The position numbers were made by a program, and so were the translations under genes. The notes under the pieces were generated by a model that did no database searches, was not told the origin of the DNA, and saw only the letters and a program-made list of their open reading frames with translations. A stretch of DNA of 64,000 nucleotides, taken from NCBI GenBank assembly GCA_007376485.1, contig VMGJ01000001.1, forward strand, positions 113,922 to 177,921, read 5' to 3'. The first letter of the stretch is position 1. The number at the start of each line of letters is the position of its first letter. Shown here piece after piece: positions 1 to 64,000 of this stretch. Source of the DNA: Parcubacteria group bacterium Licking1014_17. GTDB lineage: Bacteria; Patescibacteriota; Minisyncoccia; 2-02-FULL-40-12; IGHO2-01-FULL-4-A.

Positions 1-127
1 GTATGGCTCTCACCCTATGAGGTGACAGTGAGAATAACCCCAGTTTTCTCGTGGGAGGAGCTCTCTCCTTCCATCGAAAAAGTCCTTCTGAAACATTTGG
101 CGACGGCGGCTTAATCGCCCCGCGCAG

Positions 128-167
128 AAAGCCCCGAGCTTCCTCTGTCGCGGGGCTTTCTGTTTTT
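128..167 (+). terminator. Rho-independent terminator-like hairpin (AAGCCCCG...CGGGGCTT) followed by a T7 run
   Basis: An 8-bp GC-rich stem at 129-136/151-158 followed by TCTGTTTTTT. It is nearly identical to the hairpin at 24313-24353. Confidence 0.55.
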
Positions 168-238
168 TATGTTTACTGATCATGGAATATAAATATCCAC
201 AGCCCAGAGTAAATCACGAAGCAAGGTTTAAAAGCGCG

Positions 239-247
239 TGTTATAAT
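239..247 (+). promoter_or_regulatory. Extended -10 element (TGTTATAAT), placing the ATG at 255 near the transcript start (possibly leaderless)
   Basis: TGnTATAAT lies 7-8 nt upstream of the ATG at 255. No convincing -35 or Shine-Dalgarno was found. Confidence 0.35.
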
Positions 248-254
248 ATGCGTA

Positions 255-1184
255 ATGGTCTCCTGGCTAAAAAGGACTTTTGTCCCGTACAAAGATAATA
301 AATACACACCCCATCTTCTGAAAAAACGGGGTATTATTTCGGTTATTGTAATTATTGTCCTGATTGAAGCGCTGTTTCTTGCTTCGGCTTTCATTATTTA
401 CCCGAACACCAACTTCCTTTCGCTGATTTTGCCGAACGTGCTTGTGGATTTGGTTAATCAATCAAGAAAGACCGTAAATGCCTCAACACTCGCGGTGAAT
501 CCCTTATTGGAGAAAGCCGCCCAGCTCAAAGCTGAAGATATGGTAAAGAAAGGTTATTTCGCCCATGTGAGCCCCGAGGGCACTGACCCATGGTATTGGC
601 TGAAACAAGCCGGCTATCAATATACCGCAGCCGGTGAAAATCTTGCCGTTAATTTTATTGAATCGAAGGAGGTCCATGACGCGTGGATGAACTCGGCGAC
701 ACACAGAGCGAATATAGTGAACGGCAAATACATGGAAATCGGCATTGCTACCGCCAAAGGAATTTATAAAAATCAGGAGGCGTGGTATGTCGTCCAATTT
801 TTCGGACGCCCGGCAAAATATGTCCGCGAAGCAATGCCGATTAATTTATCGGGCAAGAAAACAACCATGGCTCCGGAGACATCGGGACAAATGGCGGTAA
901 TTACAGAGATATTGCTTGGCGCGATAAACCCTTCGGCTAAAAATCAATCGGATTATTTGGGCCATTTGCTGACTTCGCCGAAATCCATATTCGACGGTTT
1001 GCTTGAAGCCGTACTGCTGGCTTGTGGAACGGTCATGGTTATTTCGCTGGCGCATCCGGACAAAAACGGCAGGAAGAAAAGAAAGATAAATATTTGGCGG
1101 GTGTCGGCGATAATGACACTGACGTTAATTGTCATCGTGTTAAATCAATTCGTATTCAGTCTATTAAAAGGAGTAATAAACTAA
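255..1184 (+). CDS. Membrane-anchored CAP/SCP (cysteine-rich secretory protein-like) domain protein
   Basis: An N-terminal TM segment followed by the GYFAHVSPEG...HDAWMNSATHRANI motif typical of SCP/CAP-domain extracellular proteins. A second C-terminal TM segment is present. Confidence 0.55.
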   Translation: MVSWLKRTFVPYKDNKYTPHLLKKRGIISVIVIIVLIEALFLASAFIIYPNTNFLSLILPNVLVDLVNQSRKTVNASTLAVNPLLEKAAQLKAEDMVKKGYFAHVSPEGTDPWYWLKQAGYQYTAAGENLAVNFIESKEVHDAWMNSATHRANIVNGKYMEIGIATAKGIYKNQEAWYVVQFFGRPAKYVREAMPINLSGKKTTMAPETSGQMAVITEILLGAINPSAKNQSDYLGHLLTSPKSIFDGLLEAVLLACGTVMVISLAHPDKNGRKKRKINIWRVSAIMTLTLIVIVLNQFVFSLLKGVIN

Positions 1185-1193
1185 GCCTATAAA

Positions 1194-2750
1194 TTGGTGG
1201 TATCCATAAGTATAAATAAATTATCTAAGTCTAAGAGTTTTAGAATCTCAAAGCGTTCTTTTTTGATTTTGTCTTTTTTGCTCACGTATATTCTGGTGGT
1301 ACTGGTGCCGTCAAATTTCGCCTTTGGTGATACTGCCGGACCAAATAGCCCCGGTATGAATATAGAGAATTCTTTGGTAGGAACAGTTCATTGGACTAAT
1401 ATGGACGACGATAAAGTATCCGACAATAGGTATACGACCAGTACGGGAAATATGAATAGTGGTGATGCCACTGTTTATCTGGAAGCAACTAATTTTGGCT
1501 TTTCGATTCCAGCCGGTGCAATAATTGAAGGTATTTCAGTAAATGTTGAAAGGAAAGCCAACGATACGAGCTTTTTTGATAACGCGATACGGATTGTAAA
1601 AAATAGAACGATAGGGACGACTGATAAGTCAAGTAGCAACGCATGGCCTATCAGCGACGGTACTATCACTTATGGCGGTACCTCTGATTTATGGGGAGAG
1701 ACCTGGACAGATACAGATATTAATAGCGCGAACTTCGGTTTTGCTATTTCGGTAAAAAAAGTTGGCGGGAGCAACAATAAAAAACCATCTATCGATTGGA
1801 TTAATATTACGGTAACTTACCATATACCAACACCTACTCCGACACCCACACCAACCCCAACCGACACTCCCACACCAACTCCGCCCCCGTCTCCGACACC
1901 AACAAGCACTCCCACACCGACCCCCACGCCCACGCCAACCCCTACACTAACCCCAACCCCTTCTCCGACTCCAACTCCTACGTCCACTTCTACTCCTACT
2001 CCCACGCCGACTGAAACCCCTACCCCTACCCCTCAAGAAAATGCAACCCTAACAATTATAACCAGGGTTAATAACACCCACGGGGGCACTCTTAATTCAT
2101 CCAACATTAAAACCCATGTAAGAACACCGGCAGGATATGTTTATTTACGGCAGAATTGGTTTATAGAATTTTTAATCAAGACCGCGGTTGCCGATATAAA
2201 CAATTCGGGCAGTGATGTTTCCGGTAGCCCCGCCGACGGTTCAGACGCTGGAATTTCATATTCATTGACTCCGGGAAATTATATAGTCGGTGAAGACGGT
2301 CCGCCGAGCGGCTATGAATTTAAGGGTTTCGGGGGCGACTGTGCGCCGGACGGATATATCACCCTTAACTATAACGACAATAAATCATGCACTTTGACTA
2401 ACGGCGATATTAACGGGGCTTTTAACCCAAGCGGTGGGGGTGGAGGCGGTGGTGGTGTCGCCGGAGCAAGCATTGAATTGCCCGAACAGAATCAAGTAAA
2501 CAATCCGGATCAGATTTCGTATTCTGTTCCCAATGCCGGAGAACTATCATCACCCGAGGCTCCAGTAAGTGAAGACGAGATATTGGGAGCCAGCATAACG
2601 CTTCCAGAAACAGGTTCGAATTTAGCACTCGGAGCTTTATACTTATTATTTATTTCTTTGATTATAACGGGGCTTGTGATGATTTTCATGGCGATCAGCG
2701 TAAGGCTGTCTATCAAAAGGAGTTTCAAGAGATATAAATTATACACGTAA
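1194..2750 (+). CDS. Sortase-anchored (LPXTG) cell-surface protein with Pro/Thr-rich linker and Gly-rich tract
   Basis: A signal-peptide-like N-terminus, a long (TP)n linker and a G10 run. The C-terminus carries LPETG followed by a hydrophobic segment and a KRSFKRYK tail, which is the classic sorting signal. The start codon is uncertain (TTG/GTG). Confidence 0.6.
1823..2030 (+). repeat. Tandem low-complexity coding repeat (ACNCCN)n encoding the (Thr-Pro)n linker
   Basis: A visible ccaacaccgac / ccgactcc periodicity. The GV-rich antisense ORF at 1817-2005 is an artefact of this repeat. Confidence 0.7.
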
Positions 2751-2816
2751 TCTTTTGCTTGCTATATTGGCCGCATCTTCTTATAATTTAATTAATAAAC
2801 ATTTAACTTAATTAAT

Positions 2817-3077
2817 ATGGATACAATAAGAAACATATTGCTGGGGGATATGACGCAAATAGCTGGTAATTTTCTGTGGCTCCTTTTGCTGTTGACCGTT
2901 TGGTCGATTTGCTGGAAGGGAGTGGCTCTCTGGAAAGCCGGTCGCGCCGGAAGCAAATGGTGGTTTGTGATTCTTTTGATTGTTAACACAGTCGGCATTC
3001 TGGAAATTCTCTACATTTTTATTTTCAGCAAGATGGGAAAGTCGGGTCAAACGTCTCGCGCGGTCAATCAGATTTAG
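2817..3077 (+). CDS. Small two-TM membrane protein
   Basis: A hydrophobic 86-aa ORF containing WKAGRAGSKWWFV..NTVGILEILY. It is tightly packed upstream of the SDR gene. Confidence 0.35.
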   Translation: MDTIRNILLGDMTQIAGNFLWLLLLLTVWSICWKGVALWKAGRAGSKWWFVILLIVNTVGILEILYIFIFSKMGKSGQTSRAVNQI

Positions 3078-3079
3078 AC

Positions 3080-3763
3080 ATGGAATTACAAGGAAAAGTT
3101 GTTGTTATAACCGGTGGTGCCGGAGGGTTGGGTAAGATTACGGCCGAACTCGCCATAAAAGCCGGCGCGCAAGTTATCCTTAGCGATTTTTCTGTTGACC
3201 AATTAAACGAAACAGCCGCTAAAATCGGCGCAACTCCGGTAGCGGCCGACGTGTCGAAAGAGCAGGATATTATTAACCTTGCCAGCGCCGCAGTCGGCAA
3301 GTTCGATAGAATTGACGTTTGGATAAATAACGCCGGTATCTGGATGCCCCATACACCCGCGGAGGAAATGGACCTGAATAAAGTACGGAAAATGTTCGAC
3401 GTCAACATTTTTGGCACAATATACGGTTCAATCTCGGCTATAAAACAAATGAAACACCAAGGCTCGGGCGTGATTGTGAATATTATATCTGCTAGCGCCC
3501 TTGAGGGCAGGCCTCTGTCGTCGGGTTATTGCGCGAGCAAGTTCGCCGTCTCTGGATTTACTAAATCCATAAGAGAAGAATTGAGACAATCCGGCATTAA
3601 GGTAATTGGAATATATCCCGATAAAATGAAGACGGGTTTATTTAATGAAAATAAACCCGCGGATTATGACAGCTATTTATCTCCGGAATATGTGGCAAAC
3701 AGAATAGTCGTTAACCTGCAAAATAAGGTTCAGATGGAGGAACTGGTTGTTAAAAGCGCATAG
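3080..3763 (+). CDS. Short-chain dehydrogenase/reductase (SDR) family oxidoreductase
   Basis: TGGAGGLG Rossmann motif, NNAG, and the catalytic YxxxK region (YCASKFAV). Confidence 0.8.
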   Translation: MELQGKVVVITGGAGGLGKITAELAIKAGAQVILSDFSVDQLNETAAKIGATPVAADVSKEQDIINLASAAVGKFDRIDVWINNAGIWMPHTPAEEMDLNKVRKMFDVNIFGTIYGSISAIKQMKHQGSGVIVNIISASALEGRPLSSGYCASKFAVSGFTKSIREELRQSGIKVIGIYPDKMKTGLFNENKPADYDSYLSPEYVANRIVVNLQNKVQMEELVVKSA

Positions 3764-3772
3764 GAGCACACT

Positions 3773-4792
3773 ATGGACACAATCAATTATGCCACTAAAT
3801 TCGCGGTAGACACCGTTTATCTGGCTTTTGGCGAGCAGAATGTCCGCACATTCGTGAAATTCTGGTCTGTCGCAATTGAGAAACTGCCGCCGGTTATTAT
3901 TTTTCTTTTTGCCTTGACACTTTTCAGTCATGTTATTTATATGGTATCGCTGAAACTGCCTTTGTATAAATATCCCGGATATATTATCGGCAAAATAGCG
4001 AGATTTTTGCACATCGCCCCGTGGAGAAAACCGTGGGGGATAGTTTACGATTCCGTGACAAAAAAACCTGTAGTCGGAGCACAAGTGGAAATTTTAAATA
4101 AGGACTTTCATATTCTTGAAACGAGAAATACGGATGAGCTGGGGCGCTACGCATTTTTAGTGGGGCAGGAGACGCTGGTTAATGAAGAACTTATATTTAA
4201 AATCAATGTTATCAAAGACGGCTACAAATTTCCGTCTTCAAGAGTGACGTCACACAAAGACACCTATAATATTAAAGATGTTTATTTGGGAGAATTCCTA
4301 ACTCATAATCCGAAATTATTGGTAAATTTCAATATTCCTCTGGACCCGTCGGGTGTTGAGATTAAACCGGAAAAAACATTATTAAGGGGGGTGTCATTAA
4401 AAACCATACAAATATTGCTTCTACTGGGCTCACTGCTTTATATCGTATATTTTCCCTACGATACGAGCATAAAAAATATCATATTCGCCATAATTTTATT
4501 TTGTGTGGGTCTTTATGCTTCAGGGGACAAGAAAGACAACCACCTGTTTTACGGCTTTACGCTTGATAAAAATAGGAGCCCCCTACCCCATACTCTGCTT
4601 ATTTTAAAAAGCGAGTCCGGCATGCAGGCGGGAATTGCCACTTCCGATTCGCAGGGAAGGTTTTTTATGCTGACTAAGCCCGGTAAATACATATTGCACG
4701 CGAAAACTCCCGGAGGCGTCCAGCCGTTCCGCCAAGCAGAACTGACGGTTAAAACAGGCGACGGCTGGATAGCTCCAACGGTCAGTCTGTAA
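3773..4792 (+). CDS. Membrane protein with two carboxypeptidase-regulatory-like (beta-sandwich) domains
   Basis: Central TM helices. Segments resembling G.V.D..T..P..GA.V......TD..G.Y.F occur twice. Confidence 0.4.
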   Translation: MDTINYATKFAVDTVYLAFGEQNVRTFVKFWSVAIEKLPPVIIFLFALTLFSHVIYMVSLKLPLYKYPGYIIGKIARFLHIAPWRKPWGIVYDSVTKKPVVGAQVEILNKDFHILETRNTDELGRYAFLVGQETLVNEELIFKINVIKDGYKFPSSRVTSHKDTYNIKDVYLGEFLTHNPKLLVNFNIPLDPSGVEIKPEKTLLRGVSLKTIQILLLLGSLLYIVYFPYDTSIKNIIFAIILFCVGLYASGDKKDNHLFYGFTLDKNRSPLPHTLLILKSESGMQAGIATSDSQGRFFMLTKPGKYILHAKTPGGVQPFRQAELTVKTGDGWIAPTVSL

Positions 4793-4835
4793 AATTTTTG
4801 AAGTTTGAGAATTAGGGTGTTAGAATGAATTATAG

Positions 4836-4982
4836 ATGAAAAAAGTACTTGCCTTACTGGTATTTATTGTCCCTTATCTGTTTTTGAGCATTGTGATGAG
4901 GGGTTTCAGCCCTGCCGGCTTGGGCGTATACCTTTTAGGTGTTTTGTATCTGGCTACAATTATGTTAATGGAGCGCTATTAA
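4836..4982 (+). CDS. Putative 48-aa hydrophobic hairpin membrane peptide (not in ORF track)
   Basis: ATG-initiated ORF MKKVLALLVFIVPYLFLSIVMRGFSPAGLGVYLLGVLYLATIMLMERY in an otherwise empty 190-bp gap. The RBS is weak. Confidence 0.25.
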   Translation: MKKVLALLVFIVPYLFLSIVMRGFSPAGLGVYLLGVLYLATIMLMERY

Positions 4983-4986
4983 CATC

Positions 4987-5883
4987 ATGCGCAAAATACT
5001 AACTCTTATATTGATGGGCGTTGCGGTTTTTTCCGCCGGCTATTTTTTTGACAAATATGAAAAAAATACCTGCCGGGCGGGGGTGGCCTATTCCATCGGG
5101 AATGTTGACCAAAAATTCAATGTCAGCGAAGAACAGTTGATTGAGGTTGCGTCAAAGTCCGAGAGTATGTGGGAAAAAGCGGTCGGACGCGATATGTTTC
5201 ATTATGACCCGAAAGCCAAGCTGGCTGTAAATTTGATTTTTGACGACCGTCAGCAGTCGGCGATCAATGAGACAAAATCCAGAGAAAAAATCGCCGCCCT
5301 TGAACAATCATATGAAGGATCATTTAAAAAACACGAATCTCTTACTGACCAGTACAAGGAACAGGCAAAATTGTACGACGAGCTTTTATCGGCTTATAAC
5401 GAATCATTGAATTCCTACAATAGCCTGGTAAATTACTGGAACAACAACGGCGGCGCTCCGGACGATATTTACAATGACCTGGAACAGAAGAAGGCGAGCC
5501 TAAGCGGACAATTTGATAATCTTGAAATAAAAAGAAACGATTTAAACAGTTTGGCTGCCCGCGTCAATGACCTTGGCAAACAGCTTGCTAATATTACAAG
5601 CACCCACAATTCGAACGTTGACCATTATAACGTTCAATTCAGCGCGCCGAAAAGATTTGATCAGGGAGATTTTTCCCAAAACACGATTAACATTTATCAA
5701 TTTAGTGATATTAATGATTTGACTTTGGTTATGGCGCACGAGATGGGACACGCTTTTGGGCTTGAACATATTACGAGTTCCGCGTCCGTGATGAACGCGC
5801 TTATGGAAGGGCAGGACAGAAGTAATTTGGCGATCACGGCTGATGATTTGAACGCGGTTAAAATTAAATGCGGATATAAATGA
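4987..5883 (+). CDS. Matrixin-like zinc metalloprotease with N-terminal anchor and coiled-coil region
   Basis: HEMGHAFGLEH (HExxHxxGxxH) followed by a Met-turn (SVM). The N-terminus is hydrophobic. Confidence 0.6.
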   Translation: MRKILTLILMGVAVFSAGYFFDKYEKNTCRAGVAYSIGNVDQKFNVSEEQLIEVASKSESMWEKAVGRDMFHYDPKAKLAVNLIFDDRQQSAINETKSREKIAALEQSYEGSFKKHESLTDQYKEQAKLYDELLSAYNESLNSYNSLVNYWNNNGGAPDDIYNDLEQKKASLSGQFDNLEIKRNDLNSLAARVNDLGKQLANITSTHNSNVDHYNVQFSAPKRFDQGDFSQNTINIYQFSDINDLTLVMAHEMGHAFGLEHITSSASVMNALMEGQDRSNLAITADDLNAVKIKCGYK

Positions 5884-7616
5884 TAATCATGGACCATAAA
5901 ACGCTAAGGAAGAAATTTCTTGATTTTTTCGAAAAGAGGGGGCATAAAGTCGTACCCTCATCTTCGCTCATTCCAACCGACCCGTCGGTTTTGTTTACTA
6001 CTGCCGGCATGCAGCAGTTTAAACCGTATTACACCGGCGATGCAGACGCGATGAAGGATTTTGGCTCGCTTAATGTCGCGTCAATCCAAAGATGCCTGCG
6101 CACCTCCGATATTGATGAAGTTGGCGACGAGAGCCACCTGACTTTTTTTGAAATGCTCGGCAATTTTTCCTTCGGCGGTTACGGTAAAAAAGAAGCGATT
6201 GAATATGCTTATGAATTTATTAAAGAACTGGGGCTAAAAATTGATTATGTTTCGGTATTCGGCGGAGGGGAAGGGATTCCGGCTGATGAGGAATCGGAAA
6301 AAATCTGGCAGGCAGTTAATCCTTTGCTGGAAATCAAAAAAACCGGCCGGGACGATAATTTCTGGGGACCTACGGGTGACGAAGGACCCTGTGGCCCGAC
6401 AACCGAGATTTTTATTAATGGCGTTGAGATATGGAATATCGTTTTCAACCAGTATTTTCAGGAAAAAGACAAAACCCTGCGGCCAATAAAACTGGGCATT
6501 GATACCGGCATGGGTTTTGAGCGGCTTCTGGCGACCGTCCGGGGCGTAAAAAATATTTTTGAAACGGATTTATTTTTGCCGATTATTGAATTATTACCCG
6601 GGGATTTATCCGAGAAAAACAAAAGGATAATTGCCGACCATTTAAAAGCGGCGACATTTCTGTTGGCAGAAGGGGTAAAGCCTTCAAATAAGGGGTCGGA
6701 ATATGTATTGCGCCGGCTTATACGCAAAGTCGTAGTTTTCGAGCATTTAAATGTAAATTTATTTTCTAAAACCGAATCAGCAATAAGTAAGGTTATGGAA
6801 ATTTATTCAGGAATATATCCGGAACTCAATAATACGGAGATAATTTCTGAATTTAAAGGTGAAAGAGATAAGTTTAATAAAACGTCAATTCAGGGGATTA
6901 AAGAAGCGGAAAAGATAACAAAAGAAGACTTAGAAGATCCTATAAAGTTAGGAAATATAGTTTTTCATATTCATGAATCTTTTGGATTGCCGCCCGATGC
7001 AACCACGGAAATTTTAAGAAATCGGGGGTTTGATAATTTTATCGTTGAAGATTTTAAAAATACTATAGCGGCAAGGCGAGCTGAACACCAGGAAATATCC
7101 CGTGCCGGAGCTGAAAAAAAGTTTGGCGGGCATGGGTTGATTTTGGACACCGACGAACTGAAAGCCGGCAACGAAGAAGAATTGGCAAAAGTTACCCGCC
7201 TGCACACAGCCACGCATTTGCTTTTAGCCGCCCTAAGAGAAGTTTTTGGGCAGGAAATTGAACAAAGGGGGTCGGATATAACCCCGGAAAGATTAAGGTT
7301 TGATTTTAATTTTCCGAGAAAATTATCGTTCGAAGAATTGAAAAGGGCGGAAGATATAGTCGATAGCGCTATCGCGGCAGATATGACGGTTTCTTTTGAG
7401 GAAATGGATTTGGAAGACGCGAAAAAATCCGGCGCCAGGTTTTTACCCGGCGAAAAATATCCAGAGAAAGTAAAAGTTTATTTTATCGGGGCATTATCTA
7501 AAGAACTTTGCGGCGGTCCACACGTTTCAAAGACAAGCGAAATCGGCACGTTTATAATAACCAAGGAGGAAGCCGTATCCGCTGGTATAAGGCGTATTAG
7601 GGCTATAGTTAAATAG
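5880..7616 (+). CDS. alaS: Alanine--tRNA ligase, short form lacking the C-Ala domain
   Basis: The N-terminus LRKKFLDFFEKRGHKVVPSSSLIPTDPSVLFTTAGMQQFKP is the AlaRS catalytic core. Editing-domain motifs HTATHLL and CGGPHV are present. The protein is 578 aa against roughly 870 for canonical AlaRS. Confidence 0.85.
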   Translation: MIIMDHKTLRKKFLDFFEKRGHKVVPSSSLIPTDPSVLFTTAGMQQFKPYYTGDADAMKDFGSLNVASIQRCLRTSDIDEVGDESHLTFFEMLGNFSFGGYGKKEAIEYAYEFIKELGLKIDYVSVFGGGEGIPADEESEKIWQAVNPLLEIKKTGRDDNFWGPTGDEGPCGPTTEIFINGVEIWNIVFNQYFQEKDKTLRPIKLGIDTGMGFERLLATVRGVKNIFETDLFLPIIELLPGDLSEKNKRIIADHLKAATFLLAEGVKPSNKGSEYVLRRLIRKVVVFEHLNVNLFSKTESAISKVMEIYSGIYPELNNTEIISEFKGERDKFNKTSIQGIKEAEKITKEDLEDPIKLGNIVFHIHESFGLPPDATTEILRNRGFDNFIVEDFKNTIAARRAEHQEISRAGAEKKFGGHGLILDTDELKAGNEEELAKVTRLHTATHLLLAALREVFGQEIEQRGSDITPERLRFDFNFPRKLSFEELKRAEDIVDSAIAADMTVSFEEMDLEDAKKSGARFLPGEKYPEKVKVYFIGALSKELCGGPHVSKTSEIGTFIITKEEAVSAGIRRIRAIVK

Positions 7617-7704
7617 AACCAAAAAATAAGCGGGCATAATTAGTAGCGGGCATATAACAGCGGTTTGTGGATATATTTGCCGGTTCGTATGATATAATCT
7701 TTAC

Positions 7705-9582
7705 ATGGCTGTAACAAGAATTATTAATGTCCAGCGCAGTGATTCATTCGAGGACGTTTTCGGCGTCTTTAAGAATATTGAGGCGCAGGAAGTTATTTTT
7801 ATATTTCCAAAAGGATCCAAATTGTCGAAAAAGCAGGATTATTTTAACAAGATAAAAGGCGAGGCGGATGAAAGGAATATCAAAGTCAGTGTAATGACCA
7901 GCGACCCCATTATTACGCTGCTTGCGTCGGCACAGGGGCTGGAAATACTGGAAACCCCGTTATTCAGAAAAGCGCAAGGGGAAGCGACCTTGGCATCCGC
8001 GGCGGTAACTGATGATGTCGCTATTGATAACGAAAAAGAAGAAGACGCCGAAGGGGAAACTATTAAAAAGGACGAGACAGAAGAGAATATAGATGATGAT
8101 AAAACTGCAGATAAAAGTATTGAAGAAAATATTGGGAATGACGAGGAAGAAAAAGAAATTAAAGATGATGAGCAAGCTATAGGCAAAGAAACGGATACTG
8201 ACGACAATCCGCTTGGCGAAGCCACGGATTACGAAGAAAATGAACTCGTGCCCGAAGCCGTGCTGGCGGCACAAGGAAAAGGCAAGCCGGGGCACGAGCC
8301 CAAATTTGCCGACGTTATAACATCAGGAATCAAAAAAAGAATATCCGCCACGGAGAAAACAAAAGCCAATATTATGCGAATGTGGGCGGCAAACGATAAT
8401 AACAGACACCACGCGGTAAGTCATCTGAAAAATAGAAGCGGCTCCGGGCACAGTTGGAAAAAAATATTCGGGTACTCGTTTGGCGGGGTAATTGTTATTA
8501 TGGCAATCCTATTTTTTGTCGTTAAGGGCAATGCCGAGGTCACAATTAAGCCCCAGAAACATGACGTTAATTTCAATTTACGTGTTGCGGCTTCAACAAA
8601 TGTGACAGCTGTGGACGCCGAAAGCGGCAAAATACCGGGACAATTGTTTGATGCTAAAGTCCAGGAATCGGGAAAATATAAAGCGTCGGGCAGCAAGGAT
8701 GTAGCCCAGAAAGCCTACGGTAAAATTGTAATTTATAATGAGTTGACCGAACCACAGCGTTTAGTGGCGACCACGAGATTCGAATCGGATAAAGGGCTGA
8801 TTTTCAGAATACCCCAGTCGATAAACGTGCCGGCAGCCACCAGAGTCAGCTCCGGCGTGGTGCCCGGAAAAATTGAATCTATCGTCTACGCGGACAGAGC
8901 CGGTGCTGATTACAATATCGCGGCGGGCAGATTTACGGTACCGGGATTTAAAGGCACGCCGAAATATGATAAGTTTTACGGGATTTCGGACAAACCGATG
9001 TCCGGCGGCATAATCGGACCCTCAAGCATCGTTTTGGAAATGGATTATATTAACGCCCAGAATGAACTTACAAAAAAAGTGCGCGATTCTTCTTTGGCCG
9101 CCCTAAAAGACCAAACCGGAGATCTCAAGGTGCTGGATTCATTCAAAATAGCTTTGGGCGAGCCCAATGCCAACGCGAAAGCCGGCGAAGCCGCGAGCGA
9201 GTTGCAGATGACCATCAGCGCCAATGCCAAAACAATTGCCTTCCGTGAAACGGACATCAATGCACTGATAAACCACTATATGGATAATAACAGCGATTAT
9301 GAATTACTGCAGAAAGGGCTGGATATCCAATATAGCAGTGCATCTTTCAGCAGCGATGATAAAGAGTTAAGTTTTATTGTCTACGTCAAGGGGCAAGCCG
9401 TGTCCAAGATTGATAAAGATAAAATTGCCAAAGATATTGCCGGTTTAAACGAGAGCGATTTGAAGGTTTATATCAAAAAAGTGGAAGAAATCGAATCAGC
9501 CAAAATAGTCCTTTCTCCATTTTGGATAAGAAAATTGCCTAAGGATATCTCGCGAATCAAGGTGATTATTGATACCGAATAA
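7705..9582 (+). CDS. Large hypothetical single-pass membrane protein with acidic low-complexity linker
   Basis: A cytoplasmic N-domain, a D/E-rich tract, one TM helix (IFGYSFGGVIVIMAILFFVV) and a roughly 350-aa extracytoplasmic domain. No recognisable family. Confidence 0.45.
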   Translation: MAVTRIINVQRSDSFEDVFGVFKNIEAQEVIFIFPKGSKLSKKQDYFNKIKGEADERNIKVSVMTSDPIITLLASAQGLEILETPLFRKAQGEATLASAAVTDDVAIDNEKEEDAEGETIKKDETEENIDDDKTADKSIEENIGNDEEEKEIKDDEQAIGKETDTDDNPLGEATDYEENELVPEAVLAAQGKGKPGHEPKFADVITSGIKKRISATEKTKANIMRMWAANDNNRHHAVSHLKNRSGSGHSWKKIFGYSFGGVIVIMAILFFVVKGNAEVTIKPQKHDVNFNLRVAASTNVTAVDAESGKIPGQLFDAKVQESGKYKASGSKDVAQKAYGKIVIYNELTEPQRLVATTRFESDKGLIFRIPQSINVPAATRVSSGVVPGKIESIVYADRAGADYNIAAGRFTVPGFKGTPKYDKFYGISDKPMSGGIIGPSSIVLEMDYINAQNELTKKVRDSSLAALKDQTGDLKVLDSFKIALGEPNANAKAGEAASELQMTISANAKTIAFRETDINALINHYMDNNSDYELLQKGLDIQYSSASFSSDDKELSFIVYVKGQAVSKIDKDKIAKDIAGLNESDLKVYIKKVEEIESAKIVLSPFWIRKLPKDISRIKVIIDTE

Positions 9583-9605
9583 TAAGGATGGTCTTGTTAG
9601 AATCT

Positions 9606-9638
9606 CCCGTATTACCGTTGTTTTTAAACGGTAATACG
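9606..9638 (+). promoter_or_regulatory. Perfect 13-bp stem hairpin (CCGTATTACCGTT/AACGGTAATACGG)
   Basis: An inverted repeat with a 7-nt loop immediately after the 7705-9582 gene. Likely a terminator or processing structure. Confidence 0.45.
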
Positions 9639-9644
9639 GCTAAA

Positions 9645-9673
9645 TTGACACCAAGGTTTTAATTTGTTAGGAT
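9645..9673 (+). promoter_or_regulatory. Sigma70-like promoter TTGACA-N17-TAGGAT upstream of infA; a TATAAT also lies at 9694-9699
   Basis: Consensus -35 with a reasonable -10. Position suits the start of the infA-rpmJ-rpsM operon. Confidence 0.4.
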
Positions 9674-9740
9674 CGGTAAGTTGCCGAAATTAGTATAATT
9701 TAGCTGTCATTGGGCAGAAGCGGTTTTTGATTAACGAAAT

Positions 9741-18663: not shown

Positions 18664-19537
18664 TATTTTTATCGTTATTGTGCAGTATAATCAGGCGAGC
18701 GACACCCTTGCTTGTTTAAAATCGCTGGAATCCGACTTATCGGAAGGGACGAAAATAATCGTGGTTGACAACGACTCCAACGAACCGGACAGAAAAGCCG
18801 TTGCCGATTATTCTTTGAGAAACGGGAATATTAAATTCATTGAGACCGGCAAAAATCTGGGCTACACCGGCGGCAATAACGCCGGAATAAAATATGCGCT
18901 GGAAAACGGCGCCGACTATATTTTCATTCTGAACAACGACACTATTATTAAGCCGGGGACAGTCAGAGAGCTGGTAAATTATGCCAAAAATCATCCAAAG
19001 ATAGGGATTGTATCGCCGGGCGTTGATGAATTGGGCGCGGTTTTTTACGGAGGCAAAATATATTGGTTCAAACCGGAGCTGGAGCACAATTATAATAAAA
19101 ACGGAGGGCCGCTCAAATCGAAAAATACCTATTTATCGGGGGTGGCTCTAATGGTTAAAAAAGAGGTTTTTAATAAAATTGGAATGTTTGACGACCGCTT
19201 TTTCCTATACTTTGAGGATGTTGATTTTTCGGTGAGGGCGAGAAAAGAAGGATATGATTTGGCTGTTGATTCAAGCGTTTCAATTATGCATAATATTTCG
19301 CGCTCCGCGGGCAAGCTGGGTTCGCCGAAGATTTTGAGATACCATTACCGGAATTCCCATCTGTTCAACTCCAAACACGCGCCGATATACATCAGATGGC
19401 TGTTGCCGTTTTGGTCGCTGTCAATCATTATCAGGCAAGCGGTAAAAATTATATTATCCAAAAACACCGCGGCGTCCAGGGCGATTTTACAGGGCGTTTT
19501 TGATTATTACCGCGGTAAATTCGGCATAATATCATGA
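18647..19537 (+). CDS. Glycosyltransferase family 2
   Basis: VVDNDSN..GYTGGNNAGIKYA and NNDTII (DxD-type GT-A). Confidence 0.7.
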   Translation: MSQNLNIFIVIVQYNQASDTLACLKSLESDLSEGTKIIVVDNDSNEPDRKAVADYSLRNGNIKFIETGKNLGYTGGNNAGIKYALENGADYIFILNNDTIIKPGTVRELVNYAKNHPKIGIVSPGVDELGAVFYGGKIYWFKPELEHNYNKNGGPLKSKNTYLSGVALMVKKEVFNKIGMFDDRFFLYFEDVDFSVRARKEGYDLAVDSSVSIMHNISRSAGKLGSPKILRYHYRNSHLFNSKHAPIYIRWLLPFWSLSIIIRQAVKIILSKNTAASRAILQGVFDYYRGKFGIIS

Positions 19538-20664
19538 TAAGAATTGGAATTGAATGCGAATCAATTGAAGATAATTCGTGGGGGATAGGGAGAGTTTTAA
19601 CCAACCTATTGCAGGAACTTTCGGCGCGCTCGGGAGAACTTTCCAAAGAATTTGAATTCGTGCTGTTTTTTAAGTCGCATGTGCCCAATTATTCGTACTT
19701 AAGTTCGTCATTATTTAAAAAAACGCTTCTCCGCCTGCCACTCCAGCCGTTTTCTTCTTTCAGCCTTTATTATTATATTTTTCTACCCCTTTACCTGCTT
19801 TTTAAGCCGGTTGACGTTATTTTTCTTCCGAATTACATGCTTCCGTTTGGAATTAACACTAAAACCCTGGTTATACTCACGGAAGACGTCTATAAAGAAA
19901 TCCATTCCTCGGCTCAAAAAACGCGCTATCGCCTCGCGTATTCAATATTCGCCAATCACGCGGCGCGCGGCGCCACAAAAATAATGACTATTTCCATATC
20001 CTCGGCTATTAATGTTTCAAGGGTATTTAATATAAAACTTGGCCGGATAGTCATTAATCAACTGGGTGTCAGAAAACCCATGAAGATTGAAGAGGGCAAA
20101 AAAATATACCGTGGCAAGTATATATTATCCGTCAGCCAAGCTTTCCCGCGACGCCATTTGAAAGAATCAATTGATGCATTTGAATCAATTGCCGGTGATT
20201 TTCCGGGATTGAAATTTATTATTATCGGAGCTGATAAATACGACCCGCCGATAATCGAGGATATCAAAAATATTGTTAACCAAAGATTGGGTTATGAAGC
20301 GATTATCCACAAGGAATACGTCACGGATGAAGAACTGGCGTTGCTTTACAGCGGCGCCTCGGCTGTCATCTACATATCATTCCATGAAGCTTTCGGCCTG
20401 CCTCCTTTGGAGGGATTAACATACGGCGCCGTTCCGGTTGTTGCCGATACCGATATAACCCGCGAAATTTTTGGTCCGGAAGGATTTTATGTCGAGACTC
20501 CGCATCGAAGTGACGTTATCGCCCAAATTATAAGGGAAGCCCTTTTAAACAGTGAAAAAAAGGAAATGATTAAGAGTATGATTCCTAAAATACTTGAAAA
20601 ATACAGTTGGGGCGCGCATACCGACAGGTTTATTGATATAATTCGTTCGATAGCCAAGTCATGA
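19534..20664 (+). CDS. Glycosyltransferase (group 1/GT4-like)
   Basis: EAFGLPPLEGLTYGAVPVV motif. Confidence 0.6.
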   Translation: MIRIGIECESIEDNSWGIGRVLTNLLQELSARSGELSKEFEFVLFFKSHVPNYSYLSSSLFKKTLLRLPLQPFSSFSLYYYIFLPLYLLFKPVDVIFLPNYMLPFGINTKTLVILTEDVYKEIHSSAQKTRYRLAYSIFANHAARGATKIMTISISSAINVSRVFNIKLGRIVINQLGVRKPMKIEEGKKIYRGKYILSVSQAFPRRHLKESIDAFESIAGDFPGLKFIIIGADKYDPPIIEDIKNIVNQRLGYEAIIHKEYVTDEELALLYSGASAVIYISFHEAFGLPPLEGLTYGAVPVVADTDITREIFGPEGFYVETPHRSDVIAQIIREALLNSEKKEMIKSMIPKILEKYSWGAHTDRFIDIIRSIAKS

Positions 20665-22268
20665 ATATAAAAAAAATAACATCCTTTTTTGTGAGCTATT
20701 ATTTTGTCTATTCTGTTCAGGTAATTCTGTTTGTTCTAATGATTTTAGGCGTATTGCCAAGAAATTTCGTGTTTATTCTCGCGGCTTTGCAAATGGCGTA
20801 TGTGCTGTTCAAGCCAATCCCGAAGGCGCTAGCTTTTTTTATAAGCTCGGTGCCGCTGTTCATAGCTCTCCCGTTGACCGGGTCTTTCGATTCTCTAAAT
20901 ATCTGGCGCCTGCTCTCAATCGCAATTTTTATCAGGTGGACCATCAAAAACCGCATGGAACTTATCGGTGCCACAGAAGATACATTAAGTAAACTGATTA
21001 AAAAACCACTCCAGCTTATCCTTGACCACAAAATTGCCGCTTCAATTATTATTCTTTTTATAATTTCCGCCATTTCTATAACGGCAGCCACCGAACCGGT
21101 TCAGTCAATAAAAAGAATAATTTATTTCATTAATCTTTTACTGGTGCCGATTGTAATTTATGACCAGATAAAAAGGAACGCCCTGCCGATTGAAAATATT
21201 ATAAAGCCCATCGCGACCGCAACAATTTTGGCTGTCGTTGCCGGCTTTGCCCAACTGCTGTCCACGTATCTGGTGGATATTTATAAATTCATGAATATCT
21301 GGGGCGAAAGGATACAGTTTATCCAATTCGGAAGACTTTGGTCGGATATCGCCGTTTATAAAGGCAACACCTGGCTCGCGTATTACGGAGACCAGCTGAC
21401 TTTAAGAATGTTCTCTCTGTTTCCCGATTCGCATTCATTTCCCATTTATATCATTCTGGGGATGGCATCAATCATCACACTGGCGCTTAAAAAAATAGAT
21501 TTTAACTCCGGCGGTTTTAGAAACGTAATCAAATCCAAAATCGGCGTTTTGAGCATAGTTATTCCGTGCGTTATACTCGCTGCTTTTTTGAGCGGCACGA
21601 GGGGAATCTGGGTCGCCGGCGCCGTGGTTATCATCGGGGCGATAATATTCTTATTCGTTTTGGTAAAAAGAAAAATTGATAAACAAAGAGTTAGGGTTTT
21701 TGAATATGTCGGCCTGCTTATGATATTTTTCGTTCTCGCGTATTTAATCGCCCAGCCAATTTTTGCTTCCCCGCAGTTTATGGCATCCAAAGACAGTTCT
21801 TTCCTAAATAGCCGGTTGAGGTCAATTATTGATTTCGGCGAAACATCAAACGCCCAAAGAATCGCGATATACAAAGCAACTTTGAAATCAATAACCAAAC
21901 ATCCGCTCCTTGGCGTAGGCATATATAATTTCCCGGTCGTGCTTGACCAGAAGGTGATTCTTTCAAGAGCCGGTTCGTCCGCGCATAATATTTATCTCCA
22001 CATAGCGGCCGAAATGGGCATTCCGGCGCTGGTAATCTTTCTCGCATTCGTTTATTTATTGATTTCAAAAACCTACGGCAATTTTTCGCGCTCAAACGAC
22101 AAATTCATTATCATACTGAACGCTTCGCTCCTGATTTGCCTTTCCTGGGTTTTGATTTATTCGCTGACCGATGTGGCGCTTTTTGATGAAAGGGCGTTTC
22201 TGATGTTTTCCTCAATATGCGCGATAATCTTCGGAACCAACAGCGGGACCCTAACTTCTTATGGATAA
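20661..22268 (+). CDS. O-antigen ligase/polymerase-like polytopic membrane protein
   Basis: About 12 predicted TM helices, a Wzy_C-like central loop, and embedding among glycosyltransferases. Confidence 0.5.
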   Translation: MNIKKITSFFVSYYFVYSVQVILFVLMILGVLPRNFVFILAALQMAYVLFKPIPKALAFFISSVPLFIALPLTGSFDSLNIWRLLSIAIFIRWTIKNRMELIGATEDTLSKLIKKPLQLILDHKIAASIIILFIISAISITAATEPVQSIKRIIYFINLLLVPIVIYDQIKRNALPIENIIKPIATATILAVVAGFAQLLSTYLVDIYKFMNIWGERIQFIQFGRLWSDIAVYKGNTWLAYYGDQLTLRMFSLFPDSHSFPIYIILGMASIITLALKKIDFNSGGFRNVIKSKIGVLSIVIPCVILAAFLSGTRGIWVAGAVVIIGAIIFLFVLVKRKIDKQRVRVFEYVGLLMIFFVLAYLIAQPIFASPQFMASKDSSFLNSRLRSIIDFGETSNAQRIAIYKATLKSITKHPLLGVGIYNFPVVLDQKVILSRAGSSAHNIYLHIAAEMGIPALVIFLAFVYLLISKTYGNFSRSNDKFIIILNASLLICLSWVLIYSLTDVALFDERAFLMFSSICAIIFGTNSGTLTSYG

Positions 22269-23271
22269 GAATCCGTTAGTAACAATTAATTTGGTTGTTC
22301 TCAACGCCGAGCGCTATGTAAAACTCTGTTTGGACGCCGTTGCCGCCCAAACTTATAAAAATTACGAGTTGAATATACTGGATAACGCTTCAAAAGATTC
22401 AACAGTCGCGCTCATTAAAAAGCACGGGATTAAACACAAGTTGATTTTGAATGAAAAAAATGACGGGATGTGGCTAGGGCAGGAAAAACTTTTGTCCCAT
22501 AGCAGGGGGGAAATCATAGTGTTTTTGTCGGTTGACGTCCTGCTCTCCGCGGATTTTCTGGAAAATGCCGTAAAAATAATGGGTTCGGACGAAACTATTG
22601 GCGCGCTTCAGGGTAAGATTTACCGCTGGCAGATTGATAATGGCAGGCCGGAATATACCAAAATAATAGATACCTGCGGTTTTGAAATATATAAATCACG
22701 GGAAATACTAAACCGCGGTCATGGGGCGGAGGATAGAGGGCAATTCAATAAGCAGGAAGAAATATTTGCCGTTGAGGGCGCTGTGCCGGTGTTCAGAAAA
22801 AAGGCGATTCAGGATTCGCTTTTAGACGGCCATTTAATAGATCCTGAATACTTCTGGTATGGAGAAGATCTGGATTTCGCGTGGCGCATGCGCTTGATGG
22901 GTTGGAAAGAAATATATGACCCCTCTGTAATCGCTTATCATGACAGGCAAACAACAAAAAGAACCAGGTCCACGTTGATAGATTTCATCCGGATGCGAAA
23001 AACCATCCCCATATTCAAAAGGCGGCTTGATTGGCGCAACACCACGGTTACTGTTTTAAAAAACGATTTTGGCTGGAATCTTTTGAAGGATTTGCCGCGG
23101 ATATTATGGCGCCAAATTCCACTCCTTGGTTATTTTCTTATTTTTGAAACTCCGGTGATTTTAGAGGTTTTCAATGTCTTAAAACAACTGCCGAAAATAT
23201 TCCGCCAAAGGCGGGAAATAGCAGCCCGAAGGAAAGTTACAATGGGAGATATGAGGAGTTGGTTTAAATGA
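22261..23271 (+). CDS. Glycosyltransferase family 2
   Basis: An N-terminal GT-A fold (VVLNAERYV..LDNASKD) and a DxD-like motif. Confidence 0.6.
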   Translation: MDKNPLVTINLVVLNAERYVKLCLDAVAAQTYKNYELNILDNASKDSTVALIKKHGIKHKLILNEKNDGMWLGQEKLLSHSRGEIIVFLSVDVLLSADFLENAVKIMGSDETIGALQGKIYRWQIDNGRPEYTKIIDTCGFEIYKSREILNRGHGAEDRGQFNKQEEIFAVEGAVPVFRKKAIQDSLLDGHLIDPEYFWYGEDLDFAWRMRLMGWKEIYDPSVIAYHDRQTTKRTRSTLIDFIRMRKTIPIFKRRLDWRNTTVTVLKNDFGWNLLKDLPRILWRQIPLLGYFLIFETPVILEVFNVLKQLPKIFRQRREIAARRKVTMGDMRSWFK

Positions 23272-23312
23272 AACTCTCGGGGGAATATGTCTTTTCATAG
23301 CCGAAGGTTTTA

Positions 23313-23457
23313 ACTCGCTGGTATGTTTTTCGGGACTTCGTTTTCCCCTGCGAGGAAAATTCATCTAATGAAGTCGCTGTCATTTGTCAAGACATAAAGT
23401 CATTGACAAAACCATGCTGACAATGACTTCAACAGCACTCAAAACACACCAGCTCGT
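23313..23457 (+). repeat. Family C repeat copy C1 (145 bp), TIR ACTCGCTGGT(A/G)TGTTTT / AAAACACACCAGCTCGT
   Basis: Shares the internal block GTCATTTGTCAAGACATAAAGTCATTGACAAAACC.TGCTGACAATG.CTTCAACAGCACTC with 49928-50099 and 35964-36021. A family-B-like fragment (GGGGGAATATGTCTTTT) abuts its left side. Confidence 0.55.
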
Positions 23458-23490
23458 AAGCCATTAAAACACACTAGATTTTTAGCGAGT

Positions 23491-23519
23491 TTGACATGTA
23501 TAAATCTATATGCTATTTT
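23491..23519 (+). promoter_or_regulatory. Promoter TTGACA-N17-TATTTT upstream of the 23569 gene
   Basis: A consensus -35 is followed downstream by AGGAGG and the ATG at 23569. Confidence 0.4.
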
Positions 23520-23568
23520 TGCGTTGTCTTTCTAATTGATGAAACCATTTTAGAAGGAGGGCAAAAGT

Positions 23569-24132
23569 ATGCCACAGATCTTTTTAAAAATAGCACCTAT
23601 TGCGCAATCGGCAATGACCAAGAAAATCATTGCTGTGCTAGATTCTGAGCTCAGCAGGTTGGTTGTGAAGATATGGGATGTGCCCAAGCGAGATACTGCA
23701 TTCACGGCGGAGCATGCCTGTTATGCCCGGGGCGAGGCCGAGCTCCAGTTTGAAGTACGCTATACCGCCGGTAAGGACGAGTATGGCAAGGGCAGCCCCT
23801 TTGACCCTACCGAAGAGGAGCAGGACAAGTTATCCGAGTTGATGGAGGAAAGGGCTCGGGAGGTTTTGGCCAAGGAGGGGATAGGCTTTACGGTCTCGGT
23901 TTGGCCTAAACCGCAATATAACAGCACTTTCAGGGCGTCAACGACGATGAGCTGTAAGGTCGCAAGGAGAAAAATAAAGTCTTACTTTAAAGAAAGACGT
24001 GATGAGCCCCTCGACGATGCTCTTTACAATCACATGACTATCGGCAGCAGTGTTGTCGGGAAACATCATGTTTCTTGCAAATCATGTTGGGAATACTACA
24101 CCGCCATGAAACGGAAACATTGCGGAGGCTAG
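23569..24132 (+). CDS. Hypothetical protein (187 aa) with atypical composition
   Basis: A strong RBS (GAAGGAGGG). GC and codon usage are visibly higher than the neighbours (GAG/CAG/CTC-rich). The C-terminus is Cys/His-rich (HHVSCKSCWEYY..HCGG). No recognisable family. Confidence 0.5.
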   Translation: MPQIFLKIAPIAQSAMTKKIIAVLDSELSRLVVKIWDVPKRDTAFTAEHACYARGEAELQFEVRYTAGKDEYGKGSPFDPTEEEQDKLSELMEERAREVLAKEGIGFTVSVWPKPQYNSTFRASTTMSCKVARRKIKSYFKERRDEPLDDALYNHMTIGSSVVGKHHVSCKSCWEYYTAMKRKHCGG

Positions 24133-24312
24133 CTAACGGTCCCAACAGACAAACAGTGACCAGTTCGTTTTAAATGGCATACCTATGGTTGTTGACGTGA
24201 CATTCAGCGACGAACCCGCCGCATATGTGATCTCTGACAGGAATACTGCCACCCACATATCGGGTAGCCAGCCCATGAACGTAGATAGGTTTCCCCGCCC
24301 TGTATCAGACAA

Positions 24313-24353
24313 AAAGCCCTGTGCTTCGTCCGATGCGGGGCTTTTCTGTTTTT
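24313..24353 (+). terminator. Rho-independent terminator (AAAGCCC...GGGGCTTT then T-run); second copy of the hairpin at 128-167
   Basis: AAAGCCCTGTGCTTCGTCCGATGCGGGGCTTTTCTGTTTTT. Confidence 0.5.
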
Positions 24354-24409
24354 ATAATCTAAAATATAGTATCATATAATCAAAGATTGAAGTTGAGGGT
24401 TGTTTTTTT

Positions 24410-25459
24410 ATGGAAGTTATTAAACCGGAATCATTAAACATCGAGAATAAGCCGCCGAAGAAGAGGCGTATTTTTTCTTTTATCATAGGAATATTTTTTA
24501 TTTTGCTTTTGTATGTCGGACTGTTAAGCGGATTGCTTAGCAGGACTGTTTATATAGACAACGGCAGTCAACAGCAAGTTTCTTTCTGGGGTCGTCTTCT
24601 TAATGTTTTTTCTATTACGGCACCCATAACCACGCCTGACCCAAATCCAATGCCGGAAAAAGACCCCCTTCGGGAAAATATTCTTATTCTCGGAATCAGG
24701 GGTGAGAACAATCCGGAAGAAGGTGGTCTGCTGACCGATACGATGCTTCTTGTCAGCGTGGACAAAAAATCCCAGAAGACCGCGATTATTTCAATCCCGA
24801 GGGACCTTTACGTGGATACAAGCGGGGTTAAAGGAAAAATAAACAGCGCCTATGAAACCGGATATTACAAAAATAAGGGATTGTCTCTGGCGAAAGAAAT
24901 AGTTTCCAGGGTGACCGGCGCTTATGTTGACCACGCGGTTTTATTCAATTTTGCCGCTTTTCAGGAAGTTGTTGATACCGTTGGCGGCATTGATATAACA
25001 TTGGACAAACCTTTTGTCGAGCCAACCCAGTGGGGCTACGAGTTTTCACTGCCCGCGGGCAAGAACCACTTGAACGGCGAGCAGGCGCTTTATTACGTGC
25101 GCTCCCGGTATTCCACAAGCGACTTTGACCGCGCCCGCCGCCAACAGGAAGTGGTTTTTGCCATTAAAGATAAAATTCTGTCATTAAATTTTCTTTCAAA
25201 CCCTTCAAAGATAATAGCGCTTCTGGGCCAGCTTAAGGGCAACGTAAAAACCGATTACCAAGTTTGGGAAATAAATGACGCGGTGAATCTCGCGAAATCT
25301 CTGAATGCGGCGTCTATGCCCAAAAAATACGTTATAGATACGTCTAATTTTCTTTACGAAACCCACACTCCGCAGGGCGAATACATACTCTTGCCAAACG
25401 GCGATAATTACGATAATATCCGTCAGTTCATCGCCCATATATTTGATTCGGTTCAATAA
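24410..25459 (+). CDS. LytR-CpsA-Psr (LCP) family cell-wall polymer transferase
   Basis: N-terminal TM. LILGIRGEN...DTMLLVSVDKKSQKTAIISIPRDLYVD is the LCP signature. Confidence 0.75.
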   Translation: MEVIKPESLNIENKPPKKRRIFSFIIGIFFILLLYVGLLSGLLSRTVYIDNGSQQQVSFWGRLLNVFSITAPITTPDPNPMPEKDPLRENILILGIRGENNPEEGGLLTDTMLLVSVDKKSQKTAIISIPRDLYVDTSGVKGKINSAYETGYYKNKGLSLAKEIVSRVTGAYVDHAVLFNFAAFQEVVDTVGGIDITLDKPFVEPTQWGYEFSLPAGKNHLNGEQALYYVRSRYSTSDFDRARRQQEVVFAIKDKILSLNFLSNPSKIIALLGQLKGNVKTDYQVWEINDAVNLAKSLNAASMPKKYVIDTSNFLYETHTPQGEYILLPNGDNYDNIRQFIAHIFDSVQ

Positions 25460-25465
25460 TTAAAT

Positions 25466-26296
25466 ATGCCAAAAGTTTCAATAATAATCGTGCACTACCG
25501 CGTGCCCGAGCTTCTTAAGCTTAACCTGAAATCAATAGAAAATACCCTCAAGGGCTTTGATTATGAAACAATCGTGGTTGACTGGGGGGCAATCAGAAAA
25601 ACCGCCGATATGATAAAGGAGGGTTTCCCAAATGTCAGATATCTGCCGTTTAAAGAAAACAACGGCTACGCTAAGGGGGTAAATACCGGCGCCGAAAACG
25701 CCAGAGGCGAATATTTATTATTTTTGAACCCGGATATCATCCTCAAAGAAAATTCAGTCCAGAAAATGGTACGATATATGGAGGAACATCCGGATATCGG
25801 CATTTTAGGCCCCAAGCTTCTCGGTTTTGATGGTTTGATCCAGCACTCTTATTTCAGATTTTATAAACCAATAACCGTAATTTTAAGAAGGTTGAGTTGG
25901 CTGGCAAAAATATTCAATCTCCGGCGCGTGATTGACAACTTCCTTATGCTTGATACCAACCCGAATAAAATCCAGACGCCCGACTGGCTGATGGGAAGCG
26001 TCCTGATGGTTTCACGGCAAGCCCTGAATAAAGTGGGAAAGATGGATGAGAGATTTTTTATGTATTTTGAAGACGTTGACTGGTGCCGGCGCTTTTGGCA
26101 AAATGGTTACAAGGTTGTGTATTATCCGGAGGCGGTGATGTACCATTATCATCAGCGGGAATCATATTCCGGTTGGGGGCCGCTGGATGTTTTTGTGAAC
26201 AGGACTACGAGGCGGCACATAAAAAGCGGCTTTAAATATTTTTTTAAATACCGGAACATAAATAAACCGACTCTTAAATTATTACATGAAAAATAA
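25466..26296 (+). CDS. Glycosyltransferase family 2
   Basis: The SIIIVHYR...L...NNGYAKGVN pattern and a DxD motif. Confidence 0.65.
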   Translation: MPKVSIIIVHYRVPELLKLNLKSIENTLKGFDYETIVVDWGAIRKTADMIKEGFPNVRYLPFKENNGYAKGVNTGAENARGEYLLFLNPDIILKENSVQKMVRYMEEHPDIGILGPKLLGFDGLIQHSYFRFYKPITVILRRLSWLAKIFNLRRVIDNFLMLDTNPNKIQTPDWLMGSVLMVSRQALNKVGKMDERFFMYFEDVDWCRRFWQNGYKVVYYPEAVMYHYHQRESYSGWGPLDVFVNRTTRRHIKSGFKYFFKYRNINKPTLKLLHEK

Positions 26297-27494
26297 AATT
26301 CTGATTGTTTTGAGCGTAATACTGTTCGCGGCTGTATTTTTCTGGCTGGGCGCCGAGTACAACACCACTGCCATTGTTGAAACTCCGATACCGTCGGTGA
26401 GCGAAACCACGGTACCCACGTCCACCAAGCCCGCAGGCGTCGATTTTAACACGTTTTGGACGGTCTGGAACCTTGTTCATTCCCAATACGTGGATAACGC
26501 CAAATTAAAAGACCCAGACCTTCTTTACGGCGCCATAGACGGCATGGTGCAAGCCGTGGGAGACCCGTATACGACATTTTTGAGGCCGCAGGACTCCGAG
26601 AGCCTTATGCAGCAAATATCGGGCTCTTTTAGCGGCGTAGGAATCGAAATTGGCATAAGAAACAGCGTTCTTACCGTTATTTCGCCTATAAAAGACAGCC
26701 CAGCCGAGCGTGCCGGTGTTATCGCCGGTGACAAGATTTTGAAGATTGACGGCAAGGATTCTTCCGCTATGAATCAAGACGAAGCCGTCAAGCTGATACG
26801 TGGTCCGAACGGGACCACGGTTAAGTTGACGACCGAGCGCGGCAATCCGGCTACGGAAAAGGAATTCACGATAGTCCGCACGGTGATAAAAATTCCAGCG
26901 GCAAAGTGGAGTATGCTGGATGGGAATACCGCGTACCTGCAGGTGTTTATATTCAATAAAAATATAGATTCCGAATTCAAAAAAGCGGCAAAGGAAATTA
27001 CCGAATCTAAGGCAACGAAAATTATCCTTGACCTGAGAAATAACCCCGGCGGCCTTCTTGATTCGGCGGTATCCGTCGCCAGCTACTTTTTAGATACCGG
27101 CCAAGCAGTTCTTACGGAAAAATTCGGCGACGGCAGGCAGGATGCTTACAAAAGCGAAGCGAATGGAATTTTGAAGAATTATCCGATTGTTGTTCTTATC
27201 AACAAAGGTTCCGCATCAGCTTCGGAAATTCTCGCGGGCGCGTTAAGGGATAACAGAAACGTAACGATAATCGGCGAAACAAGTTACGGAAAGGGTTCGG
27301 TCCAGGTTATTAACGACTTACCAAATAAATCTTCCGTAAAGATTACCATAGCCAAATGGTACACGCCTAAAGGCATATCTATTAACGAAAACGGAATTAC
27401 CCCCGATGTTGAAGTCGTCAGGACAGAAGATGACATACAAAAAAATAAAGACCCTCAGCTTGATAAAGCCATAGAAATTATCAAGAAATTGTAA
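26286..27494 (+). CDS. Carboxyl-terminal processing peptidase, S41 family, with PDZ domain
   Basis: PDZ-like segment GIEIG...VISPIKDSPAERAGV. LDLRNNPGGLL and TSYGKGSVQ carry the catalytic Ser/Lys context. Confidence 0.75.
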   Translation: MKNKILIVLSVILFAAVFFWLGAEYNTTAIVETPIPSVSETTVPTSTKPAGVDFNTFWTVWNLVHSQYVDNAKLKDPDLLYGAIDGMVQAVGDPYTTFLRPQDSESLMQQISGSFSGVGIEIGIRNSVLTVISPIKDSPAERAGVIAGDKILKIDGKDSSAMNQDEAVKLIRGPNGTTVKLTTERGNPATEKEFTIVRTVIKIPAAKWSMLDGNTAYLQVFIFNKNIDSEFKKAAKEITESKATKIILDLRNNPGGLLDSAVSVASYFLDTGQAVLTEKFGDGRQDAYKSEANGILKNYPIVVLINKGSASASEILAGALRDNRNVTIIGETSYGKGSVQVINDLPNKSSVKITIAKWYTPKGISINENGITPDVEVVRTEDDIQKNKDPQLDKAIEIIKKL

Positions 27495-27562
27495 CTATAA
27501 GTTAAATCACCGTTATAAACCAAAGTTTTGATTAATTTAAAATTGTGTGTTATTAATAACAT

Positions 27563-28021
27563 ATGAAAATTGTATTACTGCAAAATATAAAAGGAACCGG
27601 GCAGATAGGGGATATGAAGGAAGTCAGCGACGGATTCGCCAGAAATTATCTCATACCGAACAAAATGGCCGTGGCCGCCTCGGCTTCAGCCGTGAAACTA
27701 TCCGAAACACTGAAGAAACAGCGCCAACTTCAGTATGAAAAAGACGAAAAAACTGCCGAGGAAATCGCGAAGAAGCTGGAGGGTTTTGAGTTAAATATCA
27801 CAGAAACCGCCAATGATGAGGGGCAGTTATACGGCTCTATAGACGCGAAAAGAATCAAAGAAGGGCTTCATGAAAATAAAATTGACGTGCCGGTGGAAGT
27901 CATAGATTTACCCGAACATATCAAAACAACCGGCACCCATGAAGTAAAACTAAAACTTCACCCGGAAGTTGACTCGATTCTAAAGATAAATATTACTTCC
28001 GAAAACAAAACATCCGCCTAA
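27563..28021 (+). CDS. rplI: 50S ribosomal protein L9
   Basis: MKIVLLQNIKGTGQIGDMKEVSDGFARNYLIPNKMAV matches L9. Confidence 0.85.
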   Translation: MKIVLLQNIKGTGQIGDMKEVSDGFARNYLIPNKMAVAASASAVKLSETLKKQRQLQYEKDEKTAEEIAKKLEGFELNITETANDEGQLYGSIDAKRIKEGLHENKIDVPVEVIDLPEHIKTTGTHEVKLKLHPEVDSILKINITSENKTSA

Positions 28022-28036
28022 GCGGATGTTTTGTTA
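28007..28036. terminator. Bidirectional rho-independent terminator (AAAACATCCGC-ctaa-GCGGATGTTTT)
   Basis: A perfect 11-bp stem flanked by an A-run and a T-run, sitting between convergent rplI and rpmA. Confidence 0.65.
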
Positions 28037-28050
28037 AGTGCGAGAATTAT

Positions 28051-28323
28051 TTATATTATGCTTACGATCTTCGATATCTTACTGTTGCCGTCGTATTTTT
28101 TCATTTTCCGGGTAACAAATTTAATTTTCCCGCCCTTAACCGCGTAAATGGTGTCATCTTTACCTATTCTCGTGCCGGGGCCCGGCATGTAATGGCTACC
28201 GCGCTGCCGGATTATAATATTGCCCGGTATCGCTTGCTGGCTCTCAGATAGCTTAATCCCGAGCCTTTTGGACTCTGAATCACGCCCTAATTTAGTTGTG
28301 CCCTTAGCTTTTGTATGCGCCAT
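28051..28323 (-). CDS. rpmA: 50S ribosomal protein L27
   Basis: MAHTKAKGTTKLGRDSESKRLGIK...IIIRQRG matches L27. Confidence 0.85.
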   Translation of the reverse strand: MAHTKAKGTTKLGRDSESKRLGIKLSESQQAIPGNIIIRQRGSHYMPGPGTRIGKDDTIYAVKGGKIKFVTRKMKKYDGNSKISKIVSII

Positions 28324-28386
28324 AATTAATATTTATAACTGGATGTATAAATGTTAACATAAAGCAGGAATAAATCAACATTATTA

Positions 28387-28779
28387 ATGGAAACGACTGA
28401 ATCAGGAAAATCAAAAGTAGGGGAGTGGCTGAATAATTATAAATCGGATATTCTGCTTGCCTTGTCTATTATTCTGGTTGTTTTCATCAGCTACCACATA
28501 GGCAAAATCGCCGCCTATCAGGAACAGCAAAAAAAGATAGTCGTAACAAAAACAGGGGACGCGGCGGTCGCGCAAAAACAAGCCTTGCCATCGGCATCTT
28601 CCAAGCCAAGGAGCGAAAACTCCCAAGTTATTGCTTCCAAAAAAAGCGAGAGCAAACTTTACCACTTCCCATGGTGTTCGGGATACGGCAGAATACTGCC
28701 CGCCAATAAAATAGTGTTCGAAACCGAGGCCGCCGCTATCGCCGCCGGTTATACACTTGCGGGAAATTGCACGAGGTGA
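28387..28779 (+). CDS. Membrane-anchored protein with C-terminal Cys/His 'sunset'-type metal-binding domain
   Basis: One TM helix. The C-terminus YHFPWCSGYGRILPANKIVFETEAAAIAAGYTLAGNC matches the YHxPxC...GYxxAxxC pattern (assignment made from memory). Confidence 0.45.
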   Translation: METTESGKSKVGEWLNNYKSDILLALSIILVVFISYHIGKIAAYQEQQKKIVVTKTGDAAVAQKQALPSASSKPRSENSQVIASKKSESKLYHFPWCSGYGRILPANKIVFETEAAAIAAGYTLAGNCTR

Positions 28780-28940
28780 TAGAATTGCACTTGTCTGTCA
28801 CAGCAGTACCCTTTTCTCTGACCCCGCCGTTTTAACCATCACTCCATGGCAAACGGCAAACGGCGGGGTCCCAATATTATTTGATAGGTCTTGATATAAG
28901 TATTGAGATAGAATATAATACATATTGGAAGAGCCTTTGA

Positions 28941-29025
28941 GGGGTTGCTGAGTCTTTTTCAGCGCGAGCGCAAAGTTAAGACTCGGCAACCCCTCGCATT
29001 TTTACCTCCCCCGGGAGGTATATTT
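28941..29025 (+). promoter_or_regulatory. Two consecutive strong hairpins: an 18-bp stem GAGGGGTTGCTGAGTCTT/AAGACTCGGCAACCCCTC, then ACCTCCC-CC-GGGAGGT followed by a T-rich tract
   Basis: Inverted repeats lie between the sunset-domain gene and the 3' end of the nuclease gene. A third hairpin (CCCCGCCGTTT...AAACGGCGGGG) is at 28836-28886. Confidence 0.5.
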
Positions 29026-29059
29026 ATTTAAGATTCAATTATCTATTCTAATATCTATT

Positions 29060-29815
29060 CTAAATGAGTTTAATTTTATTCAGCCAGTAATCATTTTCCC
29101 ATTCCCAGAGGGCTTTCGCGGCAAGAAACGCCCTGATGTCTTTTTCAAACTCTTTTAACTCTTTTAATTCAACATAACCGGTTAGGTCGTCCCATTGGTG
29201 TTCACATTTTCCAGAATTCCGATAGCCATTTTTTATTTTTGCCGTTCCTCCTTTTTCTCTCATAACTGCGCCACAGCCATTCAGACACGGCTTTGCCTGG
29301 TCAATCCTTAAAATCCAGCGGGCAAGCGGCGGCATATCCGGCTCTTCATATAACGCCTCCGAATAGGCGGCCGTCTGGATGCTGTAATCCCTGTATATCG
29401 CCTGGGACGTTTTTATGTCCAAAATGCCGGTCCTGCCGTCAAAATCCGCCAGCACGTCCAGTGTCCCCGCGTAATGATGGTTGCGGCTGATGATTTTTGT
29501 TTCGATCCTTCGCGGAACAATTTCATGTTTATTTTTAAATTTCATAAATTCGCCTATCGCCGGTTCCACGGAGCGGGGGACTTCGATTTTCTTTCCGGCT
29601 AGTATCGCTTCAACGATATCGTGTATTAAGGTGCCTTCTTCGGCGGATTTGTTTTTCTGGCGTTCCGCGGATTCGAAACTGTCGTGGTCGCCGTAGAATT
29701 TGTAGAGAGCGGGTTTTGACTTGATGGACAATATGGAAGTCACTCGGGGATACCACACGCCATTCAAATCATAACCGTTGAATTCTTTGAAATGATTCAG
29801 ATCTTTATAGAACAT
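29060..29815 (-). CDS. PD-(D/E)XK superfamily nuclease (RecB/Cas4-like fold) with C-terminal Cys cluster
   Basis: Motifs GTLIHD, AGTLDVLADFDG..GILDIKTS (D-x(n)-D/E-x-K) and SIQTAAY (QxxxY). The C-terminus has C-x3-C-x22-C-x-H and a W-rich tail. Confidence 0.6.
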   Translation of the reverse strand: MFYKDLNHFKEFNGYDLNGVWYPRVTSILSIKSKPALYKFYGDHDSFESAERQKNKSAEEGTLIHDIVEAILAGKKIEVPRSVEPAIGEFMKFKNKHEIVPRRIETKIISRNHHYAGTLDVLADFDGRTGILDIKTSQAIYRDYSIQTAAYSEALYEEPDMPPLARWILRIDQAKPCLNGCGAVMREKGGTAKIKNGYRNSGKCEHQWDDLTGYVELKELKEFEKDIRAFLAAKALWEWENDYWLNKIKLI

Positions 29816-30046
29816 ACGAATATCTTATCATTAACTATTGCCGATAGGCGATAGGGCTTTTCTCATATAGATTACGTCTGACAATGTAGGTTGTGCGACA
29901 TGATACCTATTCTAATATACGGGTATTAGATATCGAATTACTAACGAATAACGGCGTGGGACAACCTATAAAGCGTTGGGTATCCGATCTAAGTGCTTAT
30001 TAATTCCTACATTCAATACCCTATCCATGAATAAAACCCGGGGTCT

Positions 30047-30198
30047 GGCGAATAACGTCTTATAGCACCGTTGAAATCGCAAATTGCATGGTCGGTTTGC
30101 GATATAATATGCGGCAAGCATCGCAAACCGAATTTGCGATTTCACGGAATGAGCAAACTCGCTGGGTTTGTGAATGATGATAGAAGACGTTATTCACC
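30047..30198 (+). repeat. Family D structured repeat copy D1 (152 bp)
   Basis: Shares GTCTT.TAGCACCGTTGAAA...TTTCACGGAA.GAG...TCGCTGG...GTG.TGAT..AAG with 42871-42976. Hairpin stems differ but remain complementary. Outer inverted repeat GGCGAATAACGTCTT/AAGACGTTATTCACC. Confidence 0.55.
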
Positions 30199-30419
30199 AG
30201 ACCATAGACCGCCACTTCCCTGCCGTTTTTCAAAAAATAAAACACAATATAAATAATTTGTGTCAATAAAGTTATCCACAGACACAACTTTATCAAACTT
30301 GACAAAATGGGTGTTAATATGCGCTGGTGTTTTTGTTAATGTTTGAATTCGAAACGTATTTTAAATAATTCATACTCTCCCCCGCTCCCCCGCAGGGGTG
30401 TCGCTTATTTTCTCGAGCT

Positions 30420-31685
30420 TTACTTATTTATGTAACTCAAAGGATTCAGAGACCCCTCAAAATAGTTGAAATACAGTTGCCCGTTTTTGGGATTGATATA
30501 GGTAAAGAAGTCCTTGTACAGGCTTAAATGCAAGTGCGAGCCGGTTGAATTTCCCGTGCTGCCTTCGTATCCGATTATTGAACTACTATCCACTCTCGTT
30601 CCGACAGCTAAGCCGCTCTGAACTCTCATATGGCCGTATATACTGACCATGTCGTTGTCGTGACGCACCGCCACCCAGTTTCCGAAGCCGTCATTGTATC
30701 CGGAAGCCAATATTACTCCCCCGCCGATGGATTTTATTCCGCTCCCCGGGCCGGAAGTAATATCAACGCCGTTATGCGGAGCGCCGCCGTAAGCGCCGCG
30801 TCTCGCGTATGACGTCATTCCATATCCCTGTGTCATATAATAATCGTCATAGGGCATCGCAAAAAGTTTTGTGCCGGCCCTTGGAACCGACGGGGCGGTA
30901 ATGTGCACGATGAATATACCGCTTTTCTGCGCCTCTGCTTCAGCATTTTTTAATTCCTCATAAAAGGCGGCTTCTTTCTGCTCGATTTCACTAAGCATCG
31001 CCTGATATTTCACTTCCTGGCCCTTTGTAACCGTAAGCAGCTTATCTTTACTCTCGCTGGTGTATGCCAAAGAATCTTTCTGCGCCCCCTGCGTTAAACT
31101 CAAATTTTCAAGGTCGCTCTTCTTCTTATCCAATTCCTTTTTATCCGATTCCATTCTGGTTTTAACATCCTGAAGCTGGGCTACCAGCGCCACCAGATTT
31201 TCATTAAGGTTCATAACCTGCTGCGCCTGGTCCGTAAAATCCGAAAGTTTCGGGTTCGACATCATAATCGCCACCAGACCCATCCTGTCCCTTTGATAAA
31301 CAAAACCCAACAGCTTGGCAATGGCTGATTTTTGAAATTCAATATTTTTTTGCGCGCTTGTGATGTTACCCTCTATTTGTTGAATGTTCAGTTTAGTCGT
31401 GTCTATTTGTTTGCTTGTGATATTAATCTGATTCTCCAGGCGGAGGATGTTTTCTTTAATAAGACCAATTTCTCTCTGTAAAGTATTCGCTTCTTTCTGT
31501 TTTTGGTTTATATTCTTTTTATAAGTTTCCCCCTGTTTCGTGAGTTCTTCAATCTGTTTCCTTAGTTCAAGTATTTTTTGGCTCGCGTCGTCAATCGCGT
31601 AAACAACCCTGCCGGCCATTATTTTGCCGGAAATAACCAATGAAAATATAGCAAGTAATAGTATAAATCGCTTCAAATAAATCAT
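30420..31685 (-). CDS. M23 family peptidase with N-terminal coiled-coil (EnvC/LytM-like murein hydrolase)
   Basis: A signal/TM segment and a long coiled coil. The C-terminal M23 motifs are HNGVDI and GSTGNSTGSHLHLS. Confidence 0.75.
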   Translation of the reverse strand: MIYLKRFILLLAIFSLVISGKIMAGRVVYAIDDASQKILELRKQIEELTKQGETYKKNINQKQKEANTLQREIGLIKENILRLENQINITSKQIDTTKLNIQQIEGNITSAQKNIEFQKSAIAKLLGFVYQRDRMGLVAIMMSNPKLSDFTDQAQQVMNLNENLVALVAQLQDVKTRMESDKKELDKKKSDLENLSLTQGAQKDSLAYTSESKDKLLTVTKGQEVKYQAMLSEIEQKEAAFYEELKNAEAEAQKSGIFIVHITAPSVPRAGTKLFAMPYDDYYMTQGYGMTSYARRGAYGGAPHNGVDITSGPGSGIKSIGGGVILASGYNDGFGNWVAVRHDNDMVSIYGHMRVQSGLAVGTRVDSSSIIGYEGSTGNSTGSHLHLSLYKDFFTYINPKNGQLYFNYFEGSLNPLSYINK

Positions 31686-33085
31686 TTCTCAAAATTTAGA
31701 GCTTTTTTTACGCGGGCGATTGTTTTTTCTTTACCGATGACTTTTGCCACCTCAACCGGATCCGGCGACGATTCTTTGCCGGTAATTGCCACCCTGAAAG
31801 GCCAGAAAACCAGCCCCTTGCCCCCAATGTTTTCACTTAAACCATTTAGCATATCCCGCAGTCGGGACATATCGTCAACCCCGCTTTTTTCAACAATAAC
31901 CAAAACTTCCCGAAGCGCGTCAAATGACTTCCCGATATCTTCGCCTTTCCATTTCAATAAATTTTTATCAAATTCCGGCTCTTTGAACAGATAATCAAAA
32001 TCTTTTATATCCGACAGTTTGCGCAAGCGGGTTTGGACGAGGGAAACTATGTTTTCTACTGATTTTCTGCCGGACTCTATCCCCTGCCCTTCCATAAAAT
32101 CAAAGAGCCGTTCGGCAAAATTTTGCGGATTCATCTTTTTTATATATTCGCCGTTGAGCCAATCAAGTTTTTGGTAATCAAAAATCGCGCCGGCTTTATG
32201 TATTCTCTCGAGTTCAAATTCCCCCGTCAGTTCCGCGAAAGACAGCACCTCCCTATCCCCTTTCGGCGTAAATCCAAGAAGCCCCAGATAATTTATAATT
32301 GCCTCCGGCAGATAACCCTGCCCGCGGAATTCGCCGACAGAAACCGCGCCGTGGCGCTTGGAAAGTTTCGAGCGGTCTTTATTTAAAATTAAAGGCAGGT
32401 GGACGTATGCAGGGGTGTCAAAACCAAGCGCCTCCTGAATGAGAATATGTTTGGGCGTGTTAGCCAGATGTTCTTCTCCCCTGATTACATGGCTGATTTT
32501 CATTTCGTAATCATCCACGACTACCGACATATGATACAATGGTTCCTCCGGGCTTTTGGCAATACTGAAATCTCCCAAAAGTTTTGAATCAAATTTAATC
32601 TTTCCCCTGACTATGTCGTTGAATATAATCGCGTTGTCGGCGTTTGAATCCACCGCCAAACGGATTACGCCGCTTTGCCCGCTTTCCGGTTTAAGATTTT
32701 TCCTCTTGTGCTCGCAAATATGCCTCGGCGCTTCCTTGGCGGTGTACTGCCGTTCGCTTTCTTGTTCCAGTTCTTCTTCGGTGTGCAGACACCAAAAAGC
32801 TTTCCCGCTTTTCAATAGCTGTTCAATATATTTTTTATAAATGTCAACCCTGTCGCTCTGGCGGTAAAATTCGTCCCAGTTTAAACCCAGCCATTTTAGG
32901 TTATTGATAATATCTTCTTCAAACTCTTTCTTGGAGCGTTCCTTGTCCGTGTCTTCTATCCGCAAGACAAAATCGCCCTTATTTTTCTTGGCGAAAAAAT
33001 AATTAAACAGAGCCGTCCTCGCCAACCCGATGTGCACAAAACCCGTCGGCGAAGGGGCAATTCGCACTCTGACTTTGCTATTCAT
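31682..33085 (-). CDS. gltX: Glutamate--tRNA ligase
   Basis: Class I HIGH-like PSPTGFVHIG, KLSKRHG (KMSKS), and overall GluRS architecture. Confidence 0.85.
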   Translation of the reverse strand: MNSKVRVRIAPSPTGFVHIGLARTALFNYFFAKKNKGDFVLRIEDTDKERSKKEFEEDIINNLKWLGLNWDEFYRQSDRVDIYKKYIEQLLKSGKAFWCLHTEEELEQESERQYTAKEAPRHICEHKRKNLKPESGQSGVIRLAVDSNADNAIIFNDIVRGKIKFDSKLLGDFSIAKSPEEPLYHMSVVVDDYEMKISHVIRGEEHLANTPKHILIQEALGFDTPAYVHLPLILNKDRSKLSKRHGAVSVGEFRGQGYLPEAIINYLGLLGFTPKGDREVLSFAELTGEFELERIHKAGAIFDYQKLDWLNGEYIKKMNPQNFAERLFDFMEGQGIESGRKSVENIVSLVQTRLRKLSDIKDFDYLFKEPEFDKNLLKWKGEDIGKSFDALREVLVIVEKSGVDDMSRLRDMLNGLSENIGGKGLVFWPFRVAITGKESSPDPVEVAKVIGKEKTIARVKKALNFEK

Positions 33086-33200
33086 CCCAAACGAAGTAGC
33101 TATAGCACGATTTAAGTTTTAGCTATGTCTACTGATTAATCATTACACATATAAAAATACTTATAACTTATGAACCCGTTAGGGCTACTTCGTACGGGAT
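33084..33200 (-). mobile_element. Family A element copy A2 (117 bp; reverse complement of A1), ATGA on both flanks
   Basis: Termini ATCCCGTACGAAG...CTTCGTTTGGGAT. The minus-strand ATGA at the left flank is the gltX start codon. Confidence 0.6.
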
Positions 33201-33314
33201 TCATATTGTGATTTTATTATACCAGAGATGTCGCTTTTGGAAAAACCAGCCGAATTTAAAATTAAAATAGCCCCGGCGGTCGTTCGCCGGGGCTATGAGA
33301 GTGGTCAAAGAACT

Positions 33315-33758
33315 TTAACCGCATAGAGCAAAATGTTCCTGCGGTTTTTTGAGGAAACCCCACTTAAAAATATTACCCGCGGAAATTCTCAGAAAACTAA
33401 CGAACACCAACTTGCGCCCTTGCCACGTCTTGTCCGATTTTTCACCATCTAGGGTATACTTCCATAAGACAATAAGCGGAATAACTTCGAGCCCGAAAAA
33501 TGGCGATATTTTTTCCGATAAATCTTGTATGGAACCAAAAGAATCTCTTACTGCGCCATAACTAATGACAGAGAACTGCGTCTCGGCCGCCACGATATAA
33601 TCGGGCATTCTTCTGTGAACACTCACGATTTTCTGTTCAGCCGGGATGCTATCGCCTATGTATTGAACTTCTGCTTCCTCGCCAAGTAGTTCGCTTAATT
33701 TTCCTACTTGAACACGCAATGGCTTGGGCTCAATCGCCCATAATATTTTTGTCATTTC
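33315..33758 (-). CDS. Hypothetical protein (147 aa; start moved to the ATG preceded by GGAGG)
   Basis: An RBS GGAGGAGTGGAA lies before MTKILWAIEP. No recognisable family. Confidence 0.45.
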   Translation of the reverse strand, partial: EMTKILWAIEPKPLRVQVGKLSELLGEEAEVQYIGDSIPAEQKIVSVHRRMPDYIVAAETQFSVISYGAVRDSFGSIQDLSEKISPFFGLEVIPLIVLWKYTLDGEKSDKTWQGRKLVFVSFLRISAGNIFKWGFLKKPQEHFALCG

Positions 33759-33887
33759 CACTCCTCCATTTTCGCGAATTGTGTGAATTGTCAAAAATCA
33801 GCCCCATTAAATATTAACTTATTATTTACAATCCGTCAATTCTAAAACAGCCTTTTGAAAATCTCAATTCTCAATTATGCTTAACTT

Positions 33888-35798
33888 ATGCAGATTATTG
33901 ATGTTTTGCCTCTGACCATACTCCCCCGCAACCAGGACCAAATTTTAAATTATTATCACACTGAAAAACTGGAACGCGGGGCGGTGGTTGAGGTTGAACT
34001 GAATAAACGCAAAGTTCGCGGGGTGGTTATCGGTTCAACCGATTTAAAATCGGCTAAACTTGGTTTTAAGAAACATGTTAGCTACGAGCTGAAACATATA
34101 CGCAGGGTAATAAACCCCAAGCCGCAGGTTTTTGAATGGCAGCTGCGCGTTGCCAGTTTTTTGGCTTCTTATTATTACGCTCCGCTGGGTTTATGCGTAA
34201 AATTGGTCCTGCCCCCGTTTTGGGGAGTAAGAGGATATGAAATGGGCGGTGAGAATAAATTACCGGCTGAAAAGACAAAAATCGAAGAAAAACTGGTTAT
34301 CGGCAACGCGTTGGAAAATATTGAAGAACAAATCAAAAAATATATCGGAAAAAATAAGCAGGTGTTTCTGCTCGTCCCGGAAACGTTTTCGGCGGATTAT
34401 TTTATCGAAAGATTTAAAAAATATGAACCGGTTTTTGTTACGGGAGCGGTAAGCAATAAAAAATATTACGAAAACTGGAAAAACATCGCATCGGGTGAAA
34501 CCAAACTTATTGTCGGCACTCGCATCGGGCTTTTTCTGCCATTCGCAAATCTTGGCTTAATTATTATTGACGACGAATCAAACGGCTTATACAAATCCGA
34601 AATGGCGCCTTTATACAATGCGGTTGATTTGGCGGGATATGTTGTGAGGATGAGAAATAGCGATTTGTTACTAACGGGAATCGCGCCGAGGATTGAAACT
34701 CTCAATTCCTTTACTAAAGAAACCGAAAAAAGCATAAATAAAGAAGCGAAAATAATTGATATGACCCGTGAAATTAAGGATAAGAATTTTTCGGTTTTGA
34801 GCCGGGAAATGAAAGGGAATGTCGCCGATATAGCCGCAGAAAAGAAAAAAATGATTTTATTCGTACCCAGAAAGGGCCACGCGAATTTTATTTCCTGCCG
34901 GAATTGCGGCGAAGCAATATCATGCAAAAACTGCTCCGTGCCGCTGATTTATTACAAAGTTCCCGAAGAAAAACTTATCTGCCATCATTGCGATTACAAC
35001 GAAGCGGTGCCCCGGAAGTGTCCCACCTGCGGAAGTTTTGCTTTAAAAGCATACGGCGTCGGCTCGTCAAAAGTCGTTACGGAACTTAATGATTATTTAA
35101 AATATTTCGGGATAAATAATATCTCCGTGATTCAGCTGGATAACGATACCACCGGCTATGACGAAGAAGTTCAGTCAGATCTCGTAAATAAGTTTATTGA
35201 TGCCGACTGCGCTATTCTCGTTGCTACCCAAATGATTTTCAACCATCGCCATTTGATAAAAGTTCCTCTTATTGGCATAATAAACGCGGATACGCTGGCG
35301 CATTTTCCCGATTTCCGCGCTGAAGAAAGGATGTTTTGCCAATTGATGATTTTGCGTGATATGACGGATAAATTGCTCATTCAAACTTATAATCCCGAAA
35401 ATTATGCCATAAAGGCGGCAGTCGGCGGCGACGCGGACGCGTTTTTTAAAAAAGAGCTGGCAGACAGAAAACTGTTTTCCTATCCCCCGTATTCGCGGCT
35501 GACAAAAATTTATCTGCGGCACAGAAACGAGAAGAAACTTGCTTATGGGGCGAAAGTTCTTGCGGATAAACTTGCGGCGGTAATCAAGCAGGACAAAAAA
35601 TTCGCCAATATAAAAATCGATAGTTCTCTGCCCAGCTTTATTTTCAAAGAAAAAGGAATGTTTAAGTGGAACATTATGCTGGAAATCAGCCCTTACGACA
35701 TTTACAACGATAAAGAAGTTACAAATATAAGAAACGAATTATTTAGATATATGCCGGATATTTGGCATGTTGACGCCGATCCGGTGTTGACGATTTAG
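33888..35798 (+). CDS. priA: Primosomal protein N' (PriA) homologue with degenerate Walker A and B motifs
   Basis: Collinear with PriA: LLVPETFSADY..IVGTRIGLFLPFANLGLIIIDDESNGLYKSE aligns with E. coli [44 protein letters not shown]. The CxxC...CxxC zinc-finger region is present. No GSGKT P-loop is recognisable, and the DEEH box reads DDES. Confidence 0.65.
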   Translation: MQIIDVLPLTILPRNQDQILNYYHTEKLERGAVVEVELNKRKVRGVVIGSTDLKSAKLGFKKHVSYELKHIRRVINPKPQVFEWQLRVASFLASYYYAPLGLCVKLVLPPFWGVRGYEMGGENKLPAEKTKIEEKLVIGNALENIEEQIKKYIGKNKQVFLLVPETFSADYFIERFKKYEPVFVTGAVSNKKYYENWKNIASGETKLIVGTRIGLFLPFANLGLIIIDDESNGLYKSEMAPLYNAVDLAGYVVRMRNSDLLLTGIAPRIETLNSFTKETEKSINKEAKIIDMTREIKDKNFSVLSREMKGNVADIAAEKKKMILFVPRKGHANFISCRNCGEAISCKNCSVPLIYYKVPEEKLICHHCDYNEAVPRKCPTCGSFALKAYGVGSSKVVTELNDYLKYFGINNISVIQLDNDTTGYDEEVQSDLVNKFIDADCAILVATQMIFNHRHLIKVPLIGIINADTLAHFPDFRAEERMFCQLMILRDMTDKLLIQTYNPENYAIKAAVGGDADAFFKKELADRKLFSYPPYSRLTKIYLRHRNEKKLAYGAKVLADKLAAVIKQDKKFANIKIDSSLPSFIFKEKGMFKWNIMLEISPYDIYNDKEVTNIRNELFRYMPDIWHVDADPVLTI

Positions 35799-35826
35799 TT
35801 CATTGATGATTGAGGTTAATTAATGA

Positions 35827-35946
35827 ATATATCTTTTCGCAGATGTTCGGGCTTTCCAGCGAAGCCTTCACTTATACCTCGCCAGTTTTCTCCCTTCGGG
35901 GGACCAAGCAAAACTGGCTCGCTGTACTGCTCAAAGACACATTCAT
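35827..35946 (-). repeat. Family B structured repeat copy B6 (reverse orientation)
   Basis: The reverse complement contains TTTGAGCAGTACAGCGAGCCAGTTTTGCTTGGT...AAAACTGGCGAGGTATAAGTGAAGGCTTCGCTGGAAAGCCCGAACATCTGCGAAAAG. Confidence 0.6.
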
Positions 35947-35963
35947 TAATTGCCGGCATAAAG

Positions 35964-36021
35964 CCGTTGATAAAACCGTGCTGGCGGCAATCTCAACAGC
36001 ACTCAAAACACACCAGCTCGT
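35964..36021 (+). repeat. Family C repeat, partial copy C3 (right half only)
   Basis: CCGTTGATAAAACCGTGCTGGCGGCAATCTCAACAGCACTCAAAACACACCAGCTCGT matches the 3' half of C1 and C2. Confidence 0.5.
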
Positions 36022-36041
36022 AGCTTATCATTATTAGATTT

Positions 36042-36488
36042 ATGGATTTAATCAGCGAAAAATCAAAAGTGCTTCATGAACCGTTAGGAACGGTGAAAAA
36101 GATTACTCCGGAAATCAAGAATCTCATAGAAGAAATGAGAAAAATTATGGTGGTGAAAAAAGGAGTGGGACTCGCGGCAAATCAAGTTGGCAAAAATCTC
36201 CGGATTTTCGTGATTGAAAAAAAACTGGCTGATGACAACCAGGTTCCTGACGCTTATATCAATCCAACCATCACCGAGATGTCCAAAGAAGACGACGAAA
36301 TGGAAGAAGGATGCTTGAGTTTGCCGGGACACTGGCAGATGATTAAGCGGGCAAAAAAGGTCTGGATAAAAGCACTGGACGAAAATGGCAATAAAATAAG
36401 ATTCAAAGCCAAGGGCTTTTTGGCTCGGGTTTTACAGCACGAGTATGATCACTTGCGGGGGGTACTGATTAAAGATAAGAGTAAATAA
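36042..36488 (+). CDS. def: Peptide deformylase
   Basis: GVGLAANQVG, EGCLSLPG and HEYDHLRG are the three PDF motifs. Confidence 0.85.
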   Translation: MDLISEKSKVLHEPLGTVKKITPEIKNLIEEMRKIMVVKKGVGLAANQVGKNLRIFVIEKKLADDNQVPDAYINPTITEMSKEDDEMEEGCLSLPGHWQMIKRAKKVWIKALDENGNKIRFKAKGFLARVLQHEYDHLRGVLIKDKSK

Positions 36489-36497
36489 CTATCCTAC

Positions 36498-36833
36498 CTA
36501 CTTATCGCCTTCCTTATCCTTATTAGCATTTAAATACTCACTTTCCATAAGATTTACTATTTCTATTATTTCCCCGTATTTACCCGGATCCATACACATT
36601 GTCCTGCCGGCTGCTTTCTTAAATTCTTTATATGTCAGTTTGGAGTTTATTTCAGAATGCCCGTGACTTAAACCGCCAAATACTATTTTACCAGCCAAGG
36701 CGTTAATTAACGCGACCCAATCGTATGGAGTGCGAGGCTCCATAAGCATTCCGGTTAACTTTTCCAACGGCTTTTCCTCTTTTTTCTCCGGCGATTTTGA
36801 GAATATCCGTTCTATAAATTTTTCTTTACCCAT
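36498..36833 (-). CDS. Hypothetical cytoplasmic protein (111 aa)
   Basis: The ORF sits with good spacing between def and fmt on the opposite strand. No family recognised. Confidence 0.4.
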   Translation of the reverse strand: MGKEKFIERIFSKSPEKKEEKPLEKLTGMLMEPRTPYDWVALINALAGKIVFGGLSHGHSEINSKLTYKEFKKAAGRTMCMDPGKYGEIIEIVNLMESEYLNANKDKEGDK

Positions 36834-36926
36834 AATAGTTTATTAATTAATAATTATTAGACTATTAGATAATATTATAATTGCTTCAACTCGTTATGGT
36901 ATACAATGTACAATCCATTAGGACTT

Positions 36927-37238
36927 TTACAATCCGTGAACAGTGCCCAAGAACGAAACAAAAACAGAATCAATCCTGTGATATTCTGGCGAATCAGACG
37001 GTAACATGCCGCACGCATATTCTATTTTCACAGTTATGCCAAATAGGGTTCTATGAGATTCTTTAACGCCACATCCTTTGCAATTAAATCCACAGCCATC
37101 TCCTACACCTTGCCATTTAGCAGAAAATCTTTCAGAAACGATGCTTTCAGCGTATCCCTTGGTTATCCATGGCGCCCATACAAAGATAAGCAATAAAACA
37201 AGACCTATCATTAAAATCCAAACTTTTTTGTTAATCAT
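36927..37238 (-). CDS. Small membrane-anchored/secreted Cys-rich protein (103 aa)
   Basis: An N-terminal hydrophobic helix and five Cys residues including CGFNCKGCG. A perfect palindrome lies in its 5' region. Confidence 0.4.
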   Translation of the reverse strand: MINKKVWILMIGLVLLLIFVWAPWITKGYAESIVSERFSAKWQGVGDGCGFNCKGCGVKESHRTLFGITVKIEYACGMLPSDSPEYHRIDSVFVSFLGTVHGL

Positions 37239-37258
37239 GTTGTTATTTAACTAGCCCT

Positions 37259-37281
37259 CCGGAATATGGCAAATATTCCGG
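37259..37281. promoter_or_regulatory. Perfect 9-bp inverted repeat CCGGAATAT-GGCAA-ATATTCCGG (operator-like palindrome)
   Basis: Located about 20 nt upstream of the ATG of the Cys-rich protein gene, in the divergent region shared with fmt. No T-run follows, so it is unlikely to be a terminator. Confidence 0.5.
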
Positions 37282-37345
37282 ATATTACAAGTCAAATCGA
37301 CCGCTAACTTTGCTTCTAGCCTCACTAATCTGTATATTATACTTA

Positions 37346-38293
37346 ATGGTTCGGAATCGCAAAATTATCTTTTTCGGGACGCCGGAGTTCGCGTTGCCAG
37401 CGTTGAAAAAGCTCCGCGAATCAGGATACAAGATTTTGGCGGTAATAACAGCACCGGATAAGCCGGTTGGGAGAGAAAAAACAATAACGCCGCCACCCGT
37501 GAAAATAACGGCTCAAGAGCTGGGGTTGAAAATACTCCAGCCGCCGAAATTAAGGGGCAACAGCCAGTTTTGGGATGAATTGAAATCGCTCGGCGATATT
37601 GGTTTGGGCGTTGTCGCCGCTTATGGGAAAATCATACCGGAAGAAATTTTGGAGTTGCCCAAATTCGGTTTGCTTAATATTCATCCTTCATTACTGCCAA
37701 AATACAGAGGCGCATCCCCTATTCAAGCCGTCTTATCGAATGGCGAAACGGAAACCGGCGTAACTATAATGAAATTGGATAAAGAGATGGATCACGGGCC
37801 GATTTTGGCGCAGAAAAAAGTGGAAATAAAACCGAATGAAAAATATCCGGAATTAAGCGAACGGCTGTCTGAAATCGGCTCGGATATGCTTATAGACATA
37901 CTGCCGGACTATTTTGCCGGAAAAATCAAGCCCGCCGAACAAAATCATTCTTCTGCCACCCTTACCAAAATAATTAAAAAAGAAGACGGAAAAGCCGATT
38001 GGAGTTTGGGCGCGAACTGGCTTTATAATACCTACCGCGCATTTTATCCGTGGCCGGGATTGTGGACGGAATGGGAAGGAAAAATCCTTAAAATTATTGA
38101 GTGTTCCCCCGACGACGCCGTTATAACCGCGAAGGCGGACACCGGCGCTTTGGCGATTGACGGCGGAAAACTTGGTTTCATTTGCGGCAAAGGGTTTTTA
38201 ATAGTAAAATCATTACAGAGAGCCGGAGAGAAAATACTGTCTGACTCTCAATTTATTCAGGGCTACGGCAAACTGATAAAAAAGATTCCATAG
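37346..38293 (+). CDS. fmt: Methionyl-tRNA formyltransferase (start moved to MVRNRKIIFFGTPEFA)
   Basis: IIFFGTPEFA..., the HPSLLPKYRG motif, and a C-terminal domain. Confidence 0.8.
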   Translation: MVRNRKIIFFGTPEFALPALKKLRESGYKILAVITAPDKPVGREKTITPPPVKITAQELGLKILQPPKLRGNSQFWDELKSLGDIGLGVVAAYGKIIPEEILELPKFGLLNIHPSLLPKYRGASPIQAVLSNGETETGVTIMKLDKEMDHGPILAQKKVEIKPNEKYPELSERLSEIGSDMLIDILPDYFAGKIKPAEQNHSSATLTKIIKKEDGKADWSLGANWLYNTYRAFYPWPGLWTEWEGKILKIIECSPDDAVITAKADTGALAIDGGKLGFICGKGFLIVKSLQRAGEKILSDSQFIQGYGKLIKKIP

Positions 38294-38296
38294 ATT

Positions 38297-39022
38297 ATGG
38301 ACGGGCAAATACTAAAAGTAGAAAATCTTGAAGTTACGCTGAACGAGCAGAAAATTCTTGAGAACGTGAATTTTGATGTTCACCGCGGCGAGGTTCTGGC
38401 TATTGTCGGACCCAACGGCGCCGGCAAAACAACTTTATTCAAAGCGCTTCTCGGGCTTGTCCCCCATTCCGGTTTAATCAAATGGATGGACGGAATCAAA
38501 ATCGGCTACGTGCCCCAAAAGCTTTACATAGAGCACGGCATACCTCTGACCGTAAAAGAATTTTTATCCCTCAAAACAAATTCGTTTGAAGAAATCAAAA
38601 ACGTTTTAAACGCTGTGGGTATAGTATATGACGAGACCCATGAACACCACGTCGAACAGCATATACTGAACCGCCCGATGGAGCTTATTTCCAGCGGCGA
38701 ATCCCAGCGAGTGCTTATCGCGTGGGCGCTCATCGGCAATCCCGATGTCCTGCTTTTTGACGAACCGACGGCGGGCATTGATATCGGCGGAAAGCAAACC
38801 ATTTACCACCTGATACACAATCTGCAGGAAACTAAAAAATTGACCGTGATTCTGATTTCGCACGATTTGAATGTCGTTTACCAGTACGCCAACGAAGTCG
38901 TCTGCCTGAACAGAAAGCAAATCTGCATCGGCACGCCCAAGGAAACGCTTGACCATGAACATATCCAGATGCTTTACGGGGGGAAAACGTCATTTTACCA
39001 GCACGTCCATAAAGAACATTGA
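38297..39022 (+). CDS. Metal (Zn/Mn-type) ABC transporter ATP-binding protein
   Basis: GPNGAGKTT Walker A, LSSGESQRV signature and LLFDEPTAGID Walker B. A His-rich C-terminus is typical of the ZnuC/MntB class. Confidence 0.75.
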   Translation: MDGQILKVENLEVTLNEQKILENVNFDVHRGEVLAIVGPNGAGKTTLFKALLGLVPHSGLIKWMDGIKIGYVPQKLYIEHGIPLTVKEFLSLKTNSFEEIKNVLNAVGIVYDETHEHHVEQHILNRPMELISSGESQRVLIAWALIGNPDVLLFDEPTAGIDIGGKQTIYHLIHNLQETKKLTVILISHDLNVVYQYANEVVCLNRKQICIGTPKETLDHEHIQMLYGGKTSFYQHVHKEH

Positions 39023-39801
39023 TTATGGGAATAATTTTTGACCTAAATTTGATAAATCTTCTGACGGCTCTGGCTGTCGGCTTGGCGGCGGGCTATTTGG
39101 GCGCGTTCATGGTTATGCGCCGGATGGCGCTTGTCGGGGACGCCCTGTCGCACGTGGCTTTGCCCGGAGTGGCTATCGCCTATCTTTATAATTTCAATCC
39201 ATTTCTCGGCGCTTTTGCCGCTTTGTTCGCCGGCGTGATAATAATCTGGGCGATTGAACATTACACTTCACTTTCCACCGAATCCCTCGTCGGTTTGATA
39301 TTTACTTTCGCTCTGGCAATCGGACTGATAATCACGCCACAGGAACAGATTTTGGACGCGCTGATGGGAGACATTTCAAGGCTCACGACCGCCAATGGCA
39401 TTTTCGCGATTGTGGCGTCTCTGGCGGTCATTCTGGTTATGAAAACGATGTCAAAGAAATTCATCATCAGCAGTATTTCAGGCGAACTGGCGACGACTTC
39501 GGGAATAAGCACGCGGGCAATTCAGTTTGTTTTTATGATTTTGGTGGCGGTGGTGGTGGCGCTCGGCATTAAGGTTGTCGGCACATTGCTTATGGGCGCG
39601 CTGGTTGTAATTCCGGCCATCGCGGCTAAAAACGTCAGCAAGAAAATGAGTTCCTATACGGGATTAAGCGCGTTATTCGGAACCGTGAGTATGGTTTCGG
39701 GTATGATTCTCGCTGACGCCACCGGTTTTCTGCCCGGGCCGCTGATTGTGCTCGTAAGCGCCTTAATTTTCGCGATTACGTTTATTTTTGTTGAGTATTG
39801 A
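39019..39801 (+). CDS. Metal ABC transporter permease (ABC-3/ZnuB family)
   Basis: An 8-TM protein with the GDALSHVALPGVAIA motif region of ABC-3 permeases. Confidence 0.7.
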   Translation: MIMGIIFDLNLINLLTALAVGLAAGYLGAFMVMRRMALVGDALSHVALPGVAIAYLYNFNPFLGAFAALFAGVIIIWAIEHYTSLSTESLVGLIFTFALAIGLIITPQEQILDALMGDISRLTTANGIFAIVASLAVILVMKTMSKKFIISSISGELATTSGISTRAIQFVFMILVAVVVALGIKVVGTLLMGALVVIPAIAAKNVSKKMSSYTGLSALFGTVSMVSGMILADATGFLPGPLIVLVSALIFAITFIFVEY

Positions 39802-39896
39802 CTCAAGTCGCCAAATTTGCTACCCTTTTAGTGTTGAACCTTAATAACCAGCAGTTCAAAGGTTTATAGAGGGAAGGGATCTAATTGGGGGAATAT

Positions 39897-40088
39897 ATGG
39901 TAAGCGTAGTTGTAAATCACCCAACAACCCCGCGACACTATGTACAGTTGTCCAAGAAAAATGTGGATAACATACTGGCCAATGTCGAATCGGGGAAACG
40001 TCGGGAAGTAATCACCAACCTGAGAGAGATGGCACACAAAAAATTGTTGACACCCGACGCCGTGAAATACATTCAGGAACTACAGTAA
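39897..40088 (+). CDS. Hypothetical small protein (63 aa from the internal ATG)
   Basis: The ORF has a G-rich RBS-like tract upstream. No family recognised. Confidence 0.3.
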   Translation: MVSVVVNHPTTPRHYVQLSKKNVDNILANVESGKRREVITNLREMAHKKLLTPDAVKYIQELQ

Positions 40089-40267
40089 AAACAAACGGAG
40101 TCAGAAACCTCCTCCAATAACAATAAAAGAAATATCTTTTCTTAAACCGATCCCAAACACCCTCCTCGGGGGAAGCTCTGTATCTTTATTTTTAAATTTT
40201 TTTGCTTTGCAAAAGGGGAGGTACAGCCGCTGCATTTCCCCCCTCTCTATAAGCTTTTGAATTTTGC

Positions 40268-40347
40268 CGCCAGAAATTGGCTCCCGATCCCAACCCCTAC
40301 ATTTTGCCTCCTTTGGTTGTGGAATAGCCAATTTCTGGCGTTTTTTT
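40268..40347 (+). promoter_or_regulatory. Long-range hairpin (15-bp stem CGCCAGAAATTGGCT/AGCCAATTTCTGGCG, 43-nt structured loop) followed by T7, 5 nt before the efp ATG
   Basis: A perfect inverted repeat with a T-run. The preceding 150 nt carry alternating C-tracts and G-tracts (CCTCCTCGGGGGAAG, GGGGAGG...CCCCCCTCTC). Confidence 0.45.
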
Positions 40348-40351
40348 AAAA

Positions 40352-40927
40352 ATGATTGGAATGAATGACCTAAAACCCGGTGTCTTTTTTATTTACGAGG
40401 GTGCGCCCTACGTGGTTTTAGAAGCGCATCATCTTAAAATGCAGCAGCGCCGTCCAGTCCAGCAGACCAGGATGCGCAACCTGCTTAACGGCAAAATTAT
40501 TGAGCGCAATTTCCAACAGTCGGATTCGCTTGAAGAAGCTGATATTGAAAAGAAAAAGGTCAAATTTTTGTATAATCACAGGGAGGAATACTGGTTTACC
40601 GAAGAAAATAATTCGTCAGCCAGATTTAAACTGGCAAAAGAAATTTTGGGAGACGCGGTTGCGTTTCTGAAAGCAAATACCGAGGTTGAGGCGATGCTTT
40701 TCAACGGGGAAACAATAAATATAGAACTGCCGGTAAAAATGGATTTCAAAGTCGTTGAAGCTCCGCCCTCAATAAAAGGCAACACCGCCCAAGGCGGGGT
40801 AAAACAGGTAAAACTTGAAACCGGAGCAATTGTGAACGTGCCGCTTTTCGTTGAAACCGGCGACGAAATCAGAATCAACACCCAAACCGGCGAATACGTG
40901 GAAAGAATCTCAAAAACGCAAAACTAA
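40352..40927 (+). CDS. efp: Elongation factor P
   Basis: NDLKPGVFFIYEGAPYVVLEAHHLKMQQRRPVQQTRMRNLLNGK matches EF-P. Confidence 0.85.
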   Translation: MIGMNDLKPGVFFIYEGAPYVVLEAHHLKMQQRRPVQQTRMRNLLNGKIIERNFQQSDSLEEADIEKKKVKFLYNHREEYWFTEENNSSARFKLAKEILGDAVAFLKANTEVEAMLFNGETINIELPVKMDFKVVEAPPSIKGNTAQGGVKQVKLETGAIVNVPLFVETGDEIRINTQTGEYVERISKTQN

Positions 40928-40969
40928 ACGCCCACCGGTTTACAATCCCCCGCTTTGAGCCGGCTTGCC

Positions 40970-41554
40970 TCAACTCGGCGAAGCTGGCGGCGCCGAAAAC
41001 CTTTTTGATTTTACGAAAAGGAGAATTAGTACCGGCAGAAGATACCATACGAATCTTATCGGGTCGCTCGTGAACAGCAGTAAAACCGGACTCGGAAATA
41101 TTTCGACAATTCCTCTCGGAAGATAAGTAAATACGATAGCTGTCAAAAGTCCCAGATATAAAATTACCGCCACAAACGAAAACATCGGCGATATGTCGTA
41201 TGACGTGAGTTTTTTCCTCAAAAAGGAACGATGGAGTATCAAAAAGATAATTATGTATAAAACGCCGAAAGCAATCAGTCTTACGATAAATACCGGCACT
41301 TGCTGGAAATACCGATTAACCCATTCGTAATAAGGAATTGCGGGCTCAATAAGCGCGGCGATATAAAGACACAGTACAGCCAGCATAATTTTCGATTTAG
41401 CCGTGCCTACGGCAATCAGGAATATCACCAGAAACACAAAAGCCAAAATCAGCCACGGATAATAATTCCCCACGAAATCCCGCAAACTGAAATTCGCCAA
41501 CAGCGCCGAGCCCGCATTTCCGATTAATGATAGCAGGGTTTTAATTTTGTCCAT
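40970..41554 (-). CDS. Polytopic membrane protein (CvpA-like)
   Basis: Four or five TM helices with no soluble domain. The family call is from size and topology only. Confidence 0.35.
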   Translation of the reverse strand: MDKIKTLLSLIGNAGSALLANFSLRDFVGNYYPWLILAFVFLVIFLIAVGTAKSKIMLAVLCLYIAALIEPAIPYYEWVNRYFQQVPVFIVRLIAFGVLYIIIFLILHRSFLRKKLTSYDISPMFSFVAVILYLGLLTAIVFTYLPRGIVEIFPSPVLLLFTSDPIRFVWYLLPVLILLFVKSKRFSAPPASPS

Positions 41555-41616
41555 CGGTTTTAATTATAGTATATTGCGCGAAAAAGAGTATGGCGGAATA
41601 CAAACTAAAAAAAGGC

Positions 41617-41768
41617 GGGAATGTGTCTTTGAGCAGTACAGCGAGCCAGCCCCCACCATCACGTTGGTGGGGGGCTGGCGAGGTATAAGTGAGGGCTTCG
41701 CTCGCCTCGCTGGAGCCTACGGCGAAGCGGGCTGGAAAGCCCGAGTATCTGCGAAAAGACATATTCCC
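41617..41768 (+). repeat. Family B structured repeat copy B1 (with an extra internal hairpin)
   Basis: GGGAATGTGTCTTTGAGCAGTACAGCGAGCCAG...GGCGAGGTATAAGTGAGGGCTTCGC[insert]GGGCTGGAAAGCCCGAGTATCTGCGAAAAGACATATTCCC. Confidence 0.6.
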
Positions 41769-41887
41769 CAACAAAAAGGTGGTAAGTTAACGTGATTTGA
41801 CAAAACAAATACAAACTGCTATAAATATGTTAGCTTTTTAACAGAACATTAACGCTTTTTCCACGTCATGTATGGAGGAATAGGAAA

Positions 41888-42808
41888 ATGGAATGGTTAC
41901 TTTCAGTTCTACCGGGCTTTGGGTGGGTTCTGCTTTTCGGAATTTTTCCATTTTTTCTTGCTAACGTTTTCATTGCGGATACAGTCAGTAGGAGAAATGA
42001 CGAATTGTCCAATCGCATCATTTTATTCGGCATGACGAATAAAGATGATGAACTGACTACTGCAACGTTGGTTATTCAATTTTTAGCGGGGATGTGTGGA
42101 ACAATATTGATCGTCTTGGTTTCCTTGGCAAATCTCGTCGGTGATTCAACAATATTTCCCGGATACCCTAATTATGTTGGCTTCCTGATGATAGGGCTAG
42201 GGTTAGCCGCCTATGGCGCCCTTTGGGGATTAATCGGTGTTGGTAGCTTTATCAAATCACTCCTGTCAAAATCCTGGAAATTATTGACTCAAAGGCTGAC
42301 CATAAGAACCCTAAAAAGAATGAAAAAGGCCGAAATGAAAAAAGGGAAACCGCAGGAAATAATAAAGACCTGTCGGGGTCTAATCCAGAAAGCCGAAGAA
42401 TTCTGCCCGGCGGGCTTAGTCGACCAATTCCAGGAATTAACCTCCAAACTAATGGAGGCGCTCAAGCAGAATATAGAAATCAAGGAGATTTTAGAATCGG
42501 GGACTACTGGTCTGGTAGGTGACCATGGCGAATTGCTTCAAAAAGCCGATGCTATTTTTAAGGATGTCAGTTTGGCGGATAGCGAGCTCGGCCGGAAAAT
42601 AATGGAGTTATTGAAGAAAAAAGGTGATCGGGGAGGCCGGGCCGCGGAAGCCAAGCTGAAAATAAAAGCCATAGTGTTAATCTGCGAGGCATTGCCGCAG
42701 ATTATAGCTGATTCCAACGGAGTCCTAAATGGGCTGGAGGAAACCATCATTCCGGCATTAACAGCGAATGCCCCGCCGGGGAAAAAAAGAGAAAAGGAAA
42801 AAGCATAA
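41888..42808 (+). CDS. Hypothetical membrane protein with cytoplasmic helical/coiled-coil domain
   Basis: Four N-terminal TM helices followed by a K/E-rich helical region. Confidence 0.4.
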   Translation: MEWLLSVLPGFGWVLLFGIFPFFLANVFIADTVSRRNDELSNRIILFGMTNKDDELTTATLVIQFLAGMCGTILIVLVSLANLVGDSTIFPGYPNYVGFLMIGLGLAAYGALWGLIGVGSFIKSLLSKSWKLLTQRLTIRTLKRMKKAEMKKGKPQEIIKTCRGLIQKAEEFCPAGLVDQFQELTSKLMEALKQNIEIKEILESGTTGLVGDHGELLQKADAIFKDVSLADSELGRKIMELLKKKGDRGGRAAEAKLKIKAIVLICEALPQIIADSNGVLNGLEETIIPALTANAPPGKKREKEKA

Positions 42809-42824
42809 AAAAGAAGAAGTCCGA

Positions 42825-42853
42825 CCCGCCTAGTTGCTTAGGCGGGGTTTTCA
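42825..42853 (+). terminator. Rho-independent terminator (CCCGCCTA-gttgc-TAGGCGGG then GTTTTCATTT)
   Basis: An 8-bp GC stem followed by a T-run, right after the 41888-42808 stop. Confidence 0.6.
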
Positions 42854-42870
42854 TTTGAAGATGAACTAAT

Positions 42871-42976
42871 GTCTTTTAGCACCGTTGAAAGAGCGGATTG
42901 CACGGTCCGCCTTGGGCGGAATCCGCTCTTTCACGGAACGAGTCCTGTCGCTGGCGGGACGAGTGGTGATAAAAGG
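42871..42976 (+). repeat. Family D structured repeat copy D2 (106 bp)
   Basis: See D1. The hairpin GAAAGAGCGGATTGC...GGAATCCGCTCTTTC replaces the D1 stem GAAATCGCAAATT/AATTTGCGATTTC with compensatory changes. Confidence 0.55.
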
Positions 42977-43036
42977 CGTTAGCTCATCGCCGGGCTCTAT
43001 TGAAAATTGAGGATTAAGCGGGTATATTATAGGCAT

Positions 43037-43609
43037 ATGCTGAACAAAATTATATTTGTCATAATTGGATTGCTTATGGTCGTGGGTATTTACTATATTT
43101 CCACGAGAAAAGACAGAAATATTTTTGAATCGGGTCCGACGAATACGCCGTATGCGACCAAGACAACCGGCTCAACAATCAGCTTTACGCCTGCCCCAAC
43201 GGGATTGATTTCCGGCACCCCGACGCCCATTTCATCAAAAACCCCAACGCCAACCCAATCCTCCACTCCAACACCGACTTTTCCACGCACACCGACGCCG
43301 ACCTCTACTCCAACTCGCACACCCACACGTACCCCTACACCTACTCCGACACCTCAAACCTATAATGTTTCAATTTATCAAAGAAGATACAACCCAAACC
43401 AGATGACTGTTAATAAAGGCGACAGAATTTATTACAAAAACGACGACACAATAGCCCATTCGGTCACTTCCGACACTGGCGAGTTTGACTCGGGCATTCT
43501 CCAGCCCGGAGACAGATGGACATTAGACACGTCAATTTTAGATCCTAAAGCGTATACTTACTACTCAACGCCGAACCCAAGTACGAGGGGCGGAATACTG
43601 GTCAGATAA
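43037..43609 (+). CDS. Secreted or anchored protein with (Thr-Pro)n linker and C-terminal cupredoxin-like beta-sandwich domain (no obvious Cu ligands)
   Basis: An N-terminal TM helix and a PT-rich linker similar to the LPXTG protein. A roughly 90-aa C-terminal domain (YNVSIYQRRYNPNQMTVNKGDRIYYKNDDTIAHSVTS) follows. Start moved to the ATG at 43037. Confidence 0.4.
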   Translation: MLNKIIFVIIGLLMVVGIYYISTRKDRNIFESGPTNTPYATKTTGSTISFTPAPTGLISGTPTPISSKTPTPTQSSTPTPTFPRTPTPTSTPTRTPTRTPTPTPTPQTYNVSIYQRRYNPNQMTVNKGDRIYYKNDDTIAHSVTSDTGEFDSGILQPGDRWTLDTSILDPKAYTYYSTPNPSTRGGILVR

Positions 43610-43639
43610 AGAAGAATTGTTTTGCCGGCAGGATTTATT

Positions 43640-44722
43640 TTATATTTCGTAAGACAACTCTTCTGCCAGTTTCTTGGCTTTTGAGCTTAATTTTTTCGGA
43701 ATTTGAATTTTTATTTTAACCACCTCGTCCCCTTTTCTGGCGCCGTGAAAACCATAACCTTTCAATCTTATTTCGTCGCCGTCATGTGTACCGGCTGGTA
43801 TTTGTATTTCCCTATCGCCTTCAATGGTCGGCACGGTGACCGGCGCGCTCAGTAACGCGTCAGTAACCTTAATCGTCAGGTTATAAATAATATCGCCGCC
43901 CTTAACGGTAAAACGTCTATCGGATTCAACCGAAAAGCGCAAATATAAATCGCCTTTACCGCCGTTTCTTCCACCCGCGTTTCCCTTCCCTTTTATGACT
44001 ATAGTATCGCCGTCATGAATGCCCGCCGGAATATCGATTCCAATTTTTTCGCGCGCGTTTTTGATACCGCTGCCGCCGCATGACGGGCATTTTTCTTTTG
44101 GTATTTTGCCCTCGCCCTGGCATTTATCGCAAATATAAGCCCTGGAAAAACTGCCTAAAATAGTGCGCGATGTTTTCCTGATTTCGCCTTTGCCGTCGCA
44201 TTCGGAACACTTTACGAAATCGCTACCCTTTTTTACGCCGCTTCCGCCGCACTCGCCGCAGGCGATGTCATGCCGGATTTCAATGTCGGTCGAACCTCCT
44301 CTGGCGGCGGTGTACAAACTAATTCGCATATTGGCATGTATGTCTTCACCTCCATTGGCATACCGGCGTTCAGCCGTTCCCCCGCCGAAAGCGCCGCCAA
44401 ACATGTCAAAAATGTCATTGATATCAAAGTTAAAGTTACCGCCGCCAAAACCCTGCCCAAAATTAAAGCCCTCAAAGCCGCCAAACCCGCCGGCTCCGCC
44501 CGAAGCCGAAGAGCCGTCATAAGCCCCGAACTGGTCAAACTGGCTTTTCTTGGAAGGGTTTGAAAGCACTTGGTATGCCTCATTTATCTCTTTAAATTTT
44601 TTCTCGTCGCCGCCTTGCTTGTCCGGGTGATATTTGTGCGCCAAAGCGCGGTAGGCTTTTTTAATTTCCTCCGCCGTGGCGTTTCTCGAAACTCCCAATA
44701 TTTGGTAGTAATCCTTTGCCAT
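43640..44722 (-). CDS. dnaJ: Molecular chaperone DnaJ
   Basis: J-domain ([32 protein letters not shown]), a G/F region and four CxxCxGxG zinc-finger repeats. Confidence 0.9.
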
Positions 44723-44740
44723 CCATTAAACAACTCAGCG

Positions 44741-46639
44741 TTACTTCTTCTCGCCGTGCGGGTCTTGCTCAACTTTCGGCTCCTGCTGGCCGGCTGTCTG
44801 CTGCTGGGTTTTGTATAATATCTCGCCGATTTTCTGGGATGACCGCGAAAGTTCTTCCGTAGCTTTTTTGATATCTTCGACAGAACCGGCATCTTTAATC
44901 TTCTTCAGGTTTTCAATCTTTTCGTTGATATCTTTCTTGGTGTCTTCGGGGATTTTGTCGCCCGCGTCTTTCATCGCTTTTTCGGTCACGTAAATTATCG
45001 ACTCCGCCATATTTTTGGATTCGACTTGCTCTTTCTTTTTGGCGTCTTCGACCGCGAATTTTTCGGCATCCACCGCCATCCGCTTCTTTTCATCATCGCT
45101 AAGGCCGGATGAGCCCTCAATATGGATTGACTGCTGTTTGCCGGTAGCTTTATCTTTGGCGTTGACGTTCAGGATTCCGTTGGCGTCAATATCAAACGAA
45201 ACTTCAATCTGGGGCATGCCACGCGGAGCCGGAGGAATGCCATCAAGGAAAAATTTACCCAAGGTTTTGTTGTCCGGCGACATCGGGCGCTCTCCCTGCA
45301 AAACGTGTATTTCCACGGACGGCTGATTATCCGCTGCCGTTGAAAATGTCTGCGTTTTAGAAGTCGGCACGGTGGTATTTTTTTCTATCATTCTGGTCAT
45401 TACGTTGCCAAGCGTTTCAATGCCCAGAGACAGCGGCGTCACGTCAAGCAATAAAACATCACTGACTTCGTGCTTCATGATTCCACCCTGAATACCGGCA
45501 CCCACGGCAACAACTTCGTCGGGGTTGATATCCTTGTGCGGTTCTTTCCCGAAGAATTTCTTCACCGCCTCAACCATAGCCGGCATTCTCGTCTGTCCGC
45601 CGACAAGCACGACTTCATTTATATCCGAAGTTTTCATTTTAGCTTCCTCAAGCGTCTTTTTGGTCAGTTCGATTGATTTCTCTATGAAATCACGGGTTAA
45701 ATCTTCGAGTTTCGCCCGAGTAAACGTCATTGAAAAATGTTTCGGCCCGCTTGAATCGGCGGTCAGAAACGGAATATTAACCTCCGCTTGGGTCGTGCTC
45801 GAAAGCTCGTGTTTGGCTTTTTCAGCTGCGTCCTTCAAGCGCTGTAATACCATATGGTCTTTACTGACATCTATTCCGCTTTCCTTTCTGAATTCATCAA
45901 CAAAATACTGGATAATTTTCTGGTCAATGTCGTCGCCGCCTAAATGAGTGTCGCCTCCGGTGGCTTTAACCTCAATCGTGTCAGCCGACACTTCAAGAAT
46001 CGAAACGTCGAAAGTTCCGCCGCCGAAGTCATAGACTACTATTTTCTCGTCCTTTTTCTTGTTGAAACCGTAGGCAAGCGCAGCTGCCGTCGGTTCGTTT
46101 ATCACGCGCAGGACTTTTAAACCGGCGACTTCACCGGCGTCTTTTGTCGCCTTCCTCTGCGAATCGTCAAAATAAGCCGGCACCGTAATTATCGCTTCGG
46201 TAATCTTCTCGCCGAGTTTGTCTTCGGCGTCGGTTTTCAACTTTTGTAAGACCATCGCCGAAATTTCCGCCGGCTTGTACCATTTGCCCTGCCCTGAGTT
46301 TATCGAATGGGTCGAAGGGTCGCCCATTTTTATCTCAACGTCGTTATTGCTCCCTTCCCTGATCTCATAGGGCAGCAATTTTTTGTCTTTCTGGACCTCC
46401 GCATCGGAATAACGCCTGCCGATGAGTCTTTTGACCGAATAAATGGTGTCTCTCGGATTTGTCATTGCCTGCCGTTTGGCGGTAATGCCGACATATCTTT
46501 CTCCGCCTTTTCCGATTGCCACCACTGAAGGCGTGGTTCTTGCCCCTTCTTTGTTTTCTATGATTCTCGGCTGGCCGTGTTCAATAATAGCCATCGCCGA
46601 GTTTGTCGTTCCTAAATCGATTCCTAATACTTTTGCCAT
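44741..46639 (-). CDS. dnaK: Molecular chaperone DnaK (Hsp70)
   Basis: [17 protein letters not shown] and other Hsp70 signatures. Confidence 0.9.
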
Positions 46640-46776
46640 TTTTGTTAGCGAGTAAAGTGAGCTTTACAAAAATGAGCACCTCGCTTCAATTTTGCCAAAA
46701 CTCAACTTCACTTTTTTAAATTTATTAATTATTTTCAAGTGAGCCAATATGTATTGAGGACTGTTCGGGTTGAACT

Positions 46777-46900
46777 GGGAATATATCTTTGAGCAGTACA
46801 GCGAGCCAGTTTTGCTTGGTCCGCCTTGGGTGGAAAACTGGCGAGCTATAAGCGAGGGCTTCGCTGGAAAGCCTGAGCATCTGCGAAAAGACATATTCCC
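46777..46900 (+). repeat. Family B structured repeat copy B2
   Basis: GGGAATATATCTTTGAGCAGTACAGCGAGCCAGTTTTGCTTGGTCCGCCTTGGGTGGAAAACTGGCGAGCTATAAGCGAGGGCTTCGCTGGAAAGCCTGAGCATCTGCGAAAAGACATATTCCC. It lies inside the grpE-dnaK intergenic gap. Confidence 0.6.
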
Positions 46901-47055
46901 AGTTAGTTTCAGTCCCGAAAAACATATTGGCAAGTGACTTTACTTTACATTCACGTTAATTTTCTTCGGTTGTCTTACCTCCGACTTTGGCTTTTTGATT
47001 CTACCATATATTTTCAACGTACCTGCGGTCCGTTGAAATGTCATATGGCGAATCA

Positions 47056-47553
47056 TTAATTATTAACGAATTTTACTCTTGCGGGCCTGATTACCTTGCC
47101 GTACATCGTGTAGCCAGCCCTTATTTCCTCAACTTTTTTCGCGTTCTCCGGAATATGCCCCTCGGTTATTTCGTGAATATTGGGGTCAAATTCCTGCTTC
47201 GCCGGAACTCTTTCCACTCCGTATTTTTTAAAAATATCCGATACCTGCTTTTTGGTTTTTTCCAAACCCATGAACCAATTTTTACACCCGTCTTTCACGT
47301 TCTCCGGCGCCTCGCGAATCGAAATATCCAAACTGTCCACGATATCCAGCATATCCAGAATCAATCCTTCGTTCGCGAACTTCAGAAAATCCTCCATCCT
47401 TTTTGCCTCTTCTTTCCGGTAATTAATCATATCGGCCCGGGCACGTTTCCAATTATTAAGATATTCTTCGGCTTTCGCCCGCCATTCGTCTTTTATTTCG
47501 CCGTTGCCACCGGTGTTGTCTTTTAAATCTTTTTCGTCTTTTGGATTATCCAT
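47056..47553 (-). CDS. grpE: Nucleotide exchange factor GrpE
   Basis: Coiled-coil N-terminus and a C-terminal GrpE domain (FDPNIHEAI-like FDPNIHEIT). Confidence 0.85.
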   Translation of the reverse strand: MDNPKDEKDLKDNTGGNGEIKDEWRAKAEEYLNNWKRARADMINYRKEEAKRMEDFLKFANEGLILDMLDIVDSLDISIREAPENVKDGCKNWFMGLEKTKKQVSDIFKKYGVERVPAKQEFDPNIHEITEGHIPENAKKVEEIRAGYTMYGKVIRPARVKFVNN

Positions 47554-48289
47554 ATTTTGAATATTTTTTCAGCTCATTTACAGCGTAAGTGAGCAAATTA
47601 ATGTTTTTTTCATAATCCATTCTCATGGGACCGACCAGAACCAGCAACCCCCTTAATCTTCCCGGCAAATCATAGCCGGCAGTCATCAGCGTCTGGTCCT
47701 GCATATCCCTAATATGGTTTTCTCTCCCGATGGCTATTCTTATTTCAATATCATCGGGCACTCCGAAAAATTCACGTTCCATCCGGTCAAACATGCTTTC
47801 AAATTCATCAAAGAACTTTGCCATTCTGGACATCGCGTCGGCAAACTGGAATTCCGGATGTTGGAATAGCGGTGCCAATCCCCTCTTGAAAAAGTCCTGC
47901 TGTTCTTTAATGGCGGTTATAACGACACTACTTGAGAGCGATGAAAGTGCATCGGCAAGGCATTTGATCATTTTTTCCGGGTCGGACATGGCATCGGCTA
48001 AGTCGCCGCTGATTCTTTTCTTGGCTTCCGGTCTTAAATTGGAATCTCCTACTCTTAAAAAGTTATCAACATAGAATCTGTACGCCTTATCCGTCGGCAC
48101 ACGTCCGCTTGAAGTATGCGGCTGGTGCAAATATCCCGCCTCTTCCAATGACTGCATTTCAGCCCTCAAGGTTGCCGAAGAAAGCTTAAATTTTCCTTGA
48201 TTCGTAAGCAGTTTTGAACTCACCGGCTCGGCGCTGTTTATGTATTCTTCAACCAGTTGTTTTAATACCTGTTTTTGGCGCTCAGTCAT
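47546..48289 (-). CDS. hrcA: Heat-inducible transcription repressor HrcA
   Basis: N-terminal wHTH (TERQKQVLKQLVEEYINSAEPVSSKLL) and an HrcA C-domain. It heads the grpE-dnaK-dnaJ cluster. Confidence 0.8.
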   Translation of the reverse strand: MTERQKQVLKQLVEEYINSAEPVSSKLLTNQGKFKLSSATLRAEMQSLEEAGYLHQPHTSSGRVPTDKAYRFYVDNFLRVGDSNLRPEAKKRISGDLADAMSDPEKMIKCLADALSSLSSSVVITAIKEQQDFFKRGLAPLFQHPEFQFADAMSRMAKFFDEFESMFDRMEREFFGVPDDIEIRIAIGRENHIRDMQDQTLMTAGYDLPGRLRGLLVLVGPMRMDYEKNINLLTYAVNELKKYSKYG

Positions 48290-48312
48290 ATTATAAAAAC
48301 CATTTTAGCCGA

Positions 48313-48339
48313 TTGGCACTCTCAAGTCAAGAGTGCTAA
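48313..48339. promoter_or_regulatory. CIRCE operator (TTGGCACTC-N9-GAGTGCTAA), the HrcA binding site
   Basis: One mismatch to the consensus TTAGCACTC-N9-GAGTGCTAA. Located in the divergent hrcA/cysS promoter region. Confidence 0.8.
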
Positions 48340-48438
48340 TTATTAATACGATGCGAGGGGGCGTAAGGTTTCACCTTGCAGCGTGCGGCAATTCTAAACT
48401 GGTTTGAATAAAAACTCTTTTTCTTCTACAATCATATT

Positions 48439-49881
48439 ATGCTCCGCATATACAATACCCTCACCAATTCAAAGGAATATTTTTTAAGTTCGGATACGAA
48501 AATCAGGATGTTTGTCTGCGGACCGACGGTGTACAATTACATCCACATCGGCAACGCCCGTTTGTTCACGGTTTTTGATGTTGTCGCCAAATATCTGCGC
48601 TACCTCGGCTACAAATTGTCGTATATTCAAAACATTACCGATATTGATGACAAAATCATTAATCAGGCGAAAGAAAACAATGAAACTTCGGAAACAGTAG
48701 CGAAAAGATTCCTGAATGAATTTTACAAGGATATAAAAAGCCTCGGGATTACGTCCGTGGATTCTTATCCCAAAGCATCCGAACATATTCCGGAAATTAT
48801 CGGGCAAATCAAAAAATTAGTTGAAAAAGGGGCTGCTTACGCGGTGCCGTCGGTTGCTGTTTCAGGTGAGGATGCCATCAATGACCCGGCGAACAATGAT
48901 GTTTATTTTTCGGTGGCGATGTTCCCTGAATTCGGAAAACTGTCAAAACAGCAATTGGATAAACTTGAAGCTGGAGCGCGGGTTGAAACCGAAACCAACA
49001 AACGTGACCCAAAGGATTTTGTTTTATGGAAAGCGCAAAATTATATTTACGAGCCGTCATGGGACTCACCATGGGGCAAGGGCAGGCCCGGCTGGCATAT
49101 TGAAGATACGGCAATTACCGAAAAATATTTCGGTCCGCAATATGAAATCCACGGCGGCGGTCAGGATTTAATGTTTCCCCATCACGAAGCCGAAATCGCC
49201 CAACAGGAATCCATATCAGGGTTACAGCCGTTCGTAAAATACTGGATGCACGCCGGATTTTTGACAATGAAAGACGATAAGATGTCAAAATCAACCGGGA
49301 ATTTTATCACTTTGAGAGACGCCATGGAAGAATACGGAATGGAAACTTTGAGATTTTATTTCTTGAGTTCCCATTACCGCGCCCCGCTGGATTACGCCGA
49401 CGAAACCATCAAACAATCGGCGGCGGCAACAACGAGACTGGCTGAATTTTATTTAAAACTAAAAAGTATCAAAAATTCGCTTAAAACCGAACCGAACGAA
49501 AAAAATTTTTCCGCCATTTCTACTATTACGGGTTTTTTTGAAAAAGATATGGACGATGACTTTAACACTTCGCGCGCTTTTTCGAGAGCTTTTGACTTGA
49601 TAAGATACGCCAGTCCGCTGATAAATGACGGCTCGCTGGACGTTGAGTCCTATAAAAAAATAATGGAAACCCTTGATTTAATGAACAGCATCTTCGGAAT
49701 AATCCCAAAGGAGTTGACTGAAATCCCCGCAAATGTCAAAAAATTATGCGAAGAGCGTGAGCGGGCGCGGGCAAGCAAAAACTATGGCCAAGCCGATTAT
49801 ATCCGGATGCAGATTCAGGCGCTCGGATACAGAGTAGACGATACAAAATACGGGCCGTTCATAAAGAAAAAGACGTTTTAA
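48439..49881 (+). CDS. cysS: Cysteine--tRNA ligase
   Basis: Class I HIGH-like HIGN, KMSKS, and the Zn-binding Cys context of CysRS. Confidence 0.85.
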   Translation: MLRIYNTLTNSKEYFLSSDTKIRMFVCGPTVYNYIHIGNARLFTVFDVVAKYLRYLGYKLSYIQNITDIDDKIINQAKENNETSETVAKRFLNEFYKDIKSLGITSVDSYPKASEHIPEIIGQIKKLVEKGAAYAVPSVAVSGEDAINDPANNDVYFSVAMFPEFGKLSKQQLDKLEAGARVETETNKRDPKDFVLWKAQNYIYEPSWDSPWGKGRPGWHIEDTAITEKYFGPQYEIHGGGQDLMFPHHEAEIAQQESISGLQPFVKYWMHAGFLTMKDDKMSKSTGNFITLRDAMEEYGMETLRFYFLSSHYRAPLDYADETIKQSAAATTRLAEFYLKLKSIKNSLKTEPNEKNFSAISTITGFFEKDMDDDFNTSRAFSRAFDLIRYASPLINDGSLDVESYKKIMETLDLMNSIFGIIPKELTEIPANVKKLCEERERARASKNYGQADYIRMQIQALGYRVDDTKYGPFIKKKTF

Positions 49882-49927
49882 AAGCTTCTCCAATGGGGCA
49901 TTGTGCTTTTTTACAGTATGGGATTAT

Positions 49928-50099
49928 ACTCGCTGGTGTGTTTTTTGTGACTGGATTTTCGCCAGGGCTTCGACTGAGCTCAGCCGAACGTCCGACGAAA
50001 ATCCATCTGGTGAAGTCATCGTCATTTGTCAAGACATAAAGTCATTGACAAAACCGTGCTGACAATGGCTTCAACAGCACTCAAAACACACCAGCTCGT
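49928..50099 (+). repeat. Family C repeat copy C2 (172 bp)
   Basis: ACTCGCTGGTGTGTTTT...GTCATTTGTCAAGACATAAAGTCATTGACAAAACCGTGCTGACAATGGCTTCAACAGCACTCAAAACACACCAGCTCGT. Confidence 0.55.
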
Positions 50100-50168
50100 T
50101 GGAACCTTTAGTAAGGCGGTAAAAACCCAATACTTGCTTTAAAACACAACGTCTCTCCCCTGCAAGGG

Positions 50169-50302
50169 TGATATGCCTTTGAGCAGTACAGCGAGCCAGT
50201 TTTGCTTGGTCCCCCACCATCACGCTGGTGGGGGAAAACTGGCGAGGTATAAGCGGAGGTTTTCGCTGGAAAAACCGGAGCATCTGCAAAAAGGCATATC
50301 AC
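50169..50302 (+). repeat. Family B structured repeat copy B3
   Basis: GTGATATGCCTTTGAGCAGTACAGCGAGCCAGTTTTGCTTGGTCCCCCACCATCACGCTGGTGGGGGAAAACTGGCGAGGTATAAGCGGAGG...CTGCAAAAAGGCATATCAC. Confidence 0.6.
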
Positions 50303-50388
50303 TCTTAGCACACTTATCCACAGCCTATCCTCCAGATACCAGCTTCTCCGGCTTAGGGGCTCTTTTTTTATTTTTGTATACTTAGTCC

Positions 50389-51744
50389 ATGCCGGAAAAG
50401 AACGGAAAAATAAACGACCAACTGCCGCCGCAAAACATAGAAGCGGAAAAAGGCCTGCTTGGGGCGTTATTGATTGATAAAGAAGCAATCCATAGAGTGG
50501 TTGATATTGTCGACTCGGATAATTATTACAGCCGCGCCCATCAGATAATCTATGAAGCGATGATGAGATTATACACCAAGAACGAACCTATAGATTTACT
50601 GACGGTTTCAAATATTCTCGAAGAGCAAAAACAGCTCGAAACAATCGGCGGCACAGGATATCTGACCTCGCTCGTCAATTCAGCGCATTCTTCCGCCCAC
50701 GCCGCCCATTACGCAAAGATAGTGGAGCGCAAAAGCATTCTCCGCGGGCTGATTGACAGTGCTTATGAAATAATCAGGCTTGGATATCAGGAAGAAACCG
50801 ATTTGGAAAATCTGCTTGATGAGGCGGAACAAAAACTGTTTTCAGTCACCCAGAAGTCAATTCAGCAAAAATTTGAATCCATCGGCAGTACTCTTAACGA
50901 AGCATTTGAAAGACTGGACAGCCTGCACAAGGGCGATGGCGTCATCCGCGGAATGCCGACGGGCTTCGCGGATTTGGATAATAAAACAGCCGGCTTGCAA
51001 AAATCCAACCTTGTAATCCTCGCCGCCCGCCCTTCAATCGGAAAAACCAGCTTGGCGTTGGATGTCGCCCGCCATGTGGCAAAATTCACGCCTGTCGGCA
51101 TATTCAGTTTGGAAATGTCGCGAGAAGAGGTAACCGACCGGCTGATTGCCTCAACAGCCGGCGTGAGCCTTTGGAAAATGAGAACCGGCAAATTATCCTC
51201 GCACGGCGAAAATAATGATTTCCAAAAAATCGCTGTGGCTCTGGATGAGCTTTCAAAAAGCAAACTGTTCATTGAGGACTCCTCAACTCTTTCGGTATTG
51301 CAAATGAGAGCCATGTCGCGGCGCTTACAGGCAGAACACGGTCTTGGGCTTATTATCGTTGATTATCTGCAATTGATTACGCCGAACCAGAAATTTGACA
51401 GTGCAGTTCAACAGGTTACGGAAATATCAAGAAATCTTAAAGCTCTCGCCCGCGAATTAAGTGTGCCGGTGCTCGCGGTTTCCCAGTTGAGCCGCGCCGT
51501 TGAAAGCAGGCCGAACCAGAGGCCGAAATTATCCGACCTTCGCGATAGCGGAAGCATTGAGCAGGATGCCGACTTGGTGATGTTTATTTACAGGGATGAT
51601 AAAGTGAGGCAGGACCAGAACGCTATGAAAACCAATGTAGCCGAAATAATAATCGCCAAGCACCGCAACGGTCCGACCGGTGAAGTAGAATTGTATTTTG
51701 ACGAGGAATCGGTATCATTTAAAGACCTGGCGAAGAATTTTTAA
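50389..51744 (+). CDS. dnaB: Replicative DNA helicase DnaB
   Basis: N-terminal PPQNIEAEKGLLGALL and RecA-like C-domain motifs (ARPSIGKT Walker A, IIVDYLQL). Confidence 0.9.
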   Translation: MPEKNGKINDQLPPQNIEAEKGLLGALLIDKEAIHRVVDIVDSDNYYSRAHQIIYEAMMRLYTKNEPIDLLTVSNILEEQKQLETIGGTGYLTSLVNSAHSSAHAAHYAKIVERKSILRGLIDSAYEIIRLGYQEETDLENLLDEAEQKLFSVTQKSIQQKFESIGSTLNEAFERLDSLHKGDGVIRGMPTGFADLDNKTAGLQKSNLVILAARPSIGKTSLALDVARHVAKFTPVGIFSLEMSREEVTDRLIASTAGVSLWKMRTGKLSSHGENNDFQKIAVALDELSKSKLFIEDSSTLSVLQMRAMSRRLQAEHGLGLIIVDYLQLITPNQKFDSAVQQVTEISRNLKALARELSVPVLAVSQLSRAVESRPNQRPKLSDLRDSGSIEQDADLVMFIYRDDKVRQDQNAMKTNVAEIIIAKHRNGPTGEVELYFDEESVSFKDLAKNF

Positions 51745-52340
51745 TGCCCGAAAAAATAAAAAAGATAATTTCTTTTCTGTCAAAATTGCCCGGAATCGGT
51801 CCCCGTCAGGCCACCCGTTTGGTTTTGGCTATGCTTGACTGGAAAAACTCGGACCTGGAGGATTTTGCTTCTGCGATTTCAGTTCTTAAGAAAGGACCGG
51901 TTTTATGCAGGCAGTGCTTTAATTTTGCCGAAGCCGAATTATGCTCCATTTGCTTAAACTCAAAAAGAAATCAAAAACATATTGCCGTCGTTGAAAGGGT
52001 TACCGATCTCCAGTCAATCGAAAACACCGGCTTATTTAAGGGCGTCTATCACGTGCTTGGGGGCGCGATCAATCCGGCCGACGGAGTTCTGCCCGAAAAG
52101 CTCAAAGTTGCCGAATTGGTCAGTAGGATCAAGAATCTTAAACATTCGGATGGCGGACTTGAAATCACCCTCGCCACGAATCCGAACGCATACGGCGACA
52201 CTACCGCCTTGTTTCTTGAACAGGAATTAAAGCCGCTGAAAGTGAAAGTCACCCGCCTTGCACGGGGATTGTCTTCGGGTTCAAATGTTGAATACGCGGA
52301 CGAAACGACACTGAAAAACGCGTTTAGGCATAGAAAGTAG
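51744..52340 (+). CDS. recR: Recombination protein RecR
   Basis: HhH (LPGIGPRQATRL), a C4 zinc finger (CRQC...CSIC) and a Toprim domain. Confidence 0.85.
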   Translation: MPEKIKKIISFLSKLPGIGPRQATRLVLAMLDWKNSDLEDFASAISVLKKGPVLCRQCFNFAEAELCSICLNSKRNQKHIAVVERVTDLQSIENTGLFKGVYHVLGGAINPADGVLPEKLKVAELVSRIKNLKHSDGGLEITLATNPNAYGDTTALFLEQELKPLKVKVTRLARGLSSGSNVEYADETTLKNAFRHRK

Positions 52341-52396
52341 ACACATAGTAACCGCCCCTGTGAAATCGTTTAGTGGATACTAATTTACTGGATATT

Positions 52397-52429
52397 TAAA
52401 AAAACGACCCAAGTGGAATCTCGGGTCGT
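52397..52429 (-). terminator. Rho-independent terminator (ACGACCC-loop-GGGTCGT then T7 on the minus strand) immediately after the radical-SAM gene stop
   Basis: A perfect 7-bp stem with a poly-A/T flank. It is adjacent to the TGA stop at 52430-52432. Confidence 0.6.
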
Positions 52430-53233
52430 TCATGATTTACTGAAGGTCCGAATAATGTTGTCAAGATAACACGTTTTTGAGACTACCTGTCTCCACTTGT
52501 CAAAGATGTCTGGGTCAAAGATATTACCAAGAGGAACGAGGCGACAAATATTCATGTCATCCTCGGGTATTGTTACCTGGCCATCGGATTCGACGAAGAA
52601 ATATGCGTGATTTCTATCATTCCTTCTCGACACAACCACGCTGAACGAATTCTGAAATTCCTCCCTGATTGTTGTCACTGCCTCATTGAAGGAGTCATCA
52701 GTCACCTCAAATAAATGTCTGCTCAGAATGGCATTCTCTTGAGGCGTGAACTGATACAACTTCCAAATAGAAACAGGGTAACGCCTGATCAAGTTTCCGA
52801 TGGCTTTCAAATCATGACCGACACGAATTATCGGTCTCTTTGAGATTGTTGCCATGTACTCCAAGGCAGAAAATATCCTATCAGCGTCTCTGCGTTGAGC
52901 GTTCATAACAGGAAGCCCTATCACGTCGACATTGCAACAAATCAAATCTTGGTATGAGAGAAAAAAGTCCGCATTGGTGTCTAAAAAGACATCGAATCCG
53001 GATTTTTTCAAATGGAACATCACCTCGGGAAAATCGTTTCGAATGGTTGGTTCCCCTCCTGTTAAGAGAATGGACTCTGCGCCATTAATTTTAAGAACGC
53101 TGAAAACGCGTTTTAACGTTGAGAGGTCCATCTCTGGAACGTTTTTGGGGGCAAAACAATGCAGGCACTTACGACTACACCGTGCGGTGATTCGTAAAGA
53201 TACTACCTTGGGAACAAGTTCTTTTTTATTCAT
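52430..53233 (-). CDS. Radical SAM protein, function unknown (267 aa; start at the ATG after GGGAG)
   Basis: CSRKCLHC (CxxxCxxC) 4Fe-4S/SAM motif and the LLTGGEPT glycine-rich SAM-binding region. No SPASM/twitch Cys cluster. Codon usage is less A-rich than the neighbours. Confidence 0.65.
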   Translation of the reverse strand: MNKKELVPKVVSLRITARCSRKCLHCFAPKNVPEMDLSTLKRVFSVLKINGAESILLTGGEPTIRNDFPEVMFHLKKSGFDVFLDTNADFFLSYQDLICCNVDVIGLPVMNAQRRDADRIFSALEYMATISKRPIIRVGHDLKAIGNLIRRYPVSIWKLYQFTPQENAILSRHLFEVTDDSFNEAVTTIREEFQNSFSVVVSRRNDRNHAYFFVESDGQVTIPEDDMNICRLVPLGNIFDPDIFDKWRQVVSKTCYLDNIIRTFSKS

Positions 53234-53380
53234 ACACACTCCCTATGTCAATGAGCATAATCGTAACCAAAAAACTGACTCTGATTCTATACTCAAATAT
53301 TTTGCGGGTCAAATGGTGGAATTGAATCGCTCGCCTCGCTGAAGCCTTCGGTGAAGCGAGCAAAATGGGAAAGACACGCT

Positions 53381-53516
53381 AAAAAACTGCTTTTGAGCAG
53401 TACAGCGAGCCAGTTTTGCTTGGTTCCTCACCAGCGCGCTGGTGAGGGAAAACTGGTGAGCTATAAGCGAGGGCTTCGCTGGAAAGCCCGAGCATCTGCG
53501 AAAAGGCAGTTTTTTA
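53381..53516 (+). repeat. Family B structured repeat copy B4
   Basis: AAAAAACTGCTTTTGAGCAGTACAGCGAGCCAGTTTTGCTTGGTTCCTCACCAGCGCGCTGGTGAGGGAAAACTGGTGAGCTATAAGCGAGGGCTTCGCTGGAAAGCCCGAGCATCTGCGAAAAGGCAGTTTTTT. Confidence 0.6.
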
Positions 53517-53654
53517 AATTTCTAGACTCGTAAAACACAATCACCGCCTCTACCCCGAACCACGCAAAAAAGCCCATTTATATGATAACGGCTAAGCAGC
53601 AAAAATGGCTAGATGTAACACAGATTCAATGCCCGCGGGAGCGTGTTACGGGGC

Positions 53655-53975
53655 TTATGCGGCGATTGATAATATTTCCACTTTTGTAAATGGCTGACGA
53701 TGCCCCTTTTTCTTTTTGTAGCGGGTCTTGCGGGTATATCTGAAAACAATTTTTTTGTCCGATTTTCCTTCTTCCAGAACCTTGGCTCGCACTTTCGCGC
53801 CCTCAAGCATCGGTTTGCCGATGGTGGCAATATTGGCATTGTCGTCGCCAATCAATAAAACCTCATTAAAATCAAATTCATCACCGGGCTTGAACTCCAG
53901 CCTTTCAACCTCAATTTTGTCGCCCACTTCCACCTTATACTGCTTTCCGCCTGTTTTTATAACCGCAAATGACAT
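53655..53975 (-). CDS. rplU: 50S ribosomal protein L21
   Basis: MSFAVIKTGGKQYKVEVGDKIEVERL matches L21. Start set to the conserved N-terminus. Confidence 0.85.
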   Translation of the reverse strand: MSFAVIKTGGKQYKVEVGDKIEVERLEFKPGDEFDFNEVLLIGDDNANIATIGKPMLEGAKVRAKVLEEGKSDKKIVFRYTRKTRYKKKKGHRQPFTKVEILSIAA

Positions 53976-54020
53976 AATTAAGAAATATAGCAAATATGCG
54001 GTTCCCCGTCAAACAGTTGC

Positions 54021-54803
54021 CTATTCCAAAAACACCTTTTTCGCCAAACCTCCAAAAGCATTAGCCCAGTTTTCCTTTGGAAAAATTTGTTTAATAAGTT
54101 TGATATAAAGTTCAATCTCATCAAGCGGGACGTTCTCTCCCCCGTAATCGGTGCCAAACATGATTTTTTTCTTAATTTCCGGGAAATACGCCATTATTTT
54201 TGCCAAGTCTTTTTTATATTCCAGATAAAGAAGTTTGGTTTCTTTTTTTGACGCGCCGGCATCTATAGTTCCGGAGATATCGGCATAAACATTCTTGTTC
54301 TTACTGACTACGCTGGCGCATTCATACATAAAAGGAAAACCGAAATGGCAGATGACTATTTTAAGGTCGGGATACCTGACGGCAATATCATCAACGTAAA
54401 GAGGGTTGGCAAATCGGAGAAGAGCTCGGCTGTCGCTGACGTCGCCGGAGTGGAATGCCAGCGGTTTGTTGTATTTCAGGCAGAGTTCGGCAACTGGCCA
54501 GACTCTGGAATCATTCGCACTGAAATACTGGTAGCCCGGGTATAATTTTACCCCTACAATCTCGCCTTTTTTGAACATACTCTCTATTGTCTTGAGTTGG
54601 ATTTTTATTTTTTCCGGCGCATTTATGTCTACCCCCGCCAGAAGCCGCAGGTTTTTCTTTGAAGCAACATATTTTGCCGTTTTCCGCAAGTCATCCTTGC
54701 AGTAATGCATAACAAAAGCCAGGCCAACGCGCCCTTTGGCTTTTCTCATATAAGACTGATATGTCTTTTCATCGTCAATATGTGTGTGAACGTCAATAAC
54801 CAT
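54021..54803 (-). CDS. Amidohydrolase-2/TIM-barrel metal-dependent hydrolase family protein
   Basis: N-terminal VIDVHTHI metal-binding motif and later AFHSGD and CHFG-type His/Asp ligand positions. Confidence 0.55.
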   Translation of the reverse strand: MVIDVHTHIDDEKTYQSYMRKAKGRVGLAFVMHYCKDDLRKTAKYVASKKNLRLLAGVDINAPEKIKIQLKTIESMFKKGEIVGVKLYPGYQYFSANDSRVWPVAELCLKYNKPLAFHSGDVSDSRALLRFANPLYVDDIAVRYPDLKIVICHFGFPFMYECASVVSKNKNVYADISGTIDAGASKKETKLLYLEYKKDLAKIMAYFPEIKKKIMFGTDYGGENVPLDEIELYIKLIKQIFPKENWANAFGGLAKKVFLE

Positions 54804-54962
54804 TTCCGGATATTACCCCAAGTAGAAATGTAAATCAAACGACCCGACACACTTTCTTATTTTGTCAAATTAGGATTTATTTTGTTTATAAATATAAAAA
54901 AGAAAAAACGGCAGATTCATAACGCGAATCTGCCGTGCAAAAAATATTGTCAGCCAGTAGAA

Positions 54963-55709
54963 TCAGACTACCGTAAGACAGCATTCCATTTCTAATTGCT
55001 CCCCCTCTTTGAGAAACCTACCATATTCAGAATCGGTGAATACGTCCGGGTCAGTTAAGGTGGGTTCAACGCAGAAATACTCATCTGGATTATCACTCCA
55101 TAATGTAAGGTATGACTTGGGACCGAAATCACCTCCCAATATCATTTTCAGCTTGTGCTCTCCGGACCTGACTAAAATAGGCTCATCAGCAATAATTCTT
55201 GACGACTTGCCGCAGAAGTCAGTTATCACACGAGAACCAACTCTGGCTATACCCCTTGTCATATACTCATCCGACCTGTCGGCGCAGAAATACGGATGAA
55301 AACCCGGGTTGATCGGTGCGTGAAGAAATTCCCCATCCTTCAATCTTTTTGCGACCAGCCCTAAAATCAAACTGCCGTAGAATCTGACCCTTATGGTTAC
55401 CCTGTATTCCAACAGCCACGGAAATCCAGGCATTTTTTCATTTGCCCCTCTAAAAACAATACAATCCCCTGAATGTTCGACAAGGTCAAAATCTTGATTT
55501 CTCAACCATCCGTGTTTAGGAATTGCATTGAAATCTTCAGGGGGCGTTCCAAAGAATGGGAAACAAATAGGTATGCCCCCTCTGGATTTTTGTCCAACTG
55601 TCATTTTTGAATAGATGATATTCTTGCCATGGATTGAAAAACTTCCCACAGTCGCGCCAATTGATGAAACACTGGCGCTAACATCTCCGTCTTCAATAAT
55701 TCTAATCAT
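54963..55709 (-). CDS. Aldose 1-epimerase-family protein (hexose-6-phosphate mutarotase-like)
   Basis: GGIPICFPFFG motif and a beta-sandwich length. Codon usage is less A-rich than the core genes. Confidence 0.5.
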   Translation of the reverse strand: MIRIIEDGDVSASVSSIGATVGSFSIHGKNIIYSKMTVGQKSRGGIPICFPFFGTPPEDFNAIPKHGWLRNQDFDLVEHSGDCIVFRGANEKMPGFPWLLEYRVTIRVRFYGSLILGLVAKRLKDGEFLHAPINPGFHPYFCADRSDEYMTRGIARVGSRVITDFCGKSSRIIADEPILVRSGEHKLKMILGGDFGPKSYLTLWSDNPDEYFCVEPTLTDPDVFTDSEYGRFLKEGEQLEMECCLTVV

Positions 55710-55814
55710 AACTTACAATCCTCCTTTAATTGTCAAAGAATTATCTACAAATGGACAGCCCTAATGGTATCACTAAAAAACAAAAAAAGTCAAGTAGAGT
55801 TTTTTTACGTGGTA

Positions 55815-55843
55815 TTGACAGAAAAATTTAAAAAAGTAAAAAT
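55815..55843 (+). promoter_or_regulatory. Promoter TTGACA-N17-AAAAAT (possible -10 TAAAAT with N16)
   Basis: A perfect -35 about 50 nt upstream of the AGGAGG/ATG of the 55894 gene. Confidence 0.35.
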
Positions 55844-55893
55844 AGCAGAAGTCCTTTTTATTCAATTAACCCCTAAGCCTGAAAGGAGGCCCT

Positions 55894-56202
55894 ATGGATC
55901 CAGAGGAGAGAAGTTCCTCACCTTCACTGCTGATAGAGGTTTGCAAGTGCCGTTTTCATGTCAACCTTTATTATGACAATGAGTACGTTGGGACGATTTT
56001 TTCCCAGTGGGGATTTCTTACGGCGGCGGCTAAAATATGGGAGGACAACAGAATTGAAGCGGAAGGTTTTCCCATGATTGATGATCTTGTGGGAAGTTTA
56101 GATTTGCCTATACTTTCAGAGGATGGGCTTGATTGGACAAATGAGCCCGTTGCGGCGTGTGGCTTCGTGTATTTCCCCAACGGCAGAGGAGGCAACGCGT
56201 AA
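55894..56202 (+). CDS. Hypothetical protein (102 aa)
   Basis: A strong RBS (AAAGGAGG) and a terminator downstream. No family recognised. Confidence 0.45.
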   Translation: MDPEERSSSPSLLIEVCKCRFHVNLYYDNEYVGTIFSQWGFLTAAAKIWEDNRIEAEGFPMIDDLVGSLDLPILSEDGLDWTNEPVAACGFVYFPNGRGGNA

Positions 56203-56221
56203 TGCACCAAGAAAGTAAGGA

Positions 56222-56254
56222 AAAGGCGGTTCGGTTTCAGCCAGAGCCGCCTTT
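56222..56254. terminator. Bidirectional terminator (AAAGGCGG...CCGCCTTT with flanking A and T runs)
   Basis: An 8-bp stem sitting between the 55894 gene and tRNA-Glu. Confidence 0.6.
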
Positions 56255-56275
56255 TATAATTTGTTTAATAACCCG

Positions 56276-56348
56276 CAGCGCCAACCGGATTTGAACCGGT
56301 GTTCCATGGCTGAGAACCATGTGTCCTAAACCGCTAGACGATGGCGCC
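56276..56348 (-). tRNA. tRNA-Glu (anticodon CUC)
   Basis: The reverse complement GGCGCCATCGTCTAGCGGTTTAGGACACATGGTTCTCAGCCATGGAACACCGGTTCAAATCCGGTTGGCGCTG folds as a cloverleaf. The 3-bp D stem GTC/GAC is typical of tRNA-Glu. Anticodon loop TTCTCAG. CCA is not encoded. Confidence 0.8.
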
Positions 56349-56398
56349 AATGATTTTTTATAACATAAAAACTTACTTGTTCAAAATTAAAAGCGGAG

Positions 56399-56533
56399 AA
56401 AAAACTGCTTTTGAGCAGTACAGCGAACCAGTTTTGCTTGGTCTCACGCCGGCGCGCCGGTGGGAGAAAACTGGTGAGGTATAAGCGAGAATTTCGCTGG
56501 AAAGTTCAAGCATCTGCGAAAAGGCAGTTTTTT
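56399..56533 (+). repeat. Family B structured repeat copy B5
   Basis: Near-identical outer arms to B4 (AAAAAACTGCTTTTGAGCAG...CTGCGAAAAGGCAGTTTTTT). Central hairpin CTCACGCCGGCGCGCCGGTGGGAG. Confidence 0.6.
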
Positions 56534-56607
56534 AGGCTTTGGTGGATGAATTTTCCTCGCAGGCGAAAATCCAGTCCCGAAAAGCATATTGGCTCGCCTT
56601 AAATCTA

Positions 56608-57939
56608 TCACGCTGTACTCGCCCATTTGCCGGTCTGCCTAGTAAGCAATTCTTTGGCCAACTCCGGCTCGCCCATAATTTCTTTCACTATTTTTTCCAT
56701 CCGCATACTTTGCGAACCTTTAACCAAGATAATATCCCCTTCTTTCATGAGATTCTGAATCTTAATTTTCGCTTCTTCGGTGTCGTGGTAATAAAACACT
56801 TTTGCGGGACCTAAAATGCTTTCAGCCGCTTCGGCTGTGAATCGCGCCGCCTGACCGACTGCGATTACTATGTCGGCACACTCGCCGGCGCGGACGCCAA
56901 TCAGCCGATGAGCTTCGGTTTCGTATTTGCCCAATTCTTTCATATCGCCCAAAACGGCGATTTTCCGGACTTTCTTTTTCCCCAGACGCCGGGCGCTATT
57001 GCCGTATTCATTCAGAACATCCAGCGCCGCTATCGTGGCAATCGGCGAAGCGTTATAAGTATCGTCAATGAGAGTGGTTTCCTTGATGCCTTTCAGCAGT
57101 TTCATTCTGCCTTTTGGAAATTCAATCAAATCTAAGGCCTCCGAAATCTCAACCAGATTCAATCCCAGATGCGCGCCTACGACTACCGCTGTCAATACCC
57201 CATAAAGCTGGTGAGTGCCGAGGAAATTATGGATCCTAACCGGAATGAAATTTTCGCCTTGATGAATTTTAAAAGACAAGCCACCGATATCGCTCCGCGC
57301 GTCATTGGCGAAAAACGAAACTTCGGAAACCCGTACGTCTGCGCCGTCATAGAAACCGAACGTGCTCACGGGACACTTCGCGTATTTTTTCATATCCAGA
57401 ACCGTCTGGTCGTCATAGTTAAGCACCGCTAAGCCATTCACTGGCAGACACCTAATCAGCTCTGATTTTTCCATAATCACGGCTTCGGGACTAGCGTAAT
57501 ATTCAACATGAACCGGCACTTCGCCGACAGCGGTAATAACGCCTATCTGCGGTTTTACGACGTTAACCAGATAAGAAATATCACCCGGCCTATCCGCCCC
57601 GAGTTCCAGAACCAGCATTTTGGGAAAAGTGCCGCCAAGAATTCCGTAGGCTCTTAAAAGCGCCTTAAAAGCCGACCACAGAAAAATTATTTTCTTTAAA
57701 ATAGATTTGGGACCGTCCAGCGGTTTTACGCCCATTACTGTAAGTGGGACCCCGAATTCGTTATTATAATTTTCATCGTTCCTGACGGCGGTGAATTTAT
57801 GGCTTAAAACTCCGTATATCGCCTCCCGAGCCGTCGTCTTGCCGACGGACCCCGTAACGCCGATAATAATCGGCGTATGCCTTTGAATTAGTTTGACTGC
57901 TATGTGGCGCAAAAACCATTTTAAAACCTTTTTAATCAT
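56608..57939 (-). CDS. murF: UDP-N-acetylmuramoyl-tripeptide--D-alanyl-D-alanine ligase
   Basis: IGVTGSVGKTT P-loop and Mur ligase central and C-terminal domains. Located in the dcw cluster. Confidence 0.8.
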   Translation of the reverse strand: MIKKVLKWFLRHIAVKLIQRHTPIIIGVTGSVGKTTAREAIYGVLSHKFTAVRNDENYNNEFGVPLTVMGVKPLDGPKSILKKIIFLWSAFKALLRAYGILGGTFPKMLVLELGADRPGDISYLVNVVKPQIGVITAVGEVPVHVEYYASPEAVIMEKSELIRCLPVNGLAVLNYDDQTVLDMKKYAKCPVSTFGFYDGADVRVSEVSFFANDARSDIGGLSFKIHQGENFIPVRIHNFLGTHQLYGVLTAVVVGAHLGLNLVEISEALDLIEFPKGRMKLLKGIKETTLIDDTYNASPIATIAALDVLNEYGNSARRLGKKKVRKIAVLGDMKELGKYETEAHRLIGVRAGECADIVIAVGQAARFTAEAAESILGPAKVFYYHDTEEAKIKIQNLMKEGDIILVKGSQSMRMEKIVKEIMGEPELAKELLTRQTGKWASTA

Positions 57940-58134
57940 CCCGTACGAAACAAGAAACGCTTCAGTGTTGTCTGCGAATAACGTTTACTCTGTCTTATTA
58001 AATTGCTATACATATTTTTTATAACTATTTCTTTTTAAGCGTTTCCGTATAACATAACTAATTTATGAAAACACGGCACTTCTGTTCAAATACTTACGCT
58101 TTGTTAATCAGGCTTTAGCTGTTTCGTTCGGGAT
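57938..58134 (+). mobile_element. Family A element copy A4 (long form, 197 bp), exactly filling the ftsI-murF gap
   Basis: Termini ATCCCGTACGAAAC...GTTTCGTTCGGGAT. The left-flank minus-strand ATGA is the murF start. The right flank is TCATTA (minus strand TAATGA), where TAA is the ftsI stop codon. Confidence 0.6.
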
Positions 58135-58137
58135 TCA

Positions 58138-59940
58138 TTAAGACCTTGTCGGCGGAATGTTAAAATAATTTAACAAATAACGGGTAATATCGCCAAAAGT
58201 TGACGGCAGGGTGTTTGACGCGAATTTAGCGCCGACCGGCTTGTCAATCCTTAAAAGAATCGAAAATCTGGGTGCGTATGCCGGCGCGAATCCGACGAAG
58301 TCGTGTATGAACTCATCATTGCCCAAATATCCCCCCTCCGGGTCGGGAATCTGGGCGGTACCGGTTTTCCCCGCGACATCGTAACCGTCCACTTTAGCCT
58401 TATCAAAACCTTTGTCAACCACATCAACCAGCATTGATTTCATCAAAGCCGAAGTTTTTTCTTTTATCGCCATATTTAATATCTTCGGGTTAATTTTGTC
58501 GTGCGTTCCGTCCGGGCGGACTATTTCTTTGACCACGTGCGGCCACATTATTTTTCCGCCGTTGGCTATCGCCGAATAAGCCGTTATTAATTGTATCGGG
58601 GTAACGGCAATGCCCTGCCCGAAAGAAGCCGTGGCAAAATTCACTTTTCTTCCGGAATAAAGATTAGCGATACTGCCCGATATTTCGCCGGCAAGATCCA
58701 CGCCTGTTTTCTGACCGAAACCGAAGTTTACCACGTAGTTCAGAAAATTATCGTCACCCGTCCTTTTCTGGGCAAATATTGCCCCCGTGTTCAGCGAAAA
58801 TTCCAACACCTGTCTCATTGTTTGAACACCATGCGCCTTTTCATCGTAGTTTTGGATGGTAAAATCGTCAAACTTTACCTGCCCGGGGTCCCTATATGTG
58901 GTTTCGGGTGTTACTGCGCCGGTATCCAGCGCCGCCGCCATGGTTATGCTCTTAAAAGAAGAACCGGGTTCAAAGTATTCCTGGATGTTTGGATTAATAT
59001 AATTATCCATTTTAAAATCATTGTAATTGTTGGAGTCGTAGCCCGGTGAAGCAACCATCGCCAAAATTTCACCGGTGTTCGGGTCCTGAACGATAGCCAT
59101 GCCTTTTTCCGGAGTCCAGCGCTTCATTAGCTCATTCAGTTTGGTACTCACATATGATTGAATATTGGGGTCAATAGCCAGAACTAAATCAACTCCTTTA
59201 TACCCCGCGCTGCCGTCAGCGCTGTTTTCGCTGTTTTTGTCAGTGTTATTCGCGGTTTTATCCCCATTCAGCTTCAAGAAATTATAAATTTTCGAATAGG
59301 TCTCGTTGCCCAAAATTTCCTGTGTTTTAAGTTTCCCGCTCAAAAAATCTTCATAATAGCCCTCAACTCCGTATTGACCGATTCTTTCTTCGCCTTTAAA
59401 CCCCACAAATCCCGATACCGACGAAATCTCCGGGCTGAATTGGTATTGTCTGCTTATTTCCGAAGCCGACGATATCCCGTCAACCTTAAGTTTTGTTATT
59501 TTATCCGCCTGCTCTTTGGTTATATTGTGAGCCAGAACCTGGTAGCTTTTACCTGCTTCATTCAGTTTGGTTTTCAGTTCTTCAACCGGAATATTCACGA
59601 TTTCCGAAACTTTCACGGCCGCGTCGTCGGGCGATTCGATTTTATAATTATTGCCGAAAACGAAATACGAGTTTTTATTGGCGGCTGCCAAAACATTATT
59701 TCCGGTTGATAAATCGGATAAATAAATCCCGCCCCTGCCCGCCAGCAAAGCGGAAGGGTTGTTGTATTGGCTTTTCGCTTCCTGAACAAAGTACGAATGT
59801 TGGAAAAACATCACCGAAATCAATCTATAAAATATAACAGCCGAGCCAAACAGAACAAAAAAAGCGCAAACATAAAGTCTCGCGCCCGATAAGCCCCGGT
59901 TATGATTTAATGCCCCGTTTGCTCTTAATGGCACGGCCAT
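58138..59940 (-). CDS. ftsI: Penicillin-binding protein 2/3-type peptidoglycan D,D-transpeptidase (FtsI-like)
   Basis: An N-terminal TM helix. SSFKS (SxxK), SxN and KTGTAQ motifs of the transpeptidase domain. Confidence 0.8.
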   Translation of the reverse strand: MAVPLRANGALNHNRGLSGARLYVCAFFVLFGSAVIFYRLISVMFFQHSYFVQEAKSQYNNPSALLAGRGGIYLSDLSTGNNVLAAANKNSYFVFGNNYKIESPDDAAVKVSEIVNIPVEELKTKLNEAGKSYQVLAHNITKEQADKITKLKVDGISSASEISRQYQFSPEISSVSGFVGFKGEERIGQYGVEGYYEDFLSGKLKTQEILGNETYSKIYNFLKLNGDKTANNTDKNSENSADGSAGYKGVDLVLAIDPNIQSYVSTKLNELMKRWTPEKGMAIVQDPNTGEILAMVASPGYDSNNYNDFKMDNYINPNIQEYFEPGSSFKSITMAAALDTGAVTPETTYRDPGQVKFDDFTIQNYDEKAHGVQTMRQVLEFSLNTGAIFAQKRTGDDNFLNYVVNFGFGQKTGVDLAGEISGSIANLYSGRKVNFATASFGQGIAVTPIQLITAYSAIANGGKIMWPHVVKEIVRPDGTHDKINPKILNMAIKEKTSALMKSMLVDVVDKGFDKAKVDGYDVAGKTGTAQIPDPEGGYLGNDEFIHDFVGFAPAYAPRFSILLRIDKPVGAKFASNTLPSTFGDITRYLLNYFNIPPTRS

Positions 59941-59950
59941 TTATGATATT

Positions 59951-60310
59951 TCAATTATTTAAAGAATCACTGTACGCGAAACCGTTCCGGTCGTAAAGCG
60001 TTTCGATAACTTTTGCCTCCACCATGCCTGCGCGCCGGGCATAATCGGCAATTTCACTGGTGTTATACGAATCCAGATTGCTTTTTATCAGCCCAAGCTG
60101 TCCCACTTTGTTCTTTTTAACGGAAGCGACATATTCCTGCGCCACTACATTATTGGAAAGGAACGCGTAACCGGCTATCGAAACCAAAACTATGGCTATG
60201 AGAAAAATATTAACCAGTTCAATAAATGTTCTTTTCTTCCGACCGGCGGAATATTCAAACAAGTTCCTTTGCATGGCGATGACATTAATTTTTGATTTTG
60301 CCGTTCTCAT
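59951..60310 (-). CDS. ftsL: Cell division protein FtsL-like (single-pass membrane)
   Basis: A small bitopic protein between rsmH and ftsI in the conserved dcw order. Confidence 0.5.
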   Translation of the reverse strand: MRTAKSKINVIAMQRNLFEYSAGRKKRTFIELVNIFLIAIVLVSIAGYAFLSNNVVAQEYVASVKKNKVGQLGLIKSNLDSYNTSEIADYARRAGMVEAKVIETLYDRNGFAYSDSLNN

Positions 60311-61212
60311 ATCATTTTTTTTATTATTCTTAATTTGGCGCTGCGGGCGCGGGGGTTTGATTCATTTTCCCCGGCGCCGGCGATTATCGGTTTTTTGTTT
60401 ATAAATTCTCCGGTTTCGTTTTTTATCTGCTCTCTTCCGAACAATTTCACGATTCTGTCTTCCAGCGAGTGGAAAGAAATCACCGCCAGCATGCCGCCGC
60501 GCTTCAGGATGTTGAACGCCGCCGGCAGTCCGTGTTTCAGATTATCAAGCTCGCCGTTGACTTCTATTCTCAACGCCTGGAATGTCCGGGTGGCAAAATG
60601 TATTTTCCCGTGCTTGTACCATCCGGGCACGGCGCTCCCGATAATTTCAATCAGCTCGCCGGTTGTTTCAATCCTCTTTTTCTCCCGTGCCTGAACAATT
60701 GCTCTCGCGATTTTTCTTGAAAGTCTTTCCTCGCCGTACTCGTAAATAATGTCGGCGAGTTTGTTTTCCGGATACCGGTTCACGATTGCCGCGGCTGTTT
60801 TGGATTCGCCGACGATATTCATTCTTTGGTAGCGCATATCGAGCGGTTCGTCTCTTGTGAAACTGAATCCTCTTTGCGACTCATCCAAATGCCAGCTGGA
60901 CATCCCGAGGTCAAGCAGGACGGCGTCGGCTTCGTGAATTCCGTTCTCGGTGGCGATATTCACGATATCGGCATAGTTTCCGTTCGCTAAAATCAGCGAG
61001 CCGGAAAAAGAGGAAGATTTATATTTTTCTCTGGCTTGTTCCAATAATTCCCCGTCTAAATCTATTCCCAGAAGCACTCCGTCGGGCTGAATTTTCTCCA
61101 GCAACGCCTGGGCATGCCCTCCTCCGCCAAATGTTCCGTCAACGACGACCTGCCCCTGTTTCAGATCCAGTTTTTCAATTACTTCATTTAAAAGAACCGG
61201 CTCGTGAATCAT
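60307..61212 (-). CDS. rsmH: 16S rRNA (cytosine1402-N4)-methyltransferase RsmH (MraW)
   Basis: MIHEPVLLNEV...DGTFGGGGH SAM-binding N-terminus. Confidence 0.85.
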   Translation of the reverse strand: MIHEPVLLNEVIEKLDLKQGQVVVDGTFGGGGHAQALLEKIQPDGVLLGIDLDGELLEQAREKYKSSSFSGSLILANGNYADIVNIATENGIHEADAVLLDLGMSSWHLDESQRGFSFTRDEPLDMRYQRMNIVGESKTAAAIVNRYPENKLADIIYEYGEERLSRKIARAIVQAREKKRIETTGELIEIIGSAVPGWYKHGKIHFATRTFQALRIEVNGELDNLKHGLPAAFNILKRGGMLAVISFHSLEDRIVKLFGREQIKNETGEFINKKPIIAGAGENESNPRARSAKLRIIKKMI

Positions 61213-61643
61213 ATTACTCCCAGTTCGCCGAGTTTTTCGGCAATGCTGTCGCCTTTCTTTTCAATTTCGGATTTATAGGCTTGCCACTTCTCTTCGTCCC
61301 AAATTTCCAAGCGATTAAACAAGCCCGCTATTACGGCGTTCTTTTTCAGCCCCGCGTAGTCTCTTAAATAATCAGGTATAAGAATCCTACCCAGCTGGTC
61401 CATTTCAACTTCCACGGCGCCGGATAGCAGAAGGCGCACAAAGCTTCTCGTGTCCTGCTGTCCCAATGGCAGTGTTCCCAGTTTTGACGCCAGCTTTTCC
61501 CATTCATTTAAAGTAAACAAAAAGAGGCAATTATCCAGACCTCTTGTTAAAACCGCTTTCTCCCCCACTTCTCTGCGCAATTTTGAAGGCACAGAAAGCC
61601 TTTTTTTAGCGTCAATCGTGTGTTTGTATTCTCCGATTAGCAT
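61209..61643 (-). CDS. mraZ: Transcriptional regulator MraZ
   Basis: A duplicated SpoVT/AbrB-like halves pattern (IDAKKRLSVPSKLR, then LGRILIPDYLR). Confidence 0.8.
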   Translation of the reverse strand: MLIGEYKHTIDAKKRLSVPSKLRREVGEKAVLTRGLDNCLFLFTLNEWEKLASKLGTLPLGQQDTRSFVRLLLSGAVEVEMDQLGRILIPDYLRDYAGLKKNAVIAGLFNRLEIWDEEKWQAYKSEIEKKGDSIAEKLGELGVI

Positions 61644-61816
61644 TTTATTCTCAAAAAGTTATCCACAATTTCTATTAGTTATTAACACTTCTATCCACTT
61701 CATTACACTATGGATACATTATATACCACTAAGATATCCACATACAACACTTTAAAAGGCCGACTATCTACAAAAATGCCCTGCCACAAGTTGAGTTGTG
61801 ACAGGGCATCGAAATA

Positions 61817-62257
61817 TCATGCCGTGGTATCTACTTCTTCGGTCGGCAGTTCTTCCGGTTCTACCACCGACGGGACTCCAGAAAGAGCCGCGGTGACTTG
61901 TTCGGCTGTTGCGCAGACATAAACTTTTCTTTCAAAATCCCGCCCATTCCCGATGCAATCCCCGCTGGATATATAAACGACAGAGGGAGATTTGAACCGA
62001 AAGTCTGCATGGAGATCATTGATAAACGACGTCGAACTGCGACGGTCGCTTCCGACCACCAGTTCTGGCTCCTCGCCCGCATACAATGAACCGGCGCTGT
62101 AGCCGCCACTACCGAAGTGCTGACCACCACAGACGTGGATAGTCTTTACTTCGCCTTCGTTGACTTGGACCATTTCCACTTGTGTACCCAAAGGGGTACG
62201 ACCACGAGAAATGGCTTCCAACCAAGAATTGATCGAACCCTTGCTTTTGCTAATCAT
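61817..62257 (-). CDS. Hypothetical protein (146 aa), markedly GC-richer than surroundings
   Basis: Good RBS (AAGGAG). Codon usage is GC3-rich (GTG, GCC, GGC), unlike the flanking mraZ and tRNA region. It has an acidic C-terminal tail. No family recognised. Confidence 0.5.
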   Translation of the reverse strand: MISKSKGSINSWLEAISRGRTPLGTQVEMVQVNEGEVKTIHVCGGQHFGSGGYSAGSLYAGEEPELVVGSDRRSSTSFINDLHADFRFKSPSVVYISSGDCIGNGRDFERKVYVCATAEQVTAALSGVPSVVEPEELPTEEVDTTA

Positions 62258-62475
62258 GACATTCTCCTTGATTCTCTCGTTTCCCTGCGGGATAGGCCGC
62301 TGAGCAGAAGCAAAACATAATATTTTATAAAAGAACTTTCCCGCTTAAATTCCGTTCTTACGCTTTCATTATAACATACTTGTAATATGTTCGTCAAGCA
62401 CTTAAAACCCCCATTTTAAGCCACTTTTTAGGGGTTCAAATTCATAAAATAACAATTCCCTGCCAGAGTTGTATC

Positions 62476-62550
62476 TGGTGAGCACAGAAGGGATCGGACC
62501 TTCGGCCTCTTCGATGTGAACGAAGCGCTCTACCACTGAGCTATGTGCCC
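62476..62550 (-). tRNA. tRNA-Val (anticodon CAC), CCA encoded
   Basis: The reverse complement GGGCACATAGCTCAGTGGTAGAGCGCTTCGTTCACATCGAAGAGGCCGAAGGTCCGATCCCTTCTGTGCTCACCA folds as a cloverleaf with all four stems paired and anticodon loop TTCACAT. A TATAAT -10 lies 7 nt upstream (plus-strand 62557-62562). Confidence 0.8.
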
Positions 62551-62669
62551 CTTATTATTATACGCCCAATAAGCAATTTTGAAATCACTTTGTGGTCGGT
62601 GAGTATTACTTTTCGGCGCTGTTCAGAGTTGTGGATTGCATGGCTGGCTTGAAGTATAATATCTCCACG

Positions 62670-63104
62670 TTAAATGCCGAGCCTATTTATGAGTTTCTCG
62701 TGGGGACCTTCCAGAAGCACGCGGACAAACCGGTCAAACATTCCTAGCCGGTAACGGAATTCGTCCTTGTCCATCACGGCAAAAGTCAGTTCTTTCCCCA
62801 CTTCGGCTTCCAGCGCCTTCAGAAAATTATTCAGCTTCCTTTTGTCTATGTCATCCCCCACTATAAGCAAGTCAGTGCTCAATGAGTTGTGGGTTTCTTT
62901 TTTCATAAAGATGCCGGAAATTACAGCCAGTCTAATCCGTCCCAGCCCGTTAATTTTCTCAATCATGTTCTTTTTCTCCGCCGGGGAAGATTTCAAAATC
63001 AAATCCCGCAATTCATCATAATGCTCAAACTCCGGATTGAGAACATAACAATCCTTCCCGGCGCGCACCCCCGGGTTGTTCTTTTTTGCCGCGCGTCCTG
63101 CCAT
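62670..63104 (-). CDS. Hypothetical protein, possible degenerate minimal-nucleotidyltransferase fold (the ORF may extend to 63161 with a Lys-rich N-terminus)
   Basis: ISGIF...STDLLIVGDDID resembles the GS...DhD core of pol-beta-type NTases. Start ambiguity: the ATG at 63161 overlaps the upstream ORF by 38 nt inside an A-run, while the internal ATG at 63104 does not. Confidence 0.35.
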   Translation of the reverse strand: MAGRAAKKNNPGVRAGKDCYVLNPEFEHYDELRDLILKSSPAEKKNMIEKINGLGRIRLAVISGIFMKKETHNSLSTDLLIVGDDIDKRKLNNFLKALEAEVGKELTFAVMDKDEFRYRLGMFDRFVRVLLEGPHEKLINRLGI

Positions 63105-63123
63105 TTTATTTCTCTTGGCTTTT

Positions 63124-63375
63124 CTACTCCTTCGTGTTTTCTTTTTTCTTTTTTTCGGCATTTTGGCTTAAAATTACTTTAGATCTTTTAGCGATTCTTA
63201 AAAGCCTGATTTCTTTCATTACTTTCAATTCTTTGCGGACAAGATTGATATCTTCCTGCGTGTGGTTTGCCGCGTCAAGGTCTGAAAAATATACGTCCGG
63301 ATTTCTGAAAAAAAACTTCAAAAGCTTGAAGCGCAAACCGGAACCAAACAAGATATCCAATGCGTGCTTTGACAT
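63124..63375 (-). CDS. Hypothetical small protein, winged-helix-like N-terminus (83 aa)
   Basis: The pattern LDILFGSGLRFKLLKFFFRNPDVYFS..DL...V.KELKVMKEIRLL is wHTH-like. It ends in an A7/A6 homopolymer tract shared with the next ORF. Confidence 0.35.
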   Translation of the reverse strand: MSKHALDILFGSGLRFKLLKFFFRNPDVYFSDLDAANHTQEDINLVRKELKVMKEIRLLRIAKRSKVILSQNAEKKKKENTKE

Positions 63376-63477
63376 TTGCCGTGTGGATAGTAAAATTACA
63401 TTAAATGGTTTAACCCGCCCTCGCTATTAGTAAAAACTAATACGCAGGGTCTTACATGTCAATATTTGACATAATAT

Positions 63478-64000
63478 GGAAAAAATAACATTGAAGCCGG
63501 TTGCGAAAGAATTACTTTTCGAAAATGGAGCGCCCAACGCCCACTATGACGTTTTGGTTTACGACGGCAACGGCTCGCAGGAGAAGAACCTGGGTTCTTT
63601 ATATACCATTTCCTATCTTAAACACGGTGATGAAGATCTCGGATATATTATGAGCCTTATTTCCTCGGTGGCTAAGCGCGAATACTATTCCAAACAATCA
63701 TTGATAGAACAAAATCCAAAGCAGGCATTTGAAAACACGCTGCGGAAGCTAAACGAGATTCTCGACGATTTTTATGAAAATAGGGATTTTGAATTGGACC
63801 TGGGATTGCTGGCTATTTCCGGCGGTTCTATTTTTATATCGCATCTCGGGAAATTCAAGATAGCACTGGCTCGCCAAGACGAATACATAGACATTTTGAA
63901 CAGCGTGGCTCTGTTTGATAAATCGAGTGAAGACGCCAGGAAATTTTCCAACGTGATGTCCGGCAAATTGGTGTCCGGAGATAAATTAGTTGCTTACCAT
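63478..64000 (+). CDS. Hypothetical protein, 5' partial at window end; weak PP2C-like phosphatase resemblance
   Basis: The ATG at 63478 is open to the window end. VLVYDGNG and LAISGGSIFISHLG loosely resemble the PP2C motifs DGMGG and GDSR but are degenerate. Confidence 0.3.

What the first reader, a model, noticed from the sequence alone, without database searches (positions are those of the whole stretch)
30047..30198. Family D: two-hairpin structured element with compensatory stem changes; one copy sits next to the orphan nuclease
Copies at 30047-30198 and 42871-42976 share GTCTT.TAGCACCGTTGAAA, hairpin 1, TTTCACGGAA.GAG, hairpin 2 with conserved loop TCGCTGG, GTG.TGAT..AAG. Hairpin 1 changes from GAAATCGCAAATT/AATTTGCGATTTC (D1) to GAAAGAGCGGATT/GGAATCCGCTCTTTC (D2) with fully compensatory substitutions. 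Hairpin 2 changes from CAAAC/GTTTG to TCC/GGA around the same loop. CCGTTGAAA can further pair with TTTCACGG to extend stem 1. Two independently varying, structure-preserving stems with conserved single-stranded motifs is the hallmark of a functional small RNA (sRNA, ribozyme-like or protein-binding). D1 occupies the otherwise empty 600-bp gap upstream of the PD-(D/E)XK nuclease gene. The ORFs at 30060-30305 and 30071-30256 lie inside it and are almost certainly not coding.
Basis: seen in the sequence. Interest (0 to 1): 0.55.

Follow-up and report, generated by a model that had tools for sequence, protein, structure and literature searches.

The report
Structured repeat family in a Parcubacterium
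The two look-alike elements are real and fold into a conserved three-armed structure, but they belong to a family of at least 12 dispersed copies in this small candidate-phyla-radiation genome, so they look like a new structured, probably mobile, repeat rather than a two-copy small RNA tied to the neighbouring nuclease.

Summary
D1 (30042-30203) and D2 (42860-42988) share four conserved blocks. A third D copy lies just outside the window.

D is one subfamily of a larger superfamily in the same contig, a Parcubacteria MAG (Licking1014_17). Two further subfamilies have the same architecture. X has 7 copies and Y has 2 full copies plus fragments. That makes 12 full copies in about 81 kb, on both strands and always intergenic.

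Covariation is strong. In 8 D+X copies 84% of cells pair and 35 of 49 pairs change on both sides; slid controls give about 40%. In the 3 D copies alone, 94% pair. Pairing favours the motif strand.

Homology stops exactly at the closing stem. Flanks are unrelated, with no conserved promoter, terminal repeat or target duplication. Copies are nested or truncated by one another.

There is no Rfam match, and no copy was found in syntenic loci of the nearest relatives or in the genome, metagenome, phage or plasmid searches.

Best reading: a lineage-specific, structure-constrained interspersed repeat, similar in kind to bcr1 or REPIN, and probably mobile. A two-copy sRNA linked to the nuclease is not supported.

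The parts
30042..30203 (+). D1, full element: P1 30042-30061/30184-30203; junction AUAGCA 30062-30067; P2 30068-30085/30131-30147 with bulge GCAUGGU 30086-30092 and distal hairpin 30093-30130; P3 hairpin 30150-30174 with loop UCGCUGG 30159-30165
42860..42988 (+). D2, full element: bulge GCACGGU 42900-42906; P3 loop UCGCUGG 42948-42954. It sits between a terminator-like hairpin (42825-42846) and a promoter-like site (43000-43028)
41617..41768 (+). X1, X subfamily. It lacks the GCUUGGU bulge and carries a small hairpin insertion (41698-41732) in the P3 loop
46773..46904 (+). X2, X subfamily, nested inside a Y-like outer stem
46743..46931 (+). Y-like shell: Y-type 5' end GAGCCAAUAUGUAUUGAGGACUGUU and 3' end CAGUCCCGAAAAACAUAUUGGC, enclosing X2
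50168..50302 (+). X3, X subfamily
53381..53515 (+). X4, X subfamily
56399..56533 (+). X5, X subfamily (88% identical to X4 over the 136-nt repeat reported; flanks unrelated)
35818..35951 (-). X6, X subfamily on the minus strand, between priA and def
23313..23457 (-). Y1, Y subfamily: same plan, with bulge GCAUGGU and P3 loop UCGCAGG
49928..50099 (-). Y2, Y subfamily, with a hairpin insertion in the P3 loop
35957..36030 (-). Y3, 5' half only, cut off where X6 begins
56545..56588 (+). Y 3' fragment (P3 plus 3' end) directly after X5
23281..23296 (-). X 3'-end fragment GAAAAGACATATTCCC next to Y1

Best explanation
D1 and D2 belong to a lineage-specific superfamily of 125-170-nt interspersed repeats with three subfamilies, D, X and Y. 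The unit that gets copied is the folded element itself.

The shared fold is as follows:
- A long closing stem, P1.
- A three-way junction.
- A long arm, P2, carrying a conserved GCWYGGU bulge and a free-to-vary tip.
- A short arm, P3, with a Y-GA-R tandem-mismatch base and a UCGCUGG loop.

Shown here: the fold is maintained by compensatory change. It is better on the motif strand than on its complement. The repeat is dispersed through intergenic DNA in both orientations. Copies interrupt one another.

Inferred: the element spreads, or spread, as a non-autonomous mobile unit that is recognised by its single-stranded fold, as ssDNA or as a transcript, rather than by terminal sequences. This resembles REP/REPIN or bcr1-type repeats. 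The two G-rich loops and the GA motifs would be the contact points for an unidentified mobilising or binding protein. Where a copy is co-transcribed (D3 lies in a 3' UTR), the very stable fold would incidentally act as a 3' stabiliser or processing site.
For: - Copy census: 8 D+X copies in the window at E <= 9e-7, plus Y1 and Y2. X7 and D3 lie in 17 kb of extra contig sequence.
- Covariation in 8 D+X copies: 84% of cells paired, and 35 of 49 pairs with changes on both sides. None of 500 shuffles reached this, and slid controls gave 29-53% paired.
- Covariation in the 3 D copies: 93.8% paired and 19 of 56 pairs with double changes.
- Strand asymmetry: G-U pairs number 16 against 11 A.C mismatches, and 6 of those 11 are one conserved C.A pair in X. 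The motif strand has the lower MFE in 11 of 12 copies.
- Flank identity is 0.27, which is random. No target-site duplication or shared termini are visible.
- Nesting and truncation: X2 sits inside a Y shell, X6 truncates Y3, a Y 3' fragment follows X5, and an X 3' fragment lies beside Y1.
- Orientation is independent of the neighbouring genes, which are all housekeeping genes.
- D2 lies between a terminator and a promoter-like site.
- Intergenic gaps that hold copies are much larger than in a relative: priA-def is 244 nt here against 3 nt in L032, and grpE-dnaK is about 417 nt against 110 nt.
- Structure-conserving repeats with compensatory change are documented for bcr1 (PMC3184786) and REPINs (PMC3116915).
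Against: - No transposase, RAYT-type (HUH/Y1) transposase, reverse transcriptase or integrase gene is seen in the 81 kb examined.
- No empty site could be demonstrated. The nearest relatives are too distant (PriA 45% identity) for intergenic alignment.
- No presence/absence polymorphism is available.
- The core is an asymmetric three-way junction with conserved loops. That is more elaborate than a REPIN and is the sort of pattern expected of a functional RNA.
- Covariation rests on paralogues within one genome, and the D+X alignment was fitted by the model.
Confidence: 0.55

Rival explanations
1. A multigene family of stand-alone, trans-acting structured RNAs. Examples would be a protein-sequestering or scaffold RNA, or a component of a CPR-specific RNP. 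Each copy would be an independent gene.
For: - Covariation is strong in three helices, and the single-stranded motifs GCWYGGU and UCGCUGG are conserved.
- Pairing favours one strand.
- No Rfam family matches, so it would be new.
Against: - Paralogues share no promoter or terminator, and similarity stops at the P1 ends.
- No convincing promoter lies upstream of D1 or D2.
- D3 sits 5 nt after a stop codon inside a 3' UTR.
- Truncated and nested copies exist.
- X1 lacks the conserved bulge altogether.
- A density of about 1 copy per 7 kb in a streamlined genome is unusual for RNA genes.
Confidence: 0.2
2. Cis-acting transcript elements selected in place. These would be REP/BOX-like mRNA stabilisers, RNase III sites or bidirectional terminators between operons.
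For: - The folds are very stable, at -51 to -90 kcal/mol.
- D3 lies in a 3' UTR just upstream of a terminator hairpin.
- X4 and X5 have A-run and U-run outer stems that resemble bidirectional terminators.
Against: - By my reading of the gene maps, most copies are antisense to the flanking co-directional genes (about 7 of 11).
- D2 lies after a terminator and before a promoter-like site.
- Simple stabiliser hairpins would not need the conserved loop sequences or the three-way junction.
Confidence: 0.13
3. Double-stranded or cruciform DNA sites for a chromosomal protein involved in nucleoid organisation, replication or recombination, such as attC-like or dif-like sites.
For: - The copies are dispersed, intergenic and palindromic.
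- Tandem G.A mismatches in a Y-GA-R context are also stable in DNA (established knowledge).
Against: - Strand-asymmetric wobble pairing argues for folding of a single strand.
- The attC R''/R' consensus (RYYYAAC/GTTRRRY) is absent.
- The genes between copies are housekeeping genes in mixed orientation, not cassettes.
Confidence: 0.07
4. A small self-cleaving ribozyme or retro-mobile RNA that is copied through an RNA intermediate.
For: - The three-way junction has tandem G.A next to the junction, which resembles a hammerhead in outline.
- The element is multicopy and the unit is bounded by its 5'/3' pairing.
Against: - The hammerhead core (CUGANGA, GAAA, UH) is absent.
- No ribozyme model in Rfam 15 scores even at E <= 10.
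- No reverse transcriptase gene lies nearby.
Confidence: 0.05

Closest known systems
bcr1 (group A bcr repeats) of the Bacillus cereus group
   Same: - It is an interspersed intergenic repeat of about 155 bp.
- It is predicted to fold into a closing stem with two independent stem-loops ('cruciform-like').
- The structure is kept by compensatory base changes.
- Its genomic distribution is not conserved (PMC3184786).
   Different: - bcr1 is flanked by 5-bp direct repeats; none are seen here.
- The host phylum is different, and no sequence relation is known or was tested.
- Here three diverged subfamilies coexist and nest in one another.
REP / REPIN elements mobilised by RAYT (TnpA-REP, HUH Y1 transposase)
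   Same: - They are abundant extragenic repeats with no TIR or TSD.
- The replicative unit is a hairpin predicted in ssDNA or mRNA.
- Compensatory changes across the hairpin are common (PMC3116915).
   Different: - REPINs are symmetric doublets of a short conserved REP. This element is an asymmetric three-way junction with two distinct conserved loops.
- No RAYT gene was seen in the 81 kb examined.
Classical bacterial MITEs (Correia/NEMIS, ERIC, RUP, BOX)
   Same: - They are 100-170 bp long, intergenic, multicopy and strongly folding.
- They are sometimes co-transcribed, with effects on mRNA.
   Different: - MITEs have sequence-conserved terminal inverted repeats and target-site duplications.
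- Here the terminal stem differs in sequence and length (13-21 bp) between copies, and there is no TSD.
5S rRNA and type III hammerhead (architecture only)
   Same: - All are three-way junctions of about 120 nt closed by 5'/3' pairing.
- One arm has an internal loop or bulge.
- The other arm has tandem non-canonical G.A pairs.
   Different: - RF00001 and the hammerhead models give no match even at E <= 10.
- The conserved cores of both are absent.
- Twelve dispersed copies with variable stems do not fit an rRNA.

Membership tests
Any Rfam 15 family | Score at or above the family's gathering threshold | tested here: not met
   Only two tRNAs pass in the whole window. At E <= 10, D1, D2, X2/Y4 and Y1 give only chance-level hits far below threshold.
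Structured interspersed repeat (bcr1-like) | Multicopy, dispersed and intergenic, with homology confined to the unit | tested here: met
   There are 12 full copies in about 81 kb. Flank identity is 0.27, which is random.
Structured interspersed repeat (bcr1-like) | Fold maintained by compensatory changes | tested here: met
   35 of 49 pairs in the D+X copies and 19 of 56 pairs in the D copies change on both sides. Paired cells are 84-94%, against about 40% in slid controls.
Structured interspersed repeat (bcr1-like) | Short direct repeats (target duplication) at the ends | tested here: not met
   No direct repeat at the boundaries of any of the 12 copies.
Structured interspersed repeat (bcr1-like) | Presence/absence differences between related strains | not testable with these tools
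   No close relative is on record. The best PriA homologue is 45% identical.
MITE | Sequence-conserved terminal inverted repeats matching a transposase | tested here: not met
   The outer P1 differs in sequence and length between copies. No transposase gene is present in the examined loci.
REPIN/REP | Inverted doublet of a short conserved REP forming one hairpin | tested here: not met
   The element is an asymmetric three-way junction and its two arms are not copies of each other.
REPIN/REP | A cognate RAYT gene in the genome | not testable with these tools
   Only 81 kb of the 188-kb contig could be read. None was seen there.
Integron attC site | R''/R' core sites RYYYAAC...GTTRRRY, with cassette arrays next to intI | tested here: not met
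   The termini read GAATAAC.../...GTTATTC (D1) and ...CTAATG/CGTTAG (D2), which do not fit. The genes between copies are housekeeping genes in mixed orientation.
Hammerhead ribozyme | Core CUGANGA / GAAA / cleavage-site UH around a three-way junction | tested here: not met
   The junction strands read AA(Y)GAG and GAG(CAU/UG), with no CUGA. No Rfam hammerhead model hits.
Retron msr-msd | An adjacent reverse transcriptase, with short msr hairpins preceding the long msd hairpin | tested here: not met
   No RT gene is present. On the better-pairing strand the long arm precedes the short arm.
Riboswitch or 5' leader | Fixed position and orientation upstream of a regulated gene class | tested here: not met
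   Copies lie in both orientations, next to unrelated housekeeping genes, in a 3' UTR (D3) and after a terminator (D2).

The most novel reading that the evidence does not exclude
The D/X/Y superfamily is a previously undescribed class of functional structured RNA specific to a deep Parcubacteria lineage. It could be a high-copy RNP or scaffold RNA. It could also be a self-mobilising RNA whose two G-rich loops (GCWYGGU, UCGCUGG) pair with CCAGCGA-type sequences, which do occur in the Y termini and in the X P2 strand, to direct insertion into other copies.
Probability: 0.12. Interest if true: 0.8.

Novelty: new member of a known kind. Interest (0 to 1): 0.45.

Why it matters
CPR/Patescibacteria genomes are small and streamlined, and I found no description of interspersed repeat families in them (two literature searches).

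Here a repeat takes up roughly 2% of the sequence examined. It has three diverged subfamilies that share one fold. This offers a clean natural experiment in structure-preserving evolution, and a ready-made covariance model for annotating such MAGs.

The finding also has a practical use. The elements can stop gene callers from annotating spurious small ORFs such as 30060-30305. They may also explain some assembly breaks.

If the elements prove to be transcribed and bound by a dedicated protein, they would be a new RNA class. If they are mobilised as ssDNA, they would extend REPIN-like biology to the CPR.

Tried and rejected
- Rfam at gathering and at E <= 10 on D1, D2, X2/Y4 and Y1: nothing relevant.
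- Exact-pattern scans:
  - The D core TTTCACGGAANGAGN{3,12}TCGCTGG in 185,579 species genomes gave 8 hits. None of these loci contains the upstream CACCGTTGAAA block, and the one read in full (L012) looks unrelated, so I treat them as chance.
  - The X 19-mer in JGI metagenomes gave 16 hits. Their flanks carry none of the other conserved blocks, so they look like chance matches in unrelated, coding-like sequence.
  - Three viral scans gave chance hits only.
The source MAG itself is apparently not in either large collection.
- blastn of D2 against phages and of the X2/Y-shell region against plasmids: no match.
- Syntenic loci of the four nearest PriA relatives (45% identity or less): no D, X or Y copy by covariance model or by a loop descriptor. 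The only hit was an unrelated-looking 90-nt hairpin in L034.
- Empty-site test for D1 against L032: the intergenic regions are not colinear, so the test is inconclusive.
- A pseudoknot between the P3 loop UCGCUG and CAGCGA in X is possible, but D lacks the partner, so I dropped it as a family feature.
- K-turn reading of the P3 base: rejected, because the flanking pair covaries as a Watson-Crick pair.
- Replication-strand bias: GC skew flips near 26-28 kb, and 8 of 11 copies have the motif on the C-rich strand. This is not significant and is confounded with gene orientation.
- 5S rRNA, hammerhead, retron, attC and riboswitch readings were each rejected (see the membership tests).

Full report
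**The observation.** Reading both sites and aligning them confirms the shared blocks on the + strand. These are TAGCACCGTTGAAA, TTTCACGGAAnGAG, TCGCTGG and TGnTGATAnAAG. The first two blocks occur exactly only at these two places in the window.

Including it, the elements are larger than reported: D1 is 30042-30203 and D2 is 42860-42988.
- D1: GGTCTGG-c-GAATAACGTCTT pairs with AAGACGTTATTC-a-CCAGACC.
- D2: GATGA-a-CTAATGTCTTTT pairs with AAAAGGCGTTAG-c-TCATC. This stem includes two U-G pairs that exist only on the + strand.

Both copies fold far better than shuffles, with z = -7.3 and -5.6. Over the full elements the + strand is more stable than its complement by 4 kcal/mol for D1 and 13 kcal/mol for D2.

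**The fold.** The structure is a three-way junction with these parts:
- P1, the closing stem.
- A short junction, (U/A)UAGCA, that pairs with UGAUA on the 3' side.
- P2, which runs CCGU-U-GAAA.../...UUUC-ACGG. It carries a conserved 5' bulge GCAYGGU and a distal hairpin that is free to vary (38 nt in D1, 13 nt in D2).
- A 2-nt linker.
- P3, with a covarying closing pair, an invariant tandem G.A/A.G, a 5-6 bp variable stem and the loop UCGCUGG.

**It is not a two-copy family.** A repeat scan of the window aligned D2 with five other + strand sites. These have the same plan but a different core: TCTTTGAGCAGTACAGCGAGCCAG ... TATAAGCGAG-stem-CGCTGGA-stem-GAGCATCTGCGAAAAGA. I call these X1-X5. A sixth copy, X6, lies on the minus strand.

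I built a covariance model from X1-X6 only. Run without filters, it recovers D2 at 47 bits (E 1e-10) and D1 at 33 bits (E 9e-7). It also finds two minus-strand elements, Y1 and Y2, at 24-27 bits. These scores are close to the best unrelated hairpin (27.4 bits). The assignment therefore rests on the fold, which shows the same plan. They have a P1, the sequence GAGUGCUGUUGAAG..., a P2 with the bulge GCAYGGU and a distal hairpin, and a P3 with a GA base and the loop UCGCAGG.

Reading 17 kb more of the same contig gave two further copies. X7 is at L037:772-900 and scores 127 bits. D3 is a third D copy at L038:6059-6196 and scores 49 bits. D3 combines a D1-like P2 stem with a D2-like distal hairpin. 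It also has a new, fully complementary 21-bp P1.

The total is 12 full copies plus fragments in about 81 kb, or roughly one per 7 kb.

**Covariation.**
- On the model-derived alignment of the 8 D+X window copies, 84.3% of cells pair and 35 of 49 pairs change on both sides. Shuffles average 14.6 such pairs, and none of 500 reached the observed value. Sliding the 3' partners by 1-3 columns gives 29-53% paired and 8-12 such pairs.
- On a plain MAFFT alignment of D1, D2 and D3 with a hand-written structure, 93.8% of cells pair and 19 of 56 pairs change on both sides. Slid controls give 33-44% paired and 1-4 such pairs.
- The two G.A positions at the base of P3 are non-canonical in every copy.
- G-U pairs number 16 against 11 A.C mismatches, and 6 of those 11 are a single conserved C.A pair in X.
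- The motif strand has the lower MFE in 11 of 12 copies.

Two caveats apply. All sequences are paralogues from one genome, and the D+X alignment was fitted to the structure.

**Behaviour as a repeat.**
- Forty-nucleotide flanks of same-subfamily copies are 27% identical on average, which is random. This holds even for X4 and X5, which are 88% identical internally. Homology therefore ends at the P1 boundary.
- No direct repeats flank any copy, and P1 differs in length (13-21 bp) and sequence between copies.
- Copies interrupt each other:
  - X2 sits inside a Y-type outer stem (46743-46931).
  - X6 begins where the 5' half of Y3 breaks off.
  - A Y 3' fragment follows X5.
  - An X 3' fragment lies beside Y1.
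  - X1 and Y2 carry small hairpin insertions in the P3 loop.
- Neighbouring genes are housekeeping genes, including L9, gltX, priA, def, EF-P, dnaK/J, grpE, cysS, dnaB, L21 and mur genes. No transposase, RT or integrase is present.
- Orientation is unrelated to the direction of the flanking genes:
  - D1, X2, X4, X5, X6 and Y1 are antisense to co-directional neighbours.
  - D2 lies between a terminator-like hairpin and a promoter-like site.
  - D3 starts 5 nt after a stop codon and precedes a terminator hairpin, so it lies in a 3' UTR.

**Taxonomic reach.** The contig is ENA ERZ27284379 k139_899233 (188 kb). Its PriA carries the NCBI name of the MAG 'Parcubacteria group bacterium Licking1014_17'. 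The MAG probably comes from the Ohio groundwater study PMC5581439.
- The best PriA homologue among 5.8 billion proteins is only 45% identical, so no close relative exists in the data.
- Four syntenic loci from those relatives keep the gene order but contain no D, X or Y copy, either by model or by descriptor.
- Their corresponding intergenic gaps are shorter. In L032, priA-def is 3 nt against 244 nt here.
- Exact-core scans of species genomes, JGI metagenomes and viral contigs gave only matches that lack the other conserved blocks, which I read as chance. blastn against phages and plasmids gave nothing.
- No Rfam 15 family matches any subfamily.

**The nuclease.** The 251-aa protein at 29060-29815 is a weak PD-(D/E)XK match, below the Pfam threshold. 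It has a 63%-identical orthologue in the same syntenic position in L032, and no element was detected beside that orthologue. D1 is on the opposite strand. The adjacency is therefore incidental and the nuclease is not an orphan. The ORF at 30060-30305 (81 aa, TTG start, minus strand) has no counterpart at D2.

**Interpretation.** The data show a structure-constrained element that is selected on one strand. Its unit of duplication is the fold itself, and it has spread through intergenic DNA and into its own relatives. That is the known behaviour of structured interspersed repeats.
- bcr1 of the B. cereus group is about 155 bp. It has a closing stem plus two stem-loops, it is kept by compensatory changes, and it is transcribed (PMC3184786).
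- REPINs are hairpin replicative units with compensatory changes. They are thought to move as ssDNA through RAYT (PMC3116915).

This family fails the classical MITE tests, having no conserved TIR and no TSD. It is not a REP doublet either.

I therefore file it as a new member of the general kind 'structured interspersed repeat'. My working mechanism is recognition of a single-stranded fold, with the loops GCWYGGU and UCGCUGG and the Y-GA-R motifs as contacts, by an unidentified protein. I give this 0.55.

The main rival is a family of genuine RNA genes, at 0.2. The elaborate conserved core keeps it alive. The lack of shared expression signals, the 3' UTR and post-terminator locations, the truncated copies, and X1's loss of the conserved bulge all weigh against it.

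The remaining rivals rank lower:
- Cis-acting stabiliser or terminator.
- DNA-level protein site.
- Ribozyme or retroelement.

**Verdict.** The feature is real, is statistically strong and is absent from Rfam. It is of moderate interest as a new repeat or RNA family in a CPR genome, and it would become much more interesting if transcripts or a partner protein were shown.

Noticed in passing
window 15042-15250 and 57931-58140; partial copy at 10021-10070: A separate repeat family of about 210 nt, with 89% identity between the two long copies. All three copies share GCTWTAGCTNNTTCGTTCGGGAT. The long copies lie next to the murA-like (EPSP_synthase) gene and the PBP gene. The D/X/Y model does not detect this family.
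   Followed up: partly
window 53327-53361; also 41698-41732 (inside X1) and about 49960-49990 (inside Y2): A small GC-rich hairpin unit (GCTCGCCTCGCTGRAGCC...GAAGCGRGC) occurs on its own upstream of X4. It also occurs as an insertion in the P3 loop of X1, and a comparable hairpin sits in the P3 loop of Y2. It may be a further mini-element that targets that loop.
   Followed up: partly
window 29882-29903 and L032:5052-5080: A 22-nt block, ACAATGTAGGTTGTRCGACAT, lies in the intergenic region upstream of the PD-(D/E)XK gene. It is conserved in the relative even though the rest of the intergenic sequence is not alignable. It is a candidate operator or promoter element.
   Followed up: no
window, about 26000-28000: GC skew changes sign here, from positive in 1-28 kb to negative afterwards. 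This parallels a change in the predominant gene orientation and could mark a replication terminus or origin boundary.
   Followed up: no
window 1827-2042 and 43220-43363: Degenerate 12-18-nt periodic CCNACN repeats lie inside ORFs and encode Pro/Thr-rich linkers. One is in the cupredoxin-like protein just downstream of D2.
   Followed up: no
L034:5232-5321 (relative, GCA_030698885.1): A 90-nt intergenic element with a long closing stem and two inner hairpins scores 27 bits with the X model. It lacks the D/X/Y motifs. Other CPR lineages may carry their own structured repeats.
   Followed up: partly
window 30420-29816 gap compared with L032 and L035: Relatives carry a Pyr_redox_2 gene and small ORFs between the M23 peptidase and the nuclease. 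In this genome that interval is a 604-nt gap holding D1.
   Followed up: no
Y termini (for example 23313-23325, minus strand) and X P2 strand: The sequence CCAGCGAG at the 3' end of Y, and CAGCGAG in the 5' strand of X P2, are exact complements of the conserved P3 loop (C)UCGCUGG of D and X. This could allow element-to-element pairing. It was not tested.
   Followed up: no

What the first reader, a model, noticed from the sequence alone, without database searches (positions are those of the whole stretch)
46777..46900. Family B: about 125-150-bp structured intergenic repeat with compensatory variation in both the outer stem and the central hairpin
There are six copies: 35827-35946 (reverse), 41617-41768, 46777-46900, 50169-50302, 53381-53516 and 56399-56533. 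All share a conserved core: TTTGAGCAGTACAGCGAGCCAGTTTTGCTTGGT, a central hairpin, AAAACTGG(C/T)GAG(C/G)TATAAGCGAGGGCTTCGCTGGAAAGCC(C/T)GAGCATCTGCGAAAAG. The central hairpin differs in sequence between copies but is always a perfect stem (for example CCCCCACC-atcacgc-TGGTGGGGG; CCTCACC-agcgcgc-TGGTGAGG; CTCACGCCGG-cgcg-CCGGTGGGAG). The outermost 10-12 nt also differ between copies but remain mutually complementary (GGGAATATATCTTT/AAAGACATATTCCC; GTGATATGCCTTT/AAAGGCATATCAC; AAAACTGCTTTT/AAAAGGCAGTTTT). Structure-preserving covariation of this kind indicates selection on a folded RNA or on a hairpin DNA recognised by a protein (as in attC or REP elements) rather than neutral decay of a transposon. 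One copy (B2) sits inside the hrcA-grpE-dnaK-dnaJ operon between grpE and dnaK. The ORF-track 'proteins' at 53351-53533 and 56411-56602 are artefacts of these repeats.
Basis: seen in the sequence. Interest (0 to 1): 0.65.

Follow-up and report, generated by a model that had tools for sequence, protein, structure and literature searches.

The report
Structured hairpin repeat superfamily in Patescibacteria
The six "family B" repeats are real and are one local branch of an uncatalogued family of 130-200-base folded elements that fill the gaps between genes in a group of tiny-genome (CPR) bacteria; their shape is kept by hundreds of matched double mutations, but what they do is unknown.

Summary
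Observation confirmed: six intergenic copies (71-85% identical) share a conserved core. Their stems differ between copies but stay paired: 97.7% of cells paired, and 17 of 46 pairs show double changes.

The host is a Patescibacteria (Paceibacteria) genome with no close relative in the databases. Family B itself was found nowhere else.

Two other repeat families in the window (C, A) have the same architecture:
- a long closing stem;
- a three-way junction;
- a long arm with an invariant 7-nt bulge, UGCWYGG;
- a short arm with tandem G.A pairs and an invariant loop, UCGCUGG.

A pattern taken from relatives recovered 57 loci in 16 MAGs (Yanofskybacteria, Paceibacteria, Minisyncoccia and others). 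A 54-sequence alignment gives 44 of 52 pairs with compensatory changes. A covariance model built without any B sequence hits five of the six B copies (E 1e-9 to 8e-6).

Rfam 15, phage collections and the literature searches returned nothing.

The fold is strand-specific regardless of the direction of neighbouring genes. I found no target-site duplications, no conserved flanking promoter and no transposase. The copy between grpE and dnaK keeps its position and orientation in five genomes and is under purifying selection.

Best reading: a REP/ERIC-like but more elaborate interspersed element, recognised by its structure. Whether the folded molecule is RNA or single-stranded DNA is undecided.

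The parts
46773..46904 (+). Family B copy B3, the flagged copy. It lies between dnaK (44741-46639, -) and grpE (47056-47553, -), antisense to both.
   Evidence: 37.8 bits, E 5.5e-8 against model R1, which was built without B sequences; GrpE confirmed.
46773..46796 (+). B3 closing stem, 5' strand: P1 46773-46790, tandem G.A 46791-46792, P1b GCAG 46793-46796. It pairs with 46881-46904.
   Evidence: Segment table; pair counts (helix 1: 8 of 19 pairs with double changes).
46805..46842 (+). B3 long arm P2: stem CCAGUUU(U) / (A)AAACUGG, the invariant 7-nt bulge UGCUUGG (46813-46819), and the variable GC-rich tip hairpin (46820-46834).
   Evidence: The bulge aligns with the superfamily bulge UUGCAYGGU.
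46852..46878 (+). B3 short arm P3: GC / GA / GGGCUU, loop CGCUGGA, then AAGCCU / GA / GC. It has a tandem G.A internal loop and the invariant UCGCUGG motif.
   Evidence: (helix 4: 5 of 9 pairs with double changes).
35819..35950 (-). Family B copy B1, between priA (33888-35798, +) and def (36042-36488, +). Its 3' end lies 20 nt from the priA stop codon.
   Evidence: 31 bits, E 2.7e-6.
41617..41768 (+). Family B copy B2, in a divergent intergenic region. It lacks the bulge and carries a 31-nt insert (41700-41730) in the P3 loop.
   Evidence: Only 10 bits against R1.
50168..50302 (+). Family B copy B4, between cysS and dnaB, 57 nt from a full family A copy on the other strand.
   Evidence: 43 bits, E 2.9e-9.
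53380..53516 (+). Family B copy B5, between a radical-SAM gene (-) and rplU (-). Its closing stem is A6...U6, which resembles a terminator in both directions.
   Evidence: 44.7 bits, E 1.1e-9.
56399..56533 (+). Family B copy B6, between tRNA-Glu (-) and a Mur ligase gene (-). It is followed by the 3' half of a family A copy.
   Evidence: 35.1 bits, E 2.6e-7.
30042..30203 (+). Family C copy C1. It has the same architecture and belongs to the type that is widespread in other genomes.
   Evidence: 136 bits; this copy was part of the model's training set.
42860..42988 (+). Family C copy C2, with a short P2 tip identical in form to that of B3.
   Evidence: 112.5 bits; this copy was part of the model's training set.
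23299..23468 (-). Family A copy A1, a third window branch of the same superfamily. Coordinates are the model R1 match, which includes about 15 nt of flank at each end.
   Evidence: 52.5 bits, E 3.6e-11; not in the training set.
49914..50110 (-). Family A copy A2, with a 28-nt palindrome (49966-49993) inserted in its P3 loop. Coordinates are the model R1 match, which includes about 15 nt of flank at each end.
   Evidence: (50.3 bits).

Best explanation
What it is (well supported). Family B is the window genome's own branch of a large, uncatalogued superfamily of interspersed intergenic elements in Paceibacteria-type Patescibacteria. Each copy is one long imperfect hairpin of 130-200 nt with these parts:
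- a closing stem of about 19-30 positions whose sequence is free but always paired;
- a three-way junction;
- a long arm with an invariant unpaired bulge (UGCWYGG) and a tip of variable length;
- a short arm with a tandem G.A internal loop and an invariant loop (UCGCUGG).

How it most likely works (inferred). One particular strand, the 'forward' strand, folds while single-stranded. A trans-acting protein that reads shape plus the few invariant unpaired bases recognises the fold. That recognition lets the element be copied into new intergenic sites, or lets it overwrite resident copies. This would explain lineage-specific branches such as A and B, trans-specific subfamilies, and chimeric or nested copies. 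It also places every copy under selection to keep pairing, so stems drift by compensatory changes while the bulge and loops stay fixed.

Three observations make me lean slightly towards single-stranded DNA (at replication or recombination) over RNA as the recognised form:
- the fold asymmetry is the same whichever way the neighbouring genes run;
- copies end exactly at the base of the stem;
- the flanks carry no conserved promoter.

Resident copies usually sit just past stop codons and are retained by the host; the grpE-dnaK copy is an example. Some (B5, B6 and the A/U-extended type) probably double as transcript-end hairpins.
For: Family B is real and covaries.

Same blueprint elsewhere:
- Families C and A in the window share the architecture.
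- 57 loci from 16 MAGs were recovered with a pattern taken from relatives.
- In the 54-sequence alignment, 44 of 52 pairs have double changes, with 570 double-change cells against 161 after shuffling, and 96.6% paired against 35-42% when slid.
- Model R1, built without any A or B sequence, hits five B copies at 31-45 bits and both A copies at 50-52 bits.

Strand specificity:
- The forward strand folds better in 6 of 6 B copies and in 51 of 54 relatives. The mean gain is 7.4 kcal/mol, p 9e-10.
- G.U outnumbers A.C by 77 to 36, and there is an invariant U.G pair.
- The folding advantage is the same in antisense (-7.7, n=30) and sense (-8.6, n=15) gene contexts.

Boundaries: the ends of P1 are sharp, with no target-site duplication and no conserved flank motif.

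Spread within genomes:
- The B and A sequence types are confined to this genome.
- B copies abut truncated A copies, and small palindromes are nested in P3 loops.
- Density is about one copy per 5-6 kb in the window, L020 and L022.

Host retention:
- The grpE-dnaK spacer is occupied in the same orientation in 5 of 5 genomes where that spacer holds a copy.
- The orthologous L020 and L083 copies are about 90% identical in the core and differ in P1 and P3 by compensatory changes. Over the same divergence, third codon positions of dnaK are only 45% identical.
Against: - No partner protein was identified. The ORFs I scanned in the window look like ordinary housekeeping or uncharacterised genes, and none matched a transposase or HUH nuclease family. 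I could not scan whole genomes.
- I caught no clean filled-versus-empty site pair, so mobility is inferred, not shown.
- G.T being favoured over A.C, tandem G.A pairs and G...A tetraloops fit RNA as well as single-stranded DNA.
- The 2:1 G.U:A.C ratio could partly reflect strand-biased mutation.
- Template switching within a palindrome can create matched double changes in DNA without selection.
- The orientation bias (opp/opp 29 against same/same 15; about 14:4 on one chromosomal strand across the syntenic block) is modest. It rests on crude ORF calls.
- 21 specified bases of P2 in alignment A3 are fixed by the search pattern, so their invariance means nothing.
Confidence: 0.45

Rival explanations
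1. A multi-copy family of small structured RNA genes. The forward-strand transcript, released by RNase III-type cleavage at the long closing stem or made from its own start, would be the functional molecule. It could be a protein-binding or scaffold RNA, or the RNA of a retro-copied, SINE-like element. New copies would arise by duplication or retro-copying.
For: - The pattern is RNA-like: covarying stems with invariant unpaired bulge, junction and loop bases.
- G.U is favoured over A.C, there is an invariant U.G pair, and one strand is clearly preferred.
- Optional tip hairpins carry G...A tetraloops such as GUAA, GUGA and GGUA.
- Arms vary in length at helix tips and at the junction, as in many structured RNAs.
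- A resident copy is under purifying selection.
Against: - The flanks carry no conserved promoter and no consistent terminator, and copies end exactly at the stem base.
- In the conserved grpE-dnaK copy, the forward strand has only about 25 nt between it and the dnaK start codon on the opposite strand. That leaves no room for a promoter.
- In more than half of the copies the upstream gene points the other way, so read-through cannot supply forward transcripts.
- The G.U:A.C ratio of about 2:1 seems low to me for a selected RNA (my own impression of curated RNA alignments, not tested here).
- A perfect helix of about 25 bp seems to me unusual for a stable bacterial RNA (again my own impression).
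Confidence: 0.3
2. A cis-acting transcript element. The hairpin, in either orientation, would act in the mRNAs of flanking genes as a terminator, an intercistronic processing site or a 3'-end stabiliser, as has been shown for REP and ERIC sequences in enterobacteria.
For: - Copies are strictly intergenic. Their 3' ends usually lie 10-30 nt from a stop codon.
- B5, B6 and the A/U-extended type have an A-run and a U-run flanking the stem in both directions.
- The copy inside the hrcA-grpE-dnaK-dnaJ operon is positionally conserved in five genomes.
Against: - The conserved asymmetric features and the forward-strand folding advantage do not depend on the direction of flanking genes. In the commonest arrangement the mRNA would carry the weaker reverse complement.
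- A plain terminator or stabiliser would not need an invariant bulge, an invariant loop or a three-way junction.
- Canonical small terminators exist in the same genome, for example 42825-42846 just upstream of C2.

This is probably a secondary role, not the primary constraint.
Confidence: 0.15
3. An ordinary miniature inverted-repeat transposable element (MITE) that decays neutrally, with its apparent covariation produced by palindrome-correcting template switching during replication.
For: - It is multi-copy, small, non-coding and intergenic, with terminal inverted repeats.
- Chimeric and nested copies occur.
- Assemblies break at copies.
Against: - The terminal repeat sequence is not conserved between copies in one genome; only the pairing is.
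- There are no target-site duplications.
- No parent IS or transposase was seen.
- Non-paired features (bulge, G.A pairs, U.G pair) are strictly maintained and are never 'corrected'.
- The family spans several candidate lineages, with core identity far above synonymous-site identity.
Confidence: 0.05

Closest known systems
ERIC / IRU (enterobacterial repetitive intergenic consensus, about 127 bp imperfect palindromes)
   Same: Both are small, non-coding, interspersed intergenic elements that form a long imperfect hairpin. Both are present in many copies and occur in either orientation relative to genes. From my own knowledge (not checked in the paper library), ERIC copies are also reported to keep their secondary structure through compensatory changes and to affect mRNA stability.
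   Different: There is no sequence similarity. The host phylum is different. The element here has a three-way junction with an invariant bulge and loop and a very long closing stem of free sequence. Its density is far higher, about one copy per 5-6 kb of a genome that is probably around 1 Mb.
REP/BIME elements and their RAYT (Y1 HUH) transposases
   Same: Lifestyle: very abundant intergenic hairpins, recognised as structure plus a few fixed bases, retained and exapted by the host, with no target-site duplication. This is the model for the mechanism I propose.
   Different: REPs are simple hairpins of 20-40 nt with a conserved GTAG-type motif, often clustered, and with a RAYT gene flanked by REPs. 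Here the unit is 130-200 nt with three helices, copies are not clustered in BIME-like arrays, and no RAYT gene was seen.
Correia elements (CREE/NEMIS) of Neisseria and other bacterial MITEs (RUP, BOX, RPE, Nezha)
   Same: Size class, copy number, intergenic location, hairpin-forming ends, and nested or chimeric copies.
   Different: Correia elements have conserved 26-nt terminal repeats, a TA duplication and an IHF site. Here the terminal stems are conserved in pairing only, no duplication is found, and the conserved parts are internal unpaired motifs.
Integron attC sites
   Same: Both are recognised, or proposed to be recognised, as a folded single strand. In both the sequence is free but the structure is conserved, and the fold is strand-specific.
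   Different: The elements have no R''/L''/L'/R' core sites (RYYYAAC / GTTRRRY) and no extrahelical-base pattern. No integrase is present. The genes between copies are housekeeping genes in conserved synteny, not cassettes. Copies are not all in one orientation.
Multi-copy orphan RNA motifs in Rfam, such as Chloroflexi-1 (recalled from memory, not checked here)
   Same: Both are candidate structured RNAs supported by covariation, occur in several copies per genome, and have no known function.
   Different: No Rfam 15 family matches at E up to 1 in the window region and up to 0.1 in the relatives' loci. The density is much higher, and the long perfect closing stem and the lack of promoters are atypical for such motifs.

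Membership tests
Classical MITE | Terminal inverted repeats with a sequence conserved among copies, matching a parent IS | tested here: not met
   The ends are complementary within each copy but differ between copies, even within one genome. No parent IS was seen in the window or the loci.
Classical MITE | Target-site duplications flanking each copy | tested here: not met
   Flanks of 42 copies and of the six B copies were inspected. I saw no consistent direct repeat.
Classical MITE | Small, non-coding, multi-copy | tested here: met
   Copies are 130-200 nt and number 10 full copies in 64 kb. Translations have no protein relatives.
REP/BIME (RAYT-associated) | Simple hairpin unit of 20-40 nt with a conserved tetranucleotide, often in clustered arrays | tested here: not met
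   The unit is a three-helix structure of 130-200 nt, and copies are dispersed singly.
REP/BIME (RAYT-associated) | A cognate RAYT (Y1 HUH) gene in the genome, usually flanked by REPs | not testable with these tools
   None in the window ORFs I scanned. Whole genomes could not be scanned.
Integron attC | R''-L''...L'-R' core sites (RYYYAAC / GTTRRRY) with extrahelical bases | tested here: not met
   The alignments show no such cores. The conserved motifs are UGCWYGG and UCGCUGG.
Integron attC | Arrays of promoterless cassettes next to an integrase, with all sites in one orientation | tested here: not met
   The genes between copies are housekeeping genes in conserved synteny (dnaK, dnaB, cysS, priA and others). 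Orientation is mixed and no integrase is present.
IS200/IS605-derived PATE | Subterminal hairpins at each end, no terminal inverted repeats, and insertion 3' of a fixed 4-5-nt target | tested here: not met
   The whole element is one hairpin closed by its two ends. The last 4-5 nt of the 5' flanks have no consensus. The absence of target-site duplication is shared.
Any Rfam 15 RNA family | A covariance-model match at the gathering score or at a low E-value | tested here: not met
   The window at gathering threshold gave only two tRNAs. The window stretch 35.7-56.7 kb at E up to 1 gave nothing relevant. Seven relatives' loci at E up to 0.1 gave nothing relevant.
Intrinsic (Rho-independent) terminator | A compact GC-rich hairpin followed at once by a U-tract | tested here: inconclusive
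   B5, B6 and the A/U-extended type have U-runs after the stem in both directions. B1-B4 and most sharp-ended copies do not. The hairpin is also far larger than a terminator.
Paceibacteria three-way-junction hairpin superfamily (defined here, model R1) | Closing stem, P2 with the UGCWYGG bulge, P3 with tandem G.A and the UCGCUGG loop, and a significant match to R1 | tested here: met
   B5, B4, B3, B6 and B1 score 44.7, 43, 37.8, 35.1 and 31 bits (E 1e-9 to 8e-6) against a model built without B sequences. The alignments place the bulge and loop on the consensus. B2 scores only 10 bits, because it lacks the bulge and carries an insert.

The most novel reading that the evidence does not exclude
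These elements are a new class of functional structured nucleic acid specific to a large CPR clade, working with a dedicated partner protein that has not yet been identified. They would be either a trans-acting RNA or RNP component, or a single-stranded-DNA recognition module. At about one copy per 5-6 kb, this would make a REP-like genome-wide system of an unknown kind in bacteria with otherwise minimal genomes.
Probability: 0.3. Interest if true: 0.85.

Novelty: new variant of a known kind. Interest (0 to 1): 0.7.

Why it matters
Patescibacteria (CPR) have very small, gene-dense genomes and are generally thought to carry little repetitive DNA. Here a single structured element occupies about one intergenic region in five, across several candidate lineages. 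Its covariation support is as strong as that of well-established RNA families, yet it is absent from Rfam and I found no description of it.

If it is an RNA, it is a new abundant ncRNA class in a poorly understood third of bacterial diversity. If it is a single-stranded-DNA element, it implies an unrecognised structure-specific enzyme and a REP-like layer of genome organisation in CPR.

In practical terms:
- these repeats break assemblies and spawn false ORFs in CPR MAGs;
- the covariance model gives a direct handle for annotating them;
- the model also allows phylogenetic profiling to find the partner protein.

Tried and rejected
**Searches for family B elsewhere**
- Exact 22-mer of family B in one genome per species (185,579 species): 0 hits.
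- 17-mer plus ATCTGC in JGI metagenomes: 10 hits, all a chance match inside a conserved gene of about 60% GC.
- 17-mer in viral contigs: 9 chance matches.
- Superfamily pattern in viral contigs: 0 hits.
- Consensus against GenBank phages: no match.
- All six reading frames of family B, joined into one protein query to catch miscalled ORFs in 5.8 billion proteins: no hit.
- Exact look-up of the window's DnaK: not on record, so the source genome is not in the collections.

**Known families and literature**
- Rfam: nothing.
- Five literature searches (CPR / Parcubacteria / Yanofskybacteria with repeat, MITE, structured RNA, covariation): nothing relevant. TIGR-Tas arrays came up, but they are tandem arrays and unrelated.

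**Signals around the copies**
- Promoter and terminator scan of 40-57 kb: counts no higher than in shuffles, and nothing consistent next to the copies.
- Internal promoter idea: TTGCAT and TATAAT lie only 13 nt apart, and the B copies and C2 lack the TATAAT. Rejected as a general feature.
- CIRCE idea: the TAGCACC...GGTGATA arms resemble half-sites, but the real CIRCE sits upstream of hrcA at 48313-48339. Rejected.

**Attempts to find an empty site**
- L020 against L021: the differences are runs of N at element positions, that is, assembly gaps.
- L066 against L068: the region differs in gene content, so there is no clean empty site. The shared site holds different subfamilies.

**Other ideas**
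- Insertion into pre-existing palindromes as the source of the variable outer stem: rejected, because the outer stems of different copies are themselves related and co-vary.
- GC skew as a guide to replication direction: it tracks gene orientation in the window and cannot be used.
- attC: rejected on its defining features.
Full report
**1.

The 22-mer at the 5' end of the core occurs six times in the window, five exact and one with one mismatch, against none expected. The 3' core occurs five times. With the full closing stem, the copies are:

| Copy | Coordinates | Strand |
|---|---|---|
| B1 | 35819-35950 | - |
| B2 | 41617-41768 | + |
| B3 | 46773-46904 | + |
| B4 | 50168-50302 | + |
| B5 | 53380-53516 | + |
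| B6 | 56399-56533 | + |

- The copies are 70-85% identical and all lie between genes.
- Each folds far better than its shuffles, with z from -2.8 to -8.3.
- RNAalifold on the six copies gives 46 pairs, 17 of them with double changes.
- 97.7% of cells are standard pairs, against 88.7% after shuffling and 33-53% when partners are slid. No shuffle out of 500 reaches the observed covariation score.
- The third, short hairpin also covaries (GGGCUU/AAGCCC, GAAUUU/AAGUUC, GGUUUU/AAAACC).
The central hairpins are nearly, not always, perfect. The grpE-dnaK copy is the one at 46777-46900, antisense to the operon; GrpE was confirmed.

**2. Host**

The genes are housekeeping genes. They include priA, def, fmt, efp, dnaJ, dnaK, grpE, hrcA, cysS, dnaB, recR, rplU, mur and pbp genes, ribosomal proteins and glycosyltransferases. 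None of the ORFs I scanned matched a transposase or other mobile-element family.

- DnaK is at most 80-81% identical to anything in 5.8 billion proteins. The best hits are Paceibacterota, Minisyncoccia and Yanofskybacteria MAGs.
- The exact protein is not on record.
- So the window comes from a Patescibacteria (CPR) genome without a close relative in the collections.

**3. Family B itself is found nowhere else**

Exact-match scans of species-representative genomes, metagenomes and viral contigs gave either nothing or chance matches. A six-frame translation query, designed to catch miscalled ORFs, found no protein. Rfam 15 has no match.

**4. Family B is one branch of something much larger**

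Two other repeats in the window have quite different stem sequences but the same blueprint. These are family C: C1 at 30042-30203 and C2 at 42860-42988. The shared blueprint is:
- a variable closing stem;
- a G.A-containing inner stem;
- a long arm with a 7-nt 5' bulge, GCWYGGU;
- a variable tip (the C2 tip is CCGCC-UUG-GGCGG; B3 has CCGCC-UUG-GGUGG);
- a short arm with a CGAG...CGAG tandem G.A loop and the loop UCGCUGG.

I then fetched the syntenic dnaK regions of the two nearest relatives, L020 and L022. Gene order there is conserved. A simple descriptor (bulge, then CGCUGG within 110 nt) found the same kind of element in their intergenic regions, including the grpE-dnaK spacer.

A 21-base pattern taken from those relatives recovered 57 loci in the species-representative genomes. 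They come from 16 MAGs labelled Yanofskybacteria (five), Paceibacteria, Paceibacterota, Minisyncoccia, Patescibacteria group, Buchananbacteria and 'Saccharibacteria', with up to about ten loci from a single genome.

**5. Covariation in the superfamily is overwhelming**

The alignment holds 52 relatives plus C1 and C2 (A3).

- It gives 52 consensus pairs, 44 with compensatory changes.
- 96.6% of cells are paired, against 75% after shuffling and 35-42% when slid.
- There are 570 double-change cells against 161 after shuffling.
- Caveat: 21 specified bases of P2 were fixed by the search pattern, so their invariance is uninformative. The covariation lies in P1, the P2 base, the part of P2b outside the pattern, and P3.
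- No Rfam family matches these loci.
- Five literature searches found no description of the element.

**6. Family B belongs to the superfamily**

Model R1 was built from A3, without any A or B sequence. With filters off it gives these hits in the window:

| Copy | Bits | E-value |
|---|---|---|
| B5 | 44.7 | 3e-9 |
| B4 | 43.0 | 8e-9 |
| B3 | 37.8 | 2e-7 |
| B6 | 35.1 | 8e-7 |
| B1 | 31.0 | 8e-6 |

- The alignments put the B bulge UUGCUUGGU on the consensus UUGCAUGGU, and the UCGCUGG loop on its consensus.
- B2 scores only 10 bits, because it has lost the bulge and carries an insert.
- The same search shows that the window's 'family A' repeats are members too: 23299-23468 (-) at 52.5 bits and 49914-50110 (-) at 50.3 bits.
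- The window therefore holds ten full copies from three branches, about one per 6 kb.
- L020 and L022 have four copies each in 22 kb.
- Three more distant syntenic loci (L081, L082, L084) have none. L083 has a single significant copy (81.6 bits; a second match of 19.8 bits, E 0.007, is marginal).

**7. Anatomy and boundaries**

- In the relatives, the closing stem takes one of two forms. It either runs 23-26 bp and then stops sharply, or runs 15 bp, passes a GCGA/GAGC tandem-G.A loop and continues as an A/U-rich extension.
- In family B the closing stem is 19-24 positions long.
- The flanks show no target-site duplication, no common 5' tetranucleotide and no conserved promoter-like or terminator-like motif.
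- Optional extra hairpins occur at the P2 tip (often with G...A tetraloops), in the junction and in the P3 loop.

**8. The fold is strand-specific and independent of neighbouring genes**

- The forward strand folds better than its complement in all six B copies and both C copies.
- The same holds in 51 of 54 sequences of A3, with a mean gain of 7.4 kcal/mol, p 9e-10.
- G.U cells outnumber A.C cells by 77 to 36, besides an invariant U.G pair. In family B the count is 14 to 3.
- The tandem G.A pairs would become pyrimidine mismatches on the other strand.
- The forward advantage is the same whether flanking genes run against the element (-7.7 kcal/mol, n=30) or with it (-8.6, n=15).
- The primary constraint is therefore not on read-through mRNA.

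**9. Position relative to genes**

I made a rough census with simple ORF calls.

| Arrangement | Copies |
|---|---|
| Between co-directional genes, antisense to them | 29 |
| Between co-directional genes, sense | 15 |
| Between convergent genes | 10 |
| Between divergent genes | 6 |

The element's 3' end is typically 10-30 nt from the stop codon of a convergent gene. This rules out a leader or riboswitch-type element. It fits either a placement preference for gene ends or retention there.

**10. Evidence for spread and for retention**

Spread:
- The A and B sequence types are private to this genome yet occupy at least eight sites.
- B copies abut truncated A copies: a 5' half of A next to B1, B3 followed by the 3' end of A, and B6 followed by a 3' half of A. 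A full A2 lies 57 nt from B4.
- A 28-nt palindrome sits in the P3 loop of window A2 (49966-49993). It also sits, in the opposite orientation, in the P3 loop of an element in an unrelated MAG, L072.
- Subfamilies are shared across genomes, and each genome holds several.

Retention:
- The grpE-dnaK spacer holds a copy, always antisense to dnaK, in the window, L020, L022, L071 and L083.
- The L020 and L083 copies are clearly orthologous. Their cores are about 90% identical, and their P1 and P3 stems differ by compensatory changes.
- Over the same divergence, dnaK is 74% identical in DNA and only 45% identical at third positions of conserved codons.
- That indicates purifying selection on a resident copy, or continual conversion of it.

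**11. Interpretation**

A neutral MITE is excluded by three results: the terminal sequences are not conserved, there are no duplications, and the non-paired features are strictly maintained. attC and REP membership fail on their defining features. A cis-acting mRNA hairpin cannot be the main constraint (point 8), although B5, B6 and the A/U-extended type look like two-way terminators and may serve as such.

The choice is between two readings:
- a forward-strand RNA;
- a forward-strand DNA hairpin read by a structure-specific protein.

I lean slightly towards the DNA reading, for these reasons:
- the flanks carry no conserved promoter;
- the ends are exact at the stem base;
- there is no room for a promoter at the conserved grpE-dnaK copy;
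- the G.U:A.C ratio is only 2:1;
- copies lean towards one chromosomal strand in the syntenic block (about 14 to 4).

None of this is decisive, and no partner protein was found. The identity claim (a real family, structure-constrained, a member of a widespread uncatalogued superfamily) I hold at about 0.9. The mechanism I hold at about 0.45.

**12. Limits**

- E-values from R1 are rough because calibration was shortened.
- The ORF calls in the census are heuristic.
- The loci were chosen because they contain a copy, so they cannot give unbiased densities. The exceptions are the dnaK-anchored loci L020, L022 and L081-L084.
- Whole genomes could not be scanned, and no expression data were available.

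Noticed in passing
window 9954-10070, 33084-33200, 15049-15243, 57938-58134: A second, unrelated repeat family with sequence-conserved terminal inverted repeats (ATCCCGTACGAA ... TTCGTTCGGGAT). There are two size classes, about 117 and about 195 nt, and both fold as long hairpins. Model R1 does not detect it. It looks more like a classical MITE than family B does.
   Followed up: partly
window 23299-23468 (-), 49914-50110 (-); fragments 35957-36022, 46910-46931, 56545-56593: 'Family A' repeats belong to the same superfamily (50-52 bits against R1). Truncated A pieces directly abut B1, B3 and B6, and a full A copy lies 57 nt from B4. This suggests nested insertion or recombination between branches.
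   Followed up: partly
window 49966-49993; L072 about 4812-5019: The same 28-nt palindrome, GGCTTCGACTGAGCTCAGCCGAAYGTCC, is inserted in the P3 loop (UCG^CUGG) of a window element and of an element in an unrelated MAG, in opposite orientations. The P3 loop appears to be a hotspot for small hairpin inserts.
   Followed up: no
window 41700-41730 and 53329-53361: The 31-nt insert in the P3 loop of B2 is related to a free-standing hairpin-like sequence 19 nt upstream of B5. This may be another small mobile palindrome.
   Followed up: no
window 23281-23295: A solitary B-type closing-stem arm (GGGAATATGTCTTTT) lies just outside the 3' end of family A copy A1. It may be the remnant of a B copy.
   Followed up: no
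window 48313-48339: A CIRCE operator (TTGGCACTC-N9-GAGTGCTAA, one mismatch from the consensus) lies upstream of hrcA. The hrcA-grpE-dnaK-dnaJ operon therefore has its usual HrcA control, separate from the repeat.
   Followed up: yes
window 1827-2042 and 43220-43363: Pro/Thr-rich low-complexity coding repeats (CCNACN periodicity) occur in two ORFs, 1194-2750 and 43007-43609. These are probably extracellular linker regions.
   Followed up: no
window about 28000-30000: Cumulative GC skew peaks here, and gene orientation switches from + to -. This could mark a replication terminus or simply reflect gene strand. After 33 kb the skew follows gene orientation.
   Followed up: partly
L021 15261-15360 and 16860-16959, compared with L020 17705-17877 and 19375-19716: Two scaffolds of the same population (99.9% identical) differ only by runs of N. 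One run coincides with an element copy in L020 (19424-19622), so the repeats break assemblies.
   Followed up: yes
L043 3234-3482 (-), L080 32-288 (+): Some relatives carry an extra arm of about 75 nt (CGGTTGARCCAACTGCTTGGCTCAACC...) between P2 and P3, which turns the three-way junction into a four-way junction.
   Followed up: no
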